In this document: piece after piece, positions 1-64,000 of the stretch | How positions within the stretch are numbered: the first letter of the stretch is position 1 | Layout: every line of letters begins with the position of its first letter | Origin: a virus | Virus record (IMG/VR): IMGVR_UViG_3300032224_000723 | Coordinates: 32,001-96,000 of that record | DNA length: 64,000 nucleotides | Direction: 5' to 3' (one strand) | The notes under the pieces: generated by a model | The model's input: only the letters and a program-made list of their open reading frames with translations | Database searches by the model: none | What the model was told of the DNA's origin: nothing | Made by a program: the position numbers and the translations under genes

Positions 1-89
1 TTTTTCCATAGATGATAAATATTTTAACAAGAGCATAAAAAAATTTTAGCCCTTGTAGTTTTTCTATTAAATATATTTAAGGAGTTTAT

Positions 90-785
90 ATGAACGCAAA
101 ACAATTTGTTAACAAGTTAGTTGAAGAAAACCAAGCACTATTCAAAGCCAGCCAGATCAATGTCAAGGCTTACTTTGATAGCAAGCCTAGCCAACAAGAA
201 CTAGTAGATCACTTTATTGGTCGTATGGTCAATGAGCGTATGAACATGGTTGAAATTGCTGCCCAAGTTGCTGCAATGCCAGCTGATGCTGATCCAGTTG
301 AACTACAGTTGTTGACACAACAAGCTCACGATGAAGCTGTTCACTTCCGTCTAGTTAAGGAAGTTATCGAGCACATCCAAGGTGCCCCACTTGATGTTAC
401 AGCCGCTATTGCCAGCGAAGCAAAAGCAGACACAGCTAAAGGTGCCGCACTATTGAAGAAATACGAAGCCGACACTGATCCCGCTGCTCTAGCTGCTTAT
501 CAGTTGGTTGCTGAAGGCCGTGCTGAAGCTGTTTGGAATCAAATGGCAGAGTGCATTGAAGATGAATTCGTATCTGGTGCTTATGCTAAGATTGCCAAGG
601 ACGAAGGATTCCACAGCAAAATTGGCGCACGTAAATTAGAAAAGCTAGTTGACAGCGTTGAAGAACAAGCACGTATTGAAGCTCTTGTAGCACAAATGCG
701 TAAGGACTTATTCGACATTAGTTGCAAGAACACCATGGAAGTTCCTGCCGCTAAAGAACTAGTAGCAGAAGCTTACGGATGGTAA
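90..785 (+). CDS. Ferritin-like diiron four-helix-bundle protein
   Basis: Two ExxH-type motifs (HDEAVH, DEGFH), helical; AAGGAG RBS and TAAATA at 68-73 upstream. Confidence 0.7.
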   Translation: MNAKQFVNKLVEENQALFKASQINVKAYFDSKPSQQELVDHFIGRMVNERMNMVEIAAQVAAMPADADPVELQLLTQQAHDEAVHFRLVKEVIEHIQGAPLDVTAAIASEAKADTAKGAALLKKYEADTDPAALAAYQLVAEGRAEAVWNQMAECIEDEFVSGAYAKIAKDEGFHSKIGARKLEKLVDSVEEQARIEALVAQMRKDLFDISCKNTMEVPAAKELVAEAYGW

Positions 786-786
786 T

Positions 787-1335
787 TTGAATATTGGACT
801 CACTCAAAGAGTTCTGTATTATAAAGATAGAGCGTATGATTCAATTGAGCATGGATGGTATTCATACTTAAAAGAACATACGCTTTGTTTTATAGCTAAT
901 AGAACAGATCAAGATTTCGACAAACTAGCAGACTCATTAGACATATTAATTATTACAGGCGGTGATGATAACGCAATTCGTCGCAGTGTAGAAATTAAAA
1001 TTGCTACGGCTATGTTGGTTAGAAAAAAACCTATATTAGGTGTATGTCATGGAAATTTTTTGTTGACATCTATACTAGGTGGAGAGTTAGGCAATATAGA
1101 AGATCATATGGAAACTATACATCCAGTTTACTATTTTGGTGACGAGCACATTGTAAACAGTTTTCATAATATAAGAATAGTAAAACCACACGATGAAGCT
1201 ACAGTATTAGTTGTGGACCCAGATGGAAATTGTGAAGCGTGGATAGACAAAACACTAGCAGGTATTACATGGCATCCCGAGCGTATGGACAAGCCTTGGA
1301 TACCTGATGAGATTCAAGACCTTTTAAAAATTTAA
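787..1335 (+). CDS. Class I glutamine amidotransferase-like (peptidase C26/PuuD-like) protein
   Basis: ITGGDD, nucleophile elbow GVCHG, NSFH, WHPE. Confidence 0.85.
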   Translation: MNIGLTQRVLYYKDRAYDSIEHGWYSYLKEHTLCFIANRTDQDFDKLADSLDILIITGGDDNAIRRSVEIKIATAMLVRKKPILGVCHGNFLLTSILGGELGNIEDHMETIHPVYYFGDEHIVNSFHNIRIVKPHDEATVLVVDPDGNCEAWIDKTLAGITWHPERMDKPWIPDEIQDLLKI

Positions 1336-1343
1336 GGAACGTT

Positions 1344-1652
1344 ATGAAAAAGAAATTCAATGATTGGCGACGACGTAGTGTTGCCAGATTAGTAAGTTGG
1401 CGCATAATAGGAGGTAGTGTAACAGCTGGTATTGTATATCTAGTTGCTAAAGCAGGTGCTAGTGCCGCGGAAACTGCTACTATAATTTTTGTATGTCAAT
1501 TTACTGTAAATGCCATATTATATTACATCCATGACAGAATATGGAATGTATTCCAATGGGGCAGAGAAGTGGTATTTAATGACGGTACAACTATTACCCA
1601 TGCTGAGTATTTAGAAGTTGCCAATCAAATTAAAAAAAATGAAACTGCCTAA
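1344..1652 (+). CDS. Small membrane protein (DUF2061-like)
   Basis: RS...SWRI start, two hydrophobic helices, YYIHDRIW motif. Confidence 0.65.
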   Translation: MKKKFNDWRRRSVARLVSWRIIGGSVTAGIVYLVAKAGASAAETATIIFVCQFTVNAILYYIHDRIWNVFQWGREVVFNDGTTITHAEYLEVANQIKKNETA

Positions 1653-2217
1653 TAGAATATTTTTTACAGGTGTGCCCGGGTCACGTTGGTCAGGTATTGC
1701 TCAAACTTTAGAGTCTATTCCAGGATTTAATACTACGGACCGTACACCCGAACGTACATATAATCATCACAGTTACACAGGACACCAAGGTGCGTACTTT
1801 GGGCCAGGCATGGAATTAGAATGTAGTTTTGATTCAGATTATATCGACAGTGCATGGACCGAACCTGGCGGCACAAGATTAGTTAAAAGTCATAATTGGG
1901 CGCATATATTATACGAAGTTGAACATCACTTTCCCGACGATTGGATCATGTTGGTATATCGTCCAGACATGGCTAGCTACGCCTGGTGGCACGAAGCAGG
2001 TGGATTTCAGATCAAATATCCTTGCTATGATGCTTACCAAGACAGCATGGGTATGTTGGCAGCAATAACAAGACAGAATCAGTGCATTTTAGAATATGCA
2101 CACAGCAAAAATGCCACTTGGCATCATTTTACTCCACAATGGGTTGAATCAACATTCGGGCACCCTGTGGAGATTAAAAAAACTTTCCCGGATATTTTAG
2201 TAACGGTGTTTAAATGA
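1639..2217 (+). CDS. P-loop/sulfotransferase-like protein
   Basis: FTGVPGSRWS loop, LVKSH, LVYR; ATG at 1639 preferred over ORF-track start. Confidence 0.5.
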   Translation: MKLPNRIFFTGVPGSRWSGIAQTLESIPGFNTTDRTPERTYNHHSYTGHQGAYFGPGMELECSFDSDYIDSAWTEPGGTRLVKSHNWAHILYEVEHHFPDDWIMLVYRPDMASYAWWHEAGGFQIKYPCYDAYQDSMGMLAAITRQNQCILEYAHSKNATWHHFTPQWVESTFGHPVEIKKTFPDILVTVFK

Positions 2218-2444
2218 GAGATCACGTTTGGTATATCAAGTACGCCAGTGCTTGTACAATTTTAGTAGCCATGGTATTCCATGTTATGGGTTGGACTCCA
2301 TGGAACAGTTTTCTACAAATGATCGGAGCCACTGGCTGGATCTACGTAGGGTATCGTTGGAATGAGCGAGCACTGATGTTGAATTTCATACCTCAGTTCT
2401 TTATCATCATCCCAGGTTTAATTTATATGTATTTTTTAAAATAA
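2214..2444 (+). CDS. Small 3-TM membrane protein
   Basis: Three hydrophobic segments; ATGA overlap with upstream stop. Confidence 0.6.
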   Translation: MRDHVWYIKYASACTILVAMVFHVMGWTPWNSFLQMIGATGWIYVGYRWNERALMLNFIPQFFIIIPGLIYMYFLK

Positions 2445-2453
2445 GGAGAGAAT

Positions 2454-3116
2454 ATGTCAGACAAACATTTATTAATTGTAACAGGACCACAAGGATCAGG
2501 TAATCACCTATTCAGTCGCATCTTAAGTCAACACCCCGACGTTGAGGGATGGGAAGACCTTAAAAAGGAATATTGGGTTCCCAGCGATCTAGAACCATTT
2601 GCAGACTACTGGGTTGATCCTACAAAATTAACAGCAGATCAATTTAACAATAGCAAGTATTTTCTAGCTAATGTAAGTTGCCCTGTATACATTAATGGTG
2701 TAAGGCAATTTCCTAAGATTCGTGAAGTTGCCGATCGTGCAAAAGAATTTGGAGTACGTGTTACCATTGCTTTAATTGTGCGAGACAAAAATATTAATAC
2801 AGTACAACAACAAAGACTCATGGGCGGATATACATCCTTGCCTGAAGCACAAGAATACTACTACAGCAACATCTTAGACAGCGGACACGATGTACACTTT
2901 GTGGACCACGAAGCATTTTTCCTACATGGCAAACACTATTTAAAATGGCTCAGCAAGATCATCGACTTCCCTATTGCTTGGGACAGCGACAGCATTTATG
3001 ATTTCATTGAAAAGGACGCTAATCACAAATATGTAACAGCCATTGACTCGCATTGGTTAGATGAACATATTCGTGCTGGCCGTAGGCCCTACAGCGAAAG
3101 GAATATCCAGAGATGA
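2454..3116 (+). CDS. P-loop/sulfotransferase-like protein
   Basis: IVTGPQGSGNHLFSRILSQHP resembles the sulfotransferase 5'-PSB loop; IVRD; AAGGAG RBS. Confidence 0.55.
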   Translation: MSDKHLLIVTGPQGSGNHLFSRILSQHPDVEGWEDLKKEYWVPSDLEPFADYWVDPTKLTADQFNNSKYFLANVSCPVYINGVRQFPKIREVADRAKEFGVRVTIALIVRDKNINTVQQQRLMGGYTSLPEAQEYYYSNILDSGHDVHFVDHEAFFLHGKHYLKWLSKIIDFPIAWDSDSIYDFIEKDANHKYVTAIDSHWLDEHIRAGRRPYSERNIQR

Positions 3117-3508
3117 AACGCATCTTAATTATGGGGTTACCGGGTGCGGGTAAAACTACATTGGCCAAACAATTGGCCGAACCATTGAATGCACAATGGT
3201 TCAATGCTGACGAAATTCGCGCCAAATACAATGATTGGGATTTTAGTACAGAAGGAAGAATCCGTCAAAGTCAACGTATGCGACAACTTGCTGATGCTAG
3301 TAAACATAACTATGTTATTGCTGATTTTGTTGCACCATTGGCAGAAATGCGTGAAATTTTTGCGGCTGATTATACTATATGGATGGACACTATTAACAAA
3401 GGAAGATTTGACGACACTAATAGTGTATTTGATCCGCCCACTCACTGGGATCTAAAAATAGTTAATTATGATTACAATGTGGAGAAGATTTTAGAGGCAC
3501 TGCGCTAA
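3113..3508 (+). CDS. Adenylylsulfate (APS) kinase-like protein
   Basis: Walker A GLPGAGKTT, NADEIR, DFSTEGR, DFVAP. Confidence 0.75.
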   Translation: MKRILIMGLPGAGKTTLAKQLAEPLNAQWFNADEIRAKYNDWDFSTEGRIRQSQRMRQLADASKHNYVIADFVAPLAEMREIFAADYTIWMDTINKGRFDDTNSVFDPPTHWDLKIVNYDYNVEKILEALR

Positions 3509-3531
3509 CAGCCAAAAAGCTAAATAATCAT

Positions 3532-4083
3532 ATGCCTGCAAATATTAAAGACATTTTAGAAAACATCAAAGACATCTACATGACAGATAGCAGTCTAACC
3601 ACATTGTTAGACTATGAACGTGTACTTGACGAGTTAGATTTATATAGCTTTCCTAATTGGAAAAAAGGCGAGCTAATTGAAGGCCCAATTTACGAAAAAT
3701 ACTTTGTAACTTGTAGTTGGATGTTTCCTTTTAGAGAAATGCCTGATCCCAGTGGTGCAGATCGTTTACTAAACTATGGCTGTGAAGTTACATTTAAAAA
3801 GGATCATTTTACATATCCTATTAACGTAAAATCTCCAGACGATTATAAACCTGGCACTAAAAGTCCACGCATGGTAGAACGCCCAATTTGGGTAGTTACT
3901 ATTACTATACCTAAAAAACTAATGAGTGATATTGAGCAAGGTAGTATTGAATTAGAAGGCGAAACCTTAGACCAAGAAGACATCGAACAAGCCTATGAAA
4001 CAGGAGCTGACGAAGATGTTTATAAAACCCCAGACGAGCAACAAAATGCACAAGCACAACCAGAACAACTTCCAGCAGTTTAA
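3532..4083 (+). CDS. Hypothetical phage protein
   Basis: Clean ORF; TAAATA at 3521-3526 immediately upstream. Confidence 0.6.
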   Translation: MPANIKDILENIKDIYMTDSSLTTLLDYERVLDELDLYSFPNWKKGELIEGPIYEKYFVTCSWMFPFREMPDPSGADRLLNYGCEVTFKKDHFTYPINVKSPDDYKPGTKSPRMVERPIWVVTITIPKKLMSDIEQGSIELEGETLDQEDIEQAYETGADEDVYKTPDEQQNAQAQPEQLPAV

Positions 4084-4681
4084 CGAAGGTCTCGAACAAA
4101 GTGACCTATCTCGTCTAGTACACCCCAAACTTCATATTGACGAATTTAAAAGCAAGATGGGCGACGACGCTGACATTATTGTTTTAAGTTTTAAAGTCAA
4201 TGGCAAGGAACCTGCAACAGACTTAATGAACTTTATTGAAAAAGGCTATGAGTTTGTGTTAGATTCTGACGTTAGTGCAGGTGAATTAGATGACGGTGAG
4301 TATTTAGTATTTGCAGAAATAGAGCGCGGTCCTGAAGCACCAGAACAAATTGTAGGATTGCTTGACGATATTTTAAATTTAACCGAACAAGAAATTGACA
4401 ACTGGAAATTTCAATATCGTAAAAGTTCTGTAGAGCACGATATAAGTGCTGATGAAATTGCATCCATAGTACCAACAACTCCTGAAGAATACGATGCTAA
4501 ATTTGGCGAGCCCGATGAGGAAGAACCTGAGTCCGATGAAGAAACTCCTAACATTGAATCTGACAGAGAAATTGAAGACATGATAAGTTCAATGCAGGAA
4601 TCTGCCAGAGTACCTATGCATAGAACTGCTCCTAAAAATGACTGGACAGAAAGCCTAAGGATAGCCGCAGGACTCAAGTGA
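4046..4681 (+). CDS. Hypothetical acidic phage protein
   Basis: ORF; ATG 4046 preferred (less overlap). Confidence 0.55.
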   Translation: MHKHNQNNFQQFNEGLEQSDLSRLVHPKLHIDEFKSKMGDDADIIVLSFKVNGKEPATDLMNFIEKGYEFVLDSDVSAGELDDGEYLVFAEIERGPEAPEQIVGLLDDILNLTEQEIDNWKFQYRKSSVEHDISADEIASIVPTTPEEYDAKFGEPDEEEPESDEETPNIESDREIEDMISSMQESARVPMHRTAPKNDWTESLRIAAGLK

Positions 4682-5547
4682 TTGACCTAATAACTGTGGT
4701 ATTTGAAAAAGAAATACCACTCATTGAAATTCAAGCAAGATCCATAGAACTTTACATAGACACAGATATAATAAAAAATATCTATGTTGTTGTCAACGAC
4801 GAAGATTCTATTGTAGATCAAATTAATCCCAATTGGTGGGGTGTACATTCCAACAAAGTTCAAATAATACCACGTAGCAAATACGGAGTTGACTCTACAT
4901 TGATTGGTTGGGATAGTCAACAAATGTATAAATTGTTTGCTGCTGAATCTGCAGAATCTTCTTGGAGTATGTGTTTAGATGCTAAGACTTGGTTTGTGCA
5001 GAAATTACAGTGGGACAATTTATTTGACGAACATAGTAGAGTTAAATTTAGAAGTATGCCAGTTATACCTGTTTTTAAATCTGCACAAGAATTTCTAGAG
5101 AAATTTTACAATATAGATATGAAAGAAGTCATAGGACCTGGCGGCGTACCTTTTATGTTTCACACTGAAACTGTAAAGTCTATGTTTAAAGAACTTAAAA
5201 TTCCTTTCTTAGAATTCTTTTCTACACACGTTAGACTTCCCGCAAATATAACCGAATTTATGTTGTATTCTGCATATGTTATACACAAGAACAGAGATTA
5301 TAGTAGCTTATATTCCAAGTCACAGTATTATCACATACAAAATTTAGCAGATTTTCAAATTGATCAATTTGACGAAATACTGGAAAATATGACCTATCCA
5401 GTGACACTAACTGCTTCTATTCATCTGCGTGTTTACCCATTACTGTCAGAACAACGGTTCGAACGCTGGTGCAATTTTCTACTAGAAAAGAACTTAACTA
5501 CCAACATTGAAAACACCAAAAGTCAGCTAAATATTTTGAGACACTAA
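4678..5547 (+). CDS. Putative GT-A-like glycosyltransferase/nucleotide-sugar-binding protein
   Basis: GWDSQQMYKL and CLDAK (DxD-like) motifs. Confidence 0.5.
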   Translation: MIDLITVVFEKEIPLIEIQARSIELYIDTDIIKNIYVVVNDEDSIVDQINPNWWGVHSNKVQIIPRSKYGVDSTLIGWDSQQMYKLFAAESAESSWSMCLDAKTWFVQKLQWDNLFDEHSRVKFRSMPVIPVFKSAQEFLEKFYNIDMKEVIGPGGVPFMFHTETVKSMFKELKIPFLEFFSTHVRLPANITEFMLYSAYVIHKNRDYSSLYSKSQYYHIQNLADFQIDQFDEILENMTYPVTLTASIHLRVYPLLSEQRFERWCNFLLEKNLTTNIENTKSQLNILRH

Positions 5548-5561
5548 TTCAAGGAATCAAA

Positions 5562-6194
5562 ATGGCAGACAGTTTCGAATTTGACTTTACACAAGATCAG
5601 CTAGAACGAATCATAGTAAAAAATCCTCACATAGACCATTGGTTTGAGGCACTATCAAAGATTCTGCCTGATTATGACATAAACACACCAGCTAGGGTAG
5701 CAGCATTTTTAGCTCAATGTGCTCACGAAAGCGGAGAATTTAGATTCATCCAAGAAAATTTAAATTACAAAGCAGAAAGCCTACGTAAGGTATTTGCCAA
5801 GTATTTCCCGTCGGACGATCTGGCGCAGGCCTATGCTAAGAAACCTGAGATGATTGCCAACAGAGTCTATGCTAACCGTATGGGCAACGGAGACGAACAC
5901 AGCGGCGACGGCTGGAGATTCTGTGGCCGCGGCCTAATACAACTTACTGGTAAAAATAACTACGCTAAGTTCGCAGAAAGCATTGATACTCCTTTGGAAC
6001 AAATTACAGAATACCTAGGAACATTTGAAGGTGCTATACAAAGTGCTTGTTGGTTTTGGGAAACCAATAACTTAAACAAATGGGCAGATGCTGGTGACAT
6101 TAAACAAATGACTAAAATCATTAACGGCGGCTACATTGGTTTAGAAGATCGCATTAAACATTATGAACATGCATTGCATGTGTTTGGGGCTTAA
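5562..6194 (+). CDS. Glycoside hydrolase family 19 endolysin
   Basis: AAFLAQCAHESG, ENLNY, GRGLIQLTGKNNY, SACWFW, INGGYIGLEDR. Confidence 0.93.
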   Translation: MADSFEFDFTQDQLERIIVKNPHIDHWFEALSKILPDYDINTPARVAAFLAQCAHESGEFRFIQENLNYKAESLRKVFAKYFPSDDLAQAYAKKPEMIANRVYANRMGNGDEHSGDGWRFCGRGLIQLTGKNNYAKFAESIDTPLEQITEYLGTFEGAIQSACWFWETNNLNKWADAGDIKQMTKIINGGYIGLEDRIKHYEHALHVFGA

Positions 6195-6197
6195 TAG

Positions 6198-6656
6198 ATG
6201 TGGTTATTACACTTCCTACCAGATAGTTTTATACTGTTTATCGTATATCTAGTATTGGCTGCTGGCGGAATTTTAACTGCTTTGTCTTATTTGATTAAAT
6301 GGATTCCAGGCATTAGCACTTACAAACTTCCTATGCGTATAGGGGGTATATTTTTATTAATTTGTGGTGTATACTTTTATGGCGGATACTCAACTGAAAT
6401 GATCTGGCGTGAGCGTGTCGAAGAAATGGAAGCTAAAGTTGCGTCCGCAGAAGAACAAAGTAAACAACAAAATACAAAGATTGTCACTAAGCTAGTTACA
6501 AAAACACAGACGATTAAGACTCGCGGCGAGGACATTGTTAAGTATGTAGATCGTGAAGTTGTCAAATACGACACAAAATTTGCTGCTGGTGGCGAATGCG
6601 AAATACCTAAAGAATTTATCAAAGCATTAAATGATGCAGCGGAGCAGCCAAAATGA
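6198..6656 (+). CDS. Inner-membrane spanin (Rz-like)
   Basis: N-terminal TM segments, coiled coil, C-terminal Cys; follows endolysin. Confidence 0.7.
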   Translation: MWLLHFLPDSFILFIVYLVLAAGGILTALSYLIKWIPGISTYKLPMRIGGIFLLICGVYFYGGYSTEMIWRERVEEMEAKVASAEEQSKQQNTKIVTKLVTKTQTIKTRGEDIVKYVDREVVKYDTKFAAGGECEIPKEFIKALNDAAEQPK

Positions 6657-6940
6657 ATTTACTTAAATTATTTGTATTAGCAATTTTTATTATGCTTGCA
6701 TTTTTGGCAACAGGTTGTTCCACCACTGTACCAGTTACAATGAAGTTTCCTGAAGCACCAGGTAATATTGCAATGACACCATGTCCACAACTACAAAAAT
6801 TACAAGAAGATGCTAAGTTAAGTGACATTAGTAAAACTGTGTCAGTGAACTATGGTACGTATTATGAATGTGCTGTGAAAACAGATGCCTGGATTGAATG
6901 GTATCAAAAACAAAAAATTATATTTGAAAGTGTAAAATAA
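6653..6940 (+). CDS. Outer-membrane lipoprotein spanin (Rz1-like)
   Basis: Signal peptide with lipobox LATG-C, Pro-rich, further Cys residues. Confidence 0.75.
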   Translation: MNLLKLFVLAIFIMLAFLATGCSTTVPVTMKFPEAPGNIAMTPCPQLQKLQEDAKLSDISKTVSVNYGTYYECAVKTDAWIEWYQKQKIIFESVK

Positions 6941-6941
6941 A

Positions 6942-7490
6942 ATGGCAGAAGAAAAGAAACCTTTATCACGTAGCGAACGTGAAGCAATTATTAAAGACAA
7001 AGCAGGATGGGTCATTGTTGTATTTGCGGCATTACTTGCTATCAACACTTACATGGGTGGTAGCAATGGCAGCAAAATACTAAACAACACTATCGATGCT
7101 AACAATACTTGGAGTTTCTATCAAGCAAAATCAATCAAGCAAACATTGACTGAAATGCGTTACGATGATGCAGTTGCCGCAAAGAATACAAAACGTGCGG
7201 CAGATTTAAAAGCAAAGATAGATCGATATGAATCTGATCCTGCAACAGGTGAAGGTAAGAAAGAGTTGATGGCTAAAGCACGTGGTTTAGAAGCCGACCG
7301 TGCAGTTGCTAAACAACGTAGTCCATGGTATACCTTTGCAGGTAGTTTATTCCAAATTGCTATTGTATTATTATCTGCTAGTATATTGGCTGTAAACAAT
7401 CAATTATATCGGGCTAGCCTATGGGTAGGCGGTGCCGCTATGTTGTTAATGAGCCAAGCAATTTGGCTGTGGATCCCGTCAATATTCTAA
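6942..7490 (+). CDS. Membrane protein (DUF4337-like)
   Basis: TM-coiled coil-TM-TM layout, WSFYQAKSIK motif. Confidence 0.65.
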   Translation: MAEEKKPLSRSEREAIIKDKAGWVIVVFAALLAINTYMGGSNGSKILNNTIDANNTWSFYQAKSIKQTLTEMRYDDAVAAKNTKRAADLKAKIDRYESDPATGEGKKELMAKARGLEADRAVAKQRSPWYTFAGSLFQIAIVLLSASILAVNNQLYRASLWVGGAAMLLMSQAIWLWIPSIF

Positions 7491-7568
7491 TACCAGAATT
7501 TAACCAAAATCTATTAAATACTAATAGCCCCATGGCTGAGCTATCGCTTGGGGTTTTGAGGTACAATA

Positions 7569-8405
7569 ATGGATCCGTTTACACTCTTTGCCCTAGCCAA
7601 CGGGGCAGTACAAGCCGTGAAAAAAGGATGTCAACTCTACAAGGACATCAAAGGTGCCGCGGGCGAAGTAAAAGGTGTACTCAAAGATCTTGACGATCAG
7701 TTCCACAAAAAGTATGACGGCAAAGCACCGCCACCGGAAGCCGTTAAACAACTCAACGAAGAAAAAGCCCGTGTTAAAGAACTAAACAAGCGTAGTGAAG
7801 AAACCACTGATATCTATGTAGAAATTGGTGACTACTTAGGTCAATACTATGATGCTTATTTCAAATGTCTAGCTGTGCTTGAGGAAGAAGAACGCCGTAG
7901 TGCTACAGAAGTTTATACCGGTGGCGATAGTCTAGCTAAACGTGCATTAAAACGTGTGTTAATGAAAAAGCAATTAGAACAAATGGGTGTTGAGTTGCGT
8001 GAATTAATGATATATCAAAGCCCTCCTGAATTAGGCGCATTGTTTACTGATGTCGAACTAATGACCAAAGAGTTAGGTAAACAACAAAAAGTTCTTATTG
8101 CCAAGCAGATGCAAGCAGACGCTGCCAAAGCCAAAAGACGTAAAGAACGTATGACCAAGTATCAATTTGAATTTGTTTTTGGTATGGGAGTGCTTGTTCT
8201 TATGCTAGTAATGGGCGGATTTTTTATGTGGGTTGCCCACGATGCACAACAACGTTGGGGAGGCTATATTAACCATGATTATCGAGACACATTAGAAAGA
8301 GTAAAAAAACAAGAATGGTTTGAGCATCAAAAGAAGTTACAAGAATACGAACTTTTCCTACAACAAAAAAGACAAGAGGAACAAGCACGTGAACCCGAAG
8401 AATAA
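7569..8405 (+). CDS. Coiled-coil protein with C-terminal TM helix
   Basis: ORF; TAAATA at 7515-7520; GAGG RBS. Confidence 0.6.
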   Translation: MDPFTLFALANGAVQAVKKGCQLYKDIKGAAGEVKGVLKDLDDQFHKKYDGKAPPPEAVKQLNEEKARVKELNKRSEETTDIYVEIGDYLGQYYDAYFKCLAVLEEEERRSATEVYTGGDSLAKRALKRVLMKKQLEQMGVELRELMIYQSPPELGALFTDVELMTKELGKQQKVLIAKQMQADAAKAKRRKERMTKYQFEFVFGMGVLVLMLVMGGFFMWVAHDAQQRWGGYINHDYRDTLERVKKQEWFEHQKKLQEYELFLQQKRQEEQAREPEE

Positions 8406-8724
8406 AACACTGTTAATAGTATTGGGTTCGATACTTGGAATTTTTCTAGTACCTGCAATACTAATCATATTTCACGACTACATCTATGCATTTATTTTTA
8501 TAACAACATTCCTGGGTTGTTTTATAATATTCGGGTATATCAGTTATCAAGAATTACTACCTATTATTAATGCTGAAAAAATTCAAGAAGAACAAATCTT
8601 CCATCAATTTCACGGTAACAAAGATAAAATGCGTAGATATCATGGATTTAAAAAGCATTTTGACGGGGATTTAAATTTAGAAGAATTAGAGAAGTGGTTC
8701 TTACACCTTGACAAACATCATTAA
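8389..8724 (+). CDS. Two-TM membrane protein
   Basis: GTG at 8389 with GAGGA RBS; hydrophobic hairpin. Confidence 0.55.
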   Translation: MNPKNKTLLIVLGSILGIFLVPAILIIFHDYIYAFIFITTFLGCFIIFGYISYQELLPIINAEKIQEEQIFHQFHGNKDKMRRYHGFKKHFDGDLNLEELEKWFLHLDKHH

Positions 8725-8864
8725 CGACGGGTATAAAAATATACACCAGTTAATGTTAAAACTGCTAAGATAGCTAACCCGAATATAACTAAGGAGATGA
8801 ATAGCCAAGCATTCTCAACTCCTTCTAAGTGTTCACGTAATTCGTCTAATAGGGATTTAGCCAT
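8721..8864 (-). CDS. 47-aa single-TM micro-protein (MAKSLLDELREHLEGVENAWLFISLVIFGLAILAVLTLTGVYFYTRR)
   Basis: Hand-translated, below ORF-track cutoff; minus-strand TAAATA at 8892-8897; stop overlaps the convergent stop (TTAA). Confidence 0.6.
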   Translation of the reverse strand: MAKSLLDELREHLEGVENAWLFISLVIFGLAILAVLTLTGVYFYTRR

Positions 8865-8975
8865 TATGTTGTTATTCTTATTATTATTCAGTATTTAAAA
8901 GTTTCTAATAGATCAATGTCATAGCACATATCAAATTTATGATTTTTAGTATAAATATTTGAAAGGAGTTCGAAT

Positions 8976-9539
8976 ATGGCTGAGGAAGTAGAATCAAAAA
9001 TGAGCGCAAGCGAAAAGAAAAAAGAAGATTGGATGAACAGCAAATGGCGTCCTATGATGGGTTGGATGTACATGAGCGTGTGTTCATTTGATTTCGTATT
9101 AGCGCCTATTATGTGGAGTTTATTACAAAGTTTAAGTCACGGTGCAGTAAATGTACAATGGCAACCACTGACATTGCAAGGTGCTGGTTTATTCCACATC
9201 GCAATGGGTGCTGTACTCGGTATCGCTGCACACGGCCGTACACAAGAAAAACTAAATGGGGCAAATAATGGCGGGCTAGGTGCCGGCACTACTTATACTC
9301 CACCAGCACCAGTCACCAGTGGAGGATTTGGAAATGCAACAACACCAGTTACCAACTCCAGCGGATCACAACCCCTCGGCGGAGGATTTGGTTCGACAGC
9401 GAGCACAGGAGGCTTTGGCAGTAGTTCAGGTTTTGGAACGGGAGCGTCTGGATTCGACTCCACAGTTGCCACAGCAAACCCATCAGTAAATGCTAAAGGA
9501 CAAAAAGTTGTTCCTCCAGCAGCGTTTCCAGAAATTTAA
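8976..9539 (+). CDS. Holin (3-TM GTA-holin-like) with Gly/Ser-rich tail
   Basis: KWRPMMGW motif, TM segments, GRTQEK; exact TATAAATA at 8950-8957 and AAGGAG. Confidence 0.75.
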   Translation: MAEEVESKMSASEKKKEDWMNSKWRPMMGWMYMSVCSFDFVLAPIMWSLLQSLSHGAVNVQWQPLTLQGAGLFHIAMGAVLGIAAHGRTQEKLNGANNGGLGAGTTYTPPAPVTSGGFGNATTPVTNSSGSQPLGGGFGSTASTGGFGSSSGFGTGASGFDSTVATANPSVNAKGQKVVPPAAFPEI

Positions 9540-9551
9540 AAGGATATTAAA

Positions 9552-9752
9552 ATGAGAGATTTAAAAACAGCATTTTGGGCAATATGTGTAGTTATTGGAT
9601 TTGCTTTCCCTGCATGGAACAACCATGTTTTTGCGGCAACACCAGTTAAAGCAGAAAAGAAAGTAGAGAAGAAAAAGAAGGAAGAAAAGAAAGTCAAAAA
9701 ACATAAAAAGTTTGATGGCACAAAAATTCCAGACGACAAAAAGAAAAAGTAA
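9552..9752 (+). CDS. Small exported Lys-rich protein
   Basis: Signal-peptide-like N-terminus, very basic tail; AAGGA RBS. Confidence 0.55.
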   Translation: MRDLKTAFWAICVVIGFAFPAWNNHVFAATPVKAEKKVEKKKKEEKKVKKHKKFDGTKIPDDKKKK

Positions 9753-9771
9753 TTAACTTTACAGAAAGAAC

Positions 9772-9800
9772 AAAAGGCAGCTTGACCACTGCCTTTTTTT
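9772..9800 (+). terminator. Intrinsic terminator overlapping the dnaJ promoter
   Basis: AAAAGGCAG-loop-CTGCCTTTT followed by a T run. Confidence 0.8.
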
Positions 9801-9810
9801 GTTGTATAAT
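9782..9810 (+). promoter_or_regulatory. Sigma70-type promoter, probably giving a leaderless dnaJ mRNA
   Basis: TTGACC-N17-TATAAT; ATG 7 nt downstream at 9817; no SD. Confidence 0.7.
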
Positions 9811-9816
9811 GTATCA

Positions 9817-10650
9817 ATGAATCCATATGAGATTTTGGGTGTTGCTAAAACTGCAACCCCTGAAGAAATTAAAAAAACCTATCGTAAACTAGCTGCTCAG
9901 CATCATCCTGACCGCGGCGGCGACACTGCCAAATTCCAAGAAATACAAGCCGCATACGATACATTGAGTGATCCCGAAAAACGTGCTCAATTAGATAACC
10001 CAGTTCACCAAATGGGGCCAGGACATTTCCACTTTGATTTTGGCAATGGTGACATTAATGATATATTTGCAAGGTTTAATTTTGGCGGTGGTGATCCCTT
10101 TGGACAGTTTAGACAACAGCAACCTAGACGCAATAGAGATGTTAGAGCCGAATTAAATGTAGGCTTGCAAGAAACACTGAATGAAATAACAAAAACTCTA
10201 AATATAAAAACATCAGAATCACAACGACAAAACATCGATGTTAAGATTCCCAGAGGTATTACCAGTGGTACTACAATAAAGTATCCAGGATTGGGCGACA
10301 ACTTATTTGGAAATCTTCCCCCTGGAGACTTGTATCTAACCGTAAATGTATTACAGCACCCAACATATAAAGTCAGCGGATTAGATTTGGTAATGGGCTT
10401 GACAATAGATTGTTTTCAAGCTATACTAGGTTGTGAGCAAACAATCGTAGGATTGGATAATAAAGTATTCACCATACAAACACCGCAAGGTTGTCAACCA
10501 GGAACTAAACTAAAGATACCAGGAGAAGGATTATGGGGATTTCAACAAGATATCAAAGGCAGTCTATTTGTGGAAGTAGCAGTAACAGTTCCTAGAAATT
10601 TAACAGAAGAACAACGACAATTAATTCAAACAATACAAAACCAACGGTAA
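9817..10650 (+). CDS. DnaJ-class co-chaperone (CbpA-like, no Zn finger)
   Basis: J-domain with HPD (HHPDRGGD), G/F region, DnaJ C-terminal domain. Confidence 0.92.
10399..10427 (+). promoter_or_regulatory. Internal sigma70-type promoter upstream of clpA
   Basis: TTGACA-N17-TATACT inside dnaJ. Confidence 0.45.
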
Positions 10651-10658
10651 ATATTTTT

Positions 10659-12935
10659 ATGCTTCAAACAAATCCAGAAATTAACACAATCATTGAAACA
10701 GCTACAGAATGTGCTGCCACTAAGAATCACGAATATGTGACTCTTGAACACTTGTTGTTGGCCATGGTCAACCATCCACCATTTAAACATATTATTGAAC
10801 AATTTGGTGCAGATGCCAGTGGCTTGATTGAAGACTTAGAATCTTATTTAGATCTTCAGACATATTTGATTAGCCAGGGCTATGATATTGTGCCTAAGAA
10901 AACACACAGTTTAGAACGTGTGTTTAATCGTGCATTTACACAAGTACTGTTTAGTGGACGCCAACACATGCAGGTCATTGACTTGTTCCTCAGTATTATG
11001 AGTGAGGAAAAAAGTCATGCAAGATACTATCTTGTCAAATACGGTTTGGAGAGAAAGAAACTTGTTGACTTTTGGAACTCAAATTACACTGAACAAAAAG
11101 AAAAGAAAAAGTCCAAAACTAATGCAGCTGATACAATTCTGCAAGAGTATTGTGAGAATTTAAATGAACTAGCAGAATCAGGAGAAATTGATCCTGTGAT
11201 CGGACGTGAAAACGAAATTGACGAAATTACACAAGTCCTAGCAAAACGCAATAAAAGCAATGTACTAATGGTAGGCGATCCTGGTGTAGGTAAAACTGCC
11301 ATTGCAGAAGGACTTGCACTGAACATTGTCACAGGAGATGTTCCAGACTATCTTAAAGATCACACTGTTTATAATTTAGACATTGGTAGTTTACTTGCTG
11401 GTAGTAAGTACCGTGGAGAGTTTGAAGAAAAACTCAAAGACGTTATCAAAGCATTGAACATCAAAGGCAAGGCTATTTTGTTTATTGATGAAGCACATCA
11501 AATGCGTGGTGCAGGATCAGGCAGTCAAAGCGGTCCAGACTTTGCTAACATGATTAAGCCTGCATTAACTAAAGGACGCATCAAAGTCATTGCCAGCACT
11601 ACATGGGAAGAATACACACAGAGCTTTGAGAAAGATCGTGCGCTGATGCGCCGCTTTTATAGACTTACTGTTGAAGAACCTACTCCTGAAGTAGCAAAAC
11701 AAATTCTACGTGGACTTAAAGATAACTTTGAAGAATTCCATGGTGGAACCATCACAGAAGAAGCTATTGATGCCGCAGTGGATCTTAGTGTACGCTATCA
11801 AACAGATAAGCGGTTGCCCGACAAAGCAATTGACTTGATTGATACTTCGGCAGCACGACTAAAGATTACTACAACAGACTTCGTTGTACGCAAGAGTCAT
11901 ATTATTGATGCTATCAGTAAATTTACAAAGATTCCAGTTGAGCAATTAGACACAGTTGCAGTTAAGAATCTTGAAAATCTAGAAGGTAACATCAAAGGCA
12001 AACTGTACGGACAAGATTCCGCAGTTACCGATGTATTGGATAAAATTTATGTCAGTAGGGCAGGATTAAAATCATTGAACAAACCTGTGGGTAGTTTCTT
12101 GTTCCTTGGACCTACTGGTACTGGTAAGACTGAGTTAGCAAAATTGCTGGCCGAAAATCTCGGGATGAAACTATTAAGATATGATATGAGTGAATACCAA
12201 GAGCGTCATTCAGTTGCAAAATTGATTGGTGCTCCCCCCGGGTATGTAGGTTACGATGATGGTAACTTGGGTGGTGGTTTATTAATTAGTGATGTAGAAA
12301 AGAATCCAAACTGTGTAATACTGTTTGATGAAGTAGAAAAAGCACACCCAGATGTCAGTAATATTCTTCTCAGTCTTATGGATGAAGGTATTGTTACCAG
12401 TAGCAATGGCAAGAAAGCAGACTGCCGCAATGCAGTTGTTATCTTAACTAGTAATTTGGGTGCCGCTGACAATGAACGCAACAGCATCGGTTTTGGTCGT
12501 AGTTTAGAAAAGTCAGGCGAGGATGATAAAGCTGTTAAAGACTTCTTTAAACCCGAGTTCCGAAACAGACTAGATGCTATTATTAAATTCAACAAATTAG
12601 ATCAAACCAGCATCCGTCGTATTGTTGACAAGTTTATTTTAGACATGAACGATTTGATCAGTGACAAACATATTCAAGTTTTGTTAACTGACAAGGCTGC
12701 TGACTATATTATTAGTCAAGGTTATGATAACAAAATGGGCGCAAGGCCACTGGCACGTAAGATTAACGAGTTGATTAAAGTGCCGTTGAGTAAACGTATC
12801 TTATTTGACAACATCACAAACTGTGTGGTCACAGTGGATTACACAGATAAGATTGAATTTGACGTTAAAGAGAATTTTGCTCTCTACGGCAACACTACTA
12901 TGATTGACGAAAACGGCTATGTTGTTGTGGAGTAA
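10659..12935 (+). CDS. clpA: ATP-dependent Clp protease ATP-binding subunit ClpA
   Basis: N-domain HEYVTLEH, two Walker A ([16 protein letters not shown]), IGF loop (SIGFG), no ClpB M-domain. Confidence 0.92.
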
Positions 12936-13626
12936 ATTAAATTCTGACGTTAAAATAATTGATACAAAGAAGAAATTCTTTAATCAATATTTGTACAAAG
13001 CCGTGGTAAACACGCCTTTCTGCAGACTTATTTTAAGTAATCAAGTTAATTTAACCGCCGAATTTCAAAGGCGACTTGATTTGAGTCGACATTATAATTA
13101 TGGAGGTAGTTGGAATAAAAAGAACACTTCCACTAAAGCTAATATAAGTGAGATATCATATTATCAAAATCTTAGACTAAGAAATATAGACGAGTTAAAA
13201 TTTAGAGTAGAAGAACCTTATCTTTCAATTTACTCCAACGATGAAAAATATTTGTACGATATTGTTTCTCAAGCTGGTAGTACAGTTACAGAAATACATA
13301 AACCTGCAAGTGAATCCGCCAAAGATATTTTGAATCAAGGCAACATTGTTATTAAAAAAGCCTCAGACTACGAGTATAAAGTTGTACTAAGAGAAAGCAG
13401 TGCAATTTCATTCGAAGTTCGAGAACAAGTATATAACTATTTGATTGGTTTAAATGACGCTGTCAGAATGACTAGAAGTTGTAAACGCAATCTAACTGAG
13501 CGCCATTATTGGTTTACCAGTACATATTTTTATACCAAAGATCCGTCGGTGCTGACGTTTTTGAATTTAATTAGTCCGGACATAGTGTCAGGAATTTTTA
13601 AACTCACTGTGGCTATCGATAAATAA
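12919..13626 (+). CDS. Hypothetical phage protein
   Basis: ORF; ATG 12919. Confidence 0.55.
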   Translation: MLLWSKLNSDVKIIDTKKKFFNQYLYKAVVNTPFCRLILSNQVNLTAEFQRRLDLSRHYNYGGSWNKKNTSTKANISEISYYQNLRLRNIDELKFRVEEPYLSIYSNDEKYLYDIVSQAGSTVTEIHKPASESAKDILNQGNIVIKKASDYEYKVVLRESSAISFEVREQVYNYLIGLNDAVRMTRSCKRNLTERHYWFTSTYFYTKDPSVLTFLNLISPDIVSGIFKLTVAIDK

Positions 13627-13648
13627 TTGTATATTCAAGGAGCCTTAG

Positions 13649-13813
13649 ATGGCAAAAGTTCAAGAAGAAGTAATCGTAATCACCGTCAGTAAATTAGTTA
13701 AAAATGACGAAACATCAACAGAGATAGTTGCCGACGATGTTATCACAGCATTAACATCAGTGGCAGAAGAATTACTCGGCAACGGAGTTGTTGTCGAAGT
13801 TAATAAAGCATAA
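13649..13813 (+). CDS. 54-aa hypothetical protein (MAKVQEEVIVITVSKLVK...)
   Basis: Hand-translated; TAAATA 13620-13625 and AAGGAG RBS. Confidence 0.7.
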   Translation: MAKVQEEVIVITVSKLVKNDETSTEIVADDVITALTSVAEELLGNGVVVEVNKA

Positions 13814-13835
13814 TCAACAAACTAGAAAGAAATCA

Positions 13836-14768
13836 ATGAGCGATAAAAAATCAGTAAGCGCAAAAGAAATCATGACTAACTTGGGTGCATCAAAAACTCC
13901 TGTACCCAAATTAACAAAACCAATTATGCCTGTTCCAGGCGGCATGGTTCAAAGCCAACCACAGCAACAAGGTCAACAATTTGACTTTAGCAAAGTGCAT
14001 GTTCACTTTGCTGTTCCATGTTATGGCGGTATGGTAAGTGAGCCAACAATGACCAGCTTCTTGCGTTTTACATTAATGGCAGCTAAAATTGGTCTAAACT
14101 GGAGTTTAGACACAATGGTCAATGAAAGTCTTGTAACTCGTGCTCGTAATAACTTGTGCGCTAAGATGATGACCAACGATCAAGCAACACATTTTATGTT
14201 TATTGACGCAGACATTCGCTTTGAACCAGAAGCTATCTTTGGTATGATTGCTTGCGACAAGGACGTTATCGGTGGATTGTATCCTAAAAAATCTTTGCCC
14301 ATTGACTACGTTATTAACTTGAAAAATGGTGGACGTATTGAAGGTCCTATTTTCCAAGTCGACACACAGGGCACAGGTTTCTTGTTGTTTAAGAAACATG
14401 TATATCAAAAACTAGTCAATGCACATCCAGAATGTAAGTATGTTGACGACATTGGTCTAGGCAAACAGTTCGAGCCTTTCATGTACAGTATTTTTGACAC
14501 AGTGATCGACGAGCGTGGTCATTACTTGAGTGAAGACTGGACATTCTGCCGTCGCTGGCAAGCACTGGGTGGCGACATTTGGGCCGATAGTCGTGTATTG
14601 TTGAACCACATCGGACACTATGAATTCAAGGGTGACTTGAGTGCATTGGAACGCAAAGGTTTGAAACGTGTTGATGTTAATACTCCTGAAGGTAGAGCGG
14701 CAGTTGAAGCTCAACTAAAGGCTGCACAAGAACAACAAGCACAACAAAATGAGCCAGCCACAGCTTGA
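13836..14768 (+). CDS. GT-A fold glycosyltransferase
   Basis: ESLVTRARN, FIDADI (DxD), GGLYPKK, GTGF, SEDWTFC, HIG. Confidence 0.8.
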   Translation: MSDKKSVSAKEIMTNLGASKTPVPKLTKPIMPVPGGMVQSQPQQQGQQFDFSKVHVHFAVPCYGGMVSEPTMTSFLRFTLMAAKIGLNWSLDTMVNESLVTRARNNLCAKMMTNDQATHFMFIDADIRFEPEAIFGMIACDKDVIGGLYPKKSLPIDYVINLKNGGRIEGPIFQVDTQGTGFLLFKKHVYQKLVNAHPECKYVDDIGLGKQFEPFMYSIFDTVIDERGHYLSEDWTFCRRWQALGGDIWADSRVLLNHIGHYEFKGDLSALERKGLKRVDVNTPEGRAAVEAQLKAAQEQQAQQNEPATA

Positions 14769-15210
14769 AACTGAAACACTGTCATTCCGTATAGGATTAA
14801 GTGGAACATACTGGAATCGTAGACCCGATTTCAGTGTGTTGATTAATGACAAAGAATTAGCTAAAGGATCTATTACTGAACCCAGTGAGCAAGTTCAGTA
14901 TATAGACTTTAGCTATGATTTTGTAGAAAATTCTACGAACAAATTACAAATCCGACTCACTAACAAAGATAACTCGGATGTCGTACAAAACGAAGATTGT
15001 ACTGAAATCCTCAAAGACATGTTGCTAAACATTGTTAGTATAGAAATAGATGACATTGATTTAGGGCAGTTAGTTTGGAGTTGTAGTAAATTTATTGCTG
15101 ATGACCCCAATCGACCAACACTAGCAAAATGTGTTAACTTAGGTTGGAACGGTGCATATACCATAGAATTTTCCAGCCCATTTTATCTGTGGTTACTTGA
15201 AAATATTTGA
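14749..15210 (+). CDS. Hypothetical phage protein
   Basis: ORF overlapping upstream gene. Confidence 0.6.
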   Translation: MSQPQLETETLSFRIGLSGTYWNRRPDFSVLINDKELAKGSITEPSEQVQYIDFSYDFVENSTNKLQIRLTNKDNSDVVQNEDCTEILKDMLLNIVSIEIDDIDLGQLVWSCSKFIADDPNRPTLAKCVNLGWNGAYTIEFSSPFYLWLLENI

Positions 15211-15214
15211 TAGC

Positions 15215-15242
15215 TAAATACTACATTAACTGATTGTAGTAT
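15215..15242 (+). promoter_or_regulatory. Late promoter (TAAATA) with start-codon-masking hairpin
   Basis: TAAATA 15215-15220; ATACTACA (15218-15225) pairs with TGTAGTAT (15235-15242) covering the ATG. Confidence 0.55.
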
Positions 15243-17952
15243 GTTCATTACCGATTTATTTGAAGCAAAAAACACGCCTGTGATAGTAACATATCCAGGA
15301 CGCTTCCAACCCTTTCATCAAGGCCATGCAGGTGTATTTGCTGAACTGCAAAAACTCTTTGGCAAAAATAATGTTTATATCCTAACCAGCAACGATCAAT
15401 CAGGACCTAAGAGTCCTTTTAATTTTGCTGACAAACGTCAACTAATGACGGCTGCGGGTGTTCCTGGAGATCACATTGTACAGACTACTGCAATGTACGC
15501 ACTTCCAGAAGGATTTGACCCACGCAATACTATATTTGTCACAGCAGTGGGCGCACCCGATGCTGATAGACTAAACCCAGACTCAGTACTCAAAAGAGAC
15601 AAAAAAGACAAAGACGGCAATATAATAAAGCCTGCAGGCAGTCCAGGATACTACAAGACTTGGGGTGGTGCGGCTCAAGCAGTCACAGCAGATCAACACG
15701 GATATGTTGTTGTAATTCCTGAAATACACAAAGAAGTTAAAATTAAAGATCGTGTCTACGATGTAAGTCATGGCACAGAATGTCGTAACCTATGGAATAT
15801 GATACGTGGTGATGCTAAAGCCAGGTCAGAATTTTTAAGTCAGTTATATGGTAGACCTGATGCTAAGTTAGGACAAATATTTGACAAGATTCCTGCAGCA
15901 GTAGCAGAAGGTGATCCAGCGACTGCCACAAGAGGAGATCCTCATCCTGAAAATGATTTTTATTTTCCCGTCAAAGATCAATGGCCTGAAAAACTTGGCC
16001 CAATGGGCAAAGTGGCAGAAGATGCACCTCCTGGTGCCAAAGCTGAACGTATGGTCAAGCATATTAAAAAAGGATATGCTCGGGACGGTAAACTAACTGA
16101 CAAAGAAAAATCAATTGCTTTTGCCACAGCATGGAAGGCACACAATGCTGGAAAAGTAGAAGAAACAGATATCAATGCAGTAGTAGACACTAATACAGAT
16201 GCCCGCGGGAAACAAGATACATTAGGACTTAATGTTGGCACAAAAGTGGGCCCAGGTAATGCATCAGTACAACCAATAGCATCAGTTTCCCAAGACTATG
16301 ACCCAACACAAGTAACTGCTGGTGTTAATGCAAATTATGGATTGGATGTGGGCAAGGGCAGTGTCACTGCTGGCGTTACAAGAATGAGGGGCATGCCTAA
16401 CAACCAATTTAATCTACAAGCAAACTATCCAGTGGGCAGTGGCAATTTTAATGCTGGAGTATCTAGCTCCAAAGATCAGCCAAATAATATTAATCTAGGA
16501 TACTCTAATGGTGGATTTAATATTGGTTACAATCAATCTCAAGATGGTAAAAATAAAAATCTAGTAGCCAAATACACAAAGACTTTTGAAGAGTGGAGTC
16601 AAAAGTATAAGAAAAGTATCAACTGTAGTCATCCAAAAGGCTTTAGTCAAAAGGCTCATTGTGCTGGTAAAAAGAAACACAATGAAAGCATTGAAATGGA
16701 AATGACATGCCCTGATTGTGGCATGTGCGAAACACACGGTGATCATTCAAAAAATAAATTAGACGAATTAAAGTGCTGGCCAGGTTATACTAGAGTTCAA
16801 GGTGTACCAGCTGGTGCTCCAGGTAGTTGCAAAAAGAAAAAGAAAACTAACGAAGCAGGATCACCGGCACAACAAGCCGCTATTGCTATTGCAATGAAAA
16901 AAGCTGGCAAGAAACCAAAGCACGTTGACGAAGATGCTGCCGGAGTAGGTGTTGTTGCCACAAATAAGAAAATGGCAAGAGATCCACGTTACTCTACTAG
17001 TATGACAGTAGATGTACATCCAGACACTCCCAAGAAACAACTCAAAGCACTGAAACTTGCTGAAATGAAACCCAGCGACTTTGAAATAAGAAACTTTGAA
17101 AAGCTGGATACTATATTAGCAGAACTATGCCGGCAAGTTATTGCACATCAAAAAAACGATGCCGACTATTGGGGTATGGTGGCTGCTTGTGTTGTTGATC
17201 CCGATGACAACGTAGTACCCGGCATTAATTATTTAGACGATAGCGGCAAGCGTGTTCACGCAGAACGTGCAGCCATTGATTCCTATCGTGAACACTTTGG
17301 CGAAATACCTGAAGGCAGTATCATTGTTACTACACTAAGCCCTTGCTGTCATCCATTGGAAGAACGCTATGGTGAAAGTTGTACTGAACTAATCAACGAC
17401 ACAGACGTACACAAAGTCTATTGTGGATACAAAGATCCTACGCAAGAACAAACAATGAATCGTACATTCCATATAATGCAGACACGTAATGCTAGCATTG
17501 TGGAACTATGTAAATCATTTGCAGATACATTTCTTGGCAAAATAAACGAAGAAACTGAAAACAAACACAGCATTGACGAAGATGAAATGATGGTCATGGT
17601 CCGAGAGTTTTTGCCAGTGGCTATGAAGGATTTAAAGATTAAACGTCTACCACACATTGTGCTACAACCTTATGTAGAAGAACACGATGGACAAGCAACA
17701 TTTGGTAGATTTGTTGATTCTGAAGAACGCATTTATCTGGGCATTGCGGATCGTCATCCTGTGGACATACTACGCACATTAGCACATGAACTAGTACATT
17801 TTAAACAGTACGAAGATGATAAGATGTATCCAGGTGCTGGCCAAACAGGTAGCCCGATTGAAAACGAAGCACACGTTGTAGCAGGCATTATCATGCGTCA
17901 CTTTAATAAAAAGTATCCCATGGCCATTAAGTCCAAACCCCTGGAGTTATAA
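15241..17952 (+). CDS. Mosaic internal-virion-type polyprotein: HxGH nucleotidyltransferase + beta-rich module + short Cys/Lys peptides + Zn deaminase + HEXXH metallopeptidase
   Basis: MFITDLFE N-terminus; PGRFQPFHQGH; HAE...SPCC; AHELVH; modules separated by VAE/VEE/FEE/LDE/VDE/LAE/IDE. Confidence 0.7.
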   Translation: MFITDLFEAKNTPVIVTYPGRFQPFHQGHAGVFAELQKLFGKNNVYILTSNDQSGPKSPFNFADKRQLMTAAGVPGDHIVQTTAMYALPEGFDPRNTIFVTAVGAPDADRLNPDSVLKRDKKDKDGNIIKPAGSPGYYKTWGGAAQAVTADQHGYVVVIPEIHKEVKIKDRVYDVSHGTECRNLWNMIRGDAKARSEFLSQLYGRPDAKLGQIFDKIPAAVAEGDPATATRGDPHPENDFYFPVKDQWPEKLGPMGKVAEDAPPGAKAERMVKHIKKGYARDGKLTDKEKSIAFATAWKAHNAGKVEETDINAVVDTNTDARGKQDTLGLNVGTKVGPGNASVQPIASVSQDYDPTQVTAGVNANYGLDVGKGSVTAGVTRMRGMPNNQFNLQANYPVGSGNFNAGVSSSKDQPNNINLGYSNGGFNIGYNQSQDGKNKNLVAKYTKTFEEWSQKYKKSINCSHPKGFSQKAHCAGKKKHNESIEMEMTCPDCGMCETHGDHSKNKLDELKCWPGYTRVQGVPAGAPGSCKKKKKTNEAGSPAQQAAIAIAMKKAGKKPKHVDEDAAGVGVVATNKKMARDPRYSTSMTVDVHPDTPKKQLKALKLAEMKPSDFEIRNFEKLDTILAELCRQVIAHQKNDADYWGMVAACVVDPDDNVVPGINYLDDSGKRVHAERAAIDSYREHFGEIPEGSIIVTTLSPCCHPLEERYGESCTELINDTDVHKVYCGYKDPTQEQTMNRTFHIMQTRNASIVELCKSFADTFLGKINEETENKHSIDEDEMMVMVREFLPVAMKDLKIKRLPHIVLQPYVEEHDGQATFGRFVDSEERIYLGIADRHPVDILRTLAHELVHFKQYEDDKMYPGAGQTGSPIENEAHVVAGIIMRHFNKKYPMAIKSKPLEL

Positions 17953-19466
17953 TGCGAGCACATGAGTTTATAACAGAAGCCAAAACAACCCGAGAAGATT
18001 TTGAGGGCATGACCATTGAGATGGTTAAGAATGGTCATGTATTAGTGATCAATGCGCTTGATGATTGGGGCAATAACGTATTGGGTTCTGTTGCTTTTAA
18101 CATTGGCGATGACAATGAACTAGATCCGCAAGACTTAAAAGTTGATGAAAGATATCAAGGTCAAGGTATTGCTAAAATAATGTATGATTATGCAAAAAGC
18201 AAAGGCTACGAGATTCATCGTAGCTATGACCAGACTGATGCAGGCAAGGGTTTTTGGGACAAGCATCGCGGAGAAGATGTTCGTGTTTGGGAAGCCTTTA
18301 ACCGACCTTATAAAGGTAAATGGGAAAAGAGTGAATATAGTGGTAGTGTTGATGTATTAACCAAGTTGCCTGACGGAACACATTTGAGTATTATGTTCAA
18401 TGATGAAGGTGATGGAGAATATCAAGTTGAATTTCATAGAAACAATAGTCAATCAGTTACTGGCGAAGGTGACGCTCAACGAATATTTGCCACAGTATTA
18501 GCAGCCATACAAACATTCATTAAAAAATACAAACCCTGGCGTTTAACATTCTCTGCAAGTAAAGAAATAGACATGGACGCAGATTATGACCAGGCACGAT
18601 TTAATCCAGAAAGTCGTGCTAAGTTATACAACAGAATGGTACAGCGTTATGCAAGAGCATGGGGTTATGAGGATTATGCTGAGGATCATGGCGACCAAAT
18701 CACATATGAACTTACACAATTAAAGCAAGGTGCAGTAAAAGAAGATGTTCGTGTTTGGGAAGGCAAACAAACTGTTACTGAATACAGAGATAGGATGTAT
18801 CAATATCTCAAGAGTATTGTTCCAAATTGGCCAGACTATATTGTAAAAGATTGGTTATATGCCAACTTTGCCAAAGGACCAACACAAACCGCCAACTGGA
18901 GTTTTGAAACTATAGGAAAAGATATTCCTGTTATGTTAAAGGACATGGGACTAAGCGTTAACACCAATTGGCAACTTGTACCTAATATGAAGTTTACGAT
19001 GAACATGTGGGAACCAAAAACTTTAAAACGCCTACAAGCCAGAGCAGGTGGTAATACTAAAAGTGCGGACCCTATGGTACATATACCTGCCAATGATGCC
19101 GAACGTCATGCCACACAGGCTGCACTTGCAAAGCAACAAGGCGGTGTGCGTAATGAGCCTGTTATCTTAATGAAAACTGCACAAGGTTATGAATTGCTTG
19201 AAGGCTGGCATAGAACTATACAACATTTTGCTATGTATCCACAAGGTTATACTGGTCCAGCTTATGTAGCAGTAGCTGGTGCTGTACAAGAAAACTTTGC
19301 CGACGGACGTAATCCACAAGACAAAGGCGATAGCAAACGCTATCATGTACCTACTAAAAGCAGTGTCAGCAACTTACGCAAATTTGCTAAAAGTCACAGT
19401 GGACGTGCGGCACAGTTAGCACATTGGGCCGCAAATATGAAAGCTGGCAGGGCTAAAAAGAAATGA
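17952..19466 (+). CDS. Mosaic polyprotein: GNAT acetyltransferase + unknown module + ParB/Srx-like module + basic tail
   Basis: MRAHEFITE N-terminus; VDERYQGQGIA and AGKGFW (GNAT); EPVIL...LLEGWHR (ParB-like). Confidence 0.7.
   Translation: MRAHEFITEAKTTREDFEGMTIEMVKNGHVLVINALDDWGNNVLGSVAFNIGDDNELDPQDLKVDERYQGQGIAKIMYDYAKSKGYEIHRSYDQTDAGKGFWDKHRGEDVRVWEAFNRPYKGKWEKSEYSGSVDVLTKLPDGTHLSIMFNDEGDGEYQVEFHRNNSQSVTGEGDAQRIFATVLAAIQTFIKKYKPWRLTFSASKEIDMDADYDQARFNPESRAKLYNRMVQRYARAWGYEDYAEDHGDQITYELTQLKQGAVKEDVRVWEGKQTVTEYRDRMYQYLKSIVPNWPDYIVKDWLYANFAKGPTQTANWSFETIGKDIPVMLKDMGLSVNTNWQLVPNMKFTMNMWEPKTLKRLQARAGGNTKSADPMVHIPANDAERHATQAALAKQQGGVRNEPVILMKTAQGYELLEGWHRTIQHFAMYPQGYTGPAYVAVAGAVQENFADGRNPQDKGDSKRYHVPTKSSVSNLRKFAKSHSGRAAQLAHWAANMKAGRAKKK
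18272..18762 (+). repeat. 23-bp direct repeat AGAAGATGTTCGTGTTTGGGAAG (18272-18294, 18740-18762) flanking an in-frame module
   Basis: Identical copies 468 bp apart, both encoding EDVRVWE. Confidence 0.9.
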
Positions 19467-19999
19467 AACTTGTTGAGTTTAGTCCACTGACTTTGCCGGG
19501 TAGTTTCCATCGCGGATTAGTGTTCAACAAGTTATGGCTAATACACGAATTAGAAAAAATACAAAATAGTTTTAGTACAATCTACATACTGGGATCATGG
19601 TATGGAAACATGAGTATTTTACTGGCACGAAGTTCCATTGAATTTGACCATATAGTCAACGTAGACACTGATAAACAAGCAATGGTTACTGGGCAACGGA
19701 TAGCTCAACACATGGGCATTGATGATAAAATTGAGCCAATGGTCAAAGATGCTAATGCGTTAGACTATAGACAATTAGATTCTGATGGATTGGTAATAAA
19801 TTGTAGTTGCCATGACATGACCAATCAAGGCTGGTTTGATAATATTCCCCAGGGAGTTATGGTAGCATTACAAAGTAGAGACGATGTCAATGACGATTTA
19901 ACTGATTACGCATTGAGTCAAACACTGTTTGAAGGCACCAAGCAATTACGTGATCCAGAAACAGAATATACTAGCATATTAAAAATAGGTATAAAATGA
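19463..19999 (+). CDS. Class I SAM-dependent methyltransferase-like protein
   Basis: ILGSWYG motif I variant, acidic NVDTD, INCSC. Confidence 0.6.
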   Translation: MKLVEFSPLTLPGSFHRGLVFNKLWLIHELEKIQNSFSTIYILGSWYGNMSILLARSSIEFDHIVNVDTDKQAMVTGQRIAQHMGIDDKIEPMVKDANALDYRQLDSDGLVINCSCHDMTNQGWFDNIPQGVMVALQSRDDVNDDLTDYALSQTLFEGTKQLRDPETEYTSILKIGIK

Positions 20000-20298
20000 A
20001 CGAAGTAAAAATTACAGCAGATATCTACTGCGATCACAATTTTAGACCACTTGAGTTTGCTACAGATGGGGAAAAGTCCTATAGAGTATATGTAAACGAC
20101 GACTTAATAACAGAACGCACATATATTTGGCATAATAACGAATACTTTGTGCGGGAAAACATTGTAGTTAGGTTACCTGCAGGCGAACACAAATTTAAAG
20201 TAGTACCGGCGTATCCATTCTTTAATGTATTTTTCTTTAAAAACTTTACAGTAAATGATCAGTTACAACTTTATGATGGCCAATTCCATATAGACTAA
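19996..20298 (+). CDS. Hypothetical phage protein
   Basis: ORF with ATGA overlap. Confidence 0.6.
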   Translation: MNEVKITADIYCDHNFRPLEFATDGEKSYRVYVNDDLITERTYIWHNNEYFVRENIVVRLPAGEHKFKVVPAYPFFNVFFFKNFTVNDQLQLYDGQFHID

Positions 20299-20324
20299 TA
20301 AATATAACATATTGAGGATTTCAC

Positions 20325-21317
20325 ATGAAAAGCTACGATTTTTTAACTGAAGGCATTGTCGAAGACGCACACGAAATGCACCAGGATCACGAAGTACAAA
20401 TGGCACGTAAGGACTGCTACCAAGCCGCAGAAAATGCTATTGCACTACACAAACTACTGCGTCACGTCAGTGAAAATCAAGGCATTGAGGGATGGGTAGC
20501 TGCTAAAATTACATTGGCCAGCGACTACTTGAACACAGTGCGTGAATACTTGGAATACGAACTAATGAATCAGCACAGCGAGCCAATGGCCGGTGCTCCT
20601 GTTAGTGTTGAGTTTCCTATTGCCGAAAGTCGTCAGATAGACGAAAGCAAAATGAAGGATCTAGACTTAGATTTAAAAAAGCCTCCAGTGGGCATGACAG
20701 ATCAAGCGTTTAAGAAAAAATACAACATGACCAAAGCAGAAGCTAATTCTAAGTTTTCTGCTAAAAAAGAAGTTGAAGAAGGCGTCATTGGTAAAAAGAA
20801 GCCTAAAGCAGATAGTTACCACATTGTTGGCAAAGATGGCAAGCCAGTAAACCTAGCTAGTTATAATGACCGTGCAAGTGCTGAAAAGGATCGTGACGAA
20901 AAACATCCTGGTGCTAAAGTACAACAAGTTGGCGCAAGAGGTAAAGTTAAAGGTGTTACAGAAAATGTTGATGCCAATACAATTTGGAATCAATATGGTC
21001 ATTACTCTAAGGATGACTTAATGCAGGAATTCCCACAATTAAGTCCTAAAGATGCACAGACTATTGTTAACTTTGCTGAATATGGTTGGACAAATATGCC
21101 TAACCGTCAAGAGTATAGAGATGAAGTAATAAAGAGAGTACTACATGCTATGAGCGGACGACAAGGTGTTTCAGAAATGAGCGCAGGTAGTGTTGCTACT
21201 GTGGTCAATCCTACACCTAAGAACAAAGCAAAAGTAGGTACACTGTTTGGTGGCACTTATCAAAGAGAAGAAGCAGATACTCCTTCTAAAAAAAGAATGT
21301 TTAATAAAAAGGCCTAA
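20325..21317 (+). CDS. Mosaic internal-virion-type polyprotein
   Basis: MKSYDFLTE N-terminus; junctions IVE, IAE, IDE, VEE, GVTE, QGVSE; TAAATA 20299-20304 and GAGG RBS. Confidence 0.65.
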   Translation: MKSYDFLTEGIVEDAHEMHQDHEVQMARKDCYQAAENAIALHKLLRHVSENQGIEGWVAAKITLASDYLNTVREYLEYELMNQHSEPMAGAPVSVEFPIAESRQIDESKMKDLDLDLKKPPVGMTDQAFKKKYNMTKAEANSKFSAKKEVEEGVIGKKKPKADSYHIVGKDGKPVNLASYNDRASAEKDRDEKHPGAKVQQVGARGKVKGVTENVDANTIWNQYGHYSKDDLMQEFPQLSPKDAQTIVNFAEYGWTNMPNRQEYRDEVIKRVLHAMSGRQGVSEMSAGSVATVVNPTPKNKAKVGTLFGGTYQREEADTPSKKRMFNKKA

Positions 21318-21320
21318 GCT

Positions 21321-22790
21321 ATGAGCGACCTACGCCAACTAATTGCAAAAATGGACCAAATCGAATCGGGTTCATTGCCAAAGAAGAAAAAAACTATTAA
21401 AGAAGATGCTGCTATTCCTGTGTCATCGGGCGGCGATATTATTGGTGGTATAAAATCACTGGGGCCTAAAGTAGCTAAAAAAGTTGTCCCTGCATTGGGT
21501 TTCGTTGATGCTGGAATGAGAGCACACGAAGGTGATTACACTGGTGCGGCTATAGGCACTTTGGGCGGCATTACTGGCGCAATACCACATCCGATAGCAC
21601 AAGGTATATCATTGAGTGCAGATGCTGTAAATCAATTACGTGACTACGCCAAGGAAAAAGGCGGATGGGGCGAAGTAGCCAAAGAAATTAGTCAGTCAAT
21701 GAAAAGCCATGATGATAATAATTTTCTTCCTGAAAATTTAGAAACATTAGACGAAGAAGGACTACGTAGTTGGTTAGCTAAAAAAGGTATTAGTGCTGCT
21801 GAATATTTAAAAAATTTAGTTAAGCCTGCAGAAAAAGAAATTGCTGATGTAAGTGCTGCCCGCCCAACTGATATTTCTGGAATCGGTTCTGATGTTCCTG
21901 GCACGATAAGAGTTGGTACTCCAGCAAAACCACCCGAAGTTCCTTCAGCAGCCACAACTACAAAATCACTGGATCAACGTGCCCAAGCTGCGAGCGAGAT
22001 AAATGCAAAATTAGATACGTTACCAAAACCTAAAATAAATGCTAAAGATTATCAAGCACAATTAGCAAAACAACAAGAACTAGAAAAACAATTAAAAGAT
22101 CCAAGACCCGCAGTATGGAAAGATCCAAGAAATCCTGAATTGCCAGCGTCAAAATCTCCCCCAGCGGCAAATGTGGAACCTCCACAACCATTGAATGGTA
22201 AATCATTTAAAGATGCTTCAGCAGAAGTTAATAAAACCACCGGGCCTAAAGTAAATAGAGATGAGTTAGGAAGACCGTTGGACAATCAAGGTCGAAACAC
22301 CACAACCTTAGGTGGTGAGCCTATTACCTATGATGCAGCCGGTAATCCTAGCATTGGCACTACGCCTAAATCTAATTTTAATAGACCAAGTTCAGCTAGA
22401 GGTGACACAGAAATGGGTCCTGAAATAGATCCTAATGCACCACCTGAATGGTTTCAACAATGGCAGGCAAACCAGCAAGCCCAGCAATTACCCCAACCGC
22501 CGGTAGATGCAGACAAGCCGGGTATATTGAAATCAATTGGCAAAGCAATGTGGAATAATCCAAAAACAACTGCCGCAGTTGCCACTGGGGCAGAGTACGA
22601 AAGAGAAAAAAATGCTAACTGGAAAGGTGCTAAAGCAGCTGGTCAACTTGCACACCCAGATGATGATTTTTGGTCATATCAAAATCAAATAAAAGACTTT
22701 GGTGTTAAACCAGAACTAAAAACTCCTACCAAAGAATCATTACAAAATAAATTGTTTAACGAATTTAAAACATTTGTAGAAAAGAAATAA
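21321..22790 (+). CDS. Large Pro-rich, probably virion-associated protein
   Basis: MSDLRQLIAKMDQIE start; IKE, LDE, FVE sites; Gly-rich hydrophobic segment. Confidence 0.55.
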   Translation: MSDLRQLIAKMDQIESGSLPKKKKTIKEDAAIPVSSGGDIIGGIKSLGPKVAKKVVPALGFVDAGMRAHEGDYTGAAIGTLGGITGAIPHPIAQGISLSADAVNQLRDYAKEKGGWGEVAKEISQSMKSHDDNNFLPENLETLDEEGLRSWLAKKGISAAEYLKNLVKPAEKEIADVSAARPTDISGIGSDVPGTIRVGTPAKPPEVPSAATTTKSLDQRAQAASEINAKLDTLPKPKINAKDYQAQLAKQQELEKQLKDPRPAVWKDPRNPELPASKSPPAANVEPPQPLNGKSFKDASAEVNKTTGPKVNRDELGRPLDNQGRNTTTLGGEPITYDAAGNPSIGTTPKSNFNRPSSARGDTEMGPEIDPNAPPEWFQQWQANQQAQQLPQPPVDADKPGILKSIGKAMWNNPKTTAAVATGAEYEREKNANWKGAKAAGQLAHPDDDFWSYQNQIKDFGVKPELKTPTKESLQNKLFNEFKTFVEKK

Positions 22791-22791
22791 C

Positions 22792-24873
22792 ATGAGTGAT
22801 ATGCGCCGACTACTAGAAGCCATGGACAGCATGAGTCGTGCTGAGAAGAAACCCACAGGTCCAAAATTTCCAGGTTACTGGAAAGGTACAGATCCTGCCA
22901 GTGCTGCTAAAAATAAAATGGTTGGCGGCTGTGAGCAAGAAAGTGTTATTCCCGAACTAGCAAAAACAGCAAAGAAGAAATCTACAGAATGGGAATTAGA
23001 AGAAGCATTCAAACAATTTAAAGAAGGCGAATTTAGACGAGACGTTATCCCCCAACAACAAGCACCAGTGAATACTAAATTAGATCCAGGATATGGAAAG
23101 CCTTTAGATAGACTTCCTGATCCTCAAGGAGATCAAAGCGGCGGATTTAAGAAAGTACTGCCCGGTGAAAAATTTGATAAAGACCAATGGTCTCTGCCAG
23201 GTAAACCTAGCGGTACTCCTAATTTGCCAGTTAGTCCTGATGTCAATACCCCATTATATACACCGCCGTATGCAGGTGATCCAGGTCTGGGAGTAAAAGT
23301 TCCCACTGATAGATTTGATGTCATTGGTGATGGGCCCACCTATGCACAAGGAATCAGACCTCCTTATCAAGCCAGATATAAACCTGGCAAAGAACCTGTA
23401 GAATTAAAAACAACAGAACCGCCAGTTTCAGTAGCTGGTCCAGAGCAAGAAAAATTTGATGTTAAGACTAATTCAATTAAAGTTAATCCAGCAACTGGTA
23501 ATGTTACTAAACAAGATAAACCTGAATTTGCTGGTCCCACAGATACATTTATCAAAGATAAGAATGGCAAGTGGGTAGAGAATCCAAAATACTCAAAGCC
23601 TAATACAGATATTAGTCCAGAAGAAAATGCTGAAATTGATCAACAAATAAAACAACAGCAACAAGTACAGCAACCACCGGAAGTTAAACCTGCCCCAGAA
23701 GTTAAATCAGTATCCACTACTGGTTCAGATACACTAAGAACTAATATAAACAAAGCCAGTAGCGGAAGTGACAACTCTGCCGTTAAAACTGGAACCTCTT
23801 CTCCCACACAAACTGAGCCAGAACCTCGACCAGGTAGCTGGCAAGAACTTGCAAAACTGAATAATATCACTGATCCTACTAAATTACGTGCAGGACAAAC
23901 AATTAGATTGCCGGACGACAGTAATTATACCATAAGTCCAAATGATACACTTAGTGGCATTGCTCACTCCTTGCGTACTACTGGTCAGCCACCAGGACAA
24001 CTAAAAAGCCAAAAAACTACGCAAGCTGATCGAGATCAAACTCCACCGTCCGATGGGACAGCAAAATCTGTAACTACTACACCAGTATATGTGGGTGGTA
24101 AGGCTAAAAGAAAAGCAGCGACTATTACAACACCAGAGATTAATTATTCACGAGACCCTGATGTCATGTCTGATCCAACTGCACCAGAAACTAAAGGATA
24201 TCAACGTAGTCCAGAACAAAAAGCCGCAGATGCGGCTGCACTAGCCGCGGCAGAACGAGCAGAAAGAGCACGACAAAAACTAAGATCGAACTTGCCGCAA
24301 TCAAAAAACAAACCAAAACCTCAAATCGCTGTTCCTGAATCATTCAGTCAACGACTAGCCAAAGACTTCGAACAGTTTTTAGAATCAGACGAGCCTTATT
24401 CGGGTTACGATCAAGATGTTAAAAAATTAAAACAACGTGCCAAGTTAGGCCCGATGAAAACTGTATGGGATGAGAAAACACAGAGATATCGTGTAGTACC
24501 AGTTAAGCCACAGGAAAAACAAATTAAAGAATATGGTAATGCACAAGACGCTAACCAACAAGCTACTAATGCCAACCAACAACAAACATCGCAAACAGGT
24601 GACCAAAAAGCCATAGACCAACAAGTAGACATTGCCACTGCTAAGTCAACAATGTCTGGCTTAAAAAATGTTCTTGGTCCACAACTTAATACCAATGCTG
24701 CTGCCAGTGGTGTTGTAAAAATGAATGACGGGAAACCTTTATCAGTACCAGAACGTGAAGCGATAAGTACACTAACACCATTGGTATCAAAAGCAGCAGA
24801 AAATCCTGCTACCGCCAGTGCATTAAAGTCAGCGTTAAGTACAGCAGGTATGTTGGCCAAGCAAGGAAAATAA
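22792..24873 (+). CDS. Large low-complexity virion-type protein with LysM-like segment
   Basis: MSDMRRLLE start; LAKLNNITDPTKLRAGQTIRLP and YTISPNDTLSGIA. Confidence 0.6.
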   Translation: MSDMRRLLEAMDSMSRAEKKPTGPKFPGYWKGTDPASAAKNKMVGGCEQESVIPELAKTAKKKSTEWELEEAFKQFKEGEFRRDVIPQQQAPVNTKLDPGYGKPLDRLPDPQGDQSGGFKKVLPGEKFDKDQWSLPGKPSGTPNLPVSPDVNTPLYTPPYAGDPGLGVKVPTDRFDVIGDGPTYAQGIRPPYQARYKPGKEPVELKTTEPPVSVAGPEQEKFDVKTNSIKVNPATGNVTKQDKPEFAGPTDTFIKDKNGKWVENPKYSKPNTDISPEENAEIDQQIKQQQQVQQPPEVKPAPEVKSVSTTGSDTLRTNINKASSGSDNSAVKTGTSSPTQTEPEPRPGSWQELAKLNNITDPTKLRAGQTIRLPDDSNYTISPNDTLSGIAHSLRTTGQPPGQLKSQKTTQADRDQTPPSDGTAKSVTTTPVYVGGKAKRKAATITTPEINYSRDPDVMSDPTAPETKGYQRSPEQKAADAAALAAAERAERARQKLRSNLPQSKNKPKPQIAVPESFSQRLAKDFEQFLESDEPYSGYDQDVKKLKQRAKLGPMKTVWDEKTQRYRVVPVKPQEKQIKEYGNAQDANQQATNANQQQTSQTGDQKAIDQQVDIATAKSTMSGLKNVLGPQLNTNAAASGVVKMNDGKPLSVPEREAISTLTPLVSKAAENPATASALKSALSTAGMLAKQGK

Positions 24874-24874
24874 A

Positions 24875-27262
24875 ATGAATTTACATAGTTTGTTTGAAAA
24901 TGTAGCAGAAGAAAAATGTCCGCATTGCAATGGGCCAATGTTCAGTGAACTAATGATCAATGAAAAGAAAGATGCTTGCTACTACAAAGTCAAGAGTCGT
25001 TATAAAGTATGGCCCAGTGCTTATGCCAGTGGTGCATTAGTTAAGTGTCGCAAAAAAGGCGCAGACAGTTGGGGCAATAAATCGGAAAGCGTGGCGGAAG
25101 CCACAGGTGATGAGAAGTTTGATACCATGATGGGCAGGATACAGCAAGAACCAAAGTATCCTGATTCACAAATGCCTCCAACAGATGTAAAAGATCTGTA
25201 TCAATGGGCAGTCAAAAACAACAAGCCGTATCATAAAATTTTTGCTGAATGGGCCATGAGAGAGGGTTACAAGTCTGTTGCCCCGGCATTACAGAAAGCG
25301 GGTAATTTAGATAGTGACGCTTTAGATTATTGGACTCCACGTGTTTGGAAAATATATTGGGGCGAAGTCCGGGGTATTGATTCAGAAATGCCCCCAGAAT
25401 GGGCCAAAAAACGTATACCTGCGGAATTGAGATATTATCTTGATGATGTGTTTGATGCTTATGATCGTATAGTGTTTGATTGGCCCACAGAATATCGTCA
25501 GATTGGTCAGCAAGGCATGGCGGAAGGTTTAGATAAACCTGAAGAAAAATCTATGTATGATTATCGTGGTGTTCCTGGTTTAGATAAACCTGAAGAAAAA
25601 TCTATGTATGATTATCGTGGTGTTCCTGGTTTAGATAAACCTGAAGAAAAATCTATGTATGATTATCGTGGTGTTCCTGGTTTAGACGAAGGCATGAAAG
25701 CCGATGAGCTTTCACGCTACTGTGAAGAACTTGTGGCAGAAAAAGGCTGGGATGCCGCATACAAACATGCTAGATTTATGGCACAAGGTGCTACAGATCC
25801 TGCCTGGGGCAGTGTATTAAAATATCTTCATGCCATGAAAGACGGAGTATCAGAAGATCAACTAGACGAAAATTTACGTCAGTGGTTCAAAGAAAAATGG
25901 GTACGATTTGGTCCAGACGGAAAGATTCGCGGAGACTGTGCCAGAGGAGATGACAGCGAAGGTAAGCCAAAATGTTTGCCTCAAGCCAAAGCACACGCAC
26001 TGGGTAAAAAAGGTCGTGCCAGTGCTGCCGCAAGAAAACGCAGAGAAGATCCCAATCCTGAACGCCGCGGCCCTGCACACAATGTTGCTACAAAATCTGA
26101 AAGCTCGTTAAACGAATTTGCGCCAGGCAGTGATGACGGCAACGATGGATTCAGTGATGAAATACTAAAGCGTTTAGCCGCACAATGGTGGCAAGGTGAC
26201 GAAGATCCAAGAGTAGAACGCACACTAGCGGCCGCTGGTTGGGAAATTGGGCAAGACGAAGGCTATGACAACGGTGGTGTATTTGTTGTAATGTCCGGTG
26301 ATGAGCATGGCCGCAGTTACATGAGCTGGCCCGCAGAAGAGTTGGAAGGCTTGTCGGAAGGCTACTACAATGACATAGGTCCGGAATACGGTGGTGCTGG
26401 CAAGGGTCGTTCCGAAGATGCAATGATGACTACCAAACTTACTAGACAAGCAAAAGCTGCCGCCAAAAAAGCTGGCAAAACATTTAATACCAGTGCTGAA
26501 TATCGTTTGTGGCATAGGAAACAAAAAGAAAAACAAGGTGTGTCGGAAGCACAAACTGATTATCAAAAGCGCCGTCAACGTGAACGTGATGTAGATGCAG
26601 GTAAGCCAGTTAAACGTCAACCAAAGAATCCACAGAATGATTATTTTGCACGTCGTAAAAAAGAACGAGACTTAGCAGAAGACCAAGCTGTACAACTATC
26701 ACCTAATATATCAGCAAGACCAAATCAAGATCCTGACTCGCCCGAAGACTATGACTACTTTTATAAAGACATGCAGGTAATGCCCGGGCAAGATTTTCAC
26801 ACACAGATAAAAGATCAACATCTACGTCAAATGGATCCTGCATATAATACTATGCGAACAGCATTTGATAACCCTATTAAGCCAGGACCGACTACAACTT
26901 ACAAAGAACCTAAGGGCGACACAATAATCCCAGTGCGTCCGCAAGAGCCAGAAAAAATGAAGGACATAGAAGGCAATCCTGTTAGACTAAGAGATTATGT
27001 TCCCGGTGATCCAAGGATATCAGAGTCTCGCTTATACTATAATGTCATAGGCACAGCAGATAAAGAACTACGTTCAGCCTTTGGTATGAGAAAAGATAAA
27101 AACGGTTGGTTCTTAAAAGAATCCAGCAGTACAAAATATAAAATGATGGCGCAACGTGCATTTGGTAGTCCTAAGTTGCAGGAATATAATTTTCCTGCAG
27201 GGCAAGCTACTAAAGGCAGTGAAGGTGTAATCAGTCCTGTTGGCTCTATCCCACGTAATTAA
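24875..27262 (+). CDS. Mosaic internal-virion-type polyprotein (about 10 or more modules)
   Basis: MNLHSLFE start; junctions VAE, INE, SVAE, QGMAE, LDE, GVSE, LNE, GLSE, QGVSE, LAE, ISE, LQE. Confidence 0.65.
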   Translation: MNLHSLFENVAEEKCPHCNGPMFSELMINEKKDACYYKVKSRYKVWPSAYASGALVKCRKKGADSWGNKSESVAEATGDEKFDTMMGRIQQEPKYPDSQMPPTDVKDLYQWAVKNNKPYHKIFAEWAMREGYKSVAPALQKAGNLDSDALDYWTPRVWKIYWGEVRGIDSEMPPEWAKKRIPAELRYYLDDVFDAYDRIVFDWPTEYRQIGQQGMAEGLDKPEEKSMYDYRGVPGLDKPEEKSMYDYRGVPGLDKPEEKSMYDYRGVPGLDEGMKADELSRYCEELVAEKGWDAAYKHARFMAQGATDPAWGSVLKYLHAMKDGVSEDQLDENLRQWFKEKWVRFGPDGKIRGDCARGDDSEGKPKCLPQAKAHALGKKGRASAAARKRREDPNPERRGPAHNVATKSESSLNEFAPGSDDGNDGFSDEILKRLAAQWWQGDEDPRVERTLAAAGWEIGQDEGYDNGGVFVVMSGDEHGRSYMSWPAEELEGLSEGYYNDIGPEYGGAGKGRSEDAMMTTKLTRQAKAAAKKAGKTFNTSAEYRLWHRKQKEKQGVSEAQTDYQKRRQRERDVDAGKPVKRQPKNPQNDYFARRKKERDLAEDQAVQLSPNISARPNQDPDSPEDYDYFYKDMQVMPGQDFHTQIKDQHLRQMDPAYNTMRTAFDNPIKPGPTTTYKEPKGDTIIPVRPQEPEKMKDIEGNPVRLRDYVPGDPRISESRLYYNVIGTADKELRSAFGMRKDKNGWFLKESSSTKYKMMAQRAFGSPKLQEYNFPAGQATKGSEGVISPVGSIPRN
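25526..25686 (+). repeat. Perfect 51-bp tandem repeat x3 (+8 bp) encoding GLDKPEEKSMYDYRGVP
   Basis: Units 25526-25576, 25577-25627, 25628-25678. Confidence 0.95.
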
Positions 27263-27287
27263 ATAAATAAGACATAAGGTATGTAAA

Positions 27288-27722
27288 ATGGATGAACTCA
27301 TTAAAGCAATGAAAATTGCATTTGCAACAGAATATGGCTTTGCTGTAAAAGCACAGTTTTGCCATTGGAATGTAATAGGACCAGAGTTCCCACAATACCA
27401 TGCATTGTTTGACACTATCTACACAGAAGTATATGGCAGCATTGATCCATTTGCTGAAAATATTCGTAAGTTAGGTAGTTATACTCCAGGTAGCTTCCAA
27501 CGTTTAAGTATGTTAAGTCAAATCGACGAAGACCTTGAAGTTCCCCCTGCTATGACTTTAGTCGCTGGTTTATTAGAAGACAGCGAAAAATGTAGTAGAC
27601 TATTTAAAATGGTTTATGATCTAGCAGAGCGCGAAGGCAAACATGGCCTAAGCAACTTCCTAGCAGAACGCATGGATGCACATGACAAGCACTCTTGGAT
27701 GCTTAGATCAACTTTAAAATAA
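27288..27722 (+). CDS. dps: Dps DNA-protection/mini-ferritin protein
   Basis: HWNVIGPEFPQYHALF, D..AENIRKLG, HDKHSWML. Confidence 0.9.
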   Translation: MDELIKAMKIAFATEYGFAVKAQFCHWNVIGPEFPQYHALFDTIYTEVYGSIDPFAENIRKLGSYTPGSFQRLSMLSQIDEDLEVPPAMTLVAGLLEDSEKCSRLFKMVYDLAEREGKHGLSNFLAERMDAHDKHSWMLRSTLK

Positions 27723-27729
27723 TTAATCA

Positions 27730-28848
27730 ATGAATTCAACTTATTGCAGTGCCGTGGACACGGGACTGTTTGTTAGTACTCAAGGTCAGGTAGGGTTATG
27801 TTGCAGTGGAGCACAGCCTTTGGGTAACATCAAACAACAACCCATTAAAGAAATATTTGCTAAATCAAAGTTTCCAGAAATACGTCTAGCACTTAAAAAC
27901 AATCAACCTCATGAATATTGTTCAGGCTGTGATAGAACTGAGCAACAAGCCGCAGGATCTAGTCAGCGCAGTGCGTTTAATGATCAATTCCCCAATCCCA
28001 CAAAACGTGAAATTAAACTAATTGATGTACGTTGGAGCAACGTCTGTAATCTAAGTTGCAGATATTGTAACGTATACGACAGCAGTGAGTGGAGTAGAAT
28101 TATGAACATTCCTATTCCGTCAGTGAATAAAGACTACACCGATTCCTTATTTGAGGAAATTGCAGAAAATAGAGATTCTATTGAGTGTATGTATTTGTTA
28201 GGCGGTGAGCCACTGATGCAAAAGCACAACGAAAGATTGTTAGACATCATTAATCCTAGTGTTAAGATAGATGTGCTAACCAATCTCAGTGTTAAATTAG
28301 ATAAAAATAAAATCTATGAAAAACTAAAAAAGTTTCCAATGGTACTTTGGAATTTAAGTTTTGACAACATCGGTGATAGGTTTGAGTATGTTAGACATGG
28401 TGCTAAGTGGGATATATTCACAGACAATATAAAACAACTATGCGATGACTTTGGCGCACATAGAATAACATTTCACCCAGTGTATACCATTTGGAATGCA
28501 TTGAACTTAGAAGAATATTACGAGTTTGCCAGCAAACAAAACTTCAGAGTTAATTGGCAAATGGCCATGCCCAAATCAGGAATAAGTGATATAGAAACAG
28601 AAAGTTTTATTACATTTGGACACAAGTCCAGTATTATGACCGCAGCCATAAAAGAAATAGAATCTGTAAATGTTGCTGACCCTATAGTTGATAACATCAA
28701 ACAAAGTTTAATCAACAACATTGAAATTCCCAATAAGGATCAAGACTTCTTAACATGGACTGCACAGTCTGAAAGTATTATACCACCCAACAAACCATTT
28801 AGCGAGCTATGGCCTGAGTTAAATAAGTTATTAACAGGCACACAATGA
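27730..28848 (+). CDS. Radical SAM protein with N-terminal SPASM/twitch domain
   Basis: CNLSCRYC, GGEP; N-terminal C..CC...CxxC. Confidence 0.85.
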   Translation: MNSTYCSAVDTGLFVSTQGQVGLCCSGAQPLGNIKQQPIKEIFAKSKFPEIRLALKNNQPHEYCSGCDRTEQQAAGSSQRSAFNDQFPNPTKREIKLIDVRWSNVCNLSCRYCNVYDSSEWSRIMNIPIPSVNKDYTDSLFEEIAENRDSIECMYLLGGEPLMQKHNERLLDIINPSVKIDVLTNLSVKLDKNKIYEKLKKFPMVLWNLSFDNIGDRFEYVRHGAKWDIFTDNIKQLCDDFGAHRITFHPVYTIWNALNLEEYYEFASKQNFRVNWQMAMPKSGISDIETESFITFGHKSSIMTAAIKEIESVNVADPIVDNIKQSLINNIEIPNKDQDFLTWTAQSESIIPPNKPFSELWPELNKLLTGTQ

Positions 28849-29546
28849 CTGAACTCATATACACATTAATCGTAACACATATCACAATTATTTGTGTTAC
28901 GGTGTTTTTACATCGCGGCCAAGCACACAGAACATTGATATTCAGTCCTGTGCTCAGTCATTTCATGCGTTTTTGGTTATGGTTAACTACTGGTATGGTC
29001 ACTAAAGAGTGGGTGGCAATACATCGCAGACATCATGTTAGCAGTGATTCTCCAGGGGATCCGCATAGCCCACATGTATTTGGTATATGGCGTGTGTTAT
29101 TTGGCGGAGCATTGCTGTATAGAGATAGTTCTAAAAATTCTGCCATAATAGCGCAGTACGGTATAGGAACACCTGACGATTGGATCGAACGTAAGGTATA
29201 TACTCCTTATAACTTCTTAGGCATTCTTCTAATGCTGGCCATTGACTTGTTGTTATTTGGTCCATGGGGATTGGTAGTATGGGGCATACAAATGATTTGG
29301 ATTCCGTTTTGGGCTGCTGGAGTCATTAACGGACTAGCACACTGGTGGGGGTATCGTAATGGTGAAACTAAAGATAAAAGTACGAACATTAGTCCTTGGG
29401 GTATTATTATTGGCGGTGAATGTCTGCACAATAATCATCATTTGGAACCCGCGAATCCTCGCCTCAGCCGTCGCTGGTTTGAATTTGACATAGGATGGCT
29501 GTATATAAAGATATTCGAATTTTTAAGACTCTTAAAGATAAAATGA
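28845..29546 (+). CDS. Membrane fatty acid (delta-9-type) desaturase
   Basis: His boxes HRGQAH, HRRHH, HNNHH; TM segments. Confidence 0.9.
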   Translation: MTELIYTLIVTHITIICVTVFLHRGQAHRTLIFSPVLSHFMRFWLWLTTGMVTKEWVAIHRRHHVSSDSPGDPHSPHVFGIWRVLFGGALLYRDSSKNSAIIAQYGIGTPDDWIERKVYTPYNFLGILLMLAIDLLLFGPWGLVVWGIQMIWIPFWAAGVINGLAHWWGYRNGETKDKSTNISPWGIIIGGECLHNNHHLEPANPRLSRRWFEFDIGWLYIKIFEFLRLLKIK

Positions 29547-29621
29547 CCTTGGCCTTAGGACCGGGTGGGCGGCTACTGCCTTGACTTATACAATTCGCTA
29601 CTGTATAATATAAAGTGTAGC
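29546..29621 (+). ncRNA. Candidate structured RNA (GC-rich, three hairpins, possible pseudoknot), overlapping a sigma70-like promoter
   Basis: Stems GGC/GCC and TTATACA/TGTATAA; GCTAC complementary to GTAGC; TTGACT-N17-TATAAT at 29581-29609. Confidence 0.35.
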
Positions 29622-29644
29622 AATTAACTTTTTCAAATAATATT

Positions 29645-30736
29645 ATGATAATCTGGTTCAACTGTAAAATAACTGACGTACGACTAAATCCACAGAGTAT
29701 TGTACGATACAATCTACGCAACGATAGCCGTTTTGATGTAGCAAAATATAGCTTTGCTAGTTTTGCTCCGTTGGAACCCTTGACTACTAAATTTATTTTT
29801 AATTTAGAAATGGCCGACGGATATGAAGGCCGGGAAGAAGAAATGGCTACTTGGCTTAAAGGAATTTTTCCTGAGGAAAAACTAAGTCTACATTGGCACC
29901 GTTGCAATAATATTGCACAATGGCGTGAAGTCAAAGCAGAAATGGATGAGTTAGATGACGATTTAATTTTCCCTGCAGGCAATGAAGACCATATTTTCTT
30001 AGATGACAATATTGATATATTCCGTGAAGGTTTAGAATTAATTGCTAAAGATCCTGACCCATACGCTGTTCTAATGACCAGCCATTATCCAGAAAGTATT
30101 AGAGCTGTTTCTTACTTTAACGGACAACCAGCCAGTTATAATTACTTAACTTATAACATGGAAAACAACGATGCCATTAGAGTTATGAAAAAAGAATACT
30201 TTGAATGGTACTTGGATCAAGCTACTAATCCAGATCAATTTATTTTTAGAACTGAGCATTGGAACAACATTAGAATCCTACGCAATAAACTATACATCCC
30301 CACTAAAGAGCAGTTTAGACACTTTGACGGATATCATCACGTACAAGTAGGACCAGACGTTTGCCCTCCATTGGAAATCCCCGCAGGATTCTTTGAAGGC
30401 ATGACCATACGCTATGGATTTGATGATAGGCAAGCAGATGCAGTGAATATTAATCCCCAAGCCAAAGATTTATATACTGTTGATCCCGACAGGGGCACGG
30501 ACTATAGATTTACTCTTGACACACTGCCTGCATTTTGGAAGCCTTACATCAAACAAGTTGTCTGCGCAGACAACATTGATGAAGAAAAAATGAATCAAGC
30601 CTATGATACATACTTGTTGGAATTGACTAGGATTGACATTAATTGGCATCATGTGGGTGCAGTGTTTGACGATTCAAATTGGCCACCCGCACAGTGGCTC
30701 AACAACCACACCAAAGCCTACGTATTTGAAGAATAA
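29645..30736 (+). CDS. Hypothetical protein, possibly glycosyltransferase-like
   Basis: Long ORF; NEDHIFLD acidic motif. Confidence 0.5.
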   Translation: MIIWFNCKITDVRLNPQSIVRYNLRNDSRFDVAKYSFASFAPLEPLTTKFIFNLEMADGYEGREEEMATWLKGIFPEEKLSLHWHRCNNIAQWREVKAEMDELDDDLIFPAGNEDHIFLDDNIDIFREGLELIAKDPDPYAVLMTSHYPESIRAVSYFNGQPASYNYLTYNMENNDAIRVMKKEYFEWYLDQATNPDQFIFRTEHWNNIRILRNKLYIPTKEQFRHFDGYHHVQVGPDVCPPLEIPAGFFEGMTIRYGFDDRQADAVNINPQAKDLYTVDPDRGTDYRFTLDTLPAFWKPYIKQVVCADNIDEEKMNQAYDTYLLELTRIDINWHHVGAVFDDSNWPPAQWLNNHTKAYVFEE

Positions 30737-30741
30737 TACAG

Positions 30742-30770
30742 TTGCTTTTGTTTGGTATTTCACGTATAAT
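30742..30770 (+). promoter_or_regulatory. Sigma70-type promoter of the replication operon
   Basis: TTGCTT-N17-TATAAT followed by AGGAG RBS. Confidence 0.6.
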
Positions 30771-30789
30771 AACTTTTTAGGAGATAACT

Positions 30790-31056
30790 ATGACTGACTA
30801 TAATCGCAGTTTTAATGGCGATGCCAAAATTAAACTCACACAACTAATCAACGAAGGCATGCAAGTTCTTCAAGAAGTTGAAGACTTGAATGCAGGCCTT
30901 AATGAAACAATTAAAGCAGTGGCAGAAGAACTTGAAATCAAACCTGCTACACTTAAAAAAGCAGTTAAGATTGCACACAAAGCCAAACTTGGCGAAACTA
31001 ATCGCGACCACGATGAACTAAACACTATTTTGGAAACAGTGGGCAAAACTCTTTGA
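30790..31056 (+). CDS. Small helical dsDNA-binding protein (T4 DsbA/GapR-like)
   Basis: Size and KAVAEELEIKPATLKKAVKIA pattern; upstream of polymerase. Confidence 0.55.
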   Translation: MTDYNRSFNGDAKIKLTQLINEGMQVLQEVEDLNAGLNETIKAVAEELEIKPATLKKAVKIAHKAKLGETNRDHDELNTILETVGKTL

Positions 31057-31343
31057 ACGATATATTAAATGGTGTCTTTAACTGGATCAGAGAAGATTAC
31101 AAAAGCAATAGAATTCGTTTTTGTCTTGAGGTCCTTGCTTGGGCTATTTCTATTGGCTGTAGTATCACTATGGCACTCACCGTTCCAACACCACCTCTCC
31201 TCTATATGTACCCAGTGTGGATCACTGGTTGTGCTATATATGCTGGGTGTGCTTATAGTCGGCGTTCCTTTGGTATGCTTGCTAATTACATTCTTCTTAC
31301 CACAATCGACACAATCGGATTAATAAGGATGCTTATTGCATGA
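31053..31343 (+). CDS. Small 3-TM membrane protein
   Basis: Hydrophobic segments; overlaps both neighbours. Confidence 0.6.
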   Translation: MNDILNGVFNWIREDYKSNRIRFCLEVLAWAISIGCSITMALTVPTPPLLYMYPVWITGCAIYAGCAYSRRSFGMLANYILLTTIDTIGLIRMLIA

Positions 31344-34003
31344 GTTATGTTGACGCACTATTTGATAGGCAAAAGGATCGAATTCACGTGGTAGAACGTG
31401 TTAATGGTGAACGTGTATACACAGAGTATCCTGTTAATTATATTTTTTATTATGATGACCCCAAGGGAAAACATCGTACTATCTATGGTACACCAGTAAC
31501 TAGATTTGCTACACGCAGTGGTAAAGAGTTTCAAAAAGAACTAAGACTACAAAACGGCAAACGCATATGGGAAAGTGATTTCAAGCCTGTATTCCGTTGT
31601 CTCGAAGAAAACTATTTAGGTGCAGAACCTCCTAAACTACACACAGCATTCTTTGACATTGAAGCCAACTTTGATCCCGAACGTGGCTTTGCACCTACTA
31701 ACGACCCATTTAATAACATCACTGCTATCAGTGTGTACTTGGACTGGCTAGACAAACTAATTACACTGGCTATCCCACCTAAGTCAATGAGCTGGGAAAC
31801 AGCAGAAGAAATCTGTGCTAAGTTTGAAAACTGTTTTATCTTCGAACGTGAAGAAGATATGCTAGATACATTCTTAAACCTAATAGATGATGCAGATATT
31901 ATAACTGGCTGGAACAGTGAAGGCTATGACATTCCCTATACAGTTGGTCGTATTACTCGTGTGCTGAGTAAAGACGACACACGTCGTATGTGTTTGTGGG
32001 GACAATTTCCCAAGCAAAGAGAATTTGAACGCTTTGGTGCAACCAATACAACATTTGATTTGATTGGTCGTGTGCATATGGACTATATGCAACTATATCG
32101 CAAATACACATATGAAGAACGCCATAGCTATAGTTTAGATGCTATTGGCGAATACGAACTTGATGAACGTAAAACACCTTATGAAGGTACGTTGGACCAG
32201 TTGTATAACAAAGACTTTGAAAAGTTTATTGTTTACAACAGACAAGATACTCGCTTGATAGCGAAACTGGATAAGAAACTTCGTTTCTTAGATTTGGCAA
32301 ATACCATTGCTCACGATAACACAGTGTTATTGCAGACAACAATGGGTGCCGTAGCAACTACTGAACAGGCAATTATCAATGAAGCACACAGTCAAGGATT
32401 GGTCGTACCTAACAGAAAAGGACGAGAGGAAGAAGTCGAATCGCAGGCAGCAGGTGCCTATGTTGCTTATCCCAAAAAAGGTATGCACAAATACATCGGA
32501 GCAATTGACATCAACTCGCTCTATCCCTCGGCTATTCGAGCCCTTAACATGGGACCAGAAACAATCATAGGACAACTACGTCCCATAATGACAGACAAAC
32601 TAATTGCAGAACGCATGTCAGCGGGATCTAGCTTTGCGGCTGCTTGGGAAGGTTTGTTTGGGTCATTGGAGTATGAAGCTATGATGGCTGGAGAAGTAGG
32701 CACAGAGTTAACTATAGACTGGGAAGCAGATGGCACCAGTGATGTATGCAGTGCCGCAGATGTATGGCGAATTATCTTTGACAGCAACAAACCATGGACT
32801 GTCAGCGCCAATGGTACAATCTTTACTTATGAAAAGAAAGGTATCATTCCTGGCTTGCTGGAACGTTGGTATGCTGAACGTAAGGAAATGCAAAAGAAGT
32901 TAAAGGAAAGCACAACACCCGAGGATCAAGAGTACTGGGATAAACGACAGCTGGTTAAGAAAATTAACTTGAACAGTTTGTATGGTGCTATTTTGAATCC
33001 AGGATGTCGCTTCTTTGATCACAGGATTGGACAAAGTACAACACTAACAGGACGTACTATTGCTAAACACATGGATGCTTTTGTTAATGAAGCAATCACT
33101 GGCAAGTATGATCACGTAGGTGATGCAATTATCTATGGTGACACCGACTCTGTGTACTTCAGTGCTTGGCCCATTGTTCAAGCAGATGTAGAAGCTGGGC
33201 GCATGGAATGGAACAAAGATGTTTGTATTCAAGTCTATAACAGCATTGCGGATCAAGTCAATGAATCGTTTCCTGCATTCATGGAACGTGCTTGTCATTG
33301 CCCCAGAGTCAATGGAGCAATTATCAAAGGCGGACGTGAACTGATTGCTACCAAAGGCTTGTTTATTAAAAAGAAACGCTATGCTGTACTGATCTTTGAC
33401 AAAGAGGGTAAGCGCAAAGATGTTAAAGGCAAACCTGGTGATGTAAAGGCCATGGGCTTGGACTTGAAGCGCAGTGATACTCCTAAGATTGTACAGGACT
33501 TCTTAAGTGAGATTTTGTTAGAAGTACTAACTGATGCCAAACGTGAAGATGTTATTGAGAAAATCAAAGAATTTAAAATTAAATTTCAAGAGCGGCCTGC
33601 TTGGGAAAAGGGTACACCCAAGCGTGTCAACAACTTGACCAAATACACAGCAGAAGAATCTAGACTGGGCAAAGCCAATATGCCAGGTCATGTACGTGCG
33701 GCAATGAATTGGAATAACTTGCGTAAGATGCATGGTGATAACTACAGCCTAGCTATTGTTGATGGTATGAAAACGATTGTTTGTAAACTAAAACAAAATC
33801 CTCTGGGTTATACATCCGTAGGCTACCCCACAGACGAAAGTCATATTCCAACTTGGTTTAAAGATTTACCATTTGATGATGGTATAATGGAAGAAACCAT
33901 TGTAGATCAAAAGGTAGAAAACTTGTTGGGTGTTCTAGACTGGAACATTGCTGAGAACACTAACATCAACAGCACATTTGATAGTTTGTTTAGTTTTGAA
34001 TAA
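31340..34003 (+). CDS. Family B DNA polymerase (T4 gp43-like)
   Basis: Exo DIE, GWNSEGYD, YNRQD; pol DINSLYPS, KxxxNSLYG, YGDTDS, KKRY. Confidence 0.97.
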   Translation: MSYVDALFDRQKDRIHVVERVNGERVYTEYPVNYIFYYDDPKGKHRTIYGTPVTRFATRSGKEFQKELRLQNGKRIWESDFKPVFRCLEENYLGAEPPKLHTAFFDIEANFDPERGFAPTNDPFNNITAISVYLDWLDKLITLAIPPKSMSWETAEEICAKFENCFIFEREEDMLDTFLNLIDDADIITGWNSEGYDIPYTVGRITRVLSKDDTRRMCLWGQFPKQREFERFGATNTTFDLIGRVHMDYMQLYRKYTYEERHSYSLDAIGEYELDERKTPYEGTLDQLYNKDFEKFIVYNRQDTRLIAKLDKKLRFLDLANTIAHDNTVLLQTTMGAVATTEQAIINEAHSQGLVVPNRKGREEEVESQAAGAYVAYPKKGMHKYIGAIDINSLYPSAIRALNMGPETIIGQLRPIMTDKLIAERMSAGSSFAAAWEGLFGSLEYEAMMAGEVGTELTIDWEADGTSDVCSAADVWRIIFDSNKPWTVSANGTIFTYEKKGIIPGLLERWYAERKEMQKKLKESTTPEDQEYWDKRQLVKKINLNSLYGAILNPGCRFFDHRIGQSTTLTGRTIAKHMDAFVNEAITGKYDHVGDAIIYGDTDSVYFSAWPIVQADVEAGRMEWNKDVCIQVYNSIADQVNESFPAFMERACHCPRVNGAIIKGGRELIATKGLFIKKKRYAVLIFDKEGKRKDVKGKPGDVKAMGLDLKRSDTPKIVQDFLSEILLEVLTDAKREDVIEKIKEFKIKFQERPAWEKGTPKRVNNLTKYTAEESRLGKANMPGHVRAAMNWNNLRKMHGDNYSLAIVDGMKTIVCKLKQNPLGYTSVGYPTDESHIPTWFKDLPFDDGIMEETIVDQKVENLLGVLDWNIAENTNINSTFDSLFSFE

Positions 34004-35105
34004 AATTATACCGCTAATTAAGATCAATAACCCCGTCTATGCTGAAAGGAATCCTCTCAGCGAAAGTGATGTTGCAGACGATCACAAGTGGAACTATAAG
34101 CAAAGGTCAATGAACTTTGGCAAGGATTTAAATTTAAAAGGTCAGTATTGTTATCATCCGTTTAATACTATCACCATTGATAAATTTGGTGATGTTTACA
34201 CATGTATATGCCAAGCATGGTTGCCTGTTAGTATGGGCAAAATAACAGACTTTAATTCTTTCGAAGAAATTGTACAAAGTGTTCGAGCCCGAGAAATACA
34301 AGCCAGTATATTAGATGGAACTTACAAATATTGCGATGAAAATAGTTGTACTATTATTAAAGACGATCAATTGTCAAATAGCATAAGTCACAGAGTTGAT
34401 GTTATTGATTGGATTAATTTTGCATTAGATGATAGCTGTAATTTAACTTGTCCCAGTTGTCGAACTGAATTTAAATTTGTCAGTGAAGGCACTGAATACG
34501 ATTTAAGAATCAAAATAGTCAATCACTTAATTAAGTTAATAGAAAACTATGATTATAAACTTAAATTTACTTTAAGTGGAGATGGCGATCCGTTTGCTAG
34601 TTTGATATATCGACATTTTTTAACTAATTTAGAATTGACTAATAATAAAAATATTGAAATAGAAATAGTAACTAATGGTGTATTGGTAAAAGATCATTGG
34701 CATAAAATGGCCGGAGTCTACAACAACATTGTTAGATTTAAGGTTAGTTTTGATGCAGGCACTAAACAAGTATACGAAAAAATACGTCGTGGCGGGAGTT
34801 GGGAAAAACTTTTAGACAGTGCAAAATATATTGTAGATTGGAAAAAATCTAACAATTCAAAGTTAACTTTGGCTTCGAATTTTGTAGTACAAAATGATAA
34901 CTATACAGATATTCCTGCTTATGTAGAATTATGTGATGGGTTAGGGTTTGACGAAATAAACTTTCAAAAAATTGACAACTGGGGAACTTTTAAAAACTTT
35001 AAAGAACACGCAATATGGCAAGTTGATCACCCTAATCACCAAGATTTTTTAATACATCTGCAAAAAATAAATCTAAATAAAAAAGTAAATCTAAATAATT
35101 TATAA
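33996..35105 (+). CDS. Radical SAM protein with N-terminal SPASM/twitch domain
   Basis: CNLTCPSC, GDGDPF, TNG; N-terminal CYHP..C.C...C. Confidence 0.85.
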   Translation: MNKIIPLIKINNPVYAERNPLSESDVADDHKWNYKQRSMNFGKDLNLKGQYCYHPFNTITIDKFGDVYTCICQAWLPVSMGKITDFNSFEEIVQSVRAREIQASILDGTYKYCDENSCTIIKDDQLSNSISHRVDVIDWINFALDDSCNLTCPSCRTEFKFVSEGTEYDLRIKIVNHLIKLIENYDYKLKFTLSGDGDPFASLIYRHFLTNLELTNNKNIEIEIVTNGVLVKDHWHKMAGVYNNIVRFKVSFDAGTKQVYEKIRRGGSWEKLLDSAKYIVDWKKSNNSKLTLASNFVVQNDNYTDIPAYVELCDGLGFDEINFQKIDNWGTFKNFKEHAIWQVDHPNHQDFLIHLQKINLNKKVNLNNL

Positions 35106-36091
35106 TGCAAATTAGTCAATTAATCAGCCTTAGGCACAAATTAGAAAAGTTGTTAGCGTTGTCTAATAGTGAGTTGTTGGACGTAGTAACTAAAGTGGTA
35201 TTTGACGTCGATGTAATAAGTAAGTCGATTTCTTTATTTCCGTTTACTGATCAAATTGATGCTAACATAATAGATGTAATCGACAATATATCAGCTATTA
35301 AATCTAATACAAATAACATTGATCATCTCATCCCCAAAGCTATAAAAGAAATTGACTTAGAAATTACCAAACTAGCAAAACCATATTATCAGAGTGGTTA
35401 CATTGTAAACGATGCTCCAGCACCAATGCCTGTTACTACAGATAATGAGTATCTTGTAAGAATATTACCTATTGATGATGGATCTAGGAATATGATAATA
35501 AATGTAGTCAGGGGCTACACTGACTGGCAGTATCCTACACTAGAGATTGGTCCTGGCAACGGGGATTGGACTGAGCATTTAATTGCAGGCGATCCTTTGT
35601 ATATTGCCGATACACGTCAAGTATATATTGATGCTACTTTAAGTAGGTTCAACGACATTTATAGAAGAAGAATGCGGCCTTATATTGTTAAAGAGGGCCT
35701 TGGGGAAAATTACGCAAACTTATCTGAATTACCACAAAATCAGTTTGGATTTGTTTTTGCATGGAATGTTTTTAACTATTTTCCTTTAGTTGAAATGACT
35801 TCTTATTTGCGCGAATCGTTTAAGGTACTGAGACCTGGTGGTGTAATGATGTTTAGTTACAACAACTGTGACATGCCCATTTGTGCATACAATGTAGAAG
35901 TTGGATATAAAAGTTGGATGACAAAAAATTTATTAATCGACACTTGCACAAACTTAGGATTTGAAATTATCAATACTCAGTCAGTAGCCGGTGCAGAAGA
36001 AGTTCATTGGATTGAAATTAAAAAACCTGGCAAACTAAGAACGGTAAAAGCACATCAAGCATTAGGTAAAATTTTACCCATTGGCTCTTGA
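35105..36091 (+). CDS. Class I SAM-dependent methyltransferase with N-terminal helical region
   Basis: LEIGPGNG, VLRPGG. Confidence 0.8.
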   Translation: MQISQLISLRHKLEKLLALSNSELLDVVTKVVFDVDVISKSISLFPFTDQIDANIIDVIDNISAIKSNTNNIDHLIPKAIKEIDLEITKLAKPYYQSGYIVNDAPAPMPVTTDNEYLVRILPIDDGSRNMIINVVRGYTDWQYPTLEIGPGNGDWTEHLIAGDPLYIADTRQVYIDATLSRFNDIYRRRMRPYIVKEGLGENYANLSELPQNQFGFVFAWNVFNYFPLVEMTSYLRESFKVLRPGGVMMFSYNNCDMPICAYNVEVGYKSWMTKNLLIDTCTNLGFEIINTQSVAGAEEVHWIEIKKPGKLRTVKAHQALGKILPIGS

Positions 36092-36116
36092 AAAACCTAA
36101 ATAAAACATGTATAAT
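36088..36116 (+). promoter_or_regulatory. Overlapping early (sigma70) and late promoters for the clamp gene
   Basis: TTGAAA-N17-TATAAT with TAAATA at 36098-36103 in the spacer. Confidence 0.55.
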
Positions 36117-36136
36117 ACAATATCATTGGAGAAAAT

Positions 36137-36880
36137 ATGAAAGATCATTTACAGGACATCGTACAACATACTCATGGACTTGGGGTCATTGACCTTGTTA
36201 AAATCACAGGCACTGAACAGGAAACTACTTTAGAAGCCATCGACCAAGTAAATCGCACGGTTATCGTTAAAGCTAAATTTAATGGTGTTGTGTCTGACTT
36301 TATTGGCACATTTGGTATGCCTAATTTGGGTAAACTAAACACAATTCTTAACATTCCAGAATACAAGGAAGATGCTAAGATTACAGTAACACAACGAGCC
36401 AATGCCACCGGCGTTAACGAGCCCGACGGCATTCACTTTGAGAATAAAGTAGGCGACTTTAAAAACGATTATCGTTTAATGGGTTCTGGTATTGTTGAAG
36501 CACAACTAAAAACTAGCCGCATGGTTAAAGAAATTAAGTGGAGTGTTGAATTCCAGCCCAGCGCAGTTAGCATTCAGCGTTTAAAATTCCAAGCCAGTGC
36601 CAACAGCGAAGAAACAAATTTTGTTGCTAAAACAGAAAATGGAGACTTAAAGTTTTTCTTCGGTGACCATAGCAGTCATGCTGGTGATTTTGTTTTCCAC
36701 GCAGGTGTTAACGGGACATTGAGTAAAGCATACCGTTGGCCTGTTAGTGTTGTTATCAGCATTTTGAGCTTGCCTGGTGACAAGACATTTAAGATCAGTG
36801 GTGATGACGGTTTAATTGAAATTGCCGTCAACAGTGGTATTGCTGAATATCGTTATTTGTTACCTGCGCAGACAAAATAA
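36137..36880 (+). CDS. Putative DNA polymerase sliding clamp (gp45-like)
   Basis: 247 aa, alternating beta/alpha pattern, YLLP C-terminus, near polymerase. Confidence 0.65.
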   Translation: MKDHLQDIVQHTHGLGVIDLVKITGTEQETTLEAIDQVNRTVIVKAKFNGVVSDFIGTFGMPNLGKLNTILNIPEYKEDAKITVTQRANATGVNEPDGIHFENKVGDFKNDYRLMGSGIVEAQLKTSRMVKEIKWSVEFQPSAVSIQRLKFQASANSEETNFVAKTENGDLKFFFGDHSSHAGDFVFHAGVNGTLSKAYRWPVSVVISILSLPGDKTFKISGDDGLIEIAVNSGIAEYRYLLPAQTK

Positions 36881-37572
36881 TGCCCAGGATACATGCTCCT
36901 CATTATGAGTATTGGATTCACAAAGGACATACATTTGGCCAATGTTTACATGGACCAGTTGGATCATCCGGATATTCTAATTACATACCAATACCTAAAT
37001 GTGGGAGCACCTGGGTTAATATCGTACTGTTTCATAGTTTAAATTGGCAAGTAGGTAACATCTATACAGATCCAGGTTTAGGTGAGCCTGGTGGGCTGGG
37101 GCTAAGCCACAATAGAAATTTAGTAGTATTGAGAGAACCTATTGAAAGATGGCTGTCAGGTATTGCTGAATACAGTTACAGATATCATGATCGAGATTTT
37201 ATAAACAATTTAAACAAACAAACATTAGATTTGATTTTTGATAGAGTAGCACTAGACGACCACACAGAAAAGCAAGTATACTACTGTCATGGATTACATC
37301 GATATCGGAGTTTATTTTTTCGTTGTGACTCGACATTAATTGAATTGTTTACGCAGTTCCTTACCAGTAACGGTGTAGACATAGATACCAGCAAAATACC
37401 GCCCGCTAATGTAACAGCAACAGATCAATATAAATTATCAATCAAAGAAACATTCCGTAATATCATAGAGAACGATATAAAATATAAAAACAAGTTAATA
37501 GATTATTTCAAAGCAGACTTTGATCTAATAGACAGCATAAATTTTTACCCACTAGACAATGAGAATAGATAA
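36880..37572 (+). CDS. Sulfotransferase family protein
   Basis: IPKCGST (5'-PSB), LREPIERWLS (3'-PB), H..Q, DF near C-terminus. Confidence 0.75.
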   Translation: MPRIHAPHYEYWIHKGHTFGQCLHGPVGSSGYSNYIPIPKCGSTWVNIVLFHSLNWQVGNIYTDPGLGEPGGLGLSHNRNLVVLREPIERWLSGIAEYSYRYHDRDFINNLNKQTLDLIFDRVALDDHTEKQVYYCHGLHRYRSLFFRCDSTLIELFTQFLTSNGVDIDTSKIPPANVTATDQYKLSIKETFRNIIENDIKYKNKLIDYFKADFDLIDSINFYPLDNENR

Positions 37573-39112
37573 CTTAACCAATAAACAAAGCGACTATGCA
37601 GTGTTCTTACCTGCACTAAGTAGCTTCTATGGCACTTACGTAGGCAAGCAACGACATGATCCTAATTTCATAGATAAAAACCGTATACCTGCAGACTTTG
37701 AAAACGGCATCGAAGGTATGAATTGGCTTAATGCAGATGCCGCATACTTTCCTTATAAGTGGACATTGTACAGTGCAGGGCATGCGAATCTAGATGTAAA
37801 CAAATTTGATGCCAAAGAAGATATGATTCGCAATCGCGACCCAAATACATTTATGTTGGGCGACAGCGGCGGATTTCAAATTGGTAAAGGTATATGGGAA
37901 GGCGATTGGAAGGATCCTAATTGTCCCAAGGCTGCTAAAAAACGAGCGCAAGTGCTGAGTTGGTTAGATGCATATTCAGATCGCGGAATGATCCTTGACA
38001 TTCCTGCGTGGGTCACACGCAGTCCTGCAGGCAGACGTGCTACTGGTATTACCACATATCAAGAAGCCGTAGATGCCACATACATCAACAATGAATACTT
38101 TATGAAGAATCGCACAGGTCGTTGCAAATTCTTAAATGTATTACAAGGCGACAATCATACTGATGCAGACGATTGGTATGACCGTATGAAGAAGTATTGT
38201 GATCCCAAACAGTATGCACAGCCTTTTGAAGGTTGGGCCATGGGAGGCCAAAATATGTGTGACATACATCTAGTGTTACGCAGACTAGTAGCACTACGTT
38301 TTGATGGATTGTTGGAATCTGGATTACATGATTGGATGCACTTTCTTGGTACAAGTAAATTAGAATGGGCTACATTGTTAACAGATATACAACGTGCAAT
38401 TCGCAAACATCACAATCCTACATTTACAATTAGCTTTGATTGTGCTAGCCCATTCCTTGCCACAGCCAATGGACAAATTTATTACGATGTGACCACTGAA
38501 GATAGAACTAAGTGGAGCTATCGTATGCAAGGTAGTGTAGATGATAAAAAATATGCCGCTGATACACGTAACTTTGGTGATGTATTGATGCAGGACAAAA
38601 TATTTGATTCGTTCTTACAAAGTCCTATTAGCGAGCGTATGCAAATCAAAGATGTTTGTGTGTACAAGCCTGGAGATCTAAATAAAATTGGTAAAGAAGG
38701 CAAAACATCATGGGATAGCTTTAGTTATGCATTGCAAATGGGCCATAATGTTTGGACACATATTCACGCAGTTCAGGAAGCAAATAGACAGTGTGATGCA
38801 GGTAAGTATCCAGAAATGTTAGTAGCAACAACTACAGACAAGAAAACATTCCGTCGTTACGATAGGAACTTTTTTAGAGATATTGTTGATGACATTTTTG
38901 CTACCAGTGACAGAGGCAAGGCTGAAGAACTAATTGAGCATTACAATAGATATTGGCTAAGTATTATTGGTACTCGAGGCGCAACAGGCAAAAAGACTTT
39001 TAACACCAGCACAGTGTTTAATGCATTGTTTGAACAAGATGCGCCCGAGGAACATCATATTGATGACAGCGGTTTAGATGAATCTAAATTAGACATTTTG
39101 GAGGCTGAATAA
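37559..39112 (+). CDS. TGT-fold DNA guanine transglycosylase (DpdA-like)
   Basis: DSGGFQ, ILDIP, VLQG, HFLG, SFD motifs; clustered with folE/queD/queE. Confidence 0.8.
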   Translation: MRIDNLTNKQSDYAVFLPALSSFYGTYVGKQRHDPNFIDKNRIPADFENGIEGMNWLNADAAYFPYKWTLYSAGHANLDVNKFDAKEDMIRNRDPNTFMLGDSGGFQIGKGIWEGDWKDPNCPKAAKKRAQVLSWLDAYSDRGMILDIPAWVTRSPAGRRATGITTYQEAVDATYINNEYFMKNRTGRCKFLNVLQGDNHTDADDWYDRMKKYCDPKQYAQPFEGWAMGGQNMCDIHLVLRRLVALRFDGLLESGLHDWMHFLGTSKLEWATLLTDIQRAIRKHHNPTFTISFDCASPFLATANGQIYYDVTTEDRTKWSYRMQGSVDDKKYAADTRNFGDVLMQDKIFDSFLQSPISERMQIKDVCVYKPGDLNKIGKEGKTSWDSFSYALQMGHNVWTHIHAVQEANRQCDAGKYPEMLVATTTDKKTFRRYDRNFFRDIVDDIFATSDRGKAEELIEHYNRYWLSIIGTRGATGKKTFNTSTVFNALFEQDAPEEHHIDDSGLDESKLDILEAE

Positions 39113-39113
39113 G

Positions 39114-39323
39114 ATGTATGAAAATAGAATTGCACATTTGAAAGAAAGTCATCGTGTATTGGATGAGAAAATTACTCTACACGAAAAGGAACACCCACAT
39201 TCTGAAAGCATGCTAGTGCAGGATTGGAAAAAGCAAAAGCTCATGCTCAAAGACGAAATACGAAAAATGGAACGTCTTCAATGGGAACATGATCACGAAA
39301 CTGTAGATCTTGACGATCATTGA
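39114..39323 (+). CDS. Small coiled-coil protein (YdcH/DUF465-like)
   Basis: H..LD..I and KKQKLMLKDEI. Confidence 0.7.
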   Translation: MYENRIAHLKESHRVLDEKITLHEKEHPHSESMLVQDWKKQKLMLKDEIRKMERLQWEHDHETVDLDDH

Positions 39324-39345
39324 CTGAATGTGCTATAATTAGCAC

Positions 39346-39462
39346 ATGACTTACATTGTAAATATAACAGGCGAGATTAGATTGCCTTACGAACCCGGCT
39401 TATTGGAATGGTTACAACAACGGTACCCATACAGTAAATATCATTTAGAAGAAAGCGAATAA
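39346..39462 (+). CDS. 38-aa hypothetical protein, probably leaderless
   Basis: Hand-translated MTYIVNITGEIRLPYEPGLLEWLQQRYPYSKYHLEESE; TGCTATAAT 7 nt upstream. Confidence 0.55.
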   Translation: MTYIVNITGEIRLPYEPGLLEWLQQRYPYSKYHLEESE

Positions 39463-39463
39463 C

Positions 39464-39742
39464 ATGACTGTAGAACAAGCAGGAAATTTTTTAATTGGAT
39501 CTATACTTGCAGGTTTGGGATTTTGTATAATTACCATTGCTATACTGGTGATTAATAACTTATTTCACAAATATTGGAAACCTGTTACTTGGGGAATTCT
39601 CCCCGAGTCAATGAGGGGGAACTATCGATTCCAACAACCACATGAATACGTAGAACCGCATGAGCCTGCTATGGGGCCGGTGTTGGATCCAAAAACTGGC
39701 AAACCTGTGGAACATCTATCAGACGACAAAGCTAAAAAATGA
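39464..39742 (+). CDS. Single-TM membrane protein
   Basis: N-terminal hydrophobic helix. Confidence 0.6.
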   Translation: MTVEQAGNFLIGSILAGLGFCIITIAILVINNLFHKYWKPVTWGILPESMRGNYRFQQPHEYVEPHEPAMGPVLDPKTGKPVEHLSDDKAKK

Positions 39743-40620
39743 AAAGTCTTGTAATTGGTATGGGCATAGGACAGTTGTACAAAACTGTTCTATTAGAACT
39801 AGGACATACAGTGGTTACTGTAGATGCAGATCCTAAAAAAGGTGCAGACTTTTATGATTATGGGTTTGCGTTTGCCGCACACGGACACTTTGATACTGTA
39901 CACATTTGCACCCCAAATTACACACACATCAATCTAGCTAGACATGCTGCCATCCACGATGCTGGCATTGTATTTGTTGAAAAGCCTGGTGTAGAAAACA
40001 GTGGTATTTGGGCGCAACTTTGCGAGGACTTTCCCGGTACACGTTTTATGATGGTTAAAAACAATCAATGGCGTGACAACATAGCCGAATTAAAATCTTT
40101 AGCAGAATTGGCAAAGACAGTAAACTTAAACTGGATTAATAAAGATCGTGTGCCCAATCCAGGTACTTGGTTCACTACTAAACAATTAGCATTTGGTGGT
40201 GTTAGTAGAGACTTAATGCCACATTTGCTGAGTTTGTATATTGCATTGAACCCAATTTGGCGCACAGACAATGTTAATAAAATCGAAGCAGAAAGAAAAT
40301 GGCAACTCAATGAATTAACTACAACAGACTACGGACAAGTTAAAGCAGATGGTGTGTATGATGTTGATGATGTATGCTATATAACATTCACTGATAAATG
40401 GAACCTTACTGCTAATTGGCGTAGTATGGATCGGGATCAACGCAACATTGAATTTATTATGCCCGATGATACAGTTGAAACATTTGAGTTAGGACTATGC
40501 CCAGAGTATGCTTACAAAGAAATGATTCGCGATGCTGTGGCAAACCTAAATAATAATAAGTTCTGGAAAAATCAATACGACCAGGATATGTGGATTCATC
40601 AATTAATTGAAAACGTATGA
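39739..40620 (+). CDS. Gfo/Idh/MocA family NAD(P) oxidoreductase
   Basis: IGMGIG, ICTPNYTH, VEKP, GGVSRDLMPH. Confidence 0.88.
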   Translation: MKSLVIGMGIGQLYKTVLLELGHTVVTVDADPKKGADFYDYGFAFAAHGHFDTVHICTPNYTHINLARHAAIHDAGIVFVEKPGVENSGIWAQLCEDFPGTRFMMVKNNQWRDNIAELKSLAELAKTVNLNWINKDRVPNPGTWFTTKQLAFGGVSRDLMPHLLSLYIALNPIWRTDNVNKIEAERKWQLNELTTTDYGQVKADGVYDVDDVCYITFTDKWNLTANWRSMDRDQRNIEFIMPDDTVETFELGLCPEYAYKEMIRDAVANLNNNKFWKNQYDQDMWIHQLIENV

Positions 40621-41525
40621 ATAGAATATTGGCAACTAATGGCGATGGCGCCTTTTATGAAACTACCTATGAGCGTCCTGTTTGTAGCGACAATGAAATA
40701 GGTGTTGTATCTATTATGACTGGTGTATGTCGCAGTGACATAGACATGATGCAAGGAAACTTTGGTCCATTGCCCCCACACATGCAAGGACACGAAGGAC
40801 TGGGTCAAGTAGTAGAAATTGGCAACAAAATTAAAGATGTTGCAATCGGAGACTTTGTTGCTACACGTGGTGAACCTGCTTATGCTGATCAATACAATGT
40901 ACGTCGCGAAGAATATGTCCCTGTGCCAGAAGCGCACCCCCGCTACATATTGGAACCTGTAGCCTGCGGCATTAACATTGTTTATCAAGCAGTACGTGAA
41001 ATTGCAGAACGTGCAGGTCCTGGACGTAGGCTATTAATTATCGGCAGTGGCTTTCTTGCTTGGGTTGCATACAATACTTTATTACTCAATCACTTAGACG
41101 ACTTTGAAATAACTGTAGTGGGTACCAGCAATAGAGAACTATGGGGCGATATACTAAAACCTATTCATCATGGCACCTATGATGTTGTTATCGACTTAGG
41201 TAGTAGAGCCACTGTGTTTACTGAAAACATTTTAAACAATGAAGCATTAGTTGTGTTTGGTGCACAGAAAACAGTTACTACAGATTTCAGTAACTTACTT
41301 TGGAAAGCCTGCACAATGATCTTTCCCAGTCCCAGAACTGATCGTTTTTATAGTTGTATGCGTGATGCCGCGTATTGGATTGAAAATGGCGACATCAATG
41401 TCGACAGTTTCTGGACAAAAGGCTATAACAGAGACACTGAATGGCAACAGGCCTTCAGCGATGGAATTAACCGACCCCATGCTTACAGCAGAGGGTACAT
41501 TAAATGGACAGACAATGTCAATTGA
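40617..41525 (+). CDS. Zn-dependent medium-chain (sugar/polyol) dehydrogenase
   Basis: GVCRSD, GHEGLG, EPVAC, GSGFLA. Confidence 0.88.
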   Translation: MNRILATNGDGAFYETTYERPVCSDNEIGVVSIMTGVCRSDIDMMQGNFGPLPPHMQGHEGLGQVVEIGNKIKDVAIGDFVATRGEPAYADQYNVRREEYVPVPEAHPRYILEPVACGINIVYQAVREIAERAGPGRRLLIIGSGFLAWVAYNTLLLNHLDDFEITVVGTSNRELWGDILKPIHHGTYDVVIDLGSRATVFTENILNNEALVVFGAQKTVTTDFSNLLWKACTMIFPSPRTDRFYSCMRDAAYWIENGDINVDSFWTKGYNRDTEWQQAFSDGINRPHAYSRGYIKWTDNVN

Positions 41526-42288
41526 GCCTCGTAGTAGAAACAGCAAATTACCAACTTGGCATCAAGGACAAAAATTTGCCGACTCTACCCTTGAATGGTT
41601 GTATCCCGACACAGAAGAAGCGTTTAATAAACTCTGTCAGGATCCCAAACATCAAAAGTATTTTGCCGAAAAAGGTTGGAACCAACCCGGCGCAATAACT
41701 TATAAATTTAACAATCAAGGCTTTAGATGTGACGACTTTGATGATGCTCCTTGTTTGGTTACATTAGGCTGTAGCTATACTTTGGGACTAGGATTGCCAA
41801 TCGCTGACATATGGCCCACTTTGGTAGGATCAGAATTGGTTTTAAAAGTAGTTAACCTAGCATGGAATGGATATTCAGCCGACAGTTGTTTTAGACTAGC
41901 TGAATATTGGTTACCAAAACTAAATCCAGCATTGGTGGTTATGTTTACACCACCACAAGATAGAATTGAAATATTAAACGAGACCGATACAGTAATATAC
42001 ACTCCTGCAATTTTTTCAAATGTATCCGATGTAGTCAGCGATAGATTTCTTACTGATTGGATGTTGTTTAGTGAAAACGGCAGATTAAATTCCACCAAAA
42101 ATAAACTGGCTTTACAAAAATTGTGTTATAATTTAAATGTACGTTGTCAAATATATGATGTATTTGATTTCGTAGCAGAACCTAAGGAAGTGGTTGAATA
42201 TGCAAGAGACTACATGCATATGGGACCAAAGGGGCACAAAATTTTAGCAGAAACTATTATTAAGGATTGGAAAACCAATGGCAATTGA
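41515..42288 (+). CDS. SGNH-hydrolase-like protein
   Basis: LGCSYT, NLA..G, DYMHMGPKGH; ATG 41515 preferred. Confidence 0.6.
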   Translation: MSIEPRSRNSKLPTWHQGQKFADSTLEWLYPDTEEAFNKLCQDPKHQKYFAEKGWNQPGAITYKFNNQGFRCDDFDDAPCLVTLGCSYTLGLGLPIADIWPTLVGSELVLKVVNLAWNGYSADSCFRLAEYWLPKLNPALVVMFTPPQDRIEILNETDTVIYTPAIFSNVSDVVSDRFLTDWMLFSENGRLNSTKNKLALQKLCYNLNVRCQIYDVFDFVAEPKEVVEYARDYMHMGPKGHKILAETIIKDWKTNGN

Positions 42289-42817
42289 TACAAGTGGACG
42301 TCAACAAGTAGATTATTTTGTTGGCATTGAAGTAGAAAACACTGCAATGAAAGGCGAAAAGACTTTGTTTGTAGTAGGAGTTAAACCTGTAGACGAAATC
42401 ATTGAACTTGCAGAAAAACACGGTGTAAAACATTTATACTTCGGTACAAGCCAAAGTTTTCATCCACATAGTCCTTATGACTGGGCCGCATGGGATGACA
42501 TGATCAAACCTTTGTTGGTCAAAGACTATTGGGTTACACTGGACTTTGGTGTTGAATACTGTAAAGAAATTCACGAACAAGCATGGTGCGAATACAATAC
42601 GTTTATCCCCATGATCAGTGTTAAGATTCCTTACATTAAACTCTACAACTATAACGCCACAGTTAAAATTGATGACAACACTTGGGGCGACACTAATCCT
42701 GGTGTATGGTGCCACCCACTAAATGAACTACTGACCAGGAATGTATACACAGACTGGAAAGATTACACAGGAGATTTTCCTGTAACGCCAACACATAATG
42801 GAAGTGAAGAAGAATGA
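42278..42817 (+). CDS. Hypothetical protein in deazaguanine cluster
   Basis: ORF coupled to the DpdL-like gene. Confidence 0.6.
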   Translation: MAIDTSGRQQVDYFVGIEVENTAMKGEKTLFVVGVKPVDEIIELAEKHGVKHLYFGTSQSFHPHSPYDWAAWDDMIKPLLVKDYWVTLDFGVEYCKEIHEQAWCEYNTFIPMISVKIPYIKLYNYNATVKIDDNTWGDTNPGVWCHPLNELLTRNVYTDWKDYTGDFPVTPTHNGSEEE

Positions 42818-43248
42818 ATCAAGAACAAAGAGCAACTGTAGATAGAATTATGGAAGCAGCCGACCGTAAAATATGGGTACGTTTCCAAAAAGAAGGAATC
42901 CATAAATACCCAGCGGCACTAGAAGAAGCCCACTTAGCAGATGTTGCGTTCCTTGGTTATCCTCATCGTCATATTTTCCATTTCCGGGTGTGGATTGATG
43001 TGTTCCACAACGACCGGGACGTGGAGTTCATCCAATTCAAACGCTGGTGCGAATCGCTGTATAACGGTGACAATTCCGTTCTAGCATTGGACTACAAGTC
43101 TTGCGAAATGATTGCAGATGACTTGTATGTACAAATTGCTGCCAAATATCCAGAACGCACAGTATGGATCGAAGTCAGCGAAGACAGTGAAAATGGTGCG
43201 TTGATAAAATACGAATTAACAAAACCCTACAACTCAATCAAAATTTAA
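42814..43248 (+). CDS. QueD-like T-fold protein, DpdL-like (putative CDG decarboxylase)
   Basis: LGYPHRHIF matches the LxxxHRHxF signature; SCEMIA and VSED as in QueD fold. Confidence 0.7.
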   Translation: MNQEQRATVDRIMEAADRKIWVRFQKEGIHKYPAALEEAHLADVAFLGYPHRHIFHFRVWIDVFHNDRDVEFIQFKRWCESLYNGDNSVLALDYKSCEMIADDLYVQIAAKYPERTVWIEVSEDSENGALIKYELTKPYNSIKI

Positions 43249-43262
43249 TCAGGAGAATAATA

Positions 43263-43466
43263 ATGGGACAACCTAAATGGGTAGAAAAATATCTGCGTAT
43301 GAAGCCCGAAGTCAATCAAATTTTTAACGACTTAGAAGGCTACAAAGATTACTGTAGACTTAACATGTTGAAGTTTGACGAAAAGGATTTGTATCGCAGT
43401 GAACAATACCGCAAGTACGAAAAATATCGTAACTGGTTAAACCGTCAAGCAGAAGCACACAGATAA
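43263..43466 (+). CDS. Hypothetical protein
   Basis: AGGAG RBS, ORF. Confidence 0.65.
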   Translation: MGQPKWVEKYLRMKPEVNQIFNDLEGYKDYCRLNMLKFDEKDLYRSEQYRKYEKYRNWLNRQAEAHR

Positions 43467-44560
43467 TGGCTAAGATTTGGTTAGTTGATTTAGAAGCAGT
43501 TGAAACTAGGTACACGGCTCAGTGGAAAAGCCATGTGCCTAAACTTTTACAAAAGGCAGGTCATGATGTTCAAATTATCTCTGGTCCTACGGACATTCCT
43601 AGCGCCACTACTCCTGGCGCCTTTCTTAATTTTGGCGGCACTAATATATACAAGTCTAGCCAAGTTGAGCAAATGGGGCGTCTATTTTGTAGCGGATCCG
43701 TTCATGCTGGCGACCATTTTGTTTTTACTGACGCTTGGCATCCAGGCATTATAAACTTAAAGTACATGAGTGAGTTGCTGGGTATTCCAGTAACTACACA
43801 TGGTTTTTGGCATGCTGGCAGCTATGACCCACAAGACTTCCTTGGACGCTTAGTTGGTGATAAACCTTGGGTCAGACATGCAGAGAAAAGTTACTTCTGG
43901 GCATTTGATCACAACTACTTTGCCACAGAGTTCCACGTTAAACTATTCATTGACGAATTGCTTATGGATGGTTACAAAGAAGAAAATCCTTGGTACGAGG
44001 AAGATTACGCTGACCGCTACAAAAGTGGCAAGATGGTAAAAACAGGTTGGCCCATGGAGTATATGGATGATGTACTAACTCCATATAAAGGCATGACTAA
44101 ACGTGACCTTATTGTATTCCCACATCGCATTGCTCCAGAAAAACAAGTAGAGATTTTTAGAGACTTAAAAGAACAACTACCACAATATGAGTTTGTTGTT
44201 TGTCAGGATCAAGAGCTTACTAAAAATGAATATCATAACTTGCTAGGCGAGGCCAAGATTGTGTTTAGTTGTAGTCTACAAGAAACTTTAGGCATTGGAT
44301 GTTATGAGGGTGCGCTAGTAGACGCTATTCCCATGGTGCCCAATAGACTAAGCTATGAAGAAATGTATGAGCCACAATTTAAATATCCCAGTATGTGGAC
44401 TATAGATTGGGATCACTACTTAGGTAATAGAACTGCGTTGCGTGATCATATTGTTAAAACTATGAGCAACTACAAATCGCAATTATCTAAATTAAAAACT
44501 CAAACACAAAATTTAACCAACAACTTCTTCAGCGCAAATGAGTTCCTCAAACGCCTTTGA
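43466..44560 (+). CDS. GT-B fold (GT4-like) glycosyltransferase
   Basis: HRIAPEKQ, ETLGIGCYE (Ex7E), P...SYEE. Confidence 0.85.
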   Translation: MAKIWLVDLEAVETRYTAQWKSHVPKLLQKAGHDVQIISGPTDIPSATTPGAFLNFGGTNIYKSSQVEQMGRLFCSGSVHAGDHFVFTDAWHPGIINLKYMSELLGIPVTTHGFWHAGSYDPQDFLGRLVGDKPWVRHAEKSYFWAFDHNYFATEFHVKLFIDELLMDGYKEENPWYEEDYADRYKSGKMVKTGWPMEYMDDVLTPYKGMTKRDLIVFPHRIAPEKQVEIFRDLKEQLPQYEFVVCQDQELTKNEYHNLLGEAKIVFSCSLQETLGIGCYEGALVDAIPMVPNRLSYEEMYEPQFKYPSMWTIDWDHYLGNRTALRDHIVKTMSNYKSQLSKLKTQTQNLTNNFFSANEFLKRL

Positions 44561-45149
44561 TGTAATATTACAGTTTGAACAAGAACTAGCAGAGTTCACT
44601 GGAGCTCCGTATGCAATTATGACTGATTGTTGTACACACGCTATTGAACTGTGCATGAGACATGACCGTGTAGAGTTTTGTACATTCACTCCTTTTACAT
44701 ATCTAAGCATACCCATGCTCATGCACAAACTAGACATTGAGTATGCGTATGAAGAGGATGATCCTGCTCAATGGATCGGTGAGTATCGTTTTCTATCAAC
44801 TAGAATCTGGGATAGCGCACGTAGGCTAGAAAAGGATATGTATAAACAGGACCAGATACAATGTCTCAGCTTTGGACACGGCAAGCCTTTACAAATAGGT
44901 CGTGGTGGTGCTATACTATTAGATGACAAACAAGCGTATGAGGAAATAATTTTAATGCGTTATGATGGCCGCGACCTAAATAATATACCCTGGACAAAAC
45001 AACAAAAGTTTAAAGTTGGTTATCACTATAAACCCACTCCAGAGGAAGCGGAAGTCGGCATTAAACTATTGGAAGGTATTCGAGTTAATCAACCCAAACC
45101 CGAATATGTTGAATATGCAGACCTAAGACAAATTACTATTACGGATTAA
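44538..45149 (+). CDS. Short DegT/DnrJ/EryC1/StrS-like PLP aminotransferase
   Basis: FEQELAEFTG, CTHAIEL, DSA, SFGHGKPLQIGRGGAI, GYHYK. Confidence 0.78.
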   Translation: MSSSNAFDVILQFEQELAEFTGAPYAIMTDCCTHAIELCMRHDRVEFCTFTPFTYLSIPMLMHKLDIEYAYEEDDPAQWIGEYRFLSTRIWDSARRLEKDMYKQDQIQCLSFGHGKPLQIGRGGAILLDDKQAYEEIILMRYDGRDLNNIPWTKQQKFKVGYHYKPTPEEAEVGIKLLEGIRVNQPKPEYVEYADLRQITITD

Positions 45150-45150
45150 T

Positions 45151-45891
45151 ATGACAGAACCAGTATCAATAGATAACATAAACGACAAAGGTTATGAAAC
45201 AGGCTATTTAGGCGGCGCCATTCGTGCTAGAATGAAACGTGAAGGTAAACGTTTCTGGGCAGGCGACAACATTAGCGAATACGTCAAAGACGACTTTGAT
45301 AAAAACGAGCTTATTGAAGAAGCCACTCGAGCATTTGAAGGTGTGCTTGATGCATTACTTATTGATAGAGAAACAGATCCCAACAGCAAGGGCACAGCAC
45401 GCCGACTGGCCAAAATGTACTTTAACGAAATTATGGCAGGTAGATATGAACCAGCACCAGATGCAACAGCGTTTCCTAATGATAGTCAAGACCGTTATGA
45501 GGGTATGTTGGTGGTTAGGAGCGAGCTTCGCAGTATGTGTAGCCATCATCATCAGCCTGTGGCTGGTGTCGCTTATATTGGAATTATTGCCGCAAACAAG
45601 CTCATCGGATTGTCCAAGTACACACGTATTGCCCAATGGTGTGCTCGTAGAGGAACCCTACAGGAAGAACTGTGTAATGACATAGCCCGGGAAATTATGA
45701 AAGCCACAGACAGTGAAAGCGTTGGTGTTTATATTCAAGCAGTGCATGGTTGTTGCGAGAATCGAGGCATCATGGCACATAGTAGCTTAACACAAACTAC
45801 AGTACTAAAAGGTGCGTTTAACACTGACCCAGGTACGAAGAAGGAATTCTTCGACAACATCAAACTTCAACAAGATTTTGCACCACGTTAA
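45151..45891 (+). CDS. folE: GTP cyclohydrolase I
   Basis: SMCSHHHQP, IGLSK, QEEL, HGC..RG. Confidence 0.95.
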   Translation: MTEPVSIDNINDKGYETGYLGGAIRARMKREGKRFWAGDNISEYVKDDFDKNELIEEATRAFEGVLDALLIDRETDPNSKGTARRLAKMYFNEIMAGRYEPAPDATAFPNDSQDRYEGMLVVRSELRSMCSHHHQPVAGVAYIGIIAANKLIGLSKYTRIAQWCARRGTLQEELCNDIAREIMKATDSESVGVYIQAVHGCCENRGIMAHSSLTQTTVLKGAFNTDPGTKKEFFDNIKLQQDFAPR

Positions 45892-45901
45892 GGAGAACAC
45901 T

Positions 45902-46114
45902 ATGGCAACAGCAAAAGCAGTAAAATCATTTGGCGACAAACTGATCAAGGTAAATGAGTCGTTTACAATCAACATGTACGACAACGGCTTCATGGTAGAA
46001 GCAGGTGGACGCAATAAGAAAGGCGATTATGTTAACGCTAAGATCTTGTGCAACACACTGGATGAAGTTGTTTCGCTTGTGCGTGAAGCATGCGAAATGG
46101 ATCGTGACGTTTAA
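45902..46114 (+). CDS. Hypothetical protein
   Basis: AAGGAG RBS; ATG 45902. Confidence 0.7.
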   Translation: MATAKAVKSFGDKLIKVNESFTINMYDNGFMVEAGGRNKKGDYVNAKILCNTLDEVVSLVREACEMDRDV

Positions 46115-46123
46115 GGAACAATC

Positions 46124-46627
46124 ATGGCTATCTGGACTGTAAAAACACATTACAAAAAGAATGTTCAAGAAGTTGAGACTTATGTACAACGAGATGGCAA
46201 AGGTCGAGTAACTGTTACTAATGGTTTCCGTTGGGGGTCTTGGGAAGTCACTACCACAGATGACAATCCTCCCGAGTTTGAATTTGACTTTGTGCCAGGT
46301 GGTGATGGTGCCAAAGACAGCATCAACATGTTAGAGTGCGAGTACAACAATATTGAAAGCGTTGAACTACTCAGCATGGATGACGGTGGTTGCTGGTATG
46401 ACATTGAGATCGAAGGACTAGACGAAGAAGCTGAAGAAGAGATTCGTGAGTTCCTTGATGAAAACAGTCCTTATGAACTAGAAGACCGAGACGACGGTTG
46501 GCAGCAGGATGACAGTGCTTGGTGGATCTGGGGTCCGATTGAAATTCAAAACGAAGCAGGTGAAACTGTACGCATCATCTGTGCAGATGCAGACGGTAAT
46601 GTTGTAGACTTTAAGGACGAAGAATGA
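46124..46627 (+). CDS. Acidic hypothetical protein
   Basis: AAGGA RBS, ORF. Confidence 0.7.
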   Translation: MAIWTVKTHYKKNVQEVETYVQRDGKGRVTVTNGFRWGSWEVTTTDDNPPEFEFDFVPGGDGAKDSINMLECEYNNIESVELLSMDDGGCWYDIEIEGLDEEAEEEIREFLDENSPYELEDRDDGWQQDDSAWWIWGPIEIQNEAGETVRIICADADGNVVDFKDEE

Positions 46628-46911
46628 GACTTTTAAAGAGAATACAGTTTAGAATACGGTATTGGTTGTATGTCAAGTCGGGTTTGAAGAAGCGAGATGA
46701 AGACAATTGGTGGAGAGGTGCTTGTTATGCCAACACTCGCGCAGATGTTCGTGCGGGCATGATAGAAATGAAAGACTGGTATCCTTGGAAAGAAGAGTCT
46801 CAGTTCATACATCTTTATGCTTTACATGCGAAAGTTGAGTGGACTCGACACCTGCGACCTGAATGGACTTGGAAGCAAGCAAGTAAACGTGTAACAAACC
46901 CAAAATGGTAA
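46624..46911 (+). CDS. Basic Trp-rich hypothetical protein
   Basis: ATGA overlap; flanked by duplicated junction. Confidence 0.55.
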   Translation: MRLLKRIQFRIRYWLYVKSGLKKRDEDNWWRGACYANTRADVRAGMIEMKDWYPWKEESQFIHLYALHAKVEWTRHLRPEWTWKQASKRVTNPKW

Positions 46912-46935
46912 AGTAATCGATTTAAAGGACGAAGA

Positions 46936-47151
46936 ATGAAACCCGCAGACGCCGCTGGCAAAATACTGGACCGTGTAATGAACTTAAAAACTTATGTTGT
47001 TGAAGTTCAATTACCTGAAGAATTTGAATTCAATGGCAAAGTGCCATATGATTTGACAATTAAGGATGGAATTGTTAAAATAGAAATTCCTGCACTTAAT
47101 GAAAAAGAAGCCGCAGTCAAAGCTCGGCAGTTTTTAAATTCAAATTGGTAA
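46936..47151 (+). CDS. Hypothetical protein
   Basis: AAGGA RBS, ORF. Confidence 0.6.
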   Translation: MKPADAAGKILDRVMNLKTYVVEVQLPEEFEFNGKVPYDLTIKDGIVKIEIPALNEKEAAVKARQFLNSNW

Positions 47152-47159
47152 AACGGAAC

Positions 47160-47215
47160 TTGACAAGTAAATAATTTTCAGTTATACTTGACTCATACTT
47201 TGAAATTCAAAGTAT
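47160..47215 (+). promoter_or_regulatory. Sigma70 promoter with downstream perfect 21-bp palindrome (operator-like)
   Basis: TTGACA-N17-TATACT (47160-47188); ATACTTTGAA-A-TTCAAAGTAT (47195-47215). Confidence 0.7.
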
Positions 47216-47273
47216 AAATCAAACTAGCCAATGCGAGATCAAGCAAAGGCTTTGACATTAACAAGGAGAAATT

Positions 47274-48296
47274 ATGTCACAAAAGCAAGACGCCTCAATG
47301 GCACCATTTGACCCCAGTGCAGGCAAAAAGACTCGAAAAGTTCCTTTGGTAGAAGTAGCCAAAGCAGTTAGTAAACGTATTGGTACTAAGATTGCTACCA
47401 AGACCAATGTTAATCCCCAGGACATTTTAAAATTTACTTGGGCACCATTAGAAAAAGTTTTTGTTAACTATGGGCGCCAACGTTATCCAGAACCAAAACA
47501 CCAACTAAAAGTTTTTAACAAGTGGAACATCCACTGTGTAACACCTTTACAGTGCCGTTATGATCCTGTAGAAGATCATTATTATGTTTCAGATGGTCAG
47601 CAACATGGCAGTGTTTGGGTCATGCAATATGGCCTACAAACAATGGTACCTGTGTTTTATGTAGAAAGCACAGATGAGAACATTGAAAGTGTACAACTGT
47701 TGGCGTTGAACACAGACAGTGAGCCAATGGCAAAATACTTTATTCATCAAACTGCTATTCAAACTGGCGATGTTGATGCCATTGCATTGGAGAAAAAGTT
47801 GACTGATGTAGACTGCTTCACTGCATATAAGAAAAAGACTCCAGGTGCTGTTACGCACATTAGTCACTTGTGGCAAGCACGTGATAGTTATGGTTTAGAT
47901 GATTTGGGCGAAGTAGCTGGTGCAATGCGTCGATTCTGGCCTTTGGAAAAGATTGCTGAACCGACTATGTTGGGCTTCCTTAAATTAAAGGAAATCCTTG
48001 TGTTTGAAAAGCAGTATACCGAAGACTTGCTGACTGACATCATCAGTGAATGTAGCAATTACTTTAGCAGTGCCAAAGACATGCACTTGCATATCAATCA
48101 TGCTTTTGAAAAGACATATCCTACAAACTATAAAGGTATGGGCGTTAGAGAAAAGATTGCTTCAGGTATTATCAGCATTTATGAACAAGCCAAACCAGAC
48201 TTTGTGTCTGCTAAACCATTTGCAATTGATGTAAGCATCATGGCAGATGAAATTATTACAGACTTAGACGAAGTATTTGAAGATGAACTCGCATAA
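47274..48296 (+). CDS. ParB/Srx-like N-terminal domain protein
   Basis: QR..., YVSDGQQH motif, helical C-terminal region. Confidence 0.6.
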   Translation: MSQKQDASMAPFDPSAGKKTRKVPLVEVAKAVSKRIGTKIATKTNVNPQDILKFTWAPLEKVFVNYGRQRYPEPKHQLKVFNKWNIHCVTPLQCRYDPVEDHYYVSDGQQHGSVWVMQYGLQTMVPVFYVESTDENIESVQLLALNTDSEPMAKYFIHQTAIQTGDVDAIALEKKLTDVDCFTAYKKKTPGAVTHISHLWQARDSYGLDDLGEVAGAMRRFWPLEKIAEPTMLGFLKLKEILVFEKQYTEDLLTDIISECSNYFSSAKDMHLHINHAFEKTYPTNYKGMGVREKIASGIISIYEQAKPDFVSAKPFAIDVSIMADEIITDLDEVFEDELA

Positions 48297-48729
48297 GCTA
48301 TATCCAAAATATCTTCCTGGAACATATCACAGCCGTGATGTGTTCCAGCGTGTTGTGGAAACAAGGGATCTACGTATCCCTTGGGCTTACAAAAGTGCAG
48401 TCAAGTGGGGAGTAGATGCCGAAGAATTTTTAAAACTCTGTGGCCCTACTTGTAAATGTTGTGATAGCCCTTTGGATTATGGTGTTGGTAAAAACAATCA
48501 TGGCAAAAAGGACATAAACACACCCAGCACTGATCATATTGTTAGCCAACATGAAGGTAAACTTTTAGAGTGGACCAACGAACAAATCAATGACATTTCT
48601 AATTTTTGGATCATTTGTATGCGTTGCAATTTGCTTAAAAATAACAGCACTGCCGTAGATGCATTTCGATATCGAAGGATTGCAGATGTATTAGAAGCCA
48701 GATTAAATTTAATGGAGAAAAATAGTTGA
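48283..48729 (+). CDS. HNH endonuclease-like protein
   Basis: CKCC...STDHIV...N...ICMRCNLLK. Confidence 0.7.
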   Translation: MNSHKLYPKYLPGTYHSRDVFQRVVETRDLRIPWAYKSAVKWGVDAEEFLKLCGPTCKCCDSPLDYGVGKNNHGKKDINTPSTDHIVSQHEGKLLEWTNEQINDISNFWIICMRCNLLKNNSTAVDAFRYRRIADVLEARLNLMEKNS

Positions 48730-49073
48730 TTGGCACAATAAAAACAACTAGTAAGTATGTTGCAGTTACTGGTGGCCCAGCTGGCAACTATGTCAACAAC
48801 TCTAATTATATGGCTGTTGGACAGTTACAATATAACACTAACAATCAGCAATTAGAACTATACAATGGCAAAGACTGGCAACCCCTTAATCTAGGAACTT
48901 ACCATGTTGATTTAAATCCACATGCTGAAAAGATACTTGATTGGGCCGCTAAAAAAATGTCTGAAGAACAAGAGCTTAAAGCTCGAATGGAAAAATATTC
49001 AGGTCTCAAAGATGCTTACGAGCAATTTCAGATCATGGACGCACTAACAATAGAGGAAGAAAAAAATGTTTAA
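48726..49073 (+). CDS. Hypothetical phage protein
   Basis: ORF, TTG start overlap. Confidence 0.6.
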   Translation: MIGTIKTTSKYVAVTGGPAGNYVNNSNYMAVGQLQYNTNNQQLELYNGKDWQPLNLGTYHVDLNPHAEKILDWAAKKMSEEQELKARMEKYSGLKDAYEQFQIMDALTIEEEKNV

Positions 49074-49362
49074 AAGATGGTTACGAAATTGGTTACTAAG
49101 TGACGAGACCGAAAAATCCCGTCGAGCGGAGAAATATTCTAACTCTGTCATCACCAGCGGCTCAACGTTCGACGCCGACGACCATCGTGTTAACACTTTA
49201 AGATTTAACGTCACTCCTGCAAGGGGAGGTATTGTACTTACAGTTAAACACTACGATCGCAAACGTGACGAAGATCATTGCACTGTCCATGTTCTACACG
49301 ATGGACAAGATCTAGCCAAGGATATTGGCGAAATTGTTAGTATGGAATTGTTGCGCTCATAA
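49066..49362 (+). CDS. Hypothetical phage protein
   Basis: GAGG RBS, ORF. Confidence 0.65.
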   Translation: MFKRWLRNWLLSDETEKSRRAEKYSNSVITSGSTFDADDHRVNTLRFNVTPARGGIVLTVKHYDRKRDEDHCTVHVLHDGQDLAKDIGEIVSMELLRS

Positions 49363-49371
49363 GGAGTTGGC

Positions 49372-49821
49372 ATGTTACTTAACCTTTTAGATAAACTGGG
49401 CCGTCGACGTATTGTCATGGACCGAGTCAACAATGAACCGTATTTGGAACGTTACTACGTGTTCTTGAAAGATCGTACTTGGTTTCCATTTAATGTATTC
49501 ATACACAAGTTTCTTAAAAGTGATCCCGACGATGTACACGATCATCCTTGGCCCTACGCTACACTTATCTTAAAAGGCGGATATTGGGAATGGATTCCAC
49601 AGTTTAACAGTCTTGGACAGAAGGTCGGTGAAATAGCAACATGGCGTGGCGCTGGTCACTTTCGTATTTGTAAAGCCAATAGTTTTCATCGTATCGAACT
49701 TGATCCCAATGTAACTGCATGGACATTGTTTATGCCAGGTATTAAACAACGTGAATGGGGCTTTTTAAGTAAAGGCCGTTGGATACAGTGGCAAAAATAT
49801 TTGGAGCTTAGAACAAAATGA
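49372..49821 (+). CDS. Cupin-like phage protein
   Basis: HDHPW...GGYWE...HRIEL motif. Confidence 0.65.
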   Translation: MLLNLLDKLGRRRIVMDRVNNEPYLERYYVFLKDRTWFPFNVFIHKFLKSDPDDVHDHPWPYATLILKGGYWEWIPQFNSLGQKVGEIATWRGAGHFRICKANSFHRIELDPNVTAWTLFMPGIKQREWGFLSKGRWIQWQKYLELRTK

Positions 49822-50159
49822 TTCAATTACCTCTAGGATGTACTGTTGTCTACGGCATTCGCATAGACATCGACAATTTATCAGCTGACATCATTGACTG
49901 GTATAAAACTGTTGGTGGTGTTATAACTGAAAGCAAACACTACAACCGTAGAGGTAACGAACACGTAACGACTTATGTACAATATGGTAAGTCAAAGAAA
50001 TGCCATTATCATCACAATGGTGGATCCAACGCTGTCAGACTTCATTTCCTCGGCGAGGATGCCAGTGTTGCTAGTATGTTCTTATTAAAGTTTATGGAAC
50101 ATGTAACTGATCACAATCTTAAGGAAGTAATGCACAGGATTGAGTACGATAAATACTAG
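49818..50159 (+). CDS. Hypothetical phage protein
   Basis: ORF with ATGA overlap. Confidence 0.6.
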   Translation: MIQLPLGCTVVYGIRIDIDNLSADIIDWYKTVGGVITESKHYNRRGNEHVTTYVQYGKSKKCHYHHNGGSNAVRLHFLGEDASVASMFLLKFMEHVTDHNLKEVMHRIEYDKY

Positions 50160-50167
50160 TTCAATCC

Positions 50168-50231
50168 AGCGGCCTCTGAGCATCATCCCGCTATACAAAT
50201 TCTGCTGCCTATGCTATAATTAACATAGGAG
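50168..50231 (+). ncRNA. Candidate preQ1-I-like riboswitch variant plus SD-masking hairpin in queD leader
   Basis: P1 AGCGG/CCGCT, loop ending CATC, ATACAAA tail, AGCA/TGCT pseudoknot option; CCTATG/CATAGG hairpin over AGGAG. Confidence 0.45.
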
Positions 50232-50237
50232 AAAAGC

Positions 50238-50741
50238 ATGTCACTACAACCCGTATTATACAAATACACCAGCACTAAAGAATACCACGACGCATTTCCT
50301 TGCGCTTATCGTCAATGGCGAGCAGACAGTCATTGTAATTTGATACATGGCTATTCGTTTAGTATGAAATTTTACTTTGGTACAAATGATTTAGATGTTC
50401 GTAACTGGGCCGGCGACTATGGTGGACTTAAAGAACTTAAGAAGATACTGGAAGATCAATTTGACCATACATTGATTGTTGCACAAGATGATCCAGAGCT
50501 GGAGACATTTAAGTTGTTGCAAGAAAAGAACATGGCCAAGATTGTGGTACTGCCCAAACTAGGTTGCGAAGGACTTGCGGATCAACTCTACAAGTTTGTA
50601 AACGGTGTTTACATTCCTGACAACTGGGGTCCGGGCGAAGCAGAACGCTTATGGTGCTATCGTGTTGAGGTACGTGAGACACAGGCTAATATGGCATTCC
50701 GTGAAGGCCATCGTGAATGGAATGAGGACTTGTTTGCATGA
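50238..50741 (+). CDS. queD: 6-carboxy-5,6,7,8-tetrahydropterin synthase
   Basis: HCNLIHGY, DYGGLK, FDHT, CEGLA, VRET. Confidence 0.85.
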   Translation: MSLQPVLYKYTSTKEYHDAFPCAYRQWRADSHCNLIHGYSFSMKFYFGTNDLDVRNWAGDYGGLKELKKILEDQFDHTLIVAQDDPELETFKLLQEKNMAKIVVLPKLGCEGLADQLYKFVNGVYIPDNWGPGEAERLWCYRVEVRETQANMAFREGHREWNEDLFA

Positions 50742-50862
50742 AACTATACAAACACAGCAACGGTAAACAAGTCTTTTCCCCGAGCATATCCCTAAAGGAT
50801 GGGAAGTTATGTTGAAGCCAACGACCTTTGAAATTGTATGGCGTAAGATTCGGAATAGATAA
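50738..50862 (+). pseudogene. Small gene apparently split by a 1-nt frameshift
   Basis: Start coupled to queD stop (ATGA) and, in the -1 frame, stop coupled to next start (TAATG). Confidence 0.45.
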
Positions 50863-51098
50863 TGACGCCAGAGCAACAGATCAAACTCGTTGAAGAACGG
50901 GCACGATTGCAAATAGAAGCCGCCGAAGCTGATCGAGATTATGCACTAGGTTTAGCAGCCGCGGCTCACTTGGAATTGATACAGGCCATAAAGTATGGAT
51001 TCAATCCCAAGTCCGCACACAGTACATTAATTAGTATTGGTAAGTTGAGCCCAAGACTAAATGCAATACGAGAAAAGATGTTGAGAGACAAAGAATGA
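50862..51098 (+). CDS. Hypothetical protein
   Basis: ORF. Confidence 0.55.
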   Translation: MTPEQQIKLVEERARLQIEAAEADRDYALGLAAAAHLELIQAIKYGFNPKSAHSTLISIGKLSPRLNAIREKMLRDKE

Positions 51099-51367
51099 AT
51101 TCAAAAATAGAAGAAGCATTAGGTATACTGCAAGAAGAATGTGCAGAAGTTATTGTAGAAGTCAGCAAGTGCCGTAGGTTTGGTATTGACAGCGTACACT
51201 ACAAAACTGGCATCGAACACTCCAAAATGCTTGAGTTGGAAGTAGGAGATGTGTTAGCATTAATAGATATTCTTGTTGAGCAAGGCGTTTTAAATACAGC
51301 AGTATTAGACATTGCCAAAGCAAACAAAAAAGAAAAACTTAAACAGTGGTCAAAAATTTATGAGTAA
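51095..51367 (+). CDS. MazG-like NTP pyrophosphohydrolase
   Basis: QEECAEV...ELEVGDV acidic motif. Confidence 0.75.
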   Translation: MNSKIEEALGILQEECAEVIVEVSKCRRFGIDSVHYKTGIEHSKMLELEVGDVLALIDILVEQGVLNTAVLDIAKANKKEKLKQWSKIYE

Positions 51368-52217
51368 ACTTAAAATATCAGAATTGTTTTACAGCGCACA
51401 AGGCGAAGGTCGCTTTGTTGGTGTTCCCAGTGTGTTTCTACGCACGTACGGATGTAACTTTAAATGTGCAGGCTTTGGCTGCAAGCCCGGCGAACTCAGC
51501 ACAGAAGCAGATGAAGTAGCAAAGAACATTCATTTGTATAAAACATTTGAAGAACTACCTTTGGTCAATACCGGCTGTGACAGCTATGCTAGTTGGCATC
51601 CTGCATTTAAAGATCTAAGTCACACATATGACATTGATGAGATTGTTGTAAAAATGTTGGCCTTAACTCCCAATGGACGTTGGGTACAAAACAACGGCAA
51701 CGATGTACACTTAGTTATCACAGGTGGCGAACCTTTGCTAGGTTGGCAACGCAGTTATGAAGAACTACTAAGTCATCCCGGACTTGAAGATATTCGTAAC
51801 ATTACATTTGAAACTAATGGTACACAACCACTCAGTGACAAATTCAAAGCATTCTTAGATGAATGGTATACTCCTGATAAAGAAATCACATTCAGTGTGA
51901 GTCCCAAGTTAATTGCCAGCGGTGAGATGTGGAATGATGCTATCAAGCCAGAAGTTGTAATTGACTATCAAAGATATGGTCATACTTACTTGAAGTTTGT
52001 AGTAGAACATGCGGCACATTTTGATGAGGTAGACAATGCTGTGCGTGAATATAGACGTGCAGGATTTGAAATGACTGTGTTTGTTATGCCGCAAGGTGGT
52101 GTTGTAACTCCTTATGAAAAAAATCGTGTTAATGTTGCTAACTGGGCATTGGCCAGAGGTTATAACTATAGTCCACGGCTACACGTCGACTTGTGGGGCA
52201 ATGGCTGGGGTAAGTAA
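51360..52217 (+). CDS. queE: 7-carboxy-7-deazaguanine synthase (radical SAM)
   Basis: ELFYSAQGEG, GCNFKC...GCDS, ITGGEP, ETNGT, SPK, PRLH. Confidence 0.92.
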   Translation: MSKLKISELFYSAQGEGRFVGVPSVFLRTYGCNFKCAGFGCKPGELSTEADEVAKNIHLYKTFEELPLVNTGCDSYASWHPAFKDLSHTYDIDEIVVKMLALTPNGRWVQNNGNDVHLVITGGEPLLGWQRSYEELLSHPGLEDIRNITFETNGTQPLSDKFKAFLDEWYTPDKEITFSVSPKLIASGEMWNDAIKPEVVIDYQRYGHTYLKFVVEHAAHFDEVDNAVREYRRAGFEMTVFVMPQGGVVTPYEKNRVNVANWALARGYNYSPRLHVDLWGNGWGK

Positions 52218-52489
52218 TGTTTGGCACTAATTACAACGAACACAGAGTATCCATGGGATATCCTGAAAAGAATCAACAAGAAGCCGACGATTGGTTTTAT
52301 CGCCGTTGTCTCGGAGCAGAACTTAAATTTTGTTTATGGCCTAGGCGTTGTGATATAAGTAATAAACTTATTTGGTTTAAGTATGGATATAGATTAATTG
52401 CTATATTGACTGGTCCAGGCGACGATGTTGTTGAAACTCGGTGGCACGATAAGATTGAACATATAATTTGGCAATTAAAAAGGAATTAA
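52217..52489 (+). CDS. Hypothetical phage protein
   Basis: TAATG coupling. Confidence 0.6.
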   Translation: MFGTNYNEHRVSMGYPEKNQQEADDWFYRRCLGAELKFCLWPRRCDISNKLIWFKYGYRLIAILTGPGDDVVETRWHDKIEHIIWQLKRN

Positions 52490-52490
52490 A

Positions 52491-52880
52491 ATGGGACTAT
52501 TTGATAGATTTAAAAAACAACCAGAGCCTGCTCCAGTGGTTAAAGAACCCAAAGTCAAAGCACCTAAGGTAGAAAAGACCGCTAAAGAAATTGCTACAGA
52601 AAAAGGCGAGCCTTGGATAGACTGTGTGACCATTGACCTTGATCCTGAAAACATTGGTGCAGGAGCATTTGAATTAGATTGGAACGAATTTTTTATTGCT
52701 AAACTTATACGCAGTGGGTATCAAGGCAAAGACGATGCAGCCATTGTGGATCGTTGGTTCCAGGATGTTTGTAGAAATGTTGTGTTGGAAACATTTGAAC
52801 AATACGAAGCCAATAATCCAAGACCCACAACTGGTATTCAACGTAAAAAATTAGACGACGGGCGTACAGAAGTATCATGA
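52491..52880 (+). CDS. Hypothetical phage protein
   Basis: AAGGA RBS, ORF. Confidence 0.7.
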   Translation: MGLFDRFKKQPEPAPVVKEPKVKAPKVEKTAKEIATEKGEPWIDCVTIDLDPENIGAGAFELDWNEFFIAKLIRSGYQGKDDAAIVDRWFQDVCRNVVLETFEQYEANNPRPTTGIQRKKLDDGRTEVS

Positions 52881-53539
52881 AGTTGTATGTAAACGGCGAT
52901 AGTCACAGTGCTGGGTTTGATGCTGGAGGTCCTGACTTCAGCTATGGCCGCTATATCGCCGATGCATTAGGATGGGATTTTGTTTGTGATGCAACACCGG
53001 CTTGTAGTAACCCCAGTATTATACGAAAAACTGTCGACTACCTAGAACGCGGCTCGCTACCAGATTTTATAATCATAGGTTGGAGTACCTGGGAACGGGA
53101 AACATGGTGGGGGGCGGATGGTAAGCCTTATCATGTTACTGCATCGGGACTAGATTCCTTACCCGAAGATTTGCATGACCGTTATAAAAAATGGGTTATT
53201 GAATCTAACGAAGATTATTTCCAACAACAAAAAGAAAGTTTGAATCACGAATTAATTTGGGCACAGCATCAAAGATTCGTAAGACTTGGTATTCCGCATT
53301 TATTCTTTAACTGCTACAGTCAATTTTTCTACACAGACGTTTATAAAAAACCAAAATATCCGTGGGGAGATTGTTATGTGGATCCCTACAGCCAAAATAT
53401 GACTTACTATTATTGGTTAGAACAACACGGATACAAGCCCTCCAATCCAGAGTATTTCCATTATGGTGCAGATGGCCAAAAAGCATGGGCTGATTTCCTT
53501 TTACCAAAAGTTCAAAAACTATTGACAAATAAACTATAA
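52877..53539 (+). CDS. SGNH-hydrolase-like protein
   Basis: YVNGDSHSAG, SN, HYGADGQ. Confidence 0.6.
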   Translation: MKLYVNGDSHSAGFDAGGPDFSYGRYIADALGWDFVCDATPACSNPSIIRKTVDYLERGSLPDFIIIGWSTWERETWWGADGKPYHVTASGLDSLPEDLHDRYKKWVIESNEDYFQQQKESLNHELIWAQHQRFVRLGIPHLFFNCYSQFFYTDVYKKPKYPWGDCYVDPYSQNMTYYYWLEQHGYKPSNPEYFHYGADGQKAWADFLLPKVQKLLTNKL

Positions 53540-53550
53540 TATGCTATTAT
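53522..53550 (+). promoter_or_regulatory. Sigma70-type promoter, probably giving a leaderless RNase H mRNA
   Basis: TTGACA-N17-TATTAT; ATG at 53557; no SD. Confidence 0.65.
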
Positions 53551-53556
53551 TATGGC

Positions 53557-54546
53557 ATGAGATACTTAATCGTTGATACCGCTAACACATTCTTCCGTGC
53601 CCGTCACAGTGCCCATCGCCAAAGCGATACATGGGACAGATTGGGATTTGCCATTCATGTTACACTGGCCAGCGTAAACAAAGCATGGCGTGATCAAAAA
53701 GCAGATCATGTTGTATTCTGTTTAGAAGGTCGTAGCTGGCGCAAGGACTACTATGAACCCTACAAAAAGAATCGCTCAGTGGCAAGAGCTGCTCAAACTG
53801 AGGCCGAACAAGAAGAAGATCGCCTCTTCTGGTCCGCATTCGACGACCTCAAAACATTCCTCACAGACAGAACAAATTGTACTGTTCTCCAGCACGGACA
53901 GTTGGAAGCAGATGACTTGGTGGCAGGATGGATCCAAAGTCACCCTCAGGATCACCACACCATTGTAAGTTCAGACACAGACTTCCATCAACTGCTTAGT
54001 GCTAATGTAAATCAATATAACGGCATTGCGGATGAACTGCATACATTGGAAGGTATACTTGACAAGAAAGGCAAGTTAGTTATTGATAAGAAAACTAAAG
54101 AGCCCAAGAAGATTCCCGACCCTAGCTGGATCTTGTTTGAAAAATGTATGCGCGGTGACCCCACTGACAATGTGTTCAGTGCTTATCCAGGTGTGCGTAC
54201 TAAAGGTAGCAAGAACAAAGTGGGTTTGGAAGAAGCCTATGCAGATAGAGCCAAGCAAGGATTTTCGTGGAACAATCTCATGCTCCAACGTTGGACAGAC
54301 CACAATGGTGTCGAACATCGTGTGTTGGATGACTATGAACGTAATCGTACATTGGTAGACTTGTCTGCACAGCCAGACAATATCAAAGCCGTTATTGCAG
54401 AAACTATTGCTGCCAACAGTGTAGCAAAGAATCGTCCAATGATTGGCGCTCAGTTCTTAAAGTTTTGTGGCAAATATGAACTGAATAGACTAAGTGAAAA
54501 TGCCACAAGTTTTAGTGATTTTTTAAGTAAAGGATACACACAATGA
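53557..54546 (+). CDS. RNase H / 5'-3' exonuclease (T4 Rnh-like, FEN family)
   Basis: LIVD, YKKNR, EADD, SSDTDF.QL, GDPTDNV. Confidence 0.9.
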   Translation: MRYLIVDTANTFFRARHSAHRQSDTWDRLGFAIHVTLASVNKAWRDQKADHVVFCLEGRSWRKDYYEPYKKNRSVARAAQTEAEQEEDRLFWSAFDDLKTFLTDRTNCTVLQHGQLEADDLVAGWIQSHPQDHHTIVSSDTDFHQLLSANVNQYNGIADELHTLEGILDKKGKLVIDKKTKEPKKIPDPSWILFEKCMRGDPTDNVFSAYPGVRTKGSKNKVGLEEAYADRAKQGFSWNNLMLQRWTDHNGVEHRVLDDYERNRTLVDLSAQPDNIKAVIAETIAANSVAKNRPMIGAQFLKFCGKYELNRLSENATSFSDFLSKGYTQ

Positions 54547-55064
54547 TTGAAATGAAAGAATTTTTTGAATTAGTAGGATACAAAATTACCGAGGGCAGTG
54601 ACTATGGGTGGGAATGTTACGGTCCTAATAGCCATAGGCTTAGTGCGTGGAATGGAAAACACAGTGACGGTGGATGGAGTGCTGATATTGTGTTCAGTAC
54701 TAAAAGCCAAAAAGTCTATGAAGTAACAGTATGTGATATGGCTAACGATCGTGCTTACCGTATGATTAATCCCAAGTTTTTGGACAAGCATAACAAAGAA
54801 GCCGAACGGCGATCAGTGTCAGCTAATCAAGCGTGGGATGATATCAACTACACTGACCTTGAAGTGGACTCCGACTTTTTAGAAAAAGCTCGGGCTATTA
54901 TAGCAGGACAAGACTATGACACTCGTGTACAAATTGAAGTTGATTTTTCAGATGAAGAATTGCTACACTATATGAAAATTGCACACGAACGTGACATAAC
55001 ATTCAATCAACTAATCGAAGAAAGTCTACGTCATGTTATCAAGGAACACGGTGTAGAAGTTTGA
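54543..55064 (+). CDS. Hypothetical phage protein (possible C-terminal RHH)
   Basis: ORF; AHERDITFNQLI tail. Confidence 0.6.
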   Translation: MIEMKEFFELVGYKITEGSDYGWECYGPNSHRLSAWNGKHSDGGWSADIVFSTKSQKVYEVTVCDMANDRAYRMINPKFLDKHNKEAERRSVSANQAWDDINYTDLEVDSDFLEKARAIIAGQDYDTRVQIEVDFSDEELLHYMKIAHERDITFNQLIEESLRHVIKEHGVEV

Positions 55065-55065
55065 T

Positions 55066-55263
55066 ATGGATATAACAAATATCAAAGATATTAAAATTAA
55101 CTTTAATCGAGGATCGTGGGACCCGAGAACACAAAGTATTGTGTTGAGCTATGATCCCAATTCTCAGTGCGGATTTAGTATGAAATTAGTTCCTGTGTAT
55201 GTCGAAACTTCAGTGGATAACACGGATCTAGCCAAAGAAGTATTAAGGAAATTCACTAAATGA
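55066..55263 (+). CDS. Hypothetical protein
   Basis: ORF. Confidence 0.5.
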   Translation: MDITNIKDIKINFNRGSWDPRTQSIVLSYDPNSQCGFSMKLVPVYVETSVDNTDLAKEVLRKFTK

Positions 55264-55577
55264 ACTTTGTGATGTGGTTGCTTAAACGAATCAAGACCAG
55301 CTTGGGTTGGCAAAGTCTTTGGGTCAGTGACTATCGTCATGCTATTTTGCACGACAAAGGTTACAGTATATTTTTAACCCTGGGCATTGGATTCATTTAT
55401 GTTGTGACTGTGGGGTGGGTATGTATCCATTTTATTGACCAAACCGAAACAGCACAAAATACTGTAGTAGGTTTGATAGCGTCAGTTGCAGTGTTCTATG
55501 TATATCATTGGATAATGGCCTTGCATGAAGTTTATGAAAAAGAGAAACAAAACATGTGGGAGATATTAAAGCAATGA
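55260..55577 (+). CDS. Two-TM membrane protein
   Basis: Hydrophobic segments. Confidence 0.6.
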   Translation: MNFVMWLLKRIKTSLGWQSLWVSDYRHAILHDKGYSIFLTLGIGFIYVVTVGWVCIHFIDQTETAQNTVVGLIASVAVFYVYHWIMALHEVYEKEKQNMWEILKQ

Positions 55578-55771
55578 CCATTGAAGATTTAGAACATATT
55601 TTTAAACCTCAGATTGATGAGGGTACAACTAGTTTGTATTTCATGTTGATTGACAGCGACCACCGAGTAATTATGCGCCAAGAGTCGAATGAAATCCAAA
55701 CGCTTTTATCGTTGTTAGATAACTTTGAATACGCCGGATCTGAAGGTCGTATGCCTAGATTTGTAAAATAA
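55574..55771 (+). CDS. Hypothetical protein
   Basis: ATGA overlap at 55574. Confidence 0.55.
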   Translation: MTIEDLEHIFKPQIDEGTTSLYFMLIDSDHRVIMRQESNEIQTLLSLLDNFEYAGSEGRMPRFVK

Positions 55772-55826
55772 CTGTATGCTAAACAGCACTCTAAGGCGTT
55801 ATATATGTACACACTAGGAGTCATAT

Positions 55827-55964
55827 ATGACACGAGATATCATTAATCAAGTTAGAGAGATGTTAGACAGACATTTGGACGTAGTTGAAATTGCCAGTAA
55901 ATTGAATTTAGATTTAGACACAGTAAGAATAGCCGCAGACATTATTAAAGAACTTATTACCTAG
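55827..55964 (+). CDS. 45-aa HTH-like protein
   Basis: Hand-translated ...LDVVEIASKLNLDLDTVR...; AGGAG RBS. Confidence 0.6.
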   Translation: MTRDIINQVREMLDRHLDVVEIASKLNLDLDTVRIAADIIKELIT

Positions 55965-55965
55965 C

Positions 55966-56189
55966 ATGTTTAAAACTCATATCAGCACTATTAAAACTAT
56001 CCGTCAAGGTGACGATGACTTTATGCTCAACGACGGAATGATTATAAGCCCAGAGCTGGTTTTGAGATTAGTACAAAATGCCCCGACGGATATAAAAGAG
56101 TCATACAAGAAGCTATCGACATGGGCTGGCTCAAACCTGTAGCACACTTGCATGATCATGAATATATGTGGGACAAATTAAAAGGTTAA
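55966..56189 (+). pseudogene. Small gene apparently split by a 1-nt frameshift near 56050
   Basis: Frame 0 from ATG 55966; the -1 frame (PRAGFEIS...DKLKG*) runs to a stop just before the next ATG. Confidence 0.4.
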
Positions 56190-56191
56190 CT

Positions 56192-56377
56192 ATGAATAGA
56201 AACATTGAACAACGCATGACGGAAATAATGAAGCCTATAGATCAATCTATACAGTTAACCGACGACGAGAATGACATGTTGATGTTGGCCTGTGCCATGC
56301 TACAACGTGTAACAGAAATATTTGATAAAACTCTTGGCGAAGAAGGTCGTCGTCAAATGTTTAAGGATCATGCATGA
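56192..56377 (+). CDS. Hypothetical protein
   Basis: AAGG RBS; ATG 56192. Confidence 0.6.
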   Translation: MNRNIEQRMTEIMKPIDQSIQLTDDENDMLMLACAMLQRVTEIFDKTLGEEGRRQMFKDHA

Positions 56378-56553
56378 AACCTTTTAGGTCTTGGTTAGAA
56401 GATTTATGGCGTGTTAATTGTGATGAGCACGACGGTTATAAAGAACCACGCTATACCTTGCAAGAATATTTTGCTAAGTACAAGTGGTGGTTGCGTAGAG
56501 AATATAGACATCAACAAACTTTGAAAGAATCAAATGACAGAACTAATAGCTAA
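56374..56553 (+). CDS. 59-aa hypothetical protein (MKPFRSWLEDLW...)
   Basis: Hand-translated; ATGA overlap and AAGGA RBS. Confidence 0.55.
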   Translation: MKPFRSWLEDLWRVNCDEHDGYKEPRYTLQEYFAKYKWWLRREYRHQQTLKESNDRTNS

Positions 56554-57019
56554 ACCAGTTATTAAAAATAAGTTTTGGATTGTAGAATCTGAAGGCACAA
56601 AAGTTGCCACAATCCAAGCAGTGGAGGACGGCGGATTTGTTTATGTACACGACGAAGAACGCCAACGATTTCCTTCAATTAAATTATTAAGCAAAGAACA
56701 CAATATTGTGTTTGATGCTACCACAGTTAAAAAAGAAAAAGCAGTGGTAGAACTACATGAGGTATATGGATACCCTGTGACTAAAACCAACAAAGCATGG
56801 AACACAATGTGGGATGTCAAGCATCAGTTTCCTGTATACACTAAGACCAGTAAAAGTAAAAGTTACTACTGTGCGGGTTATTACATTATTAAATTCAACA
56901 ACGGGTGGGTTAAAAGCCATTGCCCCAAATTTATTACACTGAATCGTTATGAATTTAAGGGACCATTCAAAACCAAAGCCGAAGTACAAGAGCAGTTGAG
57001 GTTAGCAAATGGAAAATAA
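56534..57019 (+). CDS. Hypothetical phage protein
   Basis: ORF. Confidence 0.7.
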   Translation: MTELIAKPVIKNKFWIVESEGTKVATIQAVEDGGFVYVHDEERQRFPSIKLLSKEHNIVFDATTVKKEKAVVELHEVYGYPVTKTNKAWNTMWDVKHQFPVYTKTSKSKSYYCAGYYIIKFNNGWVKSHCPKFITLNRYEFKGPFKTKAEVQEQLRLANGK

Positions 57020-57230
57020 TTTAACCATTCACTTAAAAATGTTTAATGACAAAGTTAAACTAATGAACTCTAGTAACAGTAAGCAGTTGATCTTATCTGC
57101 CACAGAAGCACGTAATTTGCATGCGGATTTGTTTGATTTACTTAATCATTGTGCCACTTTAAGCCAAGAAATCAGCCGCAAGGGTCAAGAACAAGTTGTC
57201 AATGTTGCAATGGATGGCGGCGGCTTTTAA
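57009..57230 (+). CDS. Hypothetical phage protein
   Basis: GAGG RBS; ends MDGGGF. Confidence 0.65.
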   Translation: MENNLTIHLKMFNDKVKLMNSSNSKQLILSATEARNLHADLFDLLNHCATLSQEISRKGQEQVVNVAMDGGGF

Positions 57231-57276
57231 TAATATACGCAGATAAATATAATAAATACAACAGTCAATTAAGAGT

Positions 57277-57564
57277 ATGAGCAGACCTAAACCAAAAGTG
57301 TTAGTAGAACACGTTAACAAAACAAACTATAAGACAGAACAAGTCTTGAGTAGCGAAGGTATATGGGCTGTATTTTACGATAATCAACCTGTTAATTTAA
57401 AGTCCAGCAACATGCTGGTCAGCTATCCTGGTCCTAAGTATAAGAAAACTAGTTTTAGCAATCCAGGTCATGCTATCAATTTAGCCAAGAAGCTCAATAC
57501 CCTATTCAAGACTGATTTGTTTACTGTGGTGTTATTGAAAAGTGGCGACAGAATCTACCCCTAA
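57277..57564 (+). CDS. Hypothetical phage protein
   Basis: Double TAAATA (57244, 57253) upstream. Confidence 0.7.
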   Translation: MSRPKPKVLVEHVNKTNYKTEQVLSSEGIWAVFYDNQPVNLKSSNMLVSYPGPKYKKTSFSNPGHAINLAKKLNTLFKTDLFTVVLLKSGDRIYP

Positions 57565-58750
57565 TCGTTCCCCTACTTACTGTGTGATGCCACACATAAA
57601 TCTTGCCATGCAAAACAATGGTGATGTATGTGTGTGCAATAAGAACACTGAAAGTTTCAAAGACGGTAAACATAATTTACTCCATATTCACAAAGACGGC
57701 CTTGCTAAAATATGGAACAGCCACACTAGAAAAATGATAGCCGCAGGTTTGGATCACGGCAAACGTTTACCTGGGTGTCAAGCATGCTGGAATGACGAAG
57801 ATGCTGGCGTTGAGTCCAATAGACAAAGGTTCAACAAAGTATTTGCCGATGTTAAACCTAGTAAAGCACAACCTAAAGTTTTAATTATTAAACCAGGCAA
57901 TGTGTGTAATTTAGGTTGTAGGATGTGCAATCCAGCAACTAGTACAAGTATGTATCAAGACTTTTATAAATTAGACACTGATAGAAAATCATTTTCTGGT
58001 ACATTAAAAGATTACACAAATCAATTTGAACTTATACGAGAAGGCTTTAGTAAAGACAATAACTTGGTGTGGCCTGTTCTTAAAGAATGGACCAACGAAC
58101 TAATATTCATTGACATCTACGGCGGAGAGCCTATGTTGGCTCCCACCATATGGGAAGTGTTGGAACACAGTGTTCAAAATGGCTCCAGCAAAAACACAAG
58201 TATAGAATTTCATACCAATTGTACAATATGGAATGAAAAATACATCAACCTATTACCAGCATTTAAATCTGTTGACATAGGCATCAGCATAGATCATCAT
58301 GAACATAAACAGTTATCATATATTCGTCATGGCGTTGATGCAGAAACACTACTTACTAATTTAGAGAAGTATAAGCAGTTAGAACTAGAAAACTCCTCTA
58401 TTAATCTTCATATCACATTAACAGTAACTCCCTATAATGTTTGGGATTTAGATTTAATAGTTGATGAATTAGAAGCACACATGCCGGTGGCTATCAATGT
58501 TGTATATCTACCAGAACTATTAGACATACGGCACTTACCTATTCCTATCAAACAAAAATTAATTTCAAAATTTGAATCCAATCACAAATTAACAAAAATA
58601 GTACAGTTACTCAATCATACTATTCCTGGGTGTGATGTATATTGGCCTAAGTTTTGTGAAGAATTCCGTATACTAGATAAAATACGCAATCAAAGTTTTG
58701 CAGAGTGTTTTCCAGAATACTACAAAGAATTAGAACCTTATATTGTTTAA
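57542..58750 (+). CDS. Radical SAM protein with N-terminal SPASM/twitch domain
   Basis: CNLGCRMC, GGEP; N-terminal CVMP..CVC...CQAC. Confidence 0.85.
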   Translation: MATESTPNRSPTYCVMPHINLAMQNNGDVCVCNKNTESFKDGKHNLLHIHKDGLAKIWNSHTRKMIAAGLDHGKRLPGCQACWNDEDAGVESNRQRFNKVFADVKPSKAQPKVLIIKPGNVCNLGCRMCNPATSTSMYQDFYKLDTDRKSFSGTLKDYTNQFELIREGFSKDNNLVWPVLKEWTNELIFIDIYGGEPMLAPTIWEVLEHSVQNGSSKNTSIEFHTNCTIWNEKYINLLPAFKSVDIGISIDHHEHKQLSYIRHGVDAETLLTNLEKYKQLELENSSINLHITLTVTPYNVWDLDLIVDELEAHMPVAINVVYLPELLDIRHLPIPIKQKLISKFESNHKLTKIVQLLNHTIPGCDVYWPKFCEEFRILDKIRNQSFAECFPEYYKELEPYIV

Positions 58751-59120
58751 AGTGGGCAACATTCCAAAAAGATTTAAACAAAATCAACTGACTAAAGTGT
58801 TTGCGGAAATATTAGGCCAGCCCACACATTTGGTGCATTATCAATTATGGAACAATCCCACAGACAACACTAGTCTACGCCTAAGTCTGCAGGGCTATAC
58901 CCTGCTAAAGAAAAACGATGTTAAGAGCTACACGTTTGATCTCAGTGAACCATTGACCAACAAGAACCTGCTACAGTTGGAGCGATACTTTCCAGGCATG
59001 TACTTTTTATTTCGAGCACAGAAAATTACTGTATACGACGAACAAGAAGCTACCATGCTAACACTAATGGACAGCAACCTTAAAGAGTACTTGGACAACT
59101 TGGAAGAAAGTAATACCTAA
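58743..59120 (+). CDS. Hypothetical phage protein
   Basis: ORF. Confidence 0.55.
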   Translation: MFKVGNIPKRFKQNQLTKVFAEILGQPTHLVHYQLWNNPTDNTSLRLSLQGYTLLKKNDVKSYTFDLSEPLTNKNLLQLERYFPGMYFLFRAQKITVYDEQEATMLTLMDSNLKEYLDNLEESNT

Positions 59121-59205
59121 GTACTAATACCCATTCACTCCGTAGGGTCATTGACAATAAATCCAAATTCCTATATAATTATGGCATACGTTAACAACAA
59201 AGGAG
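59109..59205 (+). promoter_or_regulatory. Early promoter cassette 1
   Basis: AGTAATACC/AGTACTAAT boxes, TTGACA-N17-TATAAT (59151-59179), AAGGAG. Confidence 0.8.
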
Positions 59206-59211
59206 TTGAAA

Positions 59212-59496
59212 ATGGAAAAACTTACAGATATTCAGCAGGTCAATTCTGCAATTATGTTTGGTAACTTTACAGACACTGAACTGACCAGCATACTCAGTGC
59301 CGTACAGTATGCCAAGGCTCAACTCCGCAAAGAAAAAATCCGCTCATTTAGAGTTGGTGACAATGTCAAGTTTACCAGCACCAAACGTGGTGTGGTTGTA
59401 AACGGAACGGTACGCAAGGTAGCTATTAAGTATGTCACAGTAGACACAGGACAAACCCTGTGGAGAGTTCCCGCTAACATGTTGGAGGCAGTATAA
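59212..59496 (+). CDS. Early hypothetical protein (SH3/KOW-like C-terminus)
   Basis: FRVGDNVKF...WRVP. Confidence 0.65.
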   Translation: MEKLTDIQQVNSAIMFGNFTDTELTSILSAVQYAKAQLRKEKIRSFRVGDNVKFTSTKRGVVVNGTVRKVAIKYVTVDTGQTLWRVPANMLEAV

Positions 59497-59711
59497 TGCA
59501 AGAATGGGTCCTAATTATATCTTTGTTCACCCCTGGTGGTGACTTTATGGATAAACGTCACATTGTCCTTCCGGACCAACAAGCCTGCCAACGGGCTAAA
59601 ATGGACGTTGAAACCGCAGAAAATCCCATGAGTGTTAAAGTTAAAACTTTATGTGTAACTAAAGCTCACTGGACTGGCCAAAAGCCCATGCGTAATGTCC
59701 CTATGGATTGA
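59496..59711 (+). CDS. Hypothetical protein
   Basis: TAATG coupling, GGAGG RBS. Confidence 0.6.
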   Translation: MQEWVLIISLFTPGGDFMDKRHIVLPDQQACQRAKMDVETAENPMSVKVKTLCVTKAHWTGQKPMRNVPMD

Positions 59712-59785
59712 AGTAGTACTAAGGTAGTACTTGTCCATAATTCGAATATTTGCTATAATAATGGCATGTTAAGCAAAAAGGAGTT
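59712..59785 (+). promoter_or_regulatory. Early promoter cassette 2
   Basis: AGTAGTACT/GGTAGTACT boxes, TTGTCC-N17-TATAAT, AAAGGAGTT. Confidence 0.8.
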
Positions 59786-59789
59786 GAAG

Positions 59790-60062
59790 ATGAAAGCACT
59801 GACAGTATTGATTGACCAAGAAAATAAATGGTCCAGTATTTTTAATCCTAAGTTTGTGGCACACGAAGTCGCCACTGCCCATGGGCGCGAACGTGTAGCA
59901 AAAATGATTGACGCTAAACTCAGTCCAGAAAACCTGAGCTGTGATGGCGAGCTACCCCGTGCAGAAGTCGCCCGCCGTTATCGTGCGCTGACCACAGCCG
60001 CTAAAGATCTAATCAAGTTGGATCCCAGCGTGGCTCAGTTTATGTACGAATTCTCAGAATAA
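59790..60062 (+). CDS. Early hypothetical protein
   Basis: LSPENLSCDGE motif; ATG 59790. Confidence 0.7.
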   Translation: MKALTVLIDQENKWSSIFNPKFVAHEVATAHGRERVAKMIDAKLSPENLSCDGELPRAEVARRYRALTTAAKDLIKLDPSVAQFMYEFSE

Positions 60063-60072
60063 GGAGTTAAAA

Positions 60073-60258
60073 ATGGATAAAGCAGTCATTTATCTTGTGC
60101 TGATTGTTGCAATTATTGCCTTTGGCCCATTGTGTTCAATATGGGCGCTGAATACACTGTTTCCAGTGTTGGCAATTCCCTACACCTTTGATACTTGGCT
60201 AGCAGTGATCCTGCTGGGCGGAGTAGTTAATAGCCGTTCATTTAGAAGTAATACCTAA
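60073..60258 (+). CDS. Small membrane protein
   Basis: Hydrophobic; AAGGAG RBS. Confidence 0.7.
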   Translation: MDKAVIYLVLIVAIIAFGPLCSIWALNTLFPVLAIPYTFDTWLAVILLGGVVNSRSFRSNT

Positions 60259-60321
60259 GTAGTACTTGCTCGAAATTCGGATATTTGCTATAATAATGGC
60301 ATACAAAGCAAAAAGGAGTTA
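60247..60321 (+). promoter_or_regulatory. Early promoter cassette 3
   Basis: AGTAATACC/AGTAGTACT boxes, TTGCTC-N17-TATAAT, AAAGGAGTT. Confidence 0.8.
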
Positions 60322-60324
60322 GAG

Positions 60325-60663
60325 ATGATTAAGGTCAACAGTCGTTTAAGTACAAATGGTCAAGGTTACTGGTCCAACAAGGCTAAGACAGTGACCGTAA
60401 CAGGGTTGGATCTGGCTTATGTAAATGAAGAAGGCGACTTTGGCGAGCTTCGTGTGTATTTTGACACAGATACATGGGACGTAGACGCAGATGGTCTTAT
60501 CTACACCGACAAGCAATTCAGATCTGACTTGAAAACATTGTTAGCTAGACTGGACTTGGGCACTGATGTTAGTTATTCAGAACAAGGTATGCAAGGCGAT
60601 AATTATGTTAGCTTCGATGTTGGAGCTGATTTCATCAATTCATTCAAATTAGTTTTGCAATAA
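60325..60663 (+). CDS. Early hypothetical protein
   Basis: YSEQGMQG motif; RBS. Confidence 0.7.
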   Translation: MIKVNSRLSTNGQGYWSNKAKTVTVTGLDLAYVNEEGDFGELRVYFDTDTWDVDADGLIYTDKQFRSDLKTLLARLDLGTDVSYSEQGMQGDNYVSFDVGADFINSFKLVLQ

Positions 60664-60674
60664 AAGGAGCAACA

Positions 60675-61139
60675 ATGGGAACACGTAGCCGCATTGGTAT
60701 CATGCACGGTGACAAGGTCAAAAGCATTTATTGTCATTGGGATGGTTATCTGGAACACAATGGTCGCATTTTGTTTGACCACTACGACAGCGCCAAAACA
60801 AATATGTTGGTAGCACTGGGCGACATGTCGAGTCTGCGTCCTGAGCTTGGTGAAAAACATGCATTCAGCAAATTAGATCCCATTGGTAATGAAGTCCGAG
60901 AGCACAATGAAGACTGGTGTACATTTTACGGACGCGATCGTGGCGAGAAGGATGTAGAGTACAAAGTGGCTCACACCTTTGAAGAATTTTTGGGCCAATG
61001 CTACGACTCGGCCGCTGAGTACTACTACATCATGAAGGATGGTGTTTGGTATTGTGGTGACACTTATGGCTCTACCCCATTAAGCACACAATTAACAGTT
61101 TTGGCTGAAGCACTGGCGTTAGATGAGGCTGTGGCATAA
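60675..61139 (+). CDS. Conserved phage early protein (MGTRS...YCHWDGY type)
   Basis: Motif pattern; AAGGAG RBS. Confidence 0.7.
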   Translation: MGTRSRIGIMHGDKVKSIYCHWDGYLEHNGRILFDHYDSAKTNMLVALGDMSSLRPELGEKHAFSKLDPIGNEVREHNEDWCTFYGRDRGEKDVEYKVAHTFEEFLGQCYDSAAEYYYIMKDGVWYCGDTYGSTPLSTQLTVLAEALALDEAVA

Positions 61140-61145
61140 TAACTA

Positions 61146-61195
61146 CAGACAATAAATCCAAGATTTTGTATAATATAGTTTTTAACAAAGGAGTT
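61146..61195 (+). promoter_or_regulatory. Early promoter for the MoxR gene
   Basis: CAGACA-N17-TATAAT; shares GACAATAAATCCAA with cassette 1. Confidence 0.7.
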
Positions 61196-61199
61196 TGAG

Positions 61200-62309
61200 A
61201 TGGCTAAAGAGATGATGACAGAGCACCGTACGGTGACCAGTGAAACTGCTCGACGTGTAATCGTCAAGTGTTTTAAGAAACAACGACCTGCTTTCCTGTG
61301 GGGTCCTCCAGGCATTGGTAAAAGTGAAGTTGTAGACAGTATTGCCAAGGACCTTGGCGGTGCTATGATTGATTTGCGTCTTGCACAGATGGAACCCACG
61401 GATTTACGTGGCATTCCATATTTTAATAAAGACTTGGGTTTAATGGATTGGGCGGCTCCCATTGACTTGCCCGATGAAGAATTTGCAAGCCAGTATCCTA
61501 TTGTGGTGCTGTTCTTAGATGAAATGAACTCAGCGGCTCCTAGTATTAAGGCAGCGGCTTATCAGCTGATTTTGAATCGCCGTATTGGCAAATATAAACT
61601 GCCCGACAATGTGGTAGTTATTGCGGCTGGTAATCGTGAGTCAGACAAAGGTGTTACTTATCGTATGCCTGCTCCGTTGGCTAATCGTTTTGTTCACTTG
61701 GAAATGCGAGTGGATCATGCTAGCTGGGAGACATGGGCTACTATTAATCGTATCCACACAGACGTGGTAGGTTACATTGGCTTTGCTAAACAAGACTTGT
61801 ATGACTTTGACCCACGTTCAAGCTCACGCTCGTTTGCTACACCACGTAGCTGGACCTTTGTCAGCGAACTGTTGGAAGACAACGATGTCAGCGACAGCGA
61901 CTTGACTGACTTGATCTCAGGTGCAGTTGGTGAAGGTGTTGCAGTTAAGTTTATGGCACACCGCAAGGTTGCAGGTCAATTGCCTAAGCCAGAAGCAATT
62001 TTGGCAGGTACTGTTAAAGAGTTGAAGATTAAAGAAATCTCAGCTATGTACAGTTTGGTGATTGGTATGTGCTATGAGTTGAAGGATCAAACTGACAAGT
62101 TGGGTGGCAAGCCTAATGAAGCATGGCACGGCATGGCAGATAACTTCTTCAAGTTTATGATGGATAACTTTACTACTGAGTTGACTGTTATGGGTGCTCG
62201 TACTGCATTGACTACTTATAACTTGCCCTTTGTACCTGGCAAGTTGAAGAACTTCGACGAGTTCCATAAGCGTTTCGGCAAGTACATTGTTGCCGCGGCA
62301 CAGAAGTAA
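61200..62309 (+). CDS. MoxR-type AAA+ ATPase
   Basis: GPPGIGKS, LFLDEMN, AAGN, LANRF, TPRSW. Confidence 0.9.
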   Translation: MAKEMMTEHRTVTSETARRVIVKCFKKQRPAFLWGPPGIGKSEVVDSIAKDLGGAMIDLRLAQMEPTDLRGIPYFNKDLGLMDWAAPIDLPDEEFASQYPIVVLFLDEMNSAAPSIKAAAYQLILNRRIGKYKLPDNVVVIAAGNRESDKGVTYRMPAPLANRFVHLEMRVDHASWETWATINRIHTDVVGYIGFAKQDLYDFDPRSSSRSFATPRSWTFVSELLEDNDVSDSDLTDLISGAVGEGVAVKFMAHRKVAGQLPKPEAILAGTVKELKIKEISAMYSLVIGMCYELKDQTDKLGGKPNEAWHGMADNFFKFMMDNFTTELTVMGARTALTTYNLPFVPGKLKNFDEFHKRFGKYIVAAAQK

Positions 62310-62317
62310 TTAGTTTA

Positions 62318-62358
62318 GGGGGCAGGGCTTTGTAACTCCTTTCAACCGTAAGTCCCCC
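62318..62358 (+). other. GC-rich intergenic hairpin with anti-Shine-Dalgarno loop
   Basis: GGGGGCAGGGCTT...AAGTCCCCC stem; loop contains TAACTCCTTT. Confidence 0.5.
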
Positions 62359-62367
62359 ATTTATATC

Positions 62368-62655
62368 ATGGCTTTAAAATTAGAACCTTTAGACGGTCGC
62401 CACAGTGGCAAGATCTTTTTCAAATACCGTGTATGGGTATATGGTCCTGACAGAATTCGAGACTTTATTCAAATACGTAACTGGTGTTGGGAAGTGTGGG
62501 GACCGAGCTGTGAACGTGACGACCATATGCTGTCATACAACAACCCAGAAGTAGAAAATAATCTGCATTGGGCATGGCATACATATGAACGCTCACGTTA
62601 TATCTATTTGGTCAATGACCAAGCACTGGCATTTTTCAAACTCAAATGGTTGTAA
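62368..62655 (+). CDS. Hypothetical Trp-rich phage protein
   Basis: RNWCWEVWGPS...FKLKW pattern. Confidence 0.65.
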   Translation: MALKLEPLDGRHSGKIFFKYRVWVYGPDRIRDFIQIRNWCWEVWGPSCERDDHMLSYNNPEVENNLHWAWHTYERSRYIYLVNDQALAFFKLKWL

Positions 62656-62661
62656 CAACAA

Positions 62662-62698
62662 AGTGTTACTCGACAATAATTCATTCTTGTGCTATAAT
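62662..62698 (+). promoter_or_regulatory. Early promoter for the VWA gene
   Basis: AGTGTTACT box, TCGACA-N17-TATAAT. Confidence 0.7.
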
Positions 62699-62721
62699 AT
62701 ATACACTAACAAGGAACAAAG

Positions 62722-64000
62722 ATGACTACAACAAATTCAGCAGACAAGCGTAATCCCAAAGCAAATGGTGGTCGCTTAACAGAGAACACAGATCCCACAT
62801 TGGATCGAACTGTACGTGAAAAATTAATTACTGCCCGCATTGGCTTGCTATTGCGGGCTCCTTTCTTTGGTAACCTTGCTACTCGCTTAGAGTTGGTTAA
62901 TGCGGACAGTTGGTTACCCACTGCGGCTACAGATGGTCGTAAGTTTTACTATAACACAGAGTTTGTCAATAAACTCAAACCCAAAGAAGTTGAATTCTTG
63001 TTTGGGCACGAAGTCCTGCACAATGTCTATGACCACATTGGACGCACCGGCGACTTCCGTGACCGTAGACTGTTTAATTGTGCCGCTGACTTTTGTGTCA
63101 ACGCAGACTTGATTGAACACAAAATTGGTGACAAGATTACTCCATGTTTGTATGATGCAAAGTACAAAGGTTGGAGTGCTGAAGAAGTTTACGATGATCT
63201 GTACGAAAAAGCAGACAAGATTGACATCAGTGACTTACTGGACCAAATGCTGGACGAGCACATGGATGGTGATGGCGACAGTGACGGTGATGGCGACGGC
63301 GATGAAAAAGACGGCAAGGGTAAAGGTCGCGGTCCCAAGTTGACTGAAGAAGAAAAGCGTCAGATCCGAGACGAGATTCGCGAAGCATTGTTGCAGGCAG
63401 CACAGGCCACTGGCGCAGGTAACTTGCCCATGGGTGTTAAACGTCTTATCAAAGACTTGACCAAGCCTGTTGTTAACTGGCGTGAACTGTTGGAACAACA
63501 AATCCAAAGCACTGTTAAAGATGACTTTAGCTGGATGCGTCCTAATCGTCGTAGCTGGCACTTGGATGCTGTGATGCCTGGCATGAAGCCCGGTACACAG
63601 ATCGACGTATGCGTAGCAATTGACACTTCAGGTTCTATCAGTGAACAAGACTTAAAAGACTTTCTAAGTGAAGTTAAAGGCATCATGGAGAGCTATGATG
63701 AGTATCGTGTACGTGTAATTACATGGGACACTGAAGTTTACAATCCCGAAGAGTTTACCAGTGACAACATGGCAGACATTGCTGAGTATGTGCCTGGTGG
63801 CGGTGGTGGTACTGACCCGCATTGTGTGTGGGAATGGTTGAAGGAAAACGACATCGAGCCTAAGAAGCTGATTATGTTTACTGACTACTGTTTCTTTGGT
63901 TGGGATCCTAAGTCCGTTGAAGACTACTGCGACACTGTTTGGGTTATCAAAGGCAATCCAGATGTTGAACCTGAGTTTGGTGTTTGGGCTCACTACGAAC
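62722..64000 (+). CDS. HEXXH metallopeptidase + VWA domain protein (DUF2201-like), truncated by window end
   Basis: Hand-translated (absent from track, no stop): TAATDG, HEVLH, DTSGS (MIDAS), GGGGT, FTD. Confidence 0.88.
   Translation, partial: MTTTNSADKRNPKANGGRLTENTDPTLDRTVREKLITARIGLLLRAPFFGNLATRLELVNADSWLPTAATDGRKFYYNTEFVNKLKPKEVEFLFGHEVLHNVYDHIGRTGDFRDRRLFNCAADFCVNADLIEHKIGDKITPCLYDAKYKGWSAEEVYDDLYEKADKIDISDLLDQMLDEHMDGDGDSDGDGDGDEKDGKGKGRGPKLTEEEKRQIRDEIREALLQAAQATGAGNLPMGVKRLIKDLTKPVVNWRELLEQQIQSTVKDDFSWMRPNRRSWHLDAVMPGMKPGTQIDVCVAIDTSGSISEQDLKDFLSEVKGIMESYDEYRVRVITWDTEVYNPEEFTSDNMADIAEYVPGGGGGTDPHCVWEWLKENDIEPKKLIMFTDYCFFGWDPKSVEDYCDTVWVIKGNPDVEPEFGVWAHYE

Follow-up and report, generated by a model that had tools for sequence, protein, structure and literature searches.

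Do the long open reading frames at positions 15241 to 27262 of the window (the whole 64,000-nucleotide stretch analysed) encode chains of cargo proteins that a single N-terminal tag carries into the phage head, where they are cut apart? An earlier note, made from the sequence alone, had proposed this for six genes, here called PP1 to PP6, and all six were confirmed in position, N-terminus and plus strand (Table 1). The source is an uncultured giant (jumbo) phage related to T4; no near-identical DNA was found in the phage collection. As far as sequence can speak to the question, it is fairly likely that PP1, PP2, PP3 and PP6 are made as precursors of internal head proteins, which would be packed, cut and delivered with the DNA; PP5 probably belongs with them.

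Table 1 Features of the PP locus, in window coordinates
Feature	Positions	Strand	Description	Basis or further data
Late-promoter-like core	15215..15220	+	TAAATA, 26 nt upstream of PP1	
PP1	15241..17952	+	903-aa putative tagged polyprotein, ~9 modules	ORF, site count, module map via relatives
PP1 tag	15241..15264	+	Capsid-targeting-type, 8 aa, end L-F-E	Rank 3/202 ORFs, independent tag profile
PP1 nucleotidyltransferase	15265..15909	+	Cytidylyltransferase-like, end V-A-E at aa 223	Pfam PF01467, E 7.4e-6
PP1 aa 261-308	16021..16164	+	DUF6321-type small basic peptide	Matches cyanophage DUF6321 genes
PP1 aa 309-451	16165..16593	+	Gly/Asn-rich beta-type segment, end F-E-E	
PP1 aa 452-509, 510-564	16594..16932	+	Two Cys-rich basic peptides	62 partners
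PP1 aa 609-770	17065..17550	+	Cytidine/dCMP-type deaminase	Pfam PF00383, E 1.7e-9
PP1 aa 771-903	17551..17949	+	Mini-zincin metallopeptidase-like	HExxH + downstream Glu
PP2	17952..19466	+	504-aa putative tagged polyprotein, 4 modules	ORF, tag, borders aa 114, 270, 447
PP2 aa 10-114	17979..18293	+	GNAT acetyltransferase	Pfam Acetyltransf_1, 21.5 bits (cut-off 20.7)
PP2 direct repeat, copy 1	18272..18294	+	23 bp, perfect, at joint	Codes 7 residues ending V-W-E
PP2 156-aa module	18294..18761	+	Between the 23-bp repeats	Weak DUF6934-like match
PP2 direct repeat, copy 2	18740..18762	+	23 bp	
PP2 aa 271-447	18762..19292	+	Module with ParB/Srx-like motif	Motif by eye only
PP2 aa 448-504	19293..19463	+	C-terminal basic peptide, net +11	
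Two small ORFs	19463..20298	+	178 and 100 aa, without module structure	PP1/PP2 operon
Late-promoter-like core	20299..20304	+	TAAATA, 26 nt upstream of PP3	
PP3	20325..21317	+	330-aa tagged protein	ORF, tag, site count
PP4	21321..22790	+	489 aa, low complexity, Gly-rich hydrophobic stretch	Different N-terminus
PP5	22792..24873	+	693 aa, Pro/Gln-rich, LysM	First 9 aa end L-L-E
PP6	24875..27262	+	795-aa putative tagged polyprotein, ~11 modules	
PP6 module A, aa 13-75	24911..25099	+	Cys-rich basic peptide, end V-A-E	77 partners
Joint-coding DNA word	25086..25100	+		Variants 25512-25526, 26346-26360, 26535-26549
PP6 module B, aa 76-217	25100..25525	+	Helical	65-89% identical, 56 partners; motif upstream 56/56
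PP6 tandem repeats	25526..25686	+	Three perfect 51-bp repeats, 17-aa unit	Form module aa 218-272
PP6 module C, aa 333-414	25871..26116	+	Basic, 2 Cys	73 partners; phrog_23735
PP6 module D, aa 415-495	26117..26359	+	Acidic, net -14	Motif upstream 28/28 partners
PP6 modules E, E', F, aa 496-558, 559-602, 603-717	26360..27025	+		HSP borders 558, 602, 717
PP6 module G, aa 718-795	27026..27259	+	Conserved end module	C-terminal in 37/43 partners

The N-terminal leaders of PP1, PP2, PP3 and PP6 match those of T4 ipI, ipII and ipIII (compared with NC_000866). The PP3 tag is the nearest in the window to that of ipII/III, and the PP2 tag is nearly identical both to ipII/III and to the tags of relatives. 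Their determinants agree with the published positions of the T4 capsid-targeting sequence (CTS), in which residues 4 and 7 serve targeting and residues 8 and 10 processing (PMC9026906). In published T4 CTS data, exchange of the P1 Glu for Asp blocks cleavage. When a tag profile trained on unrelated metagenome proteins only was run over the 202 ORFs of the contig, PP6, PP3 and PP1 took the top three ranks and PP2 the sixth. The same tag classes recur on metagenome homologues, among the matches listed (of 4353). Tag and module chain thus stand for four of the six proteins to which they had been ascribed. They do not for PP4 and PP5, which are of low complexity, begin differently and contain few [LIVMF]xE sites: the PP5 leader fits a T4-type tag in part, and that of PP4, ending Q-I-E, does not match the motif. 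It could be argued that these are ordinary cytoplasmic multi-domain proteins whose likeness to tagged and jointed cargo is due to chance, as a loose [LIVMF]xE is frequent in the first 16 residues (29 of 189 other ORFs) and the genes lie among replication genes, outside any head cluster; the T4 ip genes are likewise located away from the head cluster (NC_000866). Against this stand the ranking by tag profile, the recurrence of the tag classes and the Glu-specific enrichment at module borders given below, and we regard a chance likeness as extremely improbable.

Within the chains, [LIVMF]xE was counted against 1000 shuffles per protein. PP1 holds 21 sites against 12.4 expected (0/1000 shuffles reach 21), PP6 holds 20 against 11.5 (2/1000) and PP3 11 against 6.0 (24/1000). 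Over the whole proteins PP2, PP4 and PP5 the motif was not enriched against shuffles, PP4 having 5 sites where 6.1 were expected. At the borders of homology, the ends of high-scoring segment pairs (HSPs) in related IMG/VR loci fall on the motif 84 times against 27.4 expected (3.1-fold), and the ends of homology blocks in 120 metagenome homologues 465 times against 160 (2.9-fold); both counts come from related sequences and are therefore not independent events. Joints could also have been inherited along with their modules. The control motifs [LIVMF]xD/Q/K/N and [AGST]xE gave 0.6-1.5-fold at the borders, which is no enrichment; for [AGST]xE the range was 1.1-1.5-fold, so that the borders do not follow the (S/A/G)-x-E rule of phiKZ-type phages. 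A site precedes the module start by no more than three residues in 56/56 partners of PP6 module B, 71/73 of module C, 28/28 of module D, 59/62 of the PP1 Cys-rich peptides and 9/9 of the DUF6321-type module. The proposal that module borders fall on hydrophobic-x-Glu above chance is thus borne out, about threefold in two independent sets of relatives and specifically for Glu at P1.

The joints have the consensus E/Q-G-[VLMI]-[AS]-E, followed by G or A. The predicted joints of PP6 include those at aa 75, 217, 327, 414, 495, 558, 602 and 717. A joint profile trained on PP6 relatives over-fits and, at the 99th percentile, fails to detect the joints of PP1 and PP2; with a shorter, independent profile, 10 joints of PP6 lie above the 95th percentile against 3.2 expected. 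In a single-sequence AF2 model of PP6, too poor to count (pLDDT 45), 8 of the 9 joints proposed separate one modelled element from the next. Several motif sites fall within folded enzyme domains, and not all can be cut.

The module map of PP1 was drawn from its relatives. Stand-alone genes of 272 aa (L008/L011) align to aa 15-216 of the nucleotidyltransferase, an HSP from L027 stops exactly at aa 308, behind the DUF6321-type module, and the border at aa 451 is set by 20+ HSP starts at 449-450. The segment between these two borders has a porin-like match as its sole Pfam hit, a weak one (E 0.027). The Cys-rich peptides follow an N-terminal tag immediately in 8 partners and are internal in 54. 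The deaminase keeps a Met directly after L-A-E, and residue 1 of the stand-alone deaminase genes (164-218 aa; L006/L018) aligns to PP1 aa 609. This last observation favours a reading in which the chains are uncut "polyvalent" proteins, packaged or merely late, and the joints are fossil N-terminal tags, remaining from separate tagged genes that fused time and again. The cyanophage cytidylyltransferase and DUF6321, which are nearby separate genes, also suggest fusion or fission. However, the internal joints are unlike complete tags: they retain the processing positions (P5-P1) only, lack the targeting positions and have a strong consensus of their own. That consensus is kept across unrelated module pairs, even in codons, where fossils would decay. 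Fossil tags in uncut chains are therefore an unlikely explanation.

In the zincin-like module at the end of PP1, H-E-x-x-H and the Glu are invariant in 10 sequences. Its AF2 model (pLDDT 84) finds abylysin, selecase, Wss1 and IrrE as best PDB folds, weakly (E 9e-3). PDB sequence searches with the zincin-like and ParB-like modules gave nothing significant, and for PP2 aa 271-447 neither Pfam nor PDB sequence searches returned a match; a block of this module is 66% identical within the relative P0004. The 156-aa module of PP2 is found in different order in L012, L018 and L010, and the C-terminal peptide of PP2 follows the N-terminal tag directly in L023_10699 and L025_13719 and is internal elsewhere.

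Chains of this composition recall the polyvalent proteins of phages and conjugative elements, which carry 2-15 unrelated conflict-type domains per chain (GNAT, ParB-like, zincin MPTase, nucleotide-modifying enzymes) and for which Iyer, Burroughs, Anand, de Souza and Aravind (2017) predicted capsid packaging, proteolytic release and delivery, by analogy with viral polyproteins (PMC5512222). The idea pursued here is consequently not wholly new, as capsid-packaged multi-domain proteins released by proteolysis have already been proposed (PMC5512222). At least two unrelated conflict-type domains, as in polyvalent proteins, are present in PP1 (nucleotidyltransferase, deaminase and zincin-like) and PP2 (GNAT and others), and the chains of relatives also hold ParB_N, MTase, Pol-beta NTase and GH19/LysM. 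The PP chains differ in that the prohead protease is expected to free the modules at a fixed joint and in that most modules are tiny peptides, not enzymes, whereas for polyvalent proteins embedded peptidases are invoked and tag or joint grammar is not described (PMC5512222); according to Iyer et al., T4 Alt-type proteins do not occur in genuine polyvalent proteins (PMC5512222). Could an embedded peptidase, the PP1 mini-zincin, cut these chains instead of the prohead protease? Such autoprocessing was proposed by Iyer et al. (PMC5512222), and the invariant residues and predicted zincin-like fold of aa 771-903 are consistent with it. But the zincin is found in PP1 only and not in PP2, PP3 or PP6, and relatives encode it as a separate cargo gene of 128-194 aa with a tag of its own. 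Moreover, the rule at the joints, with a hydrophobic P3 and Glu at P1, equals that of the tag end and of T4 gp21, and is common also to the scaffold and gp23 propeptide of the relative G001. Cleavage by the zincin is, in our view, very improbable.

A prohead protease of the gp21 type remains the preferred agent. Neither PF03420 nor head genes were found on the contig itself, which is 45% complete; the protease was therefore sought in relatives, and the cognate enzyme is known from relatives only. Two relatives, G001 and G002, are syntenic with the contig (DNA polymerase 76% and 64% identical), and both encode a Peptidase_S77 above the curated cut-off. The gene order in G001 is portal, gp21, gp22-like and gp23; its gp21-type protease gene lies at L037:9301-9936, and the product is 36% identical to T4 gp21. 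The gp22-like scaffold of G001 carries 27 sites (15.6 expected), and residues 1-42 of its gp23 contain 4. The parallel in T4 is a gp22 with 23 sites against 12.8 and a gp23 with L-T-E at residue 65.

PP6 has 4353 database relatives (E <= 1e-5), which share single modules only. Module C stands directly behind the tag in 7 of its partners, module D is N-terminal, after the tag, in P0010-type proteins, and the protein atlas was uninformative on the function of module B. In the relative P0047 the PP3 start is fused to PP6 modules. PP5 has a LysM match (E 5.8e-8), and its first module is internal in L008_16469, behind a G-M-S-E joint. PP4 has no homologues among related loci, and neither in PP4 nor in PP5 was module shuffling detectable with the relatives' loci and the joint profile. 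Altogether, at least six module families occur directly behind the tag in some proteins and behind an internal joint in others.

What the pieces would do is a separate question. Many measure 44-82 aa with a net charge of +4 to +11, like the T4 internal proteins, which are basic and whose lysines contact DNA (PMC3012670), and the most widespread modules carry no enzyme signature. Both facts would suit chains that are packaged and cut to supply head assembly or DNA condensation (core, scaffold, counter-ions) and not host action. Such a restricted role seems rather unlikely to us: deaminase, GNAT, nucleotidyltransferase and zincin modules all occur in the chains, those of relatives also include ParB_N, methyltransferase, GH19 and LysM, and this is the set of activities ascribed to conflict proteins that are injected (PMC5512222). 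Condensation and host action can coexist.

The joints are also where the chains have been rearranged. P0004 is 87-93% identical to PP6 in the shared modules, diverges right after aa 75, and has inserts at PP6 aa 558 and 602; the one at aa 558 brings in PP2-type modules totalling ~430 aa, flanked on each side by a copy of the joint. In G001 the PP2 modules are permuted relative to PP2. The orthologues are thus not collinear; modules are gained, lost and reordered exactly at joints, as the earlier note had anticipated. The DNA retains traces in the perfect 23-bp repeat flanking one PP2 module and the three perfect 51-bp repeats of PP6. In relatives, a 12-nt joint word with rare codons occurs 26 times on the coding strand and 0 times on the opposite strand. 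More tentatively, the joint might serve a dual purpose: the protein would be cut there by the prohead protease, and the DNA, through the conserved in-frame 12-nt word GGTGTGGCGGAA with its rare codons, would offer a mobile site for recombination. If so, a coding segment lying between two GGTGTGGCGGAA words would become loaded and released cargo, whichever tagged gene and whichever phage of the group it had entered, and much of the aquatic T4-like phages would share a natural plug-in system for cloning capsid cargo.

The favoured mechanism, precursors cut by the prohead protease, would run as follows. The chains would be synthesized late, from two operons, and the T4-CTS-type tag of 8-9 residues would bring each entire chain into the prohead core. 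There a gp21-type protease is predicted to strip the tag and cut after Glu at the conserved joints, freeing ~35 pieces. Among these would be a nucleotidyltransferase, a deaminase, a GNAT, a mini-zincin and a ParB-like module, many others being small, basic and often Cys-rich. The pieces should remain with the DNA and would be expected to enter the host alongside it. We propose that any in-frame module with a joint on either side is packaged and set free, and that the locus therefore evolves as modules are inserted, lost or reordered at joints.

Among known systems, the T4 internal proteins and the polyvalent proteins stand closest to the PP chains. T4 IPI, IPII, IPIII and Alt (CTS and gp21) share with the PP chains an N-terminal tag of ~10 residues ending hydrophobic-x-Glu, a T4-family prohead protease (for the PP chains, in relatives), a hypervariable gene set and basic products. 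Unlike the PP chains, the T4 proteins are single and small, with one cut that removes the tag (Alt has one cut per end), whereas the PP chains have one tag before up to ~11 unrelated modules, conserved joints and enzymes within the chains. In phiKZ, 201phi2-1 and SPN3US, many head-internal proteins are likewise cut after Glu by a gp21-related S80 protease, with multiple cuts per precursor (PMC5694885, PMC10052503). There, however, the motif is (S/A/G)-x-E, propeptides exceed 100 residues and the multiple cuts are reported within the propeptide (PMC5694885, PMC10052503), whereas PP tags measure 8-9 aa and the predicted cuts would part functional modules. For presence in virions, T4-GC119 offers a proxy: this protein, annotated as hypothetical or structural only, was detected in purified cyanophage virions with 13 peptide counts (row 119, Table S8; Sullivan et al. 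2010, PMC3037559). Like the PP chains it combines modules, namely A and C of PP6 together with CW-x-GY peptides, with V-x-E-type sites between them, and its length is highly variable among phages. Unlike them, the two copies examined have no clear T4-type tag. We found no published account of the modular, joint-punctuated build of T4-GC119, and no prior description in the literature on CTS-tagged polyproteins, DUF6321 and cyanophage CTS.

If the mechanism is correct, T4-type phages load long, re-assortable chains of enzymes and peptides by means of one tag and have the head protease unpack them, and their cargo goes beyond the tagging of single internal proteins. A function would follow for thousands of unnamed metagenome proteins, the relatives of PP6 alone being so numerous, and for many small conserved cyanophage ORFs (DUF6321, DUF5872-type). 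The known repertoire of potentially host-injected factors would grow, and tag plus joint would amount to a natural design rule for placing several foreign proteins in one phage head. Cultured cyanomyoviruses allow the cargo-polyprotein idea to be tested directly; in the T4-like cyanophage P-TIM68, for instance, the 373-aa gene that follows gp23 (L005:991-2112) encodes a tagged chain of modules.

The PP genes had also been called late. The full T4 late promoter TATAAATA occurs once in the window and at none of the PP genes, and the shorter core TAAATA was scored in its place. On the contig, 22 genes have this core between -22 and -30, tail and baseplate genes included, with a clear positional peak, and the PP1 and PP3 operons have the same core as the tail genes. 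Late expression of the PP genes is therefore suggested in weaker form, by the promoter-like TAAATA found 26 nt upstream of PP1 and PP3. For the two small ORFs between PP2 and PP3, family searches assigned no family; the 178-aa ORF begins with a short tag-like M-K-L-V-E.

All six large open reading frames that the earlier note had described are present, tightly packed on the + strand (table). The source IMG/VR virus contig, of which the window takes up bases 32001-96000, spans 156,993 bp and is 45% complete (CheckV). It carries tail and baseplate genes, as well as a family-B DNA polymerase at 31340-34003 whose nearest counterparts belong to jumbo T4-related phages, with 52% for Sinorhizobium phage Phosso and 47% for Agrobacterium phage Atu_ph07, and with Vibrio 2.275.O and the large E. 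coli phages among them. Neither head genes nor a Peptidase_S77 gene was found on this 45%-complete contig, and no near DNA match to the block was found in the phage collection. A few genes upstream, at 9817-12935, lie a DnaJ-domain ORF and a 758-aa ClpA/B-like AAA+ protein (phrog_4871 match, E 6e-245); these neighboring chaperone genes may or may not be linked to the locus.

Large ORFs of the putative polyprotein block
ORF	Position	Strand	Length (aa)
PP1	15241-17952	+	903
PP2	17952-19466	+	504
PP3	20325-21317	+	330
PP4	21321-22790	+	489
PP5	22792-24873	+	693
PP6	24875-27262	+	795

These genes had been read as encoding cargo polyproteins, in which shuffled modules are separated by prohead-protease sites. 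The sequence-level pattern is real and strongly non-random in four of the six proteins (PP1, PP2, PP3 and PP6); it does not extend to PP4, whose leader gives no fit to the motif, or to PP5, which like PP4 has few sites. Judged entirely by sequence comparison, a polyprotein is, on balance, the explanation we favor for these sequences. A single N-terminal tag, akin to the T4 capsid targeting sequence (CTS), would serve the whole chain, and the prohead protease would cut at internal joints, the hydrophobic-x-E sites between modules. Such a system would be widespread and is readily testable.

Compared with 1000 shuffles, PP1 (21 sites vs 12.4 expected), PP3 (11 vs 6.0) and PP6 (20 vs 11.5) carry an excess of [LIVMF]xE; PP2, PP4 and PP5 do not. 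Searches of cultured phages (tblastn) with PP1 and PP6 return only short pieces, 5–22% of the query and mostly from T4-like cyanophages, where the counterparts either stand alone as small genes or belong to other module chains. Scanning IMG/VR yielded 28 related loci, whose ORFs share single PP1, PP2, PP3 or PP6 modules in other orders and combinations. Module borders do fall on hydrophobic-x-E beyond chance, with specificity for Glu. In the IMG/VR loci, where a border was counted as at the motif within -2 to +1, homology-block ends coincide with [LIVMF]xE in 84 cases against 27.4 expected (3.1x); for starts the excess is 2.5x, and control motifs (D/Q/K/N at P1; A/G/S/T at P3) stay at 0.65–1.3. 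An independent set of 120 metagenome proteins gives 465 vs 160 (2.9x) and 580 vs 210 (2.8x), with controls at 0.6–1.5. The 120 proteins are the best of 4353 PP6 matches, and each shares only 8–44% of the PP6 length, at 60–90% identity. Taken per module, 56/56, 71/73, 28/28, 59/62, 9/9, 7/7 and 6/6 partners carry the motif no more than three residues ahead of the point where the module begins. All these counts take in related sequences and overstate the independent events, an effect that leaves the specificity for Glu and a hydrophobic P3 untouched. The joint logo reads E/Q at P5, G at P4, V>L>M>I at P3, A at P2, E at P1 and G/A at P1'.

The leader of the T4 internal proteins ipII and ipIII, as read from NC_000866, is MKTYQEFIAE followed by Ala; the related ipI leader has 19 residues. 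PP2 and PP3 start with nearly the same sequence, one residue shorter, whereas PP1 and PP6 carry a shorter D/S-L-F-E form. Tags of relatives cover every intermediate, one of them departing from T4 at only three positions. A loose [LIVMF]xE near the N-terminus is common (29/189 ORFs). A tag profile trained solely on unrelated metagenome proteins ranks PP6, PP3 and PP1 first to third among 202 ORFs, and PP2 sixth. PP5 begins with 9 residues ending in L-L-E, and the module next to this leader is internal in L008_16469, from a related locus, behind a G-M-S-E joint. Fifth in the profile is a 173-aa ORF at 54543-55064 with an N-terminus ending F-F-E at residue 9, which may encode another head-targeted protein, outside the block. 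Two further N-terminal classes recur on module chains of metagenome PP6 homologues (P0014-P0114), M-S-N/S/K-I-L-K/Q-G... and M-N-I/L-x-E/Q-L-x-S-F/Y-x-L-x-D-A, and may be alternative targeting leaders.

Mutagenesis of the CTS assigned targeting to residues 4 and 7 and processing to residues 8 and 10 (PMC9026906). The Cys-rich module of PP1 (aa 452-509) stands behind an internal F-E-E in PP1 and directly behind the N-terminal tag in at least seven relatives. The basic tail of PP2 (aa 448-504), PP6 modules A, C and D, and the peptide after PP1 aa 538 likewise occur in both settings. Internal joints thus retain the processing positions of the tag and drop its targeting positions, in agreement with what a one-tag polyprotein predicts. 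The PP1 deaminase module begins with Met right after L-A-E and is a separate gene in two related loci (L006 and L018).

Orthologues are not collinear, and modules are gained and lost at joints, a check that the earlier note had proposed. The metagenome homologue P0004 shares modules with PP6 at 87–93% identity, and immediately past V-A-E at aa 75 the two diverge completely; in the position of PP6 aa 558, P0004 contains ~430 residues of PP2-type modules (ParB-like, GNAT, ParB_N) flanked by two joint copies, and a further insert follows PP6 aa 602. In G001, a syntenic genome whose DNA polymerase is 76% identical to that of the contig and lies just downstream of the PP genes, as here, the PP2 modules are reordered and the PP1 deaminase and Cys modules are swapped. 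Within the block, a perfect 23-bp direct repeat (18272, 18740) flanks a 156-codon module of PP2, and three perfect 51-bp tandem repeats (17-aa unit; 25526-25686) lie between two joints of PP6. The database protein P0003 (522 aa), identical to PP6 aa 274-795, has its start at the Met immediately behind the array; gene calls or variants thus differ at this point. In cyanophages S-WAM2 and Sf-CH11 (L003, L004), cytidylyltransferase, CW-x-GY module and DUF6321 genes stand in a row, close to a 'structural/head protein' gene, in the order of the corresponding modules inside PP1; this shared order suggests that a whole gene row was fused or split.

Conservation of the joint extends to its DNA. Relatives encode Val by GTG in 31/34 cases, and Ala by GCG in 32/41, at G-[VLMI]-[AS]-E sites, compared with 16% and 6%, respectively, elsewhere in the same genes. 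In 336 kb (23 loci among L006-L033), the coding strand contains 26 copies of the 12-nt word GGTGTGGCGGAA, which is written in rare codons, and the opposite strand contains none; its variants in the window fall only at four PP6 joints (25086-25100, 25512-25526, 26346-26360 and 26535-26549). This codon-level conservation exceeds the needs of the protein. It suggests that joints have spread through recombination or conversion, or that they have some role as RNA; the word may serve as a site of recombination or make translation pause.

Peptidase_S77, the family of the T4 prohead protease gp21, is found in the syntenic genomes G001 (96 bits) and G002 (93 bits; cut-off 27). The G001 gene order is that of T4: portal, small core proteins, gp21, gp22-like scaffold and capsid protein gp23. 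In G001, the scaffold contains 27 sites against 15.6 expected (0/500 shuffles) and gp21 12 against 4.7; four sites fall within the first 42 residues of gp23, and a 303-aa acidic neighbor begins with a tag-like leader. The picture is the same in T4, where gp22 has 23 sites vs 12.8 expected, gp24 has L-R-E at 10, and L-T-E at 65 in gp23 agrees with the published propeptide of 65 residues, cut after Glu (PMC5694885). The cyanophage protein T4-GC119, encoded between gp16 and gp17 in S-P4 and ACG-2014a, is a chain of PP6-type modules with V-x-E sites between them. Table S8 of Sullivan et al. 2010 (PMC3037559) records it from purified particles, at 13 peptide counts, which would count, by proxy, as virion evidence for such chains.

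PP1 and PP3 each have TAAATA 26 nt ahead of their start, the same distance as at tail, fibre and baseplate genes. Of the 52 TAAATA copies within the 120-nt upstream regions of 202 ORFs, 38 are located from -36 to -10. These positions suggest two late operons, PP1-PP2 with two small ORFs, and PP3-PP6. Contig-wide, 22 gene starts have TAAATA at -22 to -30, among them those of fibre-like genes that lie upstream of the window and of the 144-aa DNA-binding protein gene at 27288; the sites give a usable late-promoter map for the source phage.

The proposed mechanism, CTS plus gp21, matches that of T4 internal proteins (PMC3012670, PMC7697877, PMC9026906), and the chain architecture is that of polyvalent proteins, for which capsid packaging and release by embedded peptidases were predicted and a polyprotein analogy was drawn (Iyer et al., PMC5512222). 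Our literature search found no paper combining one T4-type tag with prohead-protease joints between shuffled modules. The phiKZ-type inner-body proteins differ in their cleavage motif, which is not enriched at borders here.

Cuts at the homology-supported joints would give about 35 pieces: enzymes of 105–215 aa, many peptides of 44–82 aa whose net charge is +4 to +11 (2–5 Cys in several of them), and a few strongly acidic pieces. Pfam finds few domains in the block, namely cytidylyltransferase-like and dCMP-type deaminase in PP1, GNAT in PP2 and LysM in PP5; PP2 aa 271-447 is putatively ParB-like by a motif seen only by eye. An HExxH plus Glu is invariant in PP1 aa 771-903, for which a minimal-zincin-like fold is predicted (pLDDT 84), with abylysin, selecase, Wss1 and IrrE as best PDB folds at weak E-values. 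PP1 aa 309-451 (16165-16593), a segment of beta type rich in Gly and Asn, gives a weak porin-like match in Pfam (E 0.027), and the aromatic residue just before its joint recalls an outer-membrane beta-barrel end signal. In 37 of 43 partner proteins, the chain ends C-terminally with the module of PP6 aa 718-795 (27026-27259); this conserved 'last module' may have a role of its own, such as anchoring or serving as a C-terminal propeptide like that of T4 Alt.

Follow-up and report, generated by a model that had tools for sequence, protein, structure and literature searches.

The T4 internal proteins IPI, IPII, IPIII and Alt carry a short leader, ending in hydrophobic-x-Glu, that is removed by the prohead protease gp21; what remains after cleavage is diverse, with no relation from one protein to another. 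In ipII and ipIII the first 32 bases of the leader are the same, and Repoila and co-workers are said to have linked, in 1994, the conserved leaders of internal proteins to recombinational shuffling. Cleavage by gp21 follows L/I-X-E, and the first 10 residues of IPIII are enough to direct it into the head (PMC9026906). In phiKZ, 201phi2-1 and SPN3US a gp21-related protease likewise cuts head and ejection proteins after Glu, sometimes at several sites per protein; its minimal motif is given as S/A-X-E or A-X-E, many head proteins are cut, and the accounts drawn on here mention neither a shared DNA linker nor module shuffling at the sites (PMC5694885, PMC9026906). Polyvalent proteins of phages and conjugative elements (Iyer et al., 2017; PMC5512222) enter with the invading DNA as strings of domains that are not related to one another; they are highly mosaic and have been compared to viral polyproteins. 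Their release is attributed to embedded peptidase domains, and the part of the description used here reports no fixed DNA linker.

Module exchange at short repeated elements forms a second body of work. The 'Recer' interdomain sequences of Gram-positive surface proteins were reportedly proposed by de Chateau and Bjorck, in 1996, to allow in-frame module exchange. GRINS are DNA-level elements at module borders in polyketide synthase genes, for which gene conversion or module exchange has been proposed in the account available (PMC8256042). The PeSL (promoter-early stem-loop) cassettes described in T4-type phages by Arbiol et al. (2010; PMC2839356) are accessory units flanked by short repeats; in that account no dedicated recombinase is involved, and the insertions, deletions and replacements that distinguish close relatives are put down to recombination between the repeats. 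As described there, PeSLs combine an intergenic early promoter with a stem-loop terminator and flank whole genes. In the T-even gp38 and tail-fibre adhesins (Trojet et al., 2011; PMC3157838) the conserved glycine-rich motifs are presented as structural parts of the core of one folded domain, in contrast to linkers that join separate modules and can be cleaved.

The locus analysed here recalls the T4 internal proteins in its leaders, in the diversity of what follows them and in the fixed DNA of its joints. While T4 internal proteins are single-module genes, it chains many modules in one frame with internal joints, so that several products would come from one gene; the joint word is common to many genomes and to unrelated modules. 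Unlike PeSLs, the joints are coding, in frame and double as a putative protease site. They share with Recer and GRINS the character of DNA-level elements at module borders, although those belong to other organisms, have other sequences and, as far as the GRINS account goes, are not protease sites. A literature search found no published description of such a joint. We consider it probable that the joint is the coding sequence of a dual-use linker, a predicted cut site and crossover point in one, and that the polyproteins containing it are cargo targeted to the capsid of a T4-like jumbo phage.

A mosaic polyprotein and its joints

The window, the whole stretch of 64,000 nucleotides that was analysed, is part of a 157-kb fragment (G000) from an uncultured T4-like jumbo phage of a lake. 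It was compared with 78 related IMG/VR loci (L numbers), with related genomes G001-G008 and with contigs from other samples (X runs). The DNA polymerases of G001 and G007 are 74% and 71% identical to that of the window, and recombination genes of T4 type were identified, among them one like gp47/SbcD.

The 795-aa ORF (24875..27262, + strand, as are all features below) reads as a mosaic cargo polyprotein in which a leader, MNLHSLFENVAE/ (the slash marking the putative cut after Glu), is followed by about eight modules split by hydrophobic-x-Glu joints. Its PHROG matches are only to families of unknown function; no Pfam family was found in it at E<=0.01, nor any peptidase domain of the kind to which the release of polyvalent proteins is attributed. 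Its modules occur in other orders and combinations across the 78 related loci (A then D in 13 loci, D ahead of A in 4, A-B-C-D in the window). The ends of tblastn and blastn HSPs cluster at its joints, the internal sites VAE, MAE, LDE, VSE, LNE, LSE and VSE coinciding with HSP borders.

At the end of the leader, joint J0 (24902..24910) is GTA GCA GAA, VAE/E in ordinary codons, and nucleotide similarity to module A begins at 24901-24917 in 17 relatives. J1 (25085..25100; GAAAGCGTGGCGGAAG, E-S-V-A-E/A, with the rare GCG codon) separates modules A and B. Similarity to module B begins at 25077-25091 in L002-L005, and the HSPs of these loci end at 25517-25534, around J2 (25511..25526; CAAGGCATGGCGGAAG, QGMAE/G), with which the module ends; the break points of L002, L003 and L004 lie inside or just past this joint, and run X9 has a loose end at 25511. 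The whole module from J2 to the next joint is filled by a perfect tandem repeat, three copies of the 51-nt unit GLDKPEEKSMYDYRGVP (25526..25686; copies 100% identical, spacing 51), for which no nucleotide homologue was found among the relatives. The joint that closes it, J2b (25679..25693; GGT TTA GAC GAA GGC, GLDE/G), is decayed: other samples have ...CAAGGTGTGGCG directly before 25688, and loose ends before this position end in AAGGTGTGGCG in X2 (3 contigs) and X6 (1 contig). The basic module D starts at J3 (25844..25855; GGA GTA TCA GAA, GVSE/D), its similarity beginning at 25846-25865 in at least 20 relatives. A second site type, SLNE/F (26105..26116; TCG TTA AAC GAA), is marked by HSP ends at residues 409-417 and comes, in relatives, after QGVAE/ (...QGVAE/GSLNE/FAPG). 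L001 is 90.6% identical to the window over 26346-28000 and unrelated upstream, the switch lying inside J4 (26345..26360; GAAGGCTTGTCGGAAG, EGLSE/G). At J5 (26534..26549; CAAGGTGTGTCGGAAG, QGVSE/A), a loose end is found before 26546 in X2 and an HSP of L028 starts at 26529. The TCG codons are single-base derivatives of the canonical GCG, as is read from the G that other samples show at 26543 (T>G in two contigs of X2 and one of X4).

The first-pass annotation had drawn a junction motif from six strings, all of which are present at the positions given for them and in frame. Four are in ORF 24875-27262: CAAGGCATGGCGGAAGG (25511, QGMAE), GAAGGCTTGTCGGAAGG (26345, EGLSE), CAAGGTGTGTCGGAAGC (26534, QGVSE) and GTGGCGGAAG (25091, SVAE). 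The other two, CAAGGTGTTTCAGAA (21162, QGVSE) and AAAGGTGTTACAGAA (20949, KGVTE), are in ORF 20325-21317. Its list of junctions was incomplete, with NVAE/E at J0, GLDE/G at J2b, GVSE/D at J3 and SLNE/F overlooked.

The pattern SAAGGYDTGKCGGAAG, with up to two mismatches, is matched 4 times in the 64-kb window, always inside the 795-aa ORF; shuffling gives 0.33 expected matches, and none of 100 shuffles reaches 4. With up to four mismatches to the family consensus allowed, the 157-kb record as a whole has 5 matches, of which 4 fall in this ORF, all on the + strand, and shuffles of the record give 0-5 matches, scattered. A chance or compositional artefact could invoke the loose peptide G[LIVM][AST]E, which is not enriched genome-wide (11 observed, 8.0 expected), 6 of the 11 being in the two ORFs, which make up 2.4% of residues. 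The shuffles, the concentration of matches within a single ORF and the recurrence of the word in dozens of other contigs refute this reading, to which we attach practically no weight. The earlier observation that NCG codons are uncommon was borne out in this genome (GCG is 7.3% of Ala and TCG 4.0% of Ser codons; GTG is 16% of Val codons). GCG-GAA accounts for 6 of 156 Ala-GAA pairs, 3 of the 6 in the 795-aa ORF, and TCG-GAA for 5 of 111 Ser-GAA pairs, 3 of the 5 in the same ORF; these low counts indicate that there is no general codon-context bias.

Neighbouring putative cargo proteins and the protease-site reading

Further putative cargo proteins are found nearby. A 504-aa protein (17952..19466) has the leader MRAHEFITE/A, followed by GNAT-like, DUF6934-like and further modules, and a 330-aa protein (20325..21317) has the leader MKSYDFLTE/G. 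Both match the pattern of the T4 capsid targeting sequence (MKTYQEFIAE/A in ipII/ipIII), a leader of about 10-20 residues with L/I-x-Glu at its end; that of the 795-aa ORF, MNLHSLFENVAE/E, is less T4-like. The looser joints of the 330-aa protein, KGVTE/N (20949-20963) and QGVSE/M (21162-21176), both stand opposite x-E joints in the protein alignment with L004, whose nucleotide match (21157-21263) begins at the 21162 joint. As a module border the 20949 site is weak: it aligns with the L004 joint KKLGMAE/G, but at only 36% identity. Two ORFs of the same gene block (21321..24873), one of 489 aa (21321-22790) and one of 693 aa with a LysM domain (22792-24873), may possibly encode further cargo proteins. 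The latter has end modules in common with L004; no relatives of the former were found among the related loci compared.

The 504-aa ORF also contains a second, unrelated type of DNA-identical joint, a perfect 23-nt direct repeat encoding EDVRVWE/, whose two copies (18272..18294 and 18740..18762, 100% identical) bracket a 468-nt in-frame module. In relatives this module stands alone, and GVAE/, GVTE/, PITE/, NVDE/ or DINE/ comes before it. Immediately before the DUF6934-like module, the one module followed across relatives, [V/I]-x-E is kept in 6 of 6 contexts (window, L002, L006, L018, L026, L031) and the other residues vary.

At the module borders of the 795-aa ORF the internal joints have a hydrophobic residue at P3 and Glu at P1, and their form, [V/L/M]-[A/S]-Glu, fits the L/I-X-E motif of T4 gp21, so that they resemble protease sites. 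The 157-kb record yielded no protease, capsid or portal gene, and the enzyme is therefore inferred from relatives: Peptidase_S77 profile matches are present in G001 (1.9e-23) and G007 (8.4e-25). It was not found in G000, G002-G006 or G008, among which G000 and G006 are also without a capsid gene. Together with the T4-like leaders of the neighbouring ORFs, these features make the cleavage code suggested by the first-pass annotation plausible at the level of sequence. The homologue in cyanophage S-P4 is, by annotation only, a 'structural protein' among head and tail genes.

Conservation of the joint as DNA

The joint in relatives reads CAA GGT GTG GCG GAA GGC, and the family consensus is (G)AG CAA GGT GTG GCG GAA GGC. 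The junction word originally noticed is real, and the form in which it was quoted is a local, decayed version of this consensus. Codons were counted at 45 distinct G[LIVM]AE joints from 19 related loci, with the same ORFs as background. Ala is GCG in 36 of the 45, against 8.7% in the background (binomial 3e-30, the copies not being independent), Val is GTG in 33/37 against 31%, Gly is GGT in 35/45 against 40%, and Gly at P1' is GGC in 17/23 against 34%. In contrast, codons are scrambled in invariant motifs within the modules of the same loci (Val: GTA 5, GTG 4, GTT 4, GTC 1; Ala: GCC 11, GCA 10, GCT 6, GCG 4), which upholds the idea of conservation at the DNA level beyond the need of the peptide. 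The conserved stretch has sharp edges. Large relative genomes have about four exact copies each; in 5 of 5 such records every copy is on the coding strand, and none was seen out of the coding frame. Scanning IMG/VR for CAAGGTGTNGCNGAAGG gave at least 94 matches; among the 94 listed, 61 have GTG-GCG, and the QGVAE frame is open in 85.

A function at the protein level only, as protease site or flexible linker, would make the sameness of the DNA a matter of recent common descent with spreading modules. There is something to be said for this. In the 157-kb record no exact GGTGTGGCGGAA was found, and the copies of the window, two to four changes off the consensus, are decayed; uniformity is therefore not strictly maintained in this genome, and the changes (9 non-synonymous and 2 synonymous by hand count) accumulate in a nearly neutral way. 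Mosaic homologues are also found in the cultured cyanophages S-P4 and Syn9, and their joints, KEEVVAE/ and KEEVQME/, vary freely at silent sites, so that protein function needs no fixed DNA; likewise, only hydrophobic-x-Glu is kept at every border of a DUF6934-like module. We nevertheless hold this explanation to be improbable. GTG GCG joints persist beside modules that are just 42% identical in protein (L056), and break points lie in joints among pairs 90-98% identical. Moreover, as silent sites are scrambled within the modules, recency would apply to the joints alone, and this implies turnover at the joints.

A role in RNA or translation, with recombination incidental, is another way to account for fixed codons: the ribosome might pause at the rare GTG-GCG or at a Shine-Dalgarno-like AAGG...GGAAGG, letting each module fold before the next emerges. 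GCG is the rarest Ala codon of this genome, two AAGG stretches can be read in the motif, and the sharp edges and the restriction to the coding strand and, for most listed matches, to the open frame would all fit. The consensus codons CAA, GGT and GAA are, however, common ones; the codons at leader ends (NVAE/ and ITE/, for instance) are ordinary; and a possible structure of four GG runs is broken in about half of the joints, where P1' is not Gly. The EDVRVWE/ repeat, a different sequence, also brackets a module in the same gene block, so that the recurring feature is sameness of DNA and not one particular word. On balance we find such a role unlikely.

Module breakpoints at the joints

Nucleotide HSP ends fall within 10 nt of a joint Glu codon in 42 of 130 cases (7% expected) and within 30 nt in 90 of 130 (20% expected). 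As with PeSLs, copies of a short repeated motif mark the limits of indels and replacements when close relatives are compared. L007 and L008, 97-98% identical, differ by a replaced cassette, 702 nt in one and 853 nt in the other, that ends at a GTN GCG GAA GGC joint, and an X2 contig from another sample, 95-98% identical to the window, has a 243-nt in-frame insert at J1 between two copies of TGGCGGAAG. Loose ends at joints were seen in three runs. Together with the switch of L001 inside J4, these cases map cross-genome breakpoints to the joints at nucleotide resolution. Codon use at background level and breakpoints away from the motif had been named beforehand as the outcome that would speak against a DNA-level motif; both were examined and neither holds. 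Chimeric assembly could partly explain mosaic joins at short repeats in metagenome contigs. A k=31 assembly such as Logan's should not be misled by repeats shorter than 31 nt, and several arrangements are found in more than one independent sample (L011-L014).

The first-pass annotation had suggested an integron-like but in-frame cassette array. In a site-specific system of this kind the joint would be recognised, and cassettes mobilised, by a recombinase or nuclease dedicated to the task. The element is indeed short, sharp-edged and conserved at all positions, cassettes are gained, lost and replaced exactly at the joint, and there is an HNH endonuclease gene at 62722 to about 64026 (window coordinates), though no link between it and the joints was seen. 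A co-occurring recombinase was sought in six related records: the tyrosine recombinase family Phage_integrase (PF00589) was found in none of the six, with PF00589 controls positive in 14 of 14, and no Resolvase (serine recombinase) match exceeded the cut-off in any. No dedicated recombinase was found among the ORFs scanned, nor next to the polyprotein genes. The joint, as read from its sequence, is not self-complementary and has no inverted-repeat, attC-like form, and each cassette is a protein module in frame, where an integron would have promoterless genes. With no integrase found in any of the six records, the label 'integron-like' fails, and we consider such a site-specific system very unlikely. 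General short-homology recombination is the better reading, the joint repeats serving, as we infer, as crossover points for the general recombination machinery of the phage.

Discussion

The dual-use linker that we favour would operate as follows. The N-terminal leader, resembling the T4 capsid targeting sequence, would bring the polyprotein into the prohead, where a T4-type prohead protease (Peptidase S77) would cut after Glu at every hydrophobic-x-Glu joint, freeing about eight small, mostly basic modules that would remain with the DNA. As a pattern, a stretch of 15-21 bases is found unchanged in frame between modules that have no relation to each other, and this across many related phages; with these repeats as crossover points, whole modules could be swapped, inserted or deleted with the frame and the cut site preserved. 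Silent positions may be held uniform because exchange at the joints is repeated, or because modules that carry the standard joint spread better, and the copies of this genome, decayed by two to four substitutions, would still encode sites that can be cut. Some observations run against this dual-use reading. A length of 15-21 bases is short for homologous recombination, and recombination in T4 falls off below about 50 bp. With about four exact copies per large genome, partners for homogenisation within a genome are few, and the sharp edges of the motif also fit a sequence-specific nucleic-acid function.

A bolder proposal, possible but in our opinion doubtful, is that selection acts on the linker as an in-frame recombination signal that perpetuates itself, a lineage-wide standard of lake jumbo phages through which co-infecting phages trade capsid-delivered cassettes, the same five codons guaranteeing release by the head protease. 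It would then be an integrase-free coding counterpart of the integron, perhaps with an unrecognised nuclease starting the exchanges.

If the dual-use linker is what it seems to be, it would show how giant phages diversify the proteins that they inject with their DNA. One short word would be both the cut mark of the head protease and a frame-safe crossover point, so that ordinary recombination could add cargo to the capsid payload. It would provide a clear case of selection or molecular drive on the silent sites of a coding linker, and a rule, leader plus joints, for spotting capsid cargo in uncultured T4-like phages. It would also offer a natural model for packaging foreign proteins in the form of cleavable strings.

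A joint word fixed at the DNA level

The ORF at 24875-27262 (795 aa) encodes a putative cargo polyprotein whose modules meet at short hydrophobic-x-Glu linkers, the joints; in what follows a slash marks the presumed cut after the glutamate. All six junction strings quoted in the first-pass annotation were found in place and in frame, four of them in this ORF (joints J1, 25085-25100; J2, 25511-25526; J4, 26345-26360; J5, 26534-26549) and the two looser ones in the ORF at 20325-21317 (330 aa). With up to two mismatches allowed, the pattern has four matches in the 64-kb window, all within the 795-aa ORF. Shuffles gave an expectation of 0.33 matches and reached four or more in 0 of 100 cases; chance is excluded as an explanation. 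Across the whole 157-kb record, four of the five places that lie within four mismatches of the family consensus again fall in the 795-aa ORF.

It had been proposed that the NCG codons of the motif betray conservation of the DNA itself. These codons are indeed uncommon: Ala is encoded by GCG in 7.3% of cases and Ser by TCG in 4.0%. A general codon-context bias was tested and ruled out as the cause of the NCG-GAA pairs: GCG-GAA accounts for 6 of 156 Ala-GAA pairs and TCG-GAA for 5 of 111 Ser-GAA pairs, three of each kind lying in the 795-aa ORF. An independent preference for NCG did not survive. Position 26543 is G in contigs from two other samples, so that the codon there is the canonical GCG and not TCG, and immediately upstream of 25688 contigs of two metagenome runs (three from X2, one from X6) read ...AAGGTGTGGCG in place of the GGT TTA GAC of the window; the NCG codons of the window are therefore single-base derivatives of GCG. 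Among relatives, a Ser at P2 is encoded by TCG in only one of six cases, and a Thr there never by ACG. Each copy in the window is two to four substitutions away from the family consensus; what the window shows is a lineage-wide feature in decayed form.

In the relatives, we compared 45 distinct G[LIVM]AE joints from 19 related loci with the codon usage of the same ORFs. Gln at P5 is CAA in 34 of 35 joints (background 68%), Gly at P4 is GGT in 35 of 45 (40%), Val at P3 is GTG in 33 of 37 (31%), Glu at P1 is GAA in 41 of 45 (70%) and Gly at P1' is GGC in 17 of 23 (34%). Ala at P2 is GCG in 36 of 45 joints against a background of 8.7% (binomial 3e-30, for copies that are related and not independent). 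The decisive control comes from invariant motifs inside modules A and D of the same loci, where Val is spread over GTA (5), GTG (4), GTT (4) and GTC (1), and Ala over GCC (11), GCA (10), GCT (6) and GCG (4): silent sites are scrambled within modules but fixed at joints. The claim of DNA-level conservation is thereby borne out; the fixation is almost certainly real, and in the relatives it goes far beyond what the peptide needs.

A scan of IMG/VR for CAAGGTGTNGCNGAAGG returned at least 94 matches in at least 80 loci, with GTG-GCG in 61 of those listed; 85 of the 94 matches listed are open in the QGVAE frame, many between unrelated flanks. The conserved stretch reads (G)AG CAA GGT GTG GCG GAA GGC and has sharp edges, in a sample chosen in part by the pattern itself. 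Five records contain 4, 4, 1, 3 and 6 copies of the 12-mer GGTGTGGCGGAA, all clustered on the coding strand, and zero copies of its reversed control; in the large related virus records G006 and G007 the copies stand where leaders end and between modules. Mosaic homologues occur among the structural genes of the cultured cyanophages S-P4 and Syn9, and silent sites in their KEEVVAE/ and KEEVQME/ joints are not the same in the two phages. A link between GGC at P4 and ATG at P3 (four of six GMAE joints vs 4 of 39 others, two of the four being orthologous) does no more than suggest that joints are copied from place to place. A purely protein-level role of the joint combined with recent descent is an improbable account, as it does not account for joints that stay the same next to modules whose proteins share only 42% identity.

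Several other roles for the word were considered and set aside. A two-tetrad G-quadruplex (GG TGT GG C GG AA GG) behind GTG and GCG is ruled out, the P1' Gly being missing in 22 of 45 joints, and also by several joints with GTA or GCA, while most keep GTG GCG. A Chi-like or packaging site does not agree with only about four exact copies per large relative genome, all of them in frame and grouped within cargo genes. Internal starts of translation, prompted by the SD-like AAGG, were discarded on reading the consensus, which has no suitably spaced start codon.

Modules as units, with probable exchange at the joints

Another scan of IMG/VR gave 78 loci encoding parts of the 795-aa protein. In 13 loci module D (~328-414) comes directly after module A (residues ~13-72), and in four it comes before it, the window having the order A-B-C-D, and tblastn alignment ends cluster at hydrophobic-x-Glu sites. 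The ends of nucleotide high-scoring segments (HSPs) in the ORF tell the same: of 130 ends, 42 fall no more than 10 nt from the Glu codon of a joint, where 7% would be expected, and 90 no more than 30 nt away, where 20% would be expected; when the ends are merged into 44 distinct bins, 26 still lie within 30 nt. Module B is bordered by J1 and J2 in four related loci (L002, L003, L004 and L005), with different neighbours each time. Joints are module borders.

Closer comparisons place the changes in the joints themselves. Locus L001 is unrelated to the window 5' of J4 and 90.6% identical over 1655 nt from 26346, the switch falling inside the joint. Loci L007 and L008, otherwise 97-98% identical, differ in their cassettes (702 and 853 nt), which end at GT(A/G) GCG GAA GGC. 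In a 726-nt X2 contig, letters 1-83 correspond to 25018-25100 and letters 318-726 to 25092-25500, so that two copies of at least TGGCGGAAG enclose 243 extra nucleotides (81 codons), the surroundings being 95-98% identical to the window; in a contig of run X4, 26058 is joined to 24961, which places module D before module A. These contigs, which could be chimeric at short repeats, come from a set in which runs X3, X5, X7, X8 and X10-X20 were left aside for their small word shares. Genomes thus differ by whole modules at joints, and it is very probable that module exchange takes place there; whether recombination is also what fixed the joints appears to us evenly balanced. The first-pass annotation had seen here an integron-like array of in-frame cassettes. 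Its observation stands, and so do fixation of the DNA and exchange at the joints; the integron-like part falls, and a site-specific system of this kind is very unlikely, since neither Phage_integrase nor Resolvase over the cut-off was found in six related records (0 of 6 for each), leaving no recombinase to drive it.

A second type of joint is found in the ORF at 17952-19466, where a 23-nt sequence encoding EDVRVWE/ stands twice in the same orientation and without a mismatch (18272-18294 and 18740-18762), on either side of a 468-nt in-frame DUF6934-like module. The arrangement has the look of a cassette inserted recently, its joint duplicated. Among the relatives examined the EDVRVWE joint was not found, two matches being chance-like. 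A QGAVKE remnant stands just ahead of the second copy. This repeat also bears on an RNA-level or translational pause signal, which would suit the rarity of the codon and the sharply bounded motif; a pause fits poorly with a second, unrelated repeat and with leader sites that use ordinary codons, and we consider it unlikely.

Elsewhere in the polyprotein, three perfect 51-nt copies (GLDKPEEKSMYDYRGVP) in tandem at 25526-25686 make up an entire module, the last running into a decayed joint. An X9 contig matches the unit with zero differences, and the module is absent from all 78 related loci.

Leaders, cargo and predicted processing

The hydrophobic-x-Glu sites of the 795-aa ORF are at residues 10-12, 73-75, 215-217, 270-272, 325-327, 412-414, 493-495 and 556-558. 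Two further ORFs open with leaders that end in a site of this type, MRAHEFITE/A at 17952-19466 and MKSYDFLTE/G at 20325-21317, and T4 ipII and ipIII begin MKTYQEFIAE/A in the T4 record. In T4, according to PMC9026906, the first 10 residues of IPIII are enough for head targeting and gp21 cuts its substrates after L/I-X-E. The ipII and ipIII genes (L220, phage T4, 5417-6416) share their first 32 bases exactly, although the mature proteins are unlike; in a cultured phage, they are an existing example of leader and joint codons that are identical at the DNA level.

In G007 a Peptidase_S77 gene (L213, 6640-7272; 8.4e-25) lies between the portal gene and the scaffold-like and capsid gene, and the capsid protein has the N-terminus MSEQLLESRWGETKEALLE/G; the related record G001 also carries Peptidase_S77 (1.9e-23). 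The lineage has a prohead protease, which the phage of the window would share. The DUF6934-like module is preceded by GVAE/, GVTE/, PITE/, NVDE/ and DINE/ in five relatives and by RVWE/ in the window, hydrophobic-x-Glu alone being constant, as a protease site predicts, unlike a structural linker. The joints conform to the cleavage motif of this protease family and are probably cut sites. A single-sequence AlphaFold2 model of the 795-aa product was poor (mean pLDDT 45, pTM 0.24; pLDDT 56-84 only at residues ~270-330 and ~425-495) and was unused as evidence.

Several cargo proteins in this phage, G006 and G007 end in a common motif, ...GPMKTV(W/Y)D...R(Y)R(V/N)(V/M)P..., seen at 24400-24520 (ORF 22792-24873) and in loci L212 and L214; it may be a second, C-terminal signal for targeting or scaffold binding.

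The phage and its lineage

The window covers positions 32001-96000 of an IMG/VR virus record of 156,993 bases (completeness estimate 45%), which carries, by PHROG and Pfam scans, the gene set of a T4-like myovirus: a gp55-like late sigma factor, baseplate wedge and hub-lysozyme proteins, clamp loader and family B DNA polymerase, an SbcD/gp47-like nuclease, PhoH, MazG and a 4465-aa virion protein. Genes for a portal, protease or capsid were looked for on this 157-kb fragment and not found. Its DNA polymerase shares 71-74% identity with those of four other large records (G001, G006, G007 and G009; 168-343 kb); among cultured phages, Sinorhizobium phage Phosso (51.7%) and Agrobacterium phage Atu_ph07 (47.2%) match it best. 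A megablast search with 20000-28000 gave zero matches to cultured phages; contigs at least 90% alike are present in lake-water and aquatic metagenomes from other studies. G006 (343 kb) has no Peptidase_S77 and no match to the capsid protein or protease of G007, so its head module is simply missing from the record. CheckV nevertheless rates G006 99% complete, and its estimate is unreliable for this lineage.

Other genes deserve mention. GTP cyclohydrolase, QueD-like and QueE-like genes (45151-45891, 50238-50741 and 51360-52217) suggest 7-deazaguanine modification of the phage DNA. Radical SAM paralogues number more than ten in the record (27730-28848, 34110-35105 and 57587-58750, and beyond the window L081-L084), five of them consecutive on the minus strand (L082, 4021-10496). 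Directly 3' of the polyprotein (27288-29546) are Dps/ferritin-like, SPASM radical SAM and fatty acid desaturase genes, the first two kept in the same order in L001 at ~90% identity. A full-length ClpB/ClpA-like double AAA+ protein (758 aa) is encoded at 10659-12935.

A probable cut site that may double as a crossover point

Of the known systems, the T4 internal proteins, which carry a capsid targeting sequence and are processed by gp21, come closest. PeSLs, for which excised circles have been found, are shuffled at short repeated motifs without a recombinase (PMC2839356), adhesins are shuffled in frame at conserved motifs (PMC3157838), phiKZ-like phages cut head proteins at multiple sites (PMC5694885, PMC9026906) and polyvalent proteins are mosaic, delivered and multidomain (PMC5512222). 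Our literature search found no description of a joint word combining cut site and crossover.

We may picture the process as follows. The leader would load the cargo polyprotein into the prohead, where the protease would free the modules. The general recombination system of the phage would use the 15-21 identical bases of the joints as crossover points, and silent sites would be kept uniform by repeated exchange, or by the better spread of modules that carry standard joints. We favour, with some reserve, this reading of the joints as cut sites of capsid cargo whose DNA is fixed as crossover points of general recombination. The novelty lies in the combination: a single coding word, predicted to act both as cut site and as crossover point, that is common to a lineage and to unrelated modules.

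Follow-up and report, generated by a model that had tools for sequence, protein, structure and literature searches.

Riboswitches of the preQ1 class I (preQ1-I) fold into an H-type pseudoknot, with a specificity cytosine adjoining helix P1, a G-C floor, U6 in loop L1, and A30 in loop L3; in type I of this class, UC precedes the 3' strand of P1, UU follows its 5' strand, and a C in the tail is conserved (PMC11625349). Among phages that carry 7-deazaguanine in their DNA, QueC-less ones have been linked to the CDG decarboxylase DpdL, for which Cui et al. proposed the signature LxxxHRHxF; riboswitches are unmentioned in that study of phage 7-deazaguanine (PMC10516641). Our search of the literature found no paper joining a riboswitch and dpdA, and Rfam 15 contains no family matching the element described here. 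Leader pseudoknots are also familiar from phage biology, with gene 32 of phage T4 being controlled by such a structure.

The stretch of DNA that we analyzed (hereinafter, the window; 64,000 nucleotides) comprises bases 32001-96000 of a 157-kb IMG/VR record that is estimated to be 45% complete. Within it, a 78-nt gap separates an uncharacterized open reading frame (ORF; 49818-50159, with the stop codon at 50157-50159) from a gene for a 167-aa QueD-like T-fold protein (50238-50741; Pfam PTPS, 2e-13; phrog_2389, QueD-like, 4e-35), hereinafter queD; this gene and all the leader features described below are on the + strand. The start codon of queD (ATG, 50238-50240) follows a Shine-Dalgarno (SD) sequence (AGGAG, 50227-50231) with a 6-nt spacer. 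The original prediction placed a variant preQ1-I aptamer in the segment 50150-50240, and the elements from which it was assembled, namely, TAAATA (50150-50155, overlapping the end of the upstream ORF), AGCGG, CCGCT, C50187, and a hairpin over the SD, are all found there. The AGCGG segment (50168-50172) is the 5' strand of P1 and pairs with CCGCT (50188-50192), enclosing a 15-nt loop (50173-50187) that ends with C50187. Further downstream, the CCTATG/CATAGG hairpin (50208-50213 with 50224-50229) masks the first three bases of the SD.

The TAAATA hexamer is part of an ATAAATA box (50149-50155), a candidate T4-late-like promoter from which transcription would begin a few bases ahead of P1. The window contains 9 copies of ATAAATA, all on the + (coding) strand (at 15, 8951, 13619, 20298, 27263, 42902, 50149, 57243, and 57252), compared with 22 ± 4 expected. 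Most of these copies are located about 25 nt before an ATG, and the sequence looks like the late-promoter box of this phage. Of 146 relatives, 129 have a TAAATA/TAAGTA or TATAAT-like box no more than 30 nt ahead of P1, most often at a distance of 5-11 nt; because the box is positioned shortly before P1, the aptamer probably begins the transcript. The queD leader is about 60 nt longer than the leaders of the neighboring genes.

A QueD-based search of viral contigs yielded more than 590 relatives, and a P1-agnostic 16-base pattern retrieved at least 119 further stretches. The combined set includes at least 154 true leader instances with at least 115 distinct aptamers, all from uncultured phages; these sequences share ancestry, so that the leader counts reported here represent non-independent events. 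The 115 distinct sequences were aligned with MAFFT (alignment A1, 55 columns). The leader aligns base for base across contigs although the upstream genes vary. Among the 190 listed pattern matches behind which more than 200 nt of sequence is available, queD follows in 177, and the QueD proteins encoded behind the listed matches show 32-100% identity to the QueD of the window; the other 13 are mostly chance hits inside genes, without P1. Given the conservation before queD, the varied upstream genes, and the compensatory changes detailed below, the leader element is far beyond chance. Two of these 13 matches (L138:4432-5163 and L176:4922-5803) have the full motif, but queD is separated from the pseudoknot by an extra ORF, encoding 243 or 293 aa without a Pfam match, which looks like a mobile gene that entered downstream of the switch.

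The motif has been found so far only in uncultured phages. When 596 Gb of genomes was scanned for a bacterial origin, all 120 exact-pattern matches listed were devoid of P1 and the loop features and look like chance occurrences. A blastn search against 50,697 GenBank phages produced chance hits only, and a covariance model built from the motif found no match before the queD genes of the cultured phages ACP17, X1, Phosso, Motura, and RHEph04.

The queD leader encodes an H-type RNA pseudoknot. Across the 115 distinct sequences, P1 is 99.5% paired and occurs in six distinct fully paired versions; three of its pairs covary (A-U/U-A, G-C/C-G/U-A, and C-G/A-U/U-A), whereas both pairs at the top are invariably G-C (115/115). 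The second helix, P2, was traced by mutual information between loop and tail columns. It starts with the pairing of the base 5' of an invariant UCAUC with the base 3' of an invariant UCUGC and extends outward from there, joining a 5' strand at 50178-50185 to a 3' strand at 50203-50210. In the window, the pairs are G50178-U50210, G50180-C50208, C50181-G50207, A50182-U50206, C50184-G50204, and A50185-U50203; A50179 and C50209 are mismatched in this phage, and the U50183/C50205 mismatch is invariant throughout the motif family. In A1, P2 is 85.6% paired, and six of its seven pairs covary, as exemplified by the column pair 25-49 (UA, 52; AU, 22; CG, 10; GC, 10; GU, 3). Altogether, 91.4% of the A1 cells are paired, and nine pairs changed on both sides. 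The covariation score is 0.340, compared with 0.113 in shuffles, none of which (0/500) reaches it, and drops to 0.03-0.08 when the partners are slid by 1-3 columns. The alignment of queD leaders thus bears out P1 as initially drawn, with three covarying pairs, and also reveals covariation in P2, but in a register other than the one proposed: the suggested pairing of AGCA (50179-50182) with TGCT (50203-50206) is found in only 41.5% of the family cells and is 3 nt out of register, the covariation being located 3 nt further 3'.

Two other candidate helices were rejected: an inner GCC/GGC hairpin in the P1 loop, where the base that follows the P1 5' strand changes freely with no compensating substitution, and a helix between the P1 5' strand and 50202-50207 that appears in the single-sequence minimum free energy fold, where G50204 is invariant while the P1 base changes. 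The single-sequence fold of the leader is no better than those of shuffles (z = -0.71).

The same segment contains a sigma-70-like site, TATACA-N17-TATAAT (50192-50220), with 10/12 matches and a TG before the -10 box (extended -10); the -10 box falls within the SD hairpin loop. One might argue that the leader is conserved due to DNA signals, either this promoter or an operator, rather than RNA structure, and apart from the quality of the site itself, TATAAT-like loops are common in group 1 of the expression platforms discussed below. This explanation is extremely improbable because the compensatory changes keep the pairing intact and because G-U pairs, which are frequent, are confined to the + strand, as expected if + strand RNA, not DNA, is under selection; moreover, the -10 box is retained only in platform group 1 and is missing from the other groups. 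Hence the original caveat that the promoter might explain part of the sequence was correct in that the site is real, but not as an account of the conservation. A possible role of the sigma-70-like site is that of a second promoter that would bypass the aptamer and produce an unregulated queD transcript early in infection.

In L1 of the pseudoknot (50173-50177), the length of which differs among relatives, the first base is variable (C in 71, U in 46, and A in 37 of the 154 instances), the second is C in 153/154, and the third is U in 154/154. The P2/P1 junction is formed by L2, that is, U50186 (U in 143/154) and C50187, which was assigned to the specificity position at the outset and is C in 154/154. 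The 10-nt L3 (50193-50202) is invariant at seven positions (2, 3, 5-7, 9, and 10), including three A residues, and ends with an invariant U-C, not A. Position 4 of L3 (C50196) co-varies with the third P1 pair: all 8 aptamers with A-U or U-A at that pair have A at this position, and 103 of the 107 with C-G have C or U, as would be the case if L3 read the P1 minor groove, where it presumably lies. The near-invariant unpaired bases at the junction appear pocket-like, resembling a ligand-binding site.

The similarity to type I preQ1-I riboswitches (RF00522; for example, in Carnobacterium antarcticum) extends to the small H-type pseudoknot with a 5-bp P1 and a conserved G-C closing pair, UC directly 5' of the second P1 strand, a conserved C as the last base of the tail loop, the presence of adenines in L3, and the placement ahead of a 7-deazaguanine pathway gene. 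There are also differences. The phage L1 reads N-C-U, not U-U, and the uridine directly after the P1 5' strand, U6, by which class I recognizes N9 of preQ1, is replaced by C or A in most of the 154 instances; the departure of the loop from the conserved U(U) was pointed out in the original prediction for the window. The preQ1-I P2 consists of 3-4 pairs, whereas the phage P2 comprises 7 pairs and the invariant U-C mismatch; the phage L2 is only 2 nt long, and L3 is 10 nt long and ends with UC. In preQ1-I, the switch turns expression OFF by burial of the SD in P2 or by a terminator; in the phage motif, the SD is located about 17 nt downstream of P2, and the switch is predicted to be ON, with no terminator. 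Types II and III of preQ1-I (B. subtilis queC, T. tengcongensis, E. coli) are similar to the phage motif in fold class, in the specificity C adjoining P1, and possibly in an A-rich L3 lying in the P1 minor groove, and relatives of the AGAGG type share P1 and the start of L3 with them; types II and III are distinguished by AC before the P1 3' strand, a terminator or SD burial in P2 (OFF), and bacterial origin.

Scanning the window with all 4227 Rfam models at the gathering score produced no match to the leader, and none was obtained for the region 49900-50500 at E<=10, including RF00522, RF01054, and RF02680. Ten relatives and L019, the most preQ1-like one, yielded no Rfam hit at this threshold either, so that the relaxed-threshold search with the preQ1 model, suggested as a check of the aptamer assignment, came out negative (no RF00522 hit at E<=10) even for the relative that most resembles preQ1-I. 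Because the motif lacks the L1 uridine and a match to the Rfam model, has a longer P2 and L3, and follows the opposite predicted logic, it is not classed as a member of preQ1-I; we treat it as an RNA that works like a preQ1-I aptamer without belonging to that family. A general trait of riboswitches is apparent, namely, a conserved 5'-leader aptamer combined with variable platforms that share one aptamer strand.

In the window, the 3' strand of P2 (50203-50210) overlaps the SD-sequestering hairpin by 3 nt, and the two structures are mutually exclusive. In the knot-free fold, the first four bases of this strand pair with 50235-50238 at the start codon. Other relatives rely on different helices: pairing of this strand with an AUG-GCA region, a GCCAUUG-type arm covering the AUG, a UGUCU-type arm covering the 3' half of the SD, or a CUCUAUU-type arm. 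Counting the hairpin of the window, there are thus at least five platform designs in which the P2 3' strand doubles as anti-SD/anti-AUG strand, and every sequestering helix in them overlaps it. For the window, the predicted probability that the SD is unpaired is 0.28 without the knot and 0.73 with the knot. We also compared the predicted cost of opening the ribosome-binding site (RBS) with P1 and the loops held fixed and with the P2 3' strand additionally blocked: blocking lowers the mean cost for the SD-to-AUG region from 7.8 to 4.3 kcal/mol, with a decrease in 142/148 leaders (from 8.1 to 3.0 kcal/mol in the window), compared with 5.9 kcal/mol in the control with a shuffled 8-nt P2 3' strand. 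The P2 duplex (about -4.3 kcal/mol) and the sequestration gain (about -4.9 kcal/mol) are nearly equal in energy, so that the two states appear to be balanced, as a switch requires. No terminator was detected in the leader.

Since the P2 3' strand is the anti-RBS strand, formation of the knot is predicted to free the ribosome site and thus turn queD translation ON, a direction that rests on nearest-neighbor folding, which cannot model the pseudoknot itself. This prediction runs counter to the repressive feedback control that was originally envisaged, given that the folded aptamer should open the RBS. A comparable arrangement exists in the add adenine riboswitch of Vibrio vulnificus, where the 3' strand of a ligand-stabilized helix otherwise pairs with the RBS, although the add aptamer is an unrelated three-way junction. 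The platform evidence also bears on the simpler notion that the pseudoknot is a constitutive structural element that does not switch, such as an mRNA stabilizer, a standby site, or a thermometer. Pseudoknots at mRNA 5' ends can indeed protect against decay; however, such a function would leave unexplained at least 10 invariant unpaired bases, the repeated emergence of new sequestering helices overlapping P2, and the near-equal energies of the two states, and we regard it as improbable.

The interpretation that we favor, with moderate confidence, is that the leader controls queD in cis as an RNA switch, most probably a metabolite-binding riboswitch in which a ligand-stabilized knot turns queD translation ON. 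The data establish the pseudoknot, its covariation, its link to queD alone, and the overlap of P2 with the sequestering helices; ligand binding, the identity of the ligand, and the direction of the switch are what we infer. The leader would be transcribed from the late-type promoter located just upstream, and the segment 50168-50210 would fold as an H-type pseudoknot with a 5-bp P1, a 7-pair P2 containing the invariant U-C mismatch, and U50186-C50187 at the junction. As in the class I preQ1 aptamers, C50187 would form a base pair with a planar, guanine-like ligand that is stacked between P1 and P2. When the knot is not formed, the P2 3' strand would pair with the SD and the start-codon region; by stabilizing the knot, the ligand would release the RBS and allow translation of queD. 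Two points call for caution: ON switches are uncommon for biosynthetic genes, and the internal sigma-70-like site could yield aptamer-free transcripts. The aptamer reading of the original prediction is thereby retained in its core, considering the covarying H-type pseudoknot, the two invariant G-C pairs of P1, the invariant C, and the link to queD, and is amended with respect to membership in the Rfam preQ1 family, the register of P2, and repression.

Structure and RBS competition would suit a protein-driven switch equally well, and the pseudoknot could then be an operator for a protein, either a phage translational repressor or activator or, in the style of gene 32, the gene product itself, with no sensing of small molecules. 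The phage is T4-like, and the gene 32 leader offers a precedent: it is likewise an H-type pseudoknot at the 5' end of an mRNA of a T4-like phage and acts in translational control. The gene 32 knot, however, nucleates the binding of the single-strand-binding protein that the gene itself encodes, whereas the gene behind the phage motif codes for a metabolic enzyme, and the conserved bases of the motif are located at a ligand-pocket-like junction. RNA binding is not known for QueD, a small T-fold enzyme. Furthermore, the motif tracks queD across QueD proteins that are 32-60% identical and across different promoters and platforms. The covariance model, when run on this record and on five large relatives, including two of 353-354 kb with 98-100% completeness, found one copy in each, always before queD and never before another gene; a second match in one of the large relatives reached only E ~1. 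The link to queD is thus exclusive, and together with the clustering of the invariant bases at the helix junction, a preQ1-I pattern (PMC11625349), it renders a protein operator unlikely.

We now return to the metabolite-binding riboswitch and to the question of which ligand the gene content of these phages suggests. The record encodes folE (45151-45891), queD, and a queE-like gene (51312-52217), and no Pfam match to QueC, QueF, or TGT was found in its 157 kb, which extends to the entire record the earlier observation that the window lacks a preQ1-synthesis gene. The two complete relatives have no TGT and no convincing QueC. A second T-fold protein (42814-43248) contains the sequence LGYPHRHIF, which conforms to the LxxxHRHxF signature of DpdL, and matches PHROG 17812, a family of unknown function (3e-36); proteins with this DpdL-like signature recur in 4/5 large relatives and in 17 motif-bearing loci. 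A ligand other than preQ1, as allowed for in the original prediction, is a reasonable expectation for a phage that has a DpdL-like protein and is without QueC or QueF.

The gene content differs in one subclade. In at least 13 motif contigs (L119, L348, L349, L351-L359, and L361), bimodular QueF and QueC are encoded upstream of queD, and a dCTP-deaminase-like gene and one uncharacterized ORF separate them from the motif; in L119 (292-3903), the Pfam scores for QueF and QueC are 1e-30 and 3e-52, respectively. No DpdL hit was obtained in these contigs, and their aptamers retain every invariant base. Judging from these genes, one aptamer serves two end products, in DpdL-type QueC-less phages and in QueF+QueC+ phages, the latter having a preQ1-type pathway.

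The presence of QueC and QueF in one subclade of carriers is compatible with a true, even if divergent, class I preQ1 riboswitch that would bind preQ1 or preQ0 and repress queD, and so are the two top G-C pairs, the UC before the P1 3' strand, the A-containing L3, and the que context. This possibility appears rather unlikely, given that the motif has no RF00522 match at E<=10 and no conserved L1 uridine, that the phage and its complete relatives lack Pfam matches to QueC, QueF, and TGT and have a DpdL-like protein instead, and that, with the SD outside P2 and no terminator, the platform predicts RBS release. For the ON riboswitch that we favor, the occurrence of the same aptamer along both routes argues for a shared ligand or for indifference to the C7 substituent. 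Possible ligands are a 7-deazaguanine base, guanine, and an intermediate common to the pathways.

We tentatively propose, as one possible elaboration that we hold with limited confidence, that these leaders represent a new, phage-only class that senses a base common to all 7-deazaguanine DNA-modification routes and switches ON QueD, the first committed enzyme. The aptamer being present in both DpdL-type QueC-less and QueF+QueC+ phages fits such a shared ligand, the candidates being guanine released from DNA in the exchange catalyzed by DpdA and a shared intermediate such as CDG. If correct, shared-base sensing would amount to demand-driven, feed-forward control of DNA hypermodification. Should ligand binding be confirmed, the motif would be a riboswitch class so far confined to phages that controls the rewriting of DNA bases against host restriction, with a preQ1-I-like fold that activates rather than represses. 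Such a switch would also be a natural ON-switch scaffold of small size (about 45 nt), could reveal which 7-deazapurine or purine builds up in infected cells, and would provide an experimental handle on the timing of DNA hypermodification in giant phages.

We also noted other genes in this part of the window. A 517-aa protein (37559-39112) was considered as a potential DpdA-like enzyme, an identity that sequence comparison did not confirm (no Pfam TGT, PHROG, or PDB match); its homologs in PA5oct-like jumbo phages are annotated as hypothetical, and the sole support is a feature-based Atlas lead (0.94) to clusters in which 17% of the members contain TGT. The region 57542-58750, a few kilobases beyond the deazaguanine genes, encodes a radical SAM protein with a twitch domain (NCBIfam NF033640, 4.5e-76). 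Just before folE, there are a short DegT/DnrJ-type aminotransferase fragment (44538-45149; Pfam, 5e-14) and a weakly glycosyltransferase-like ORF (43466-44560), a hint of sugar tailoring beside the base-modification genes.
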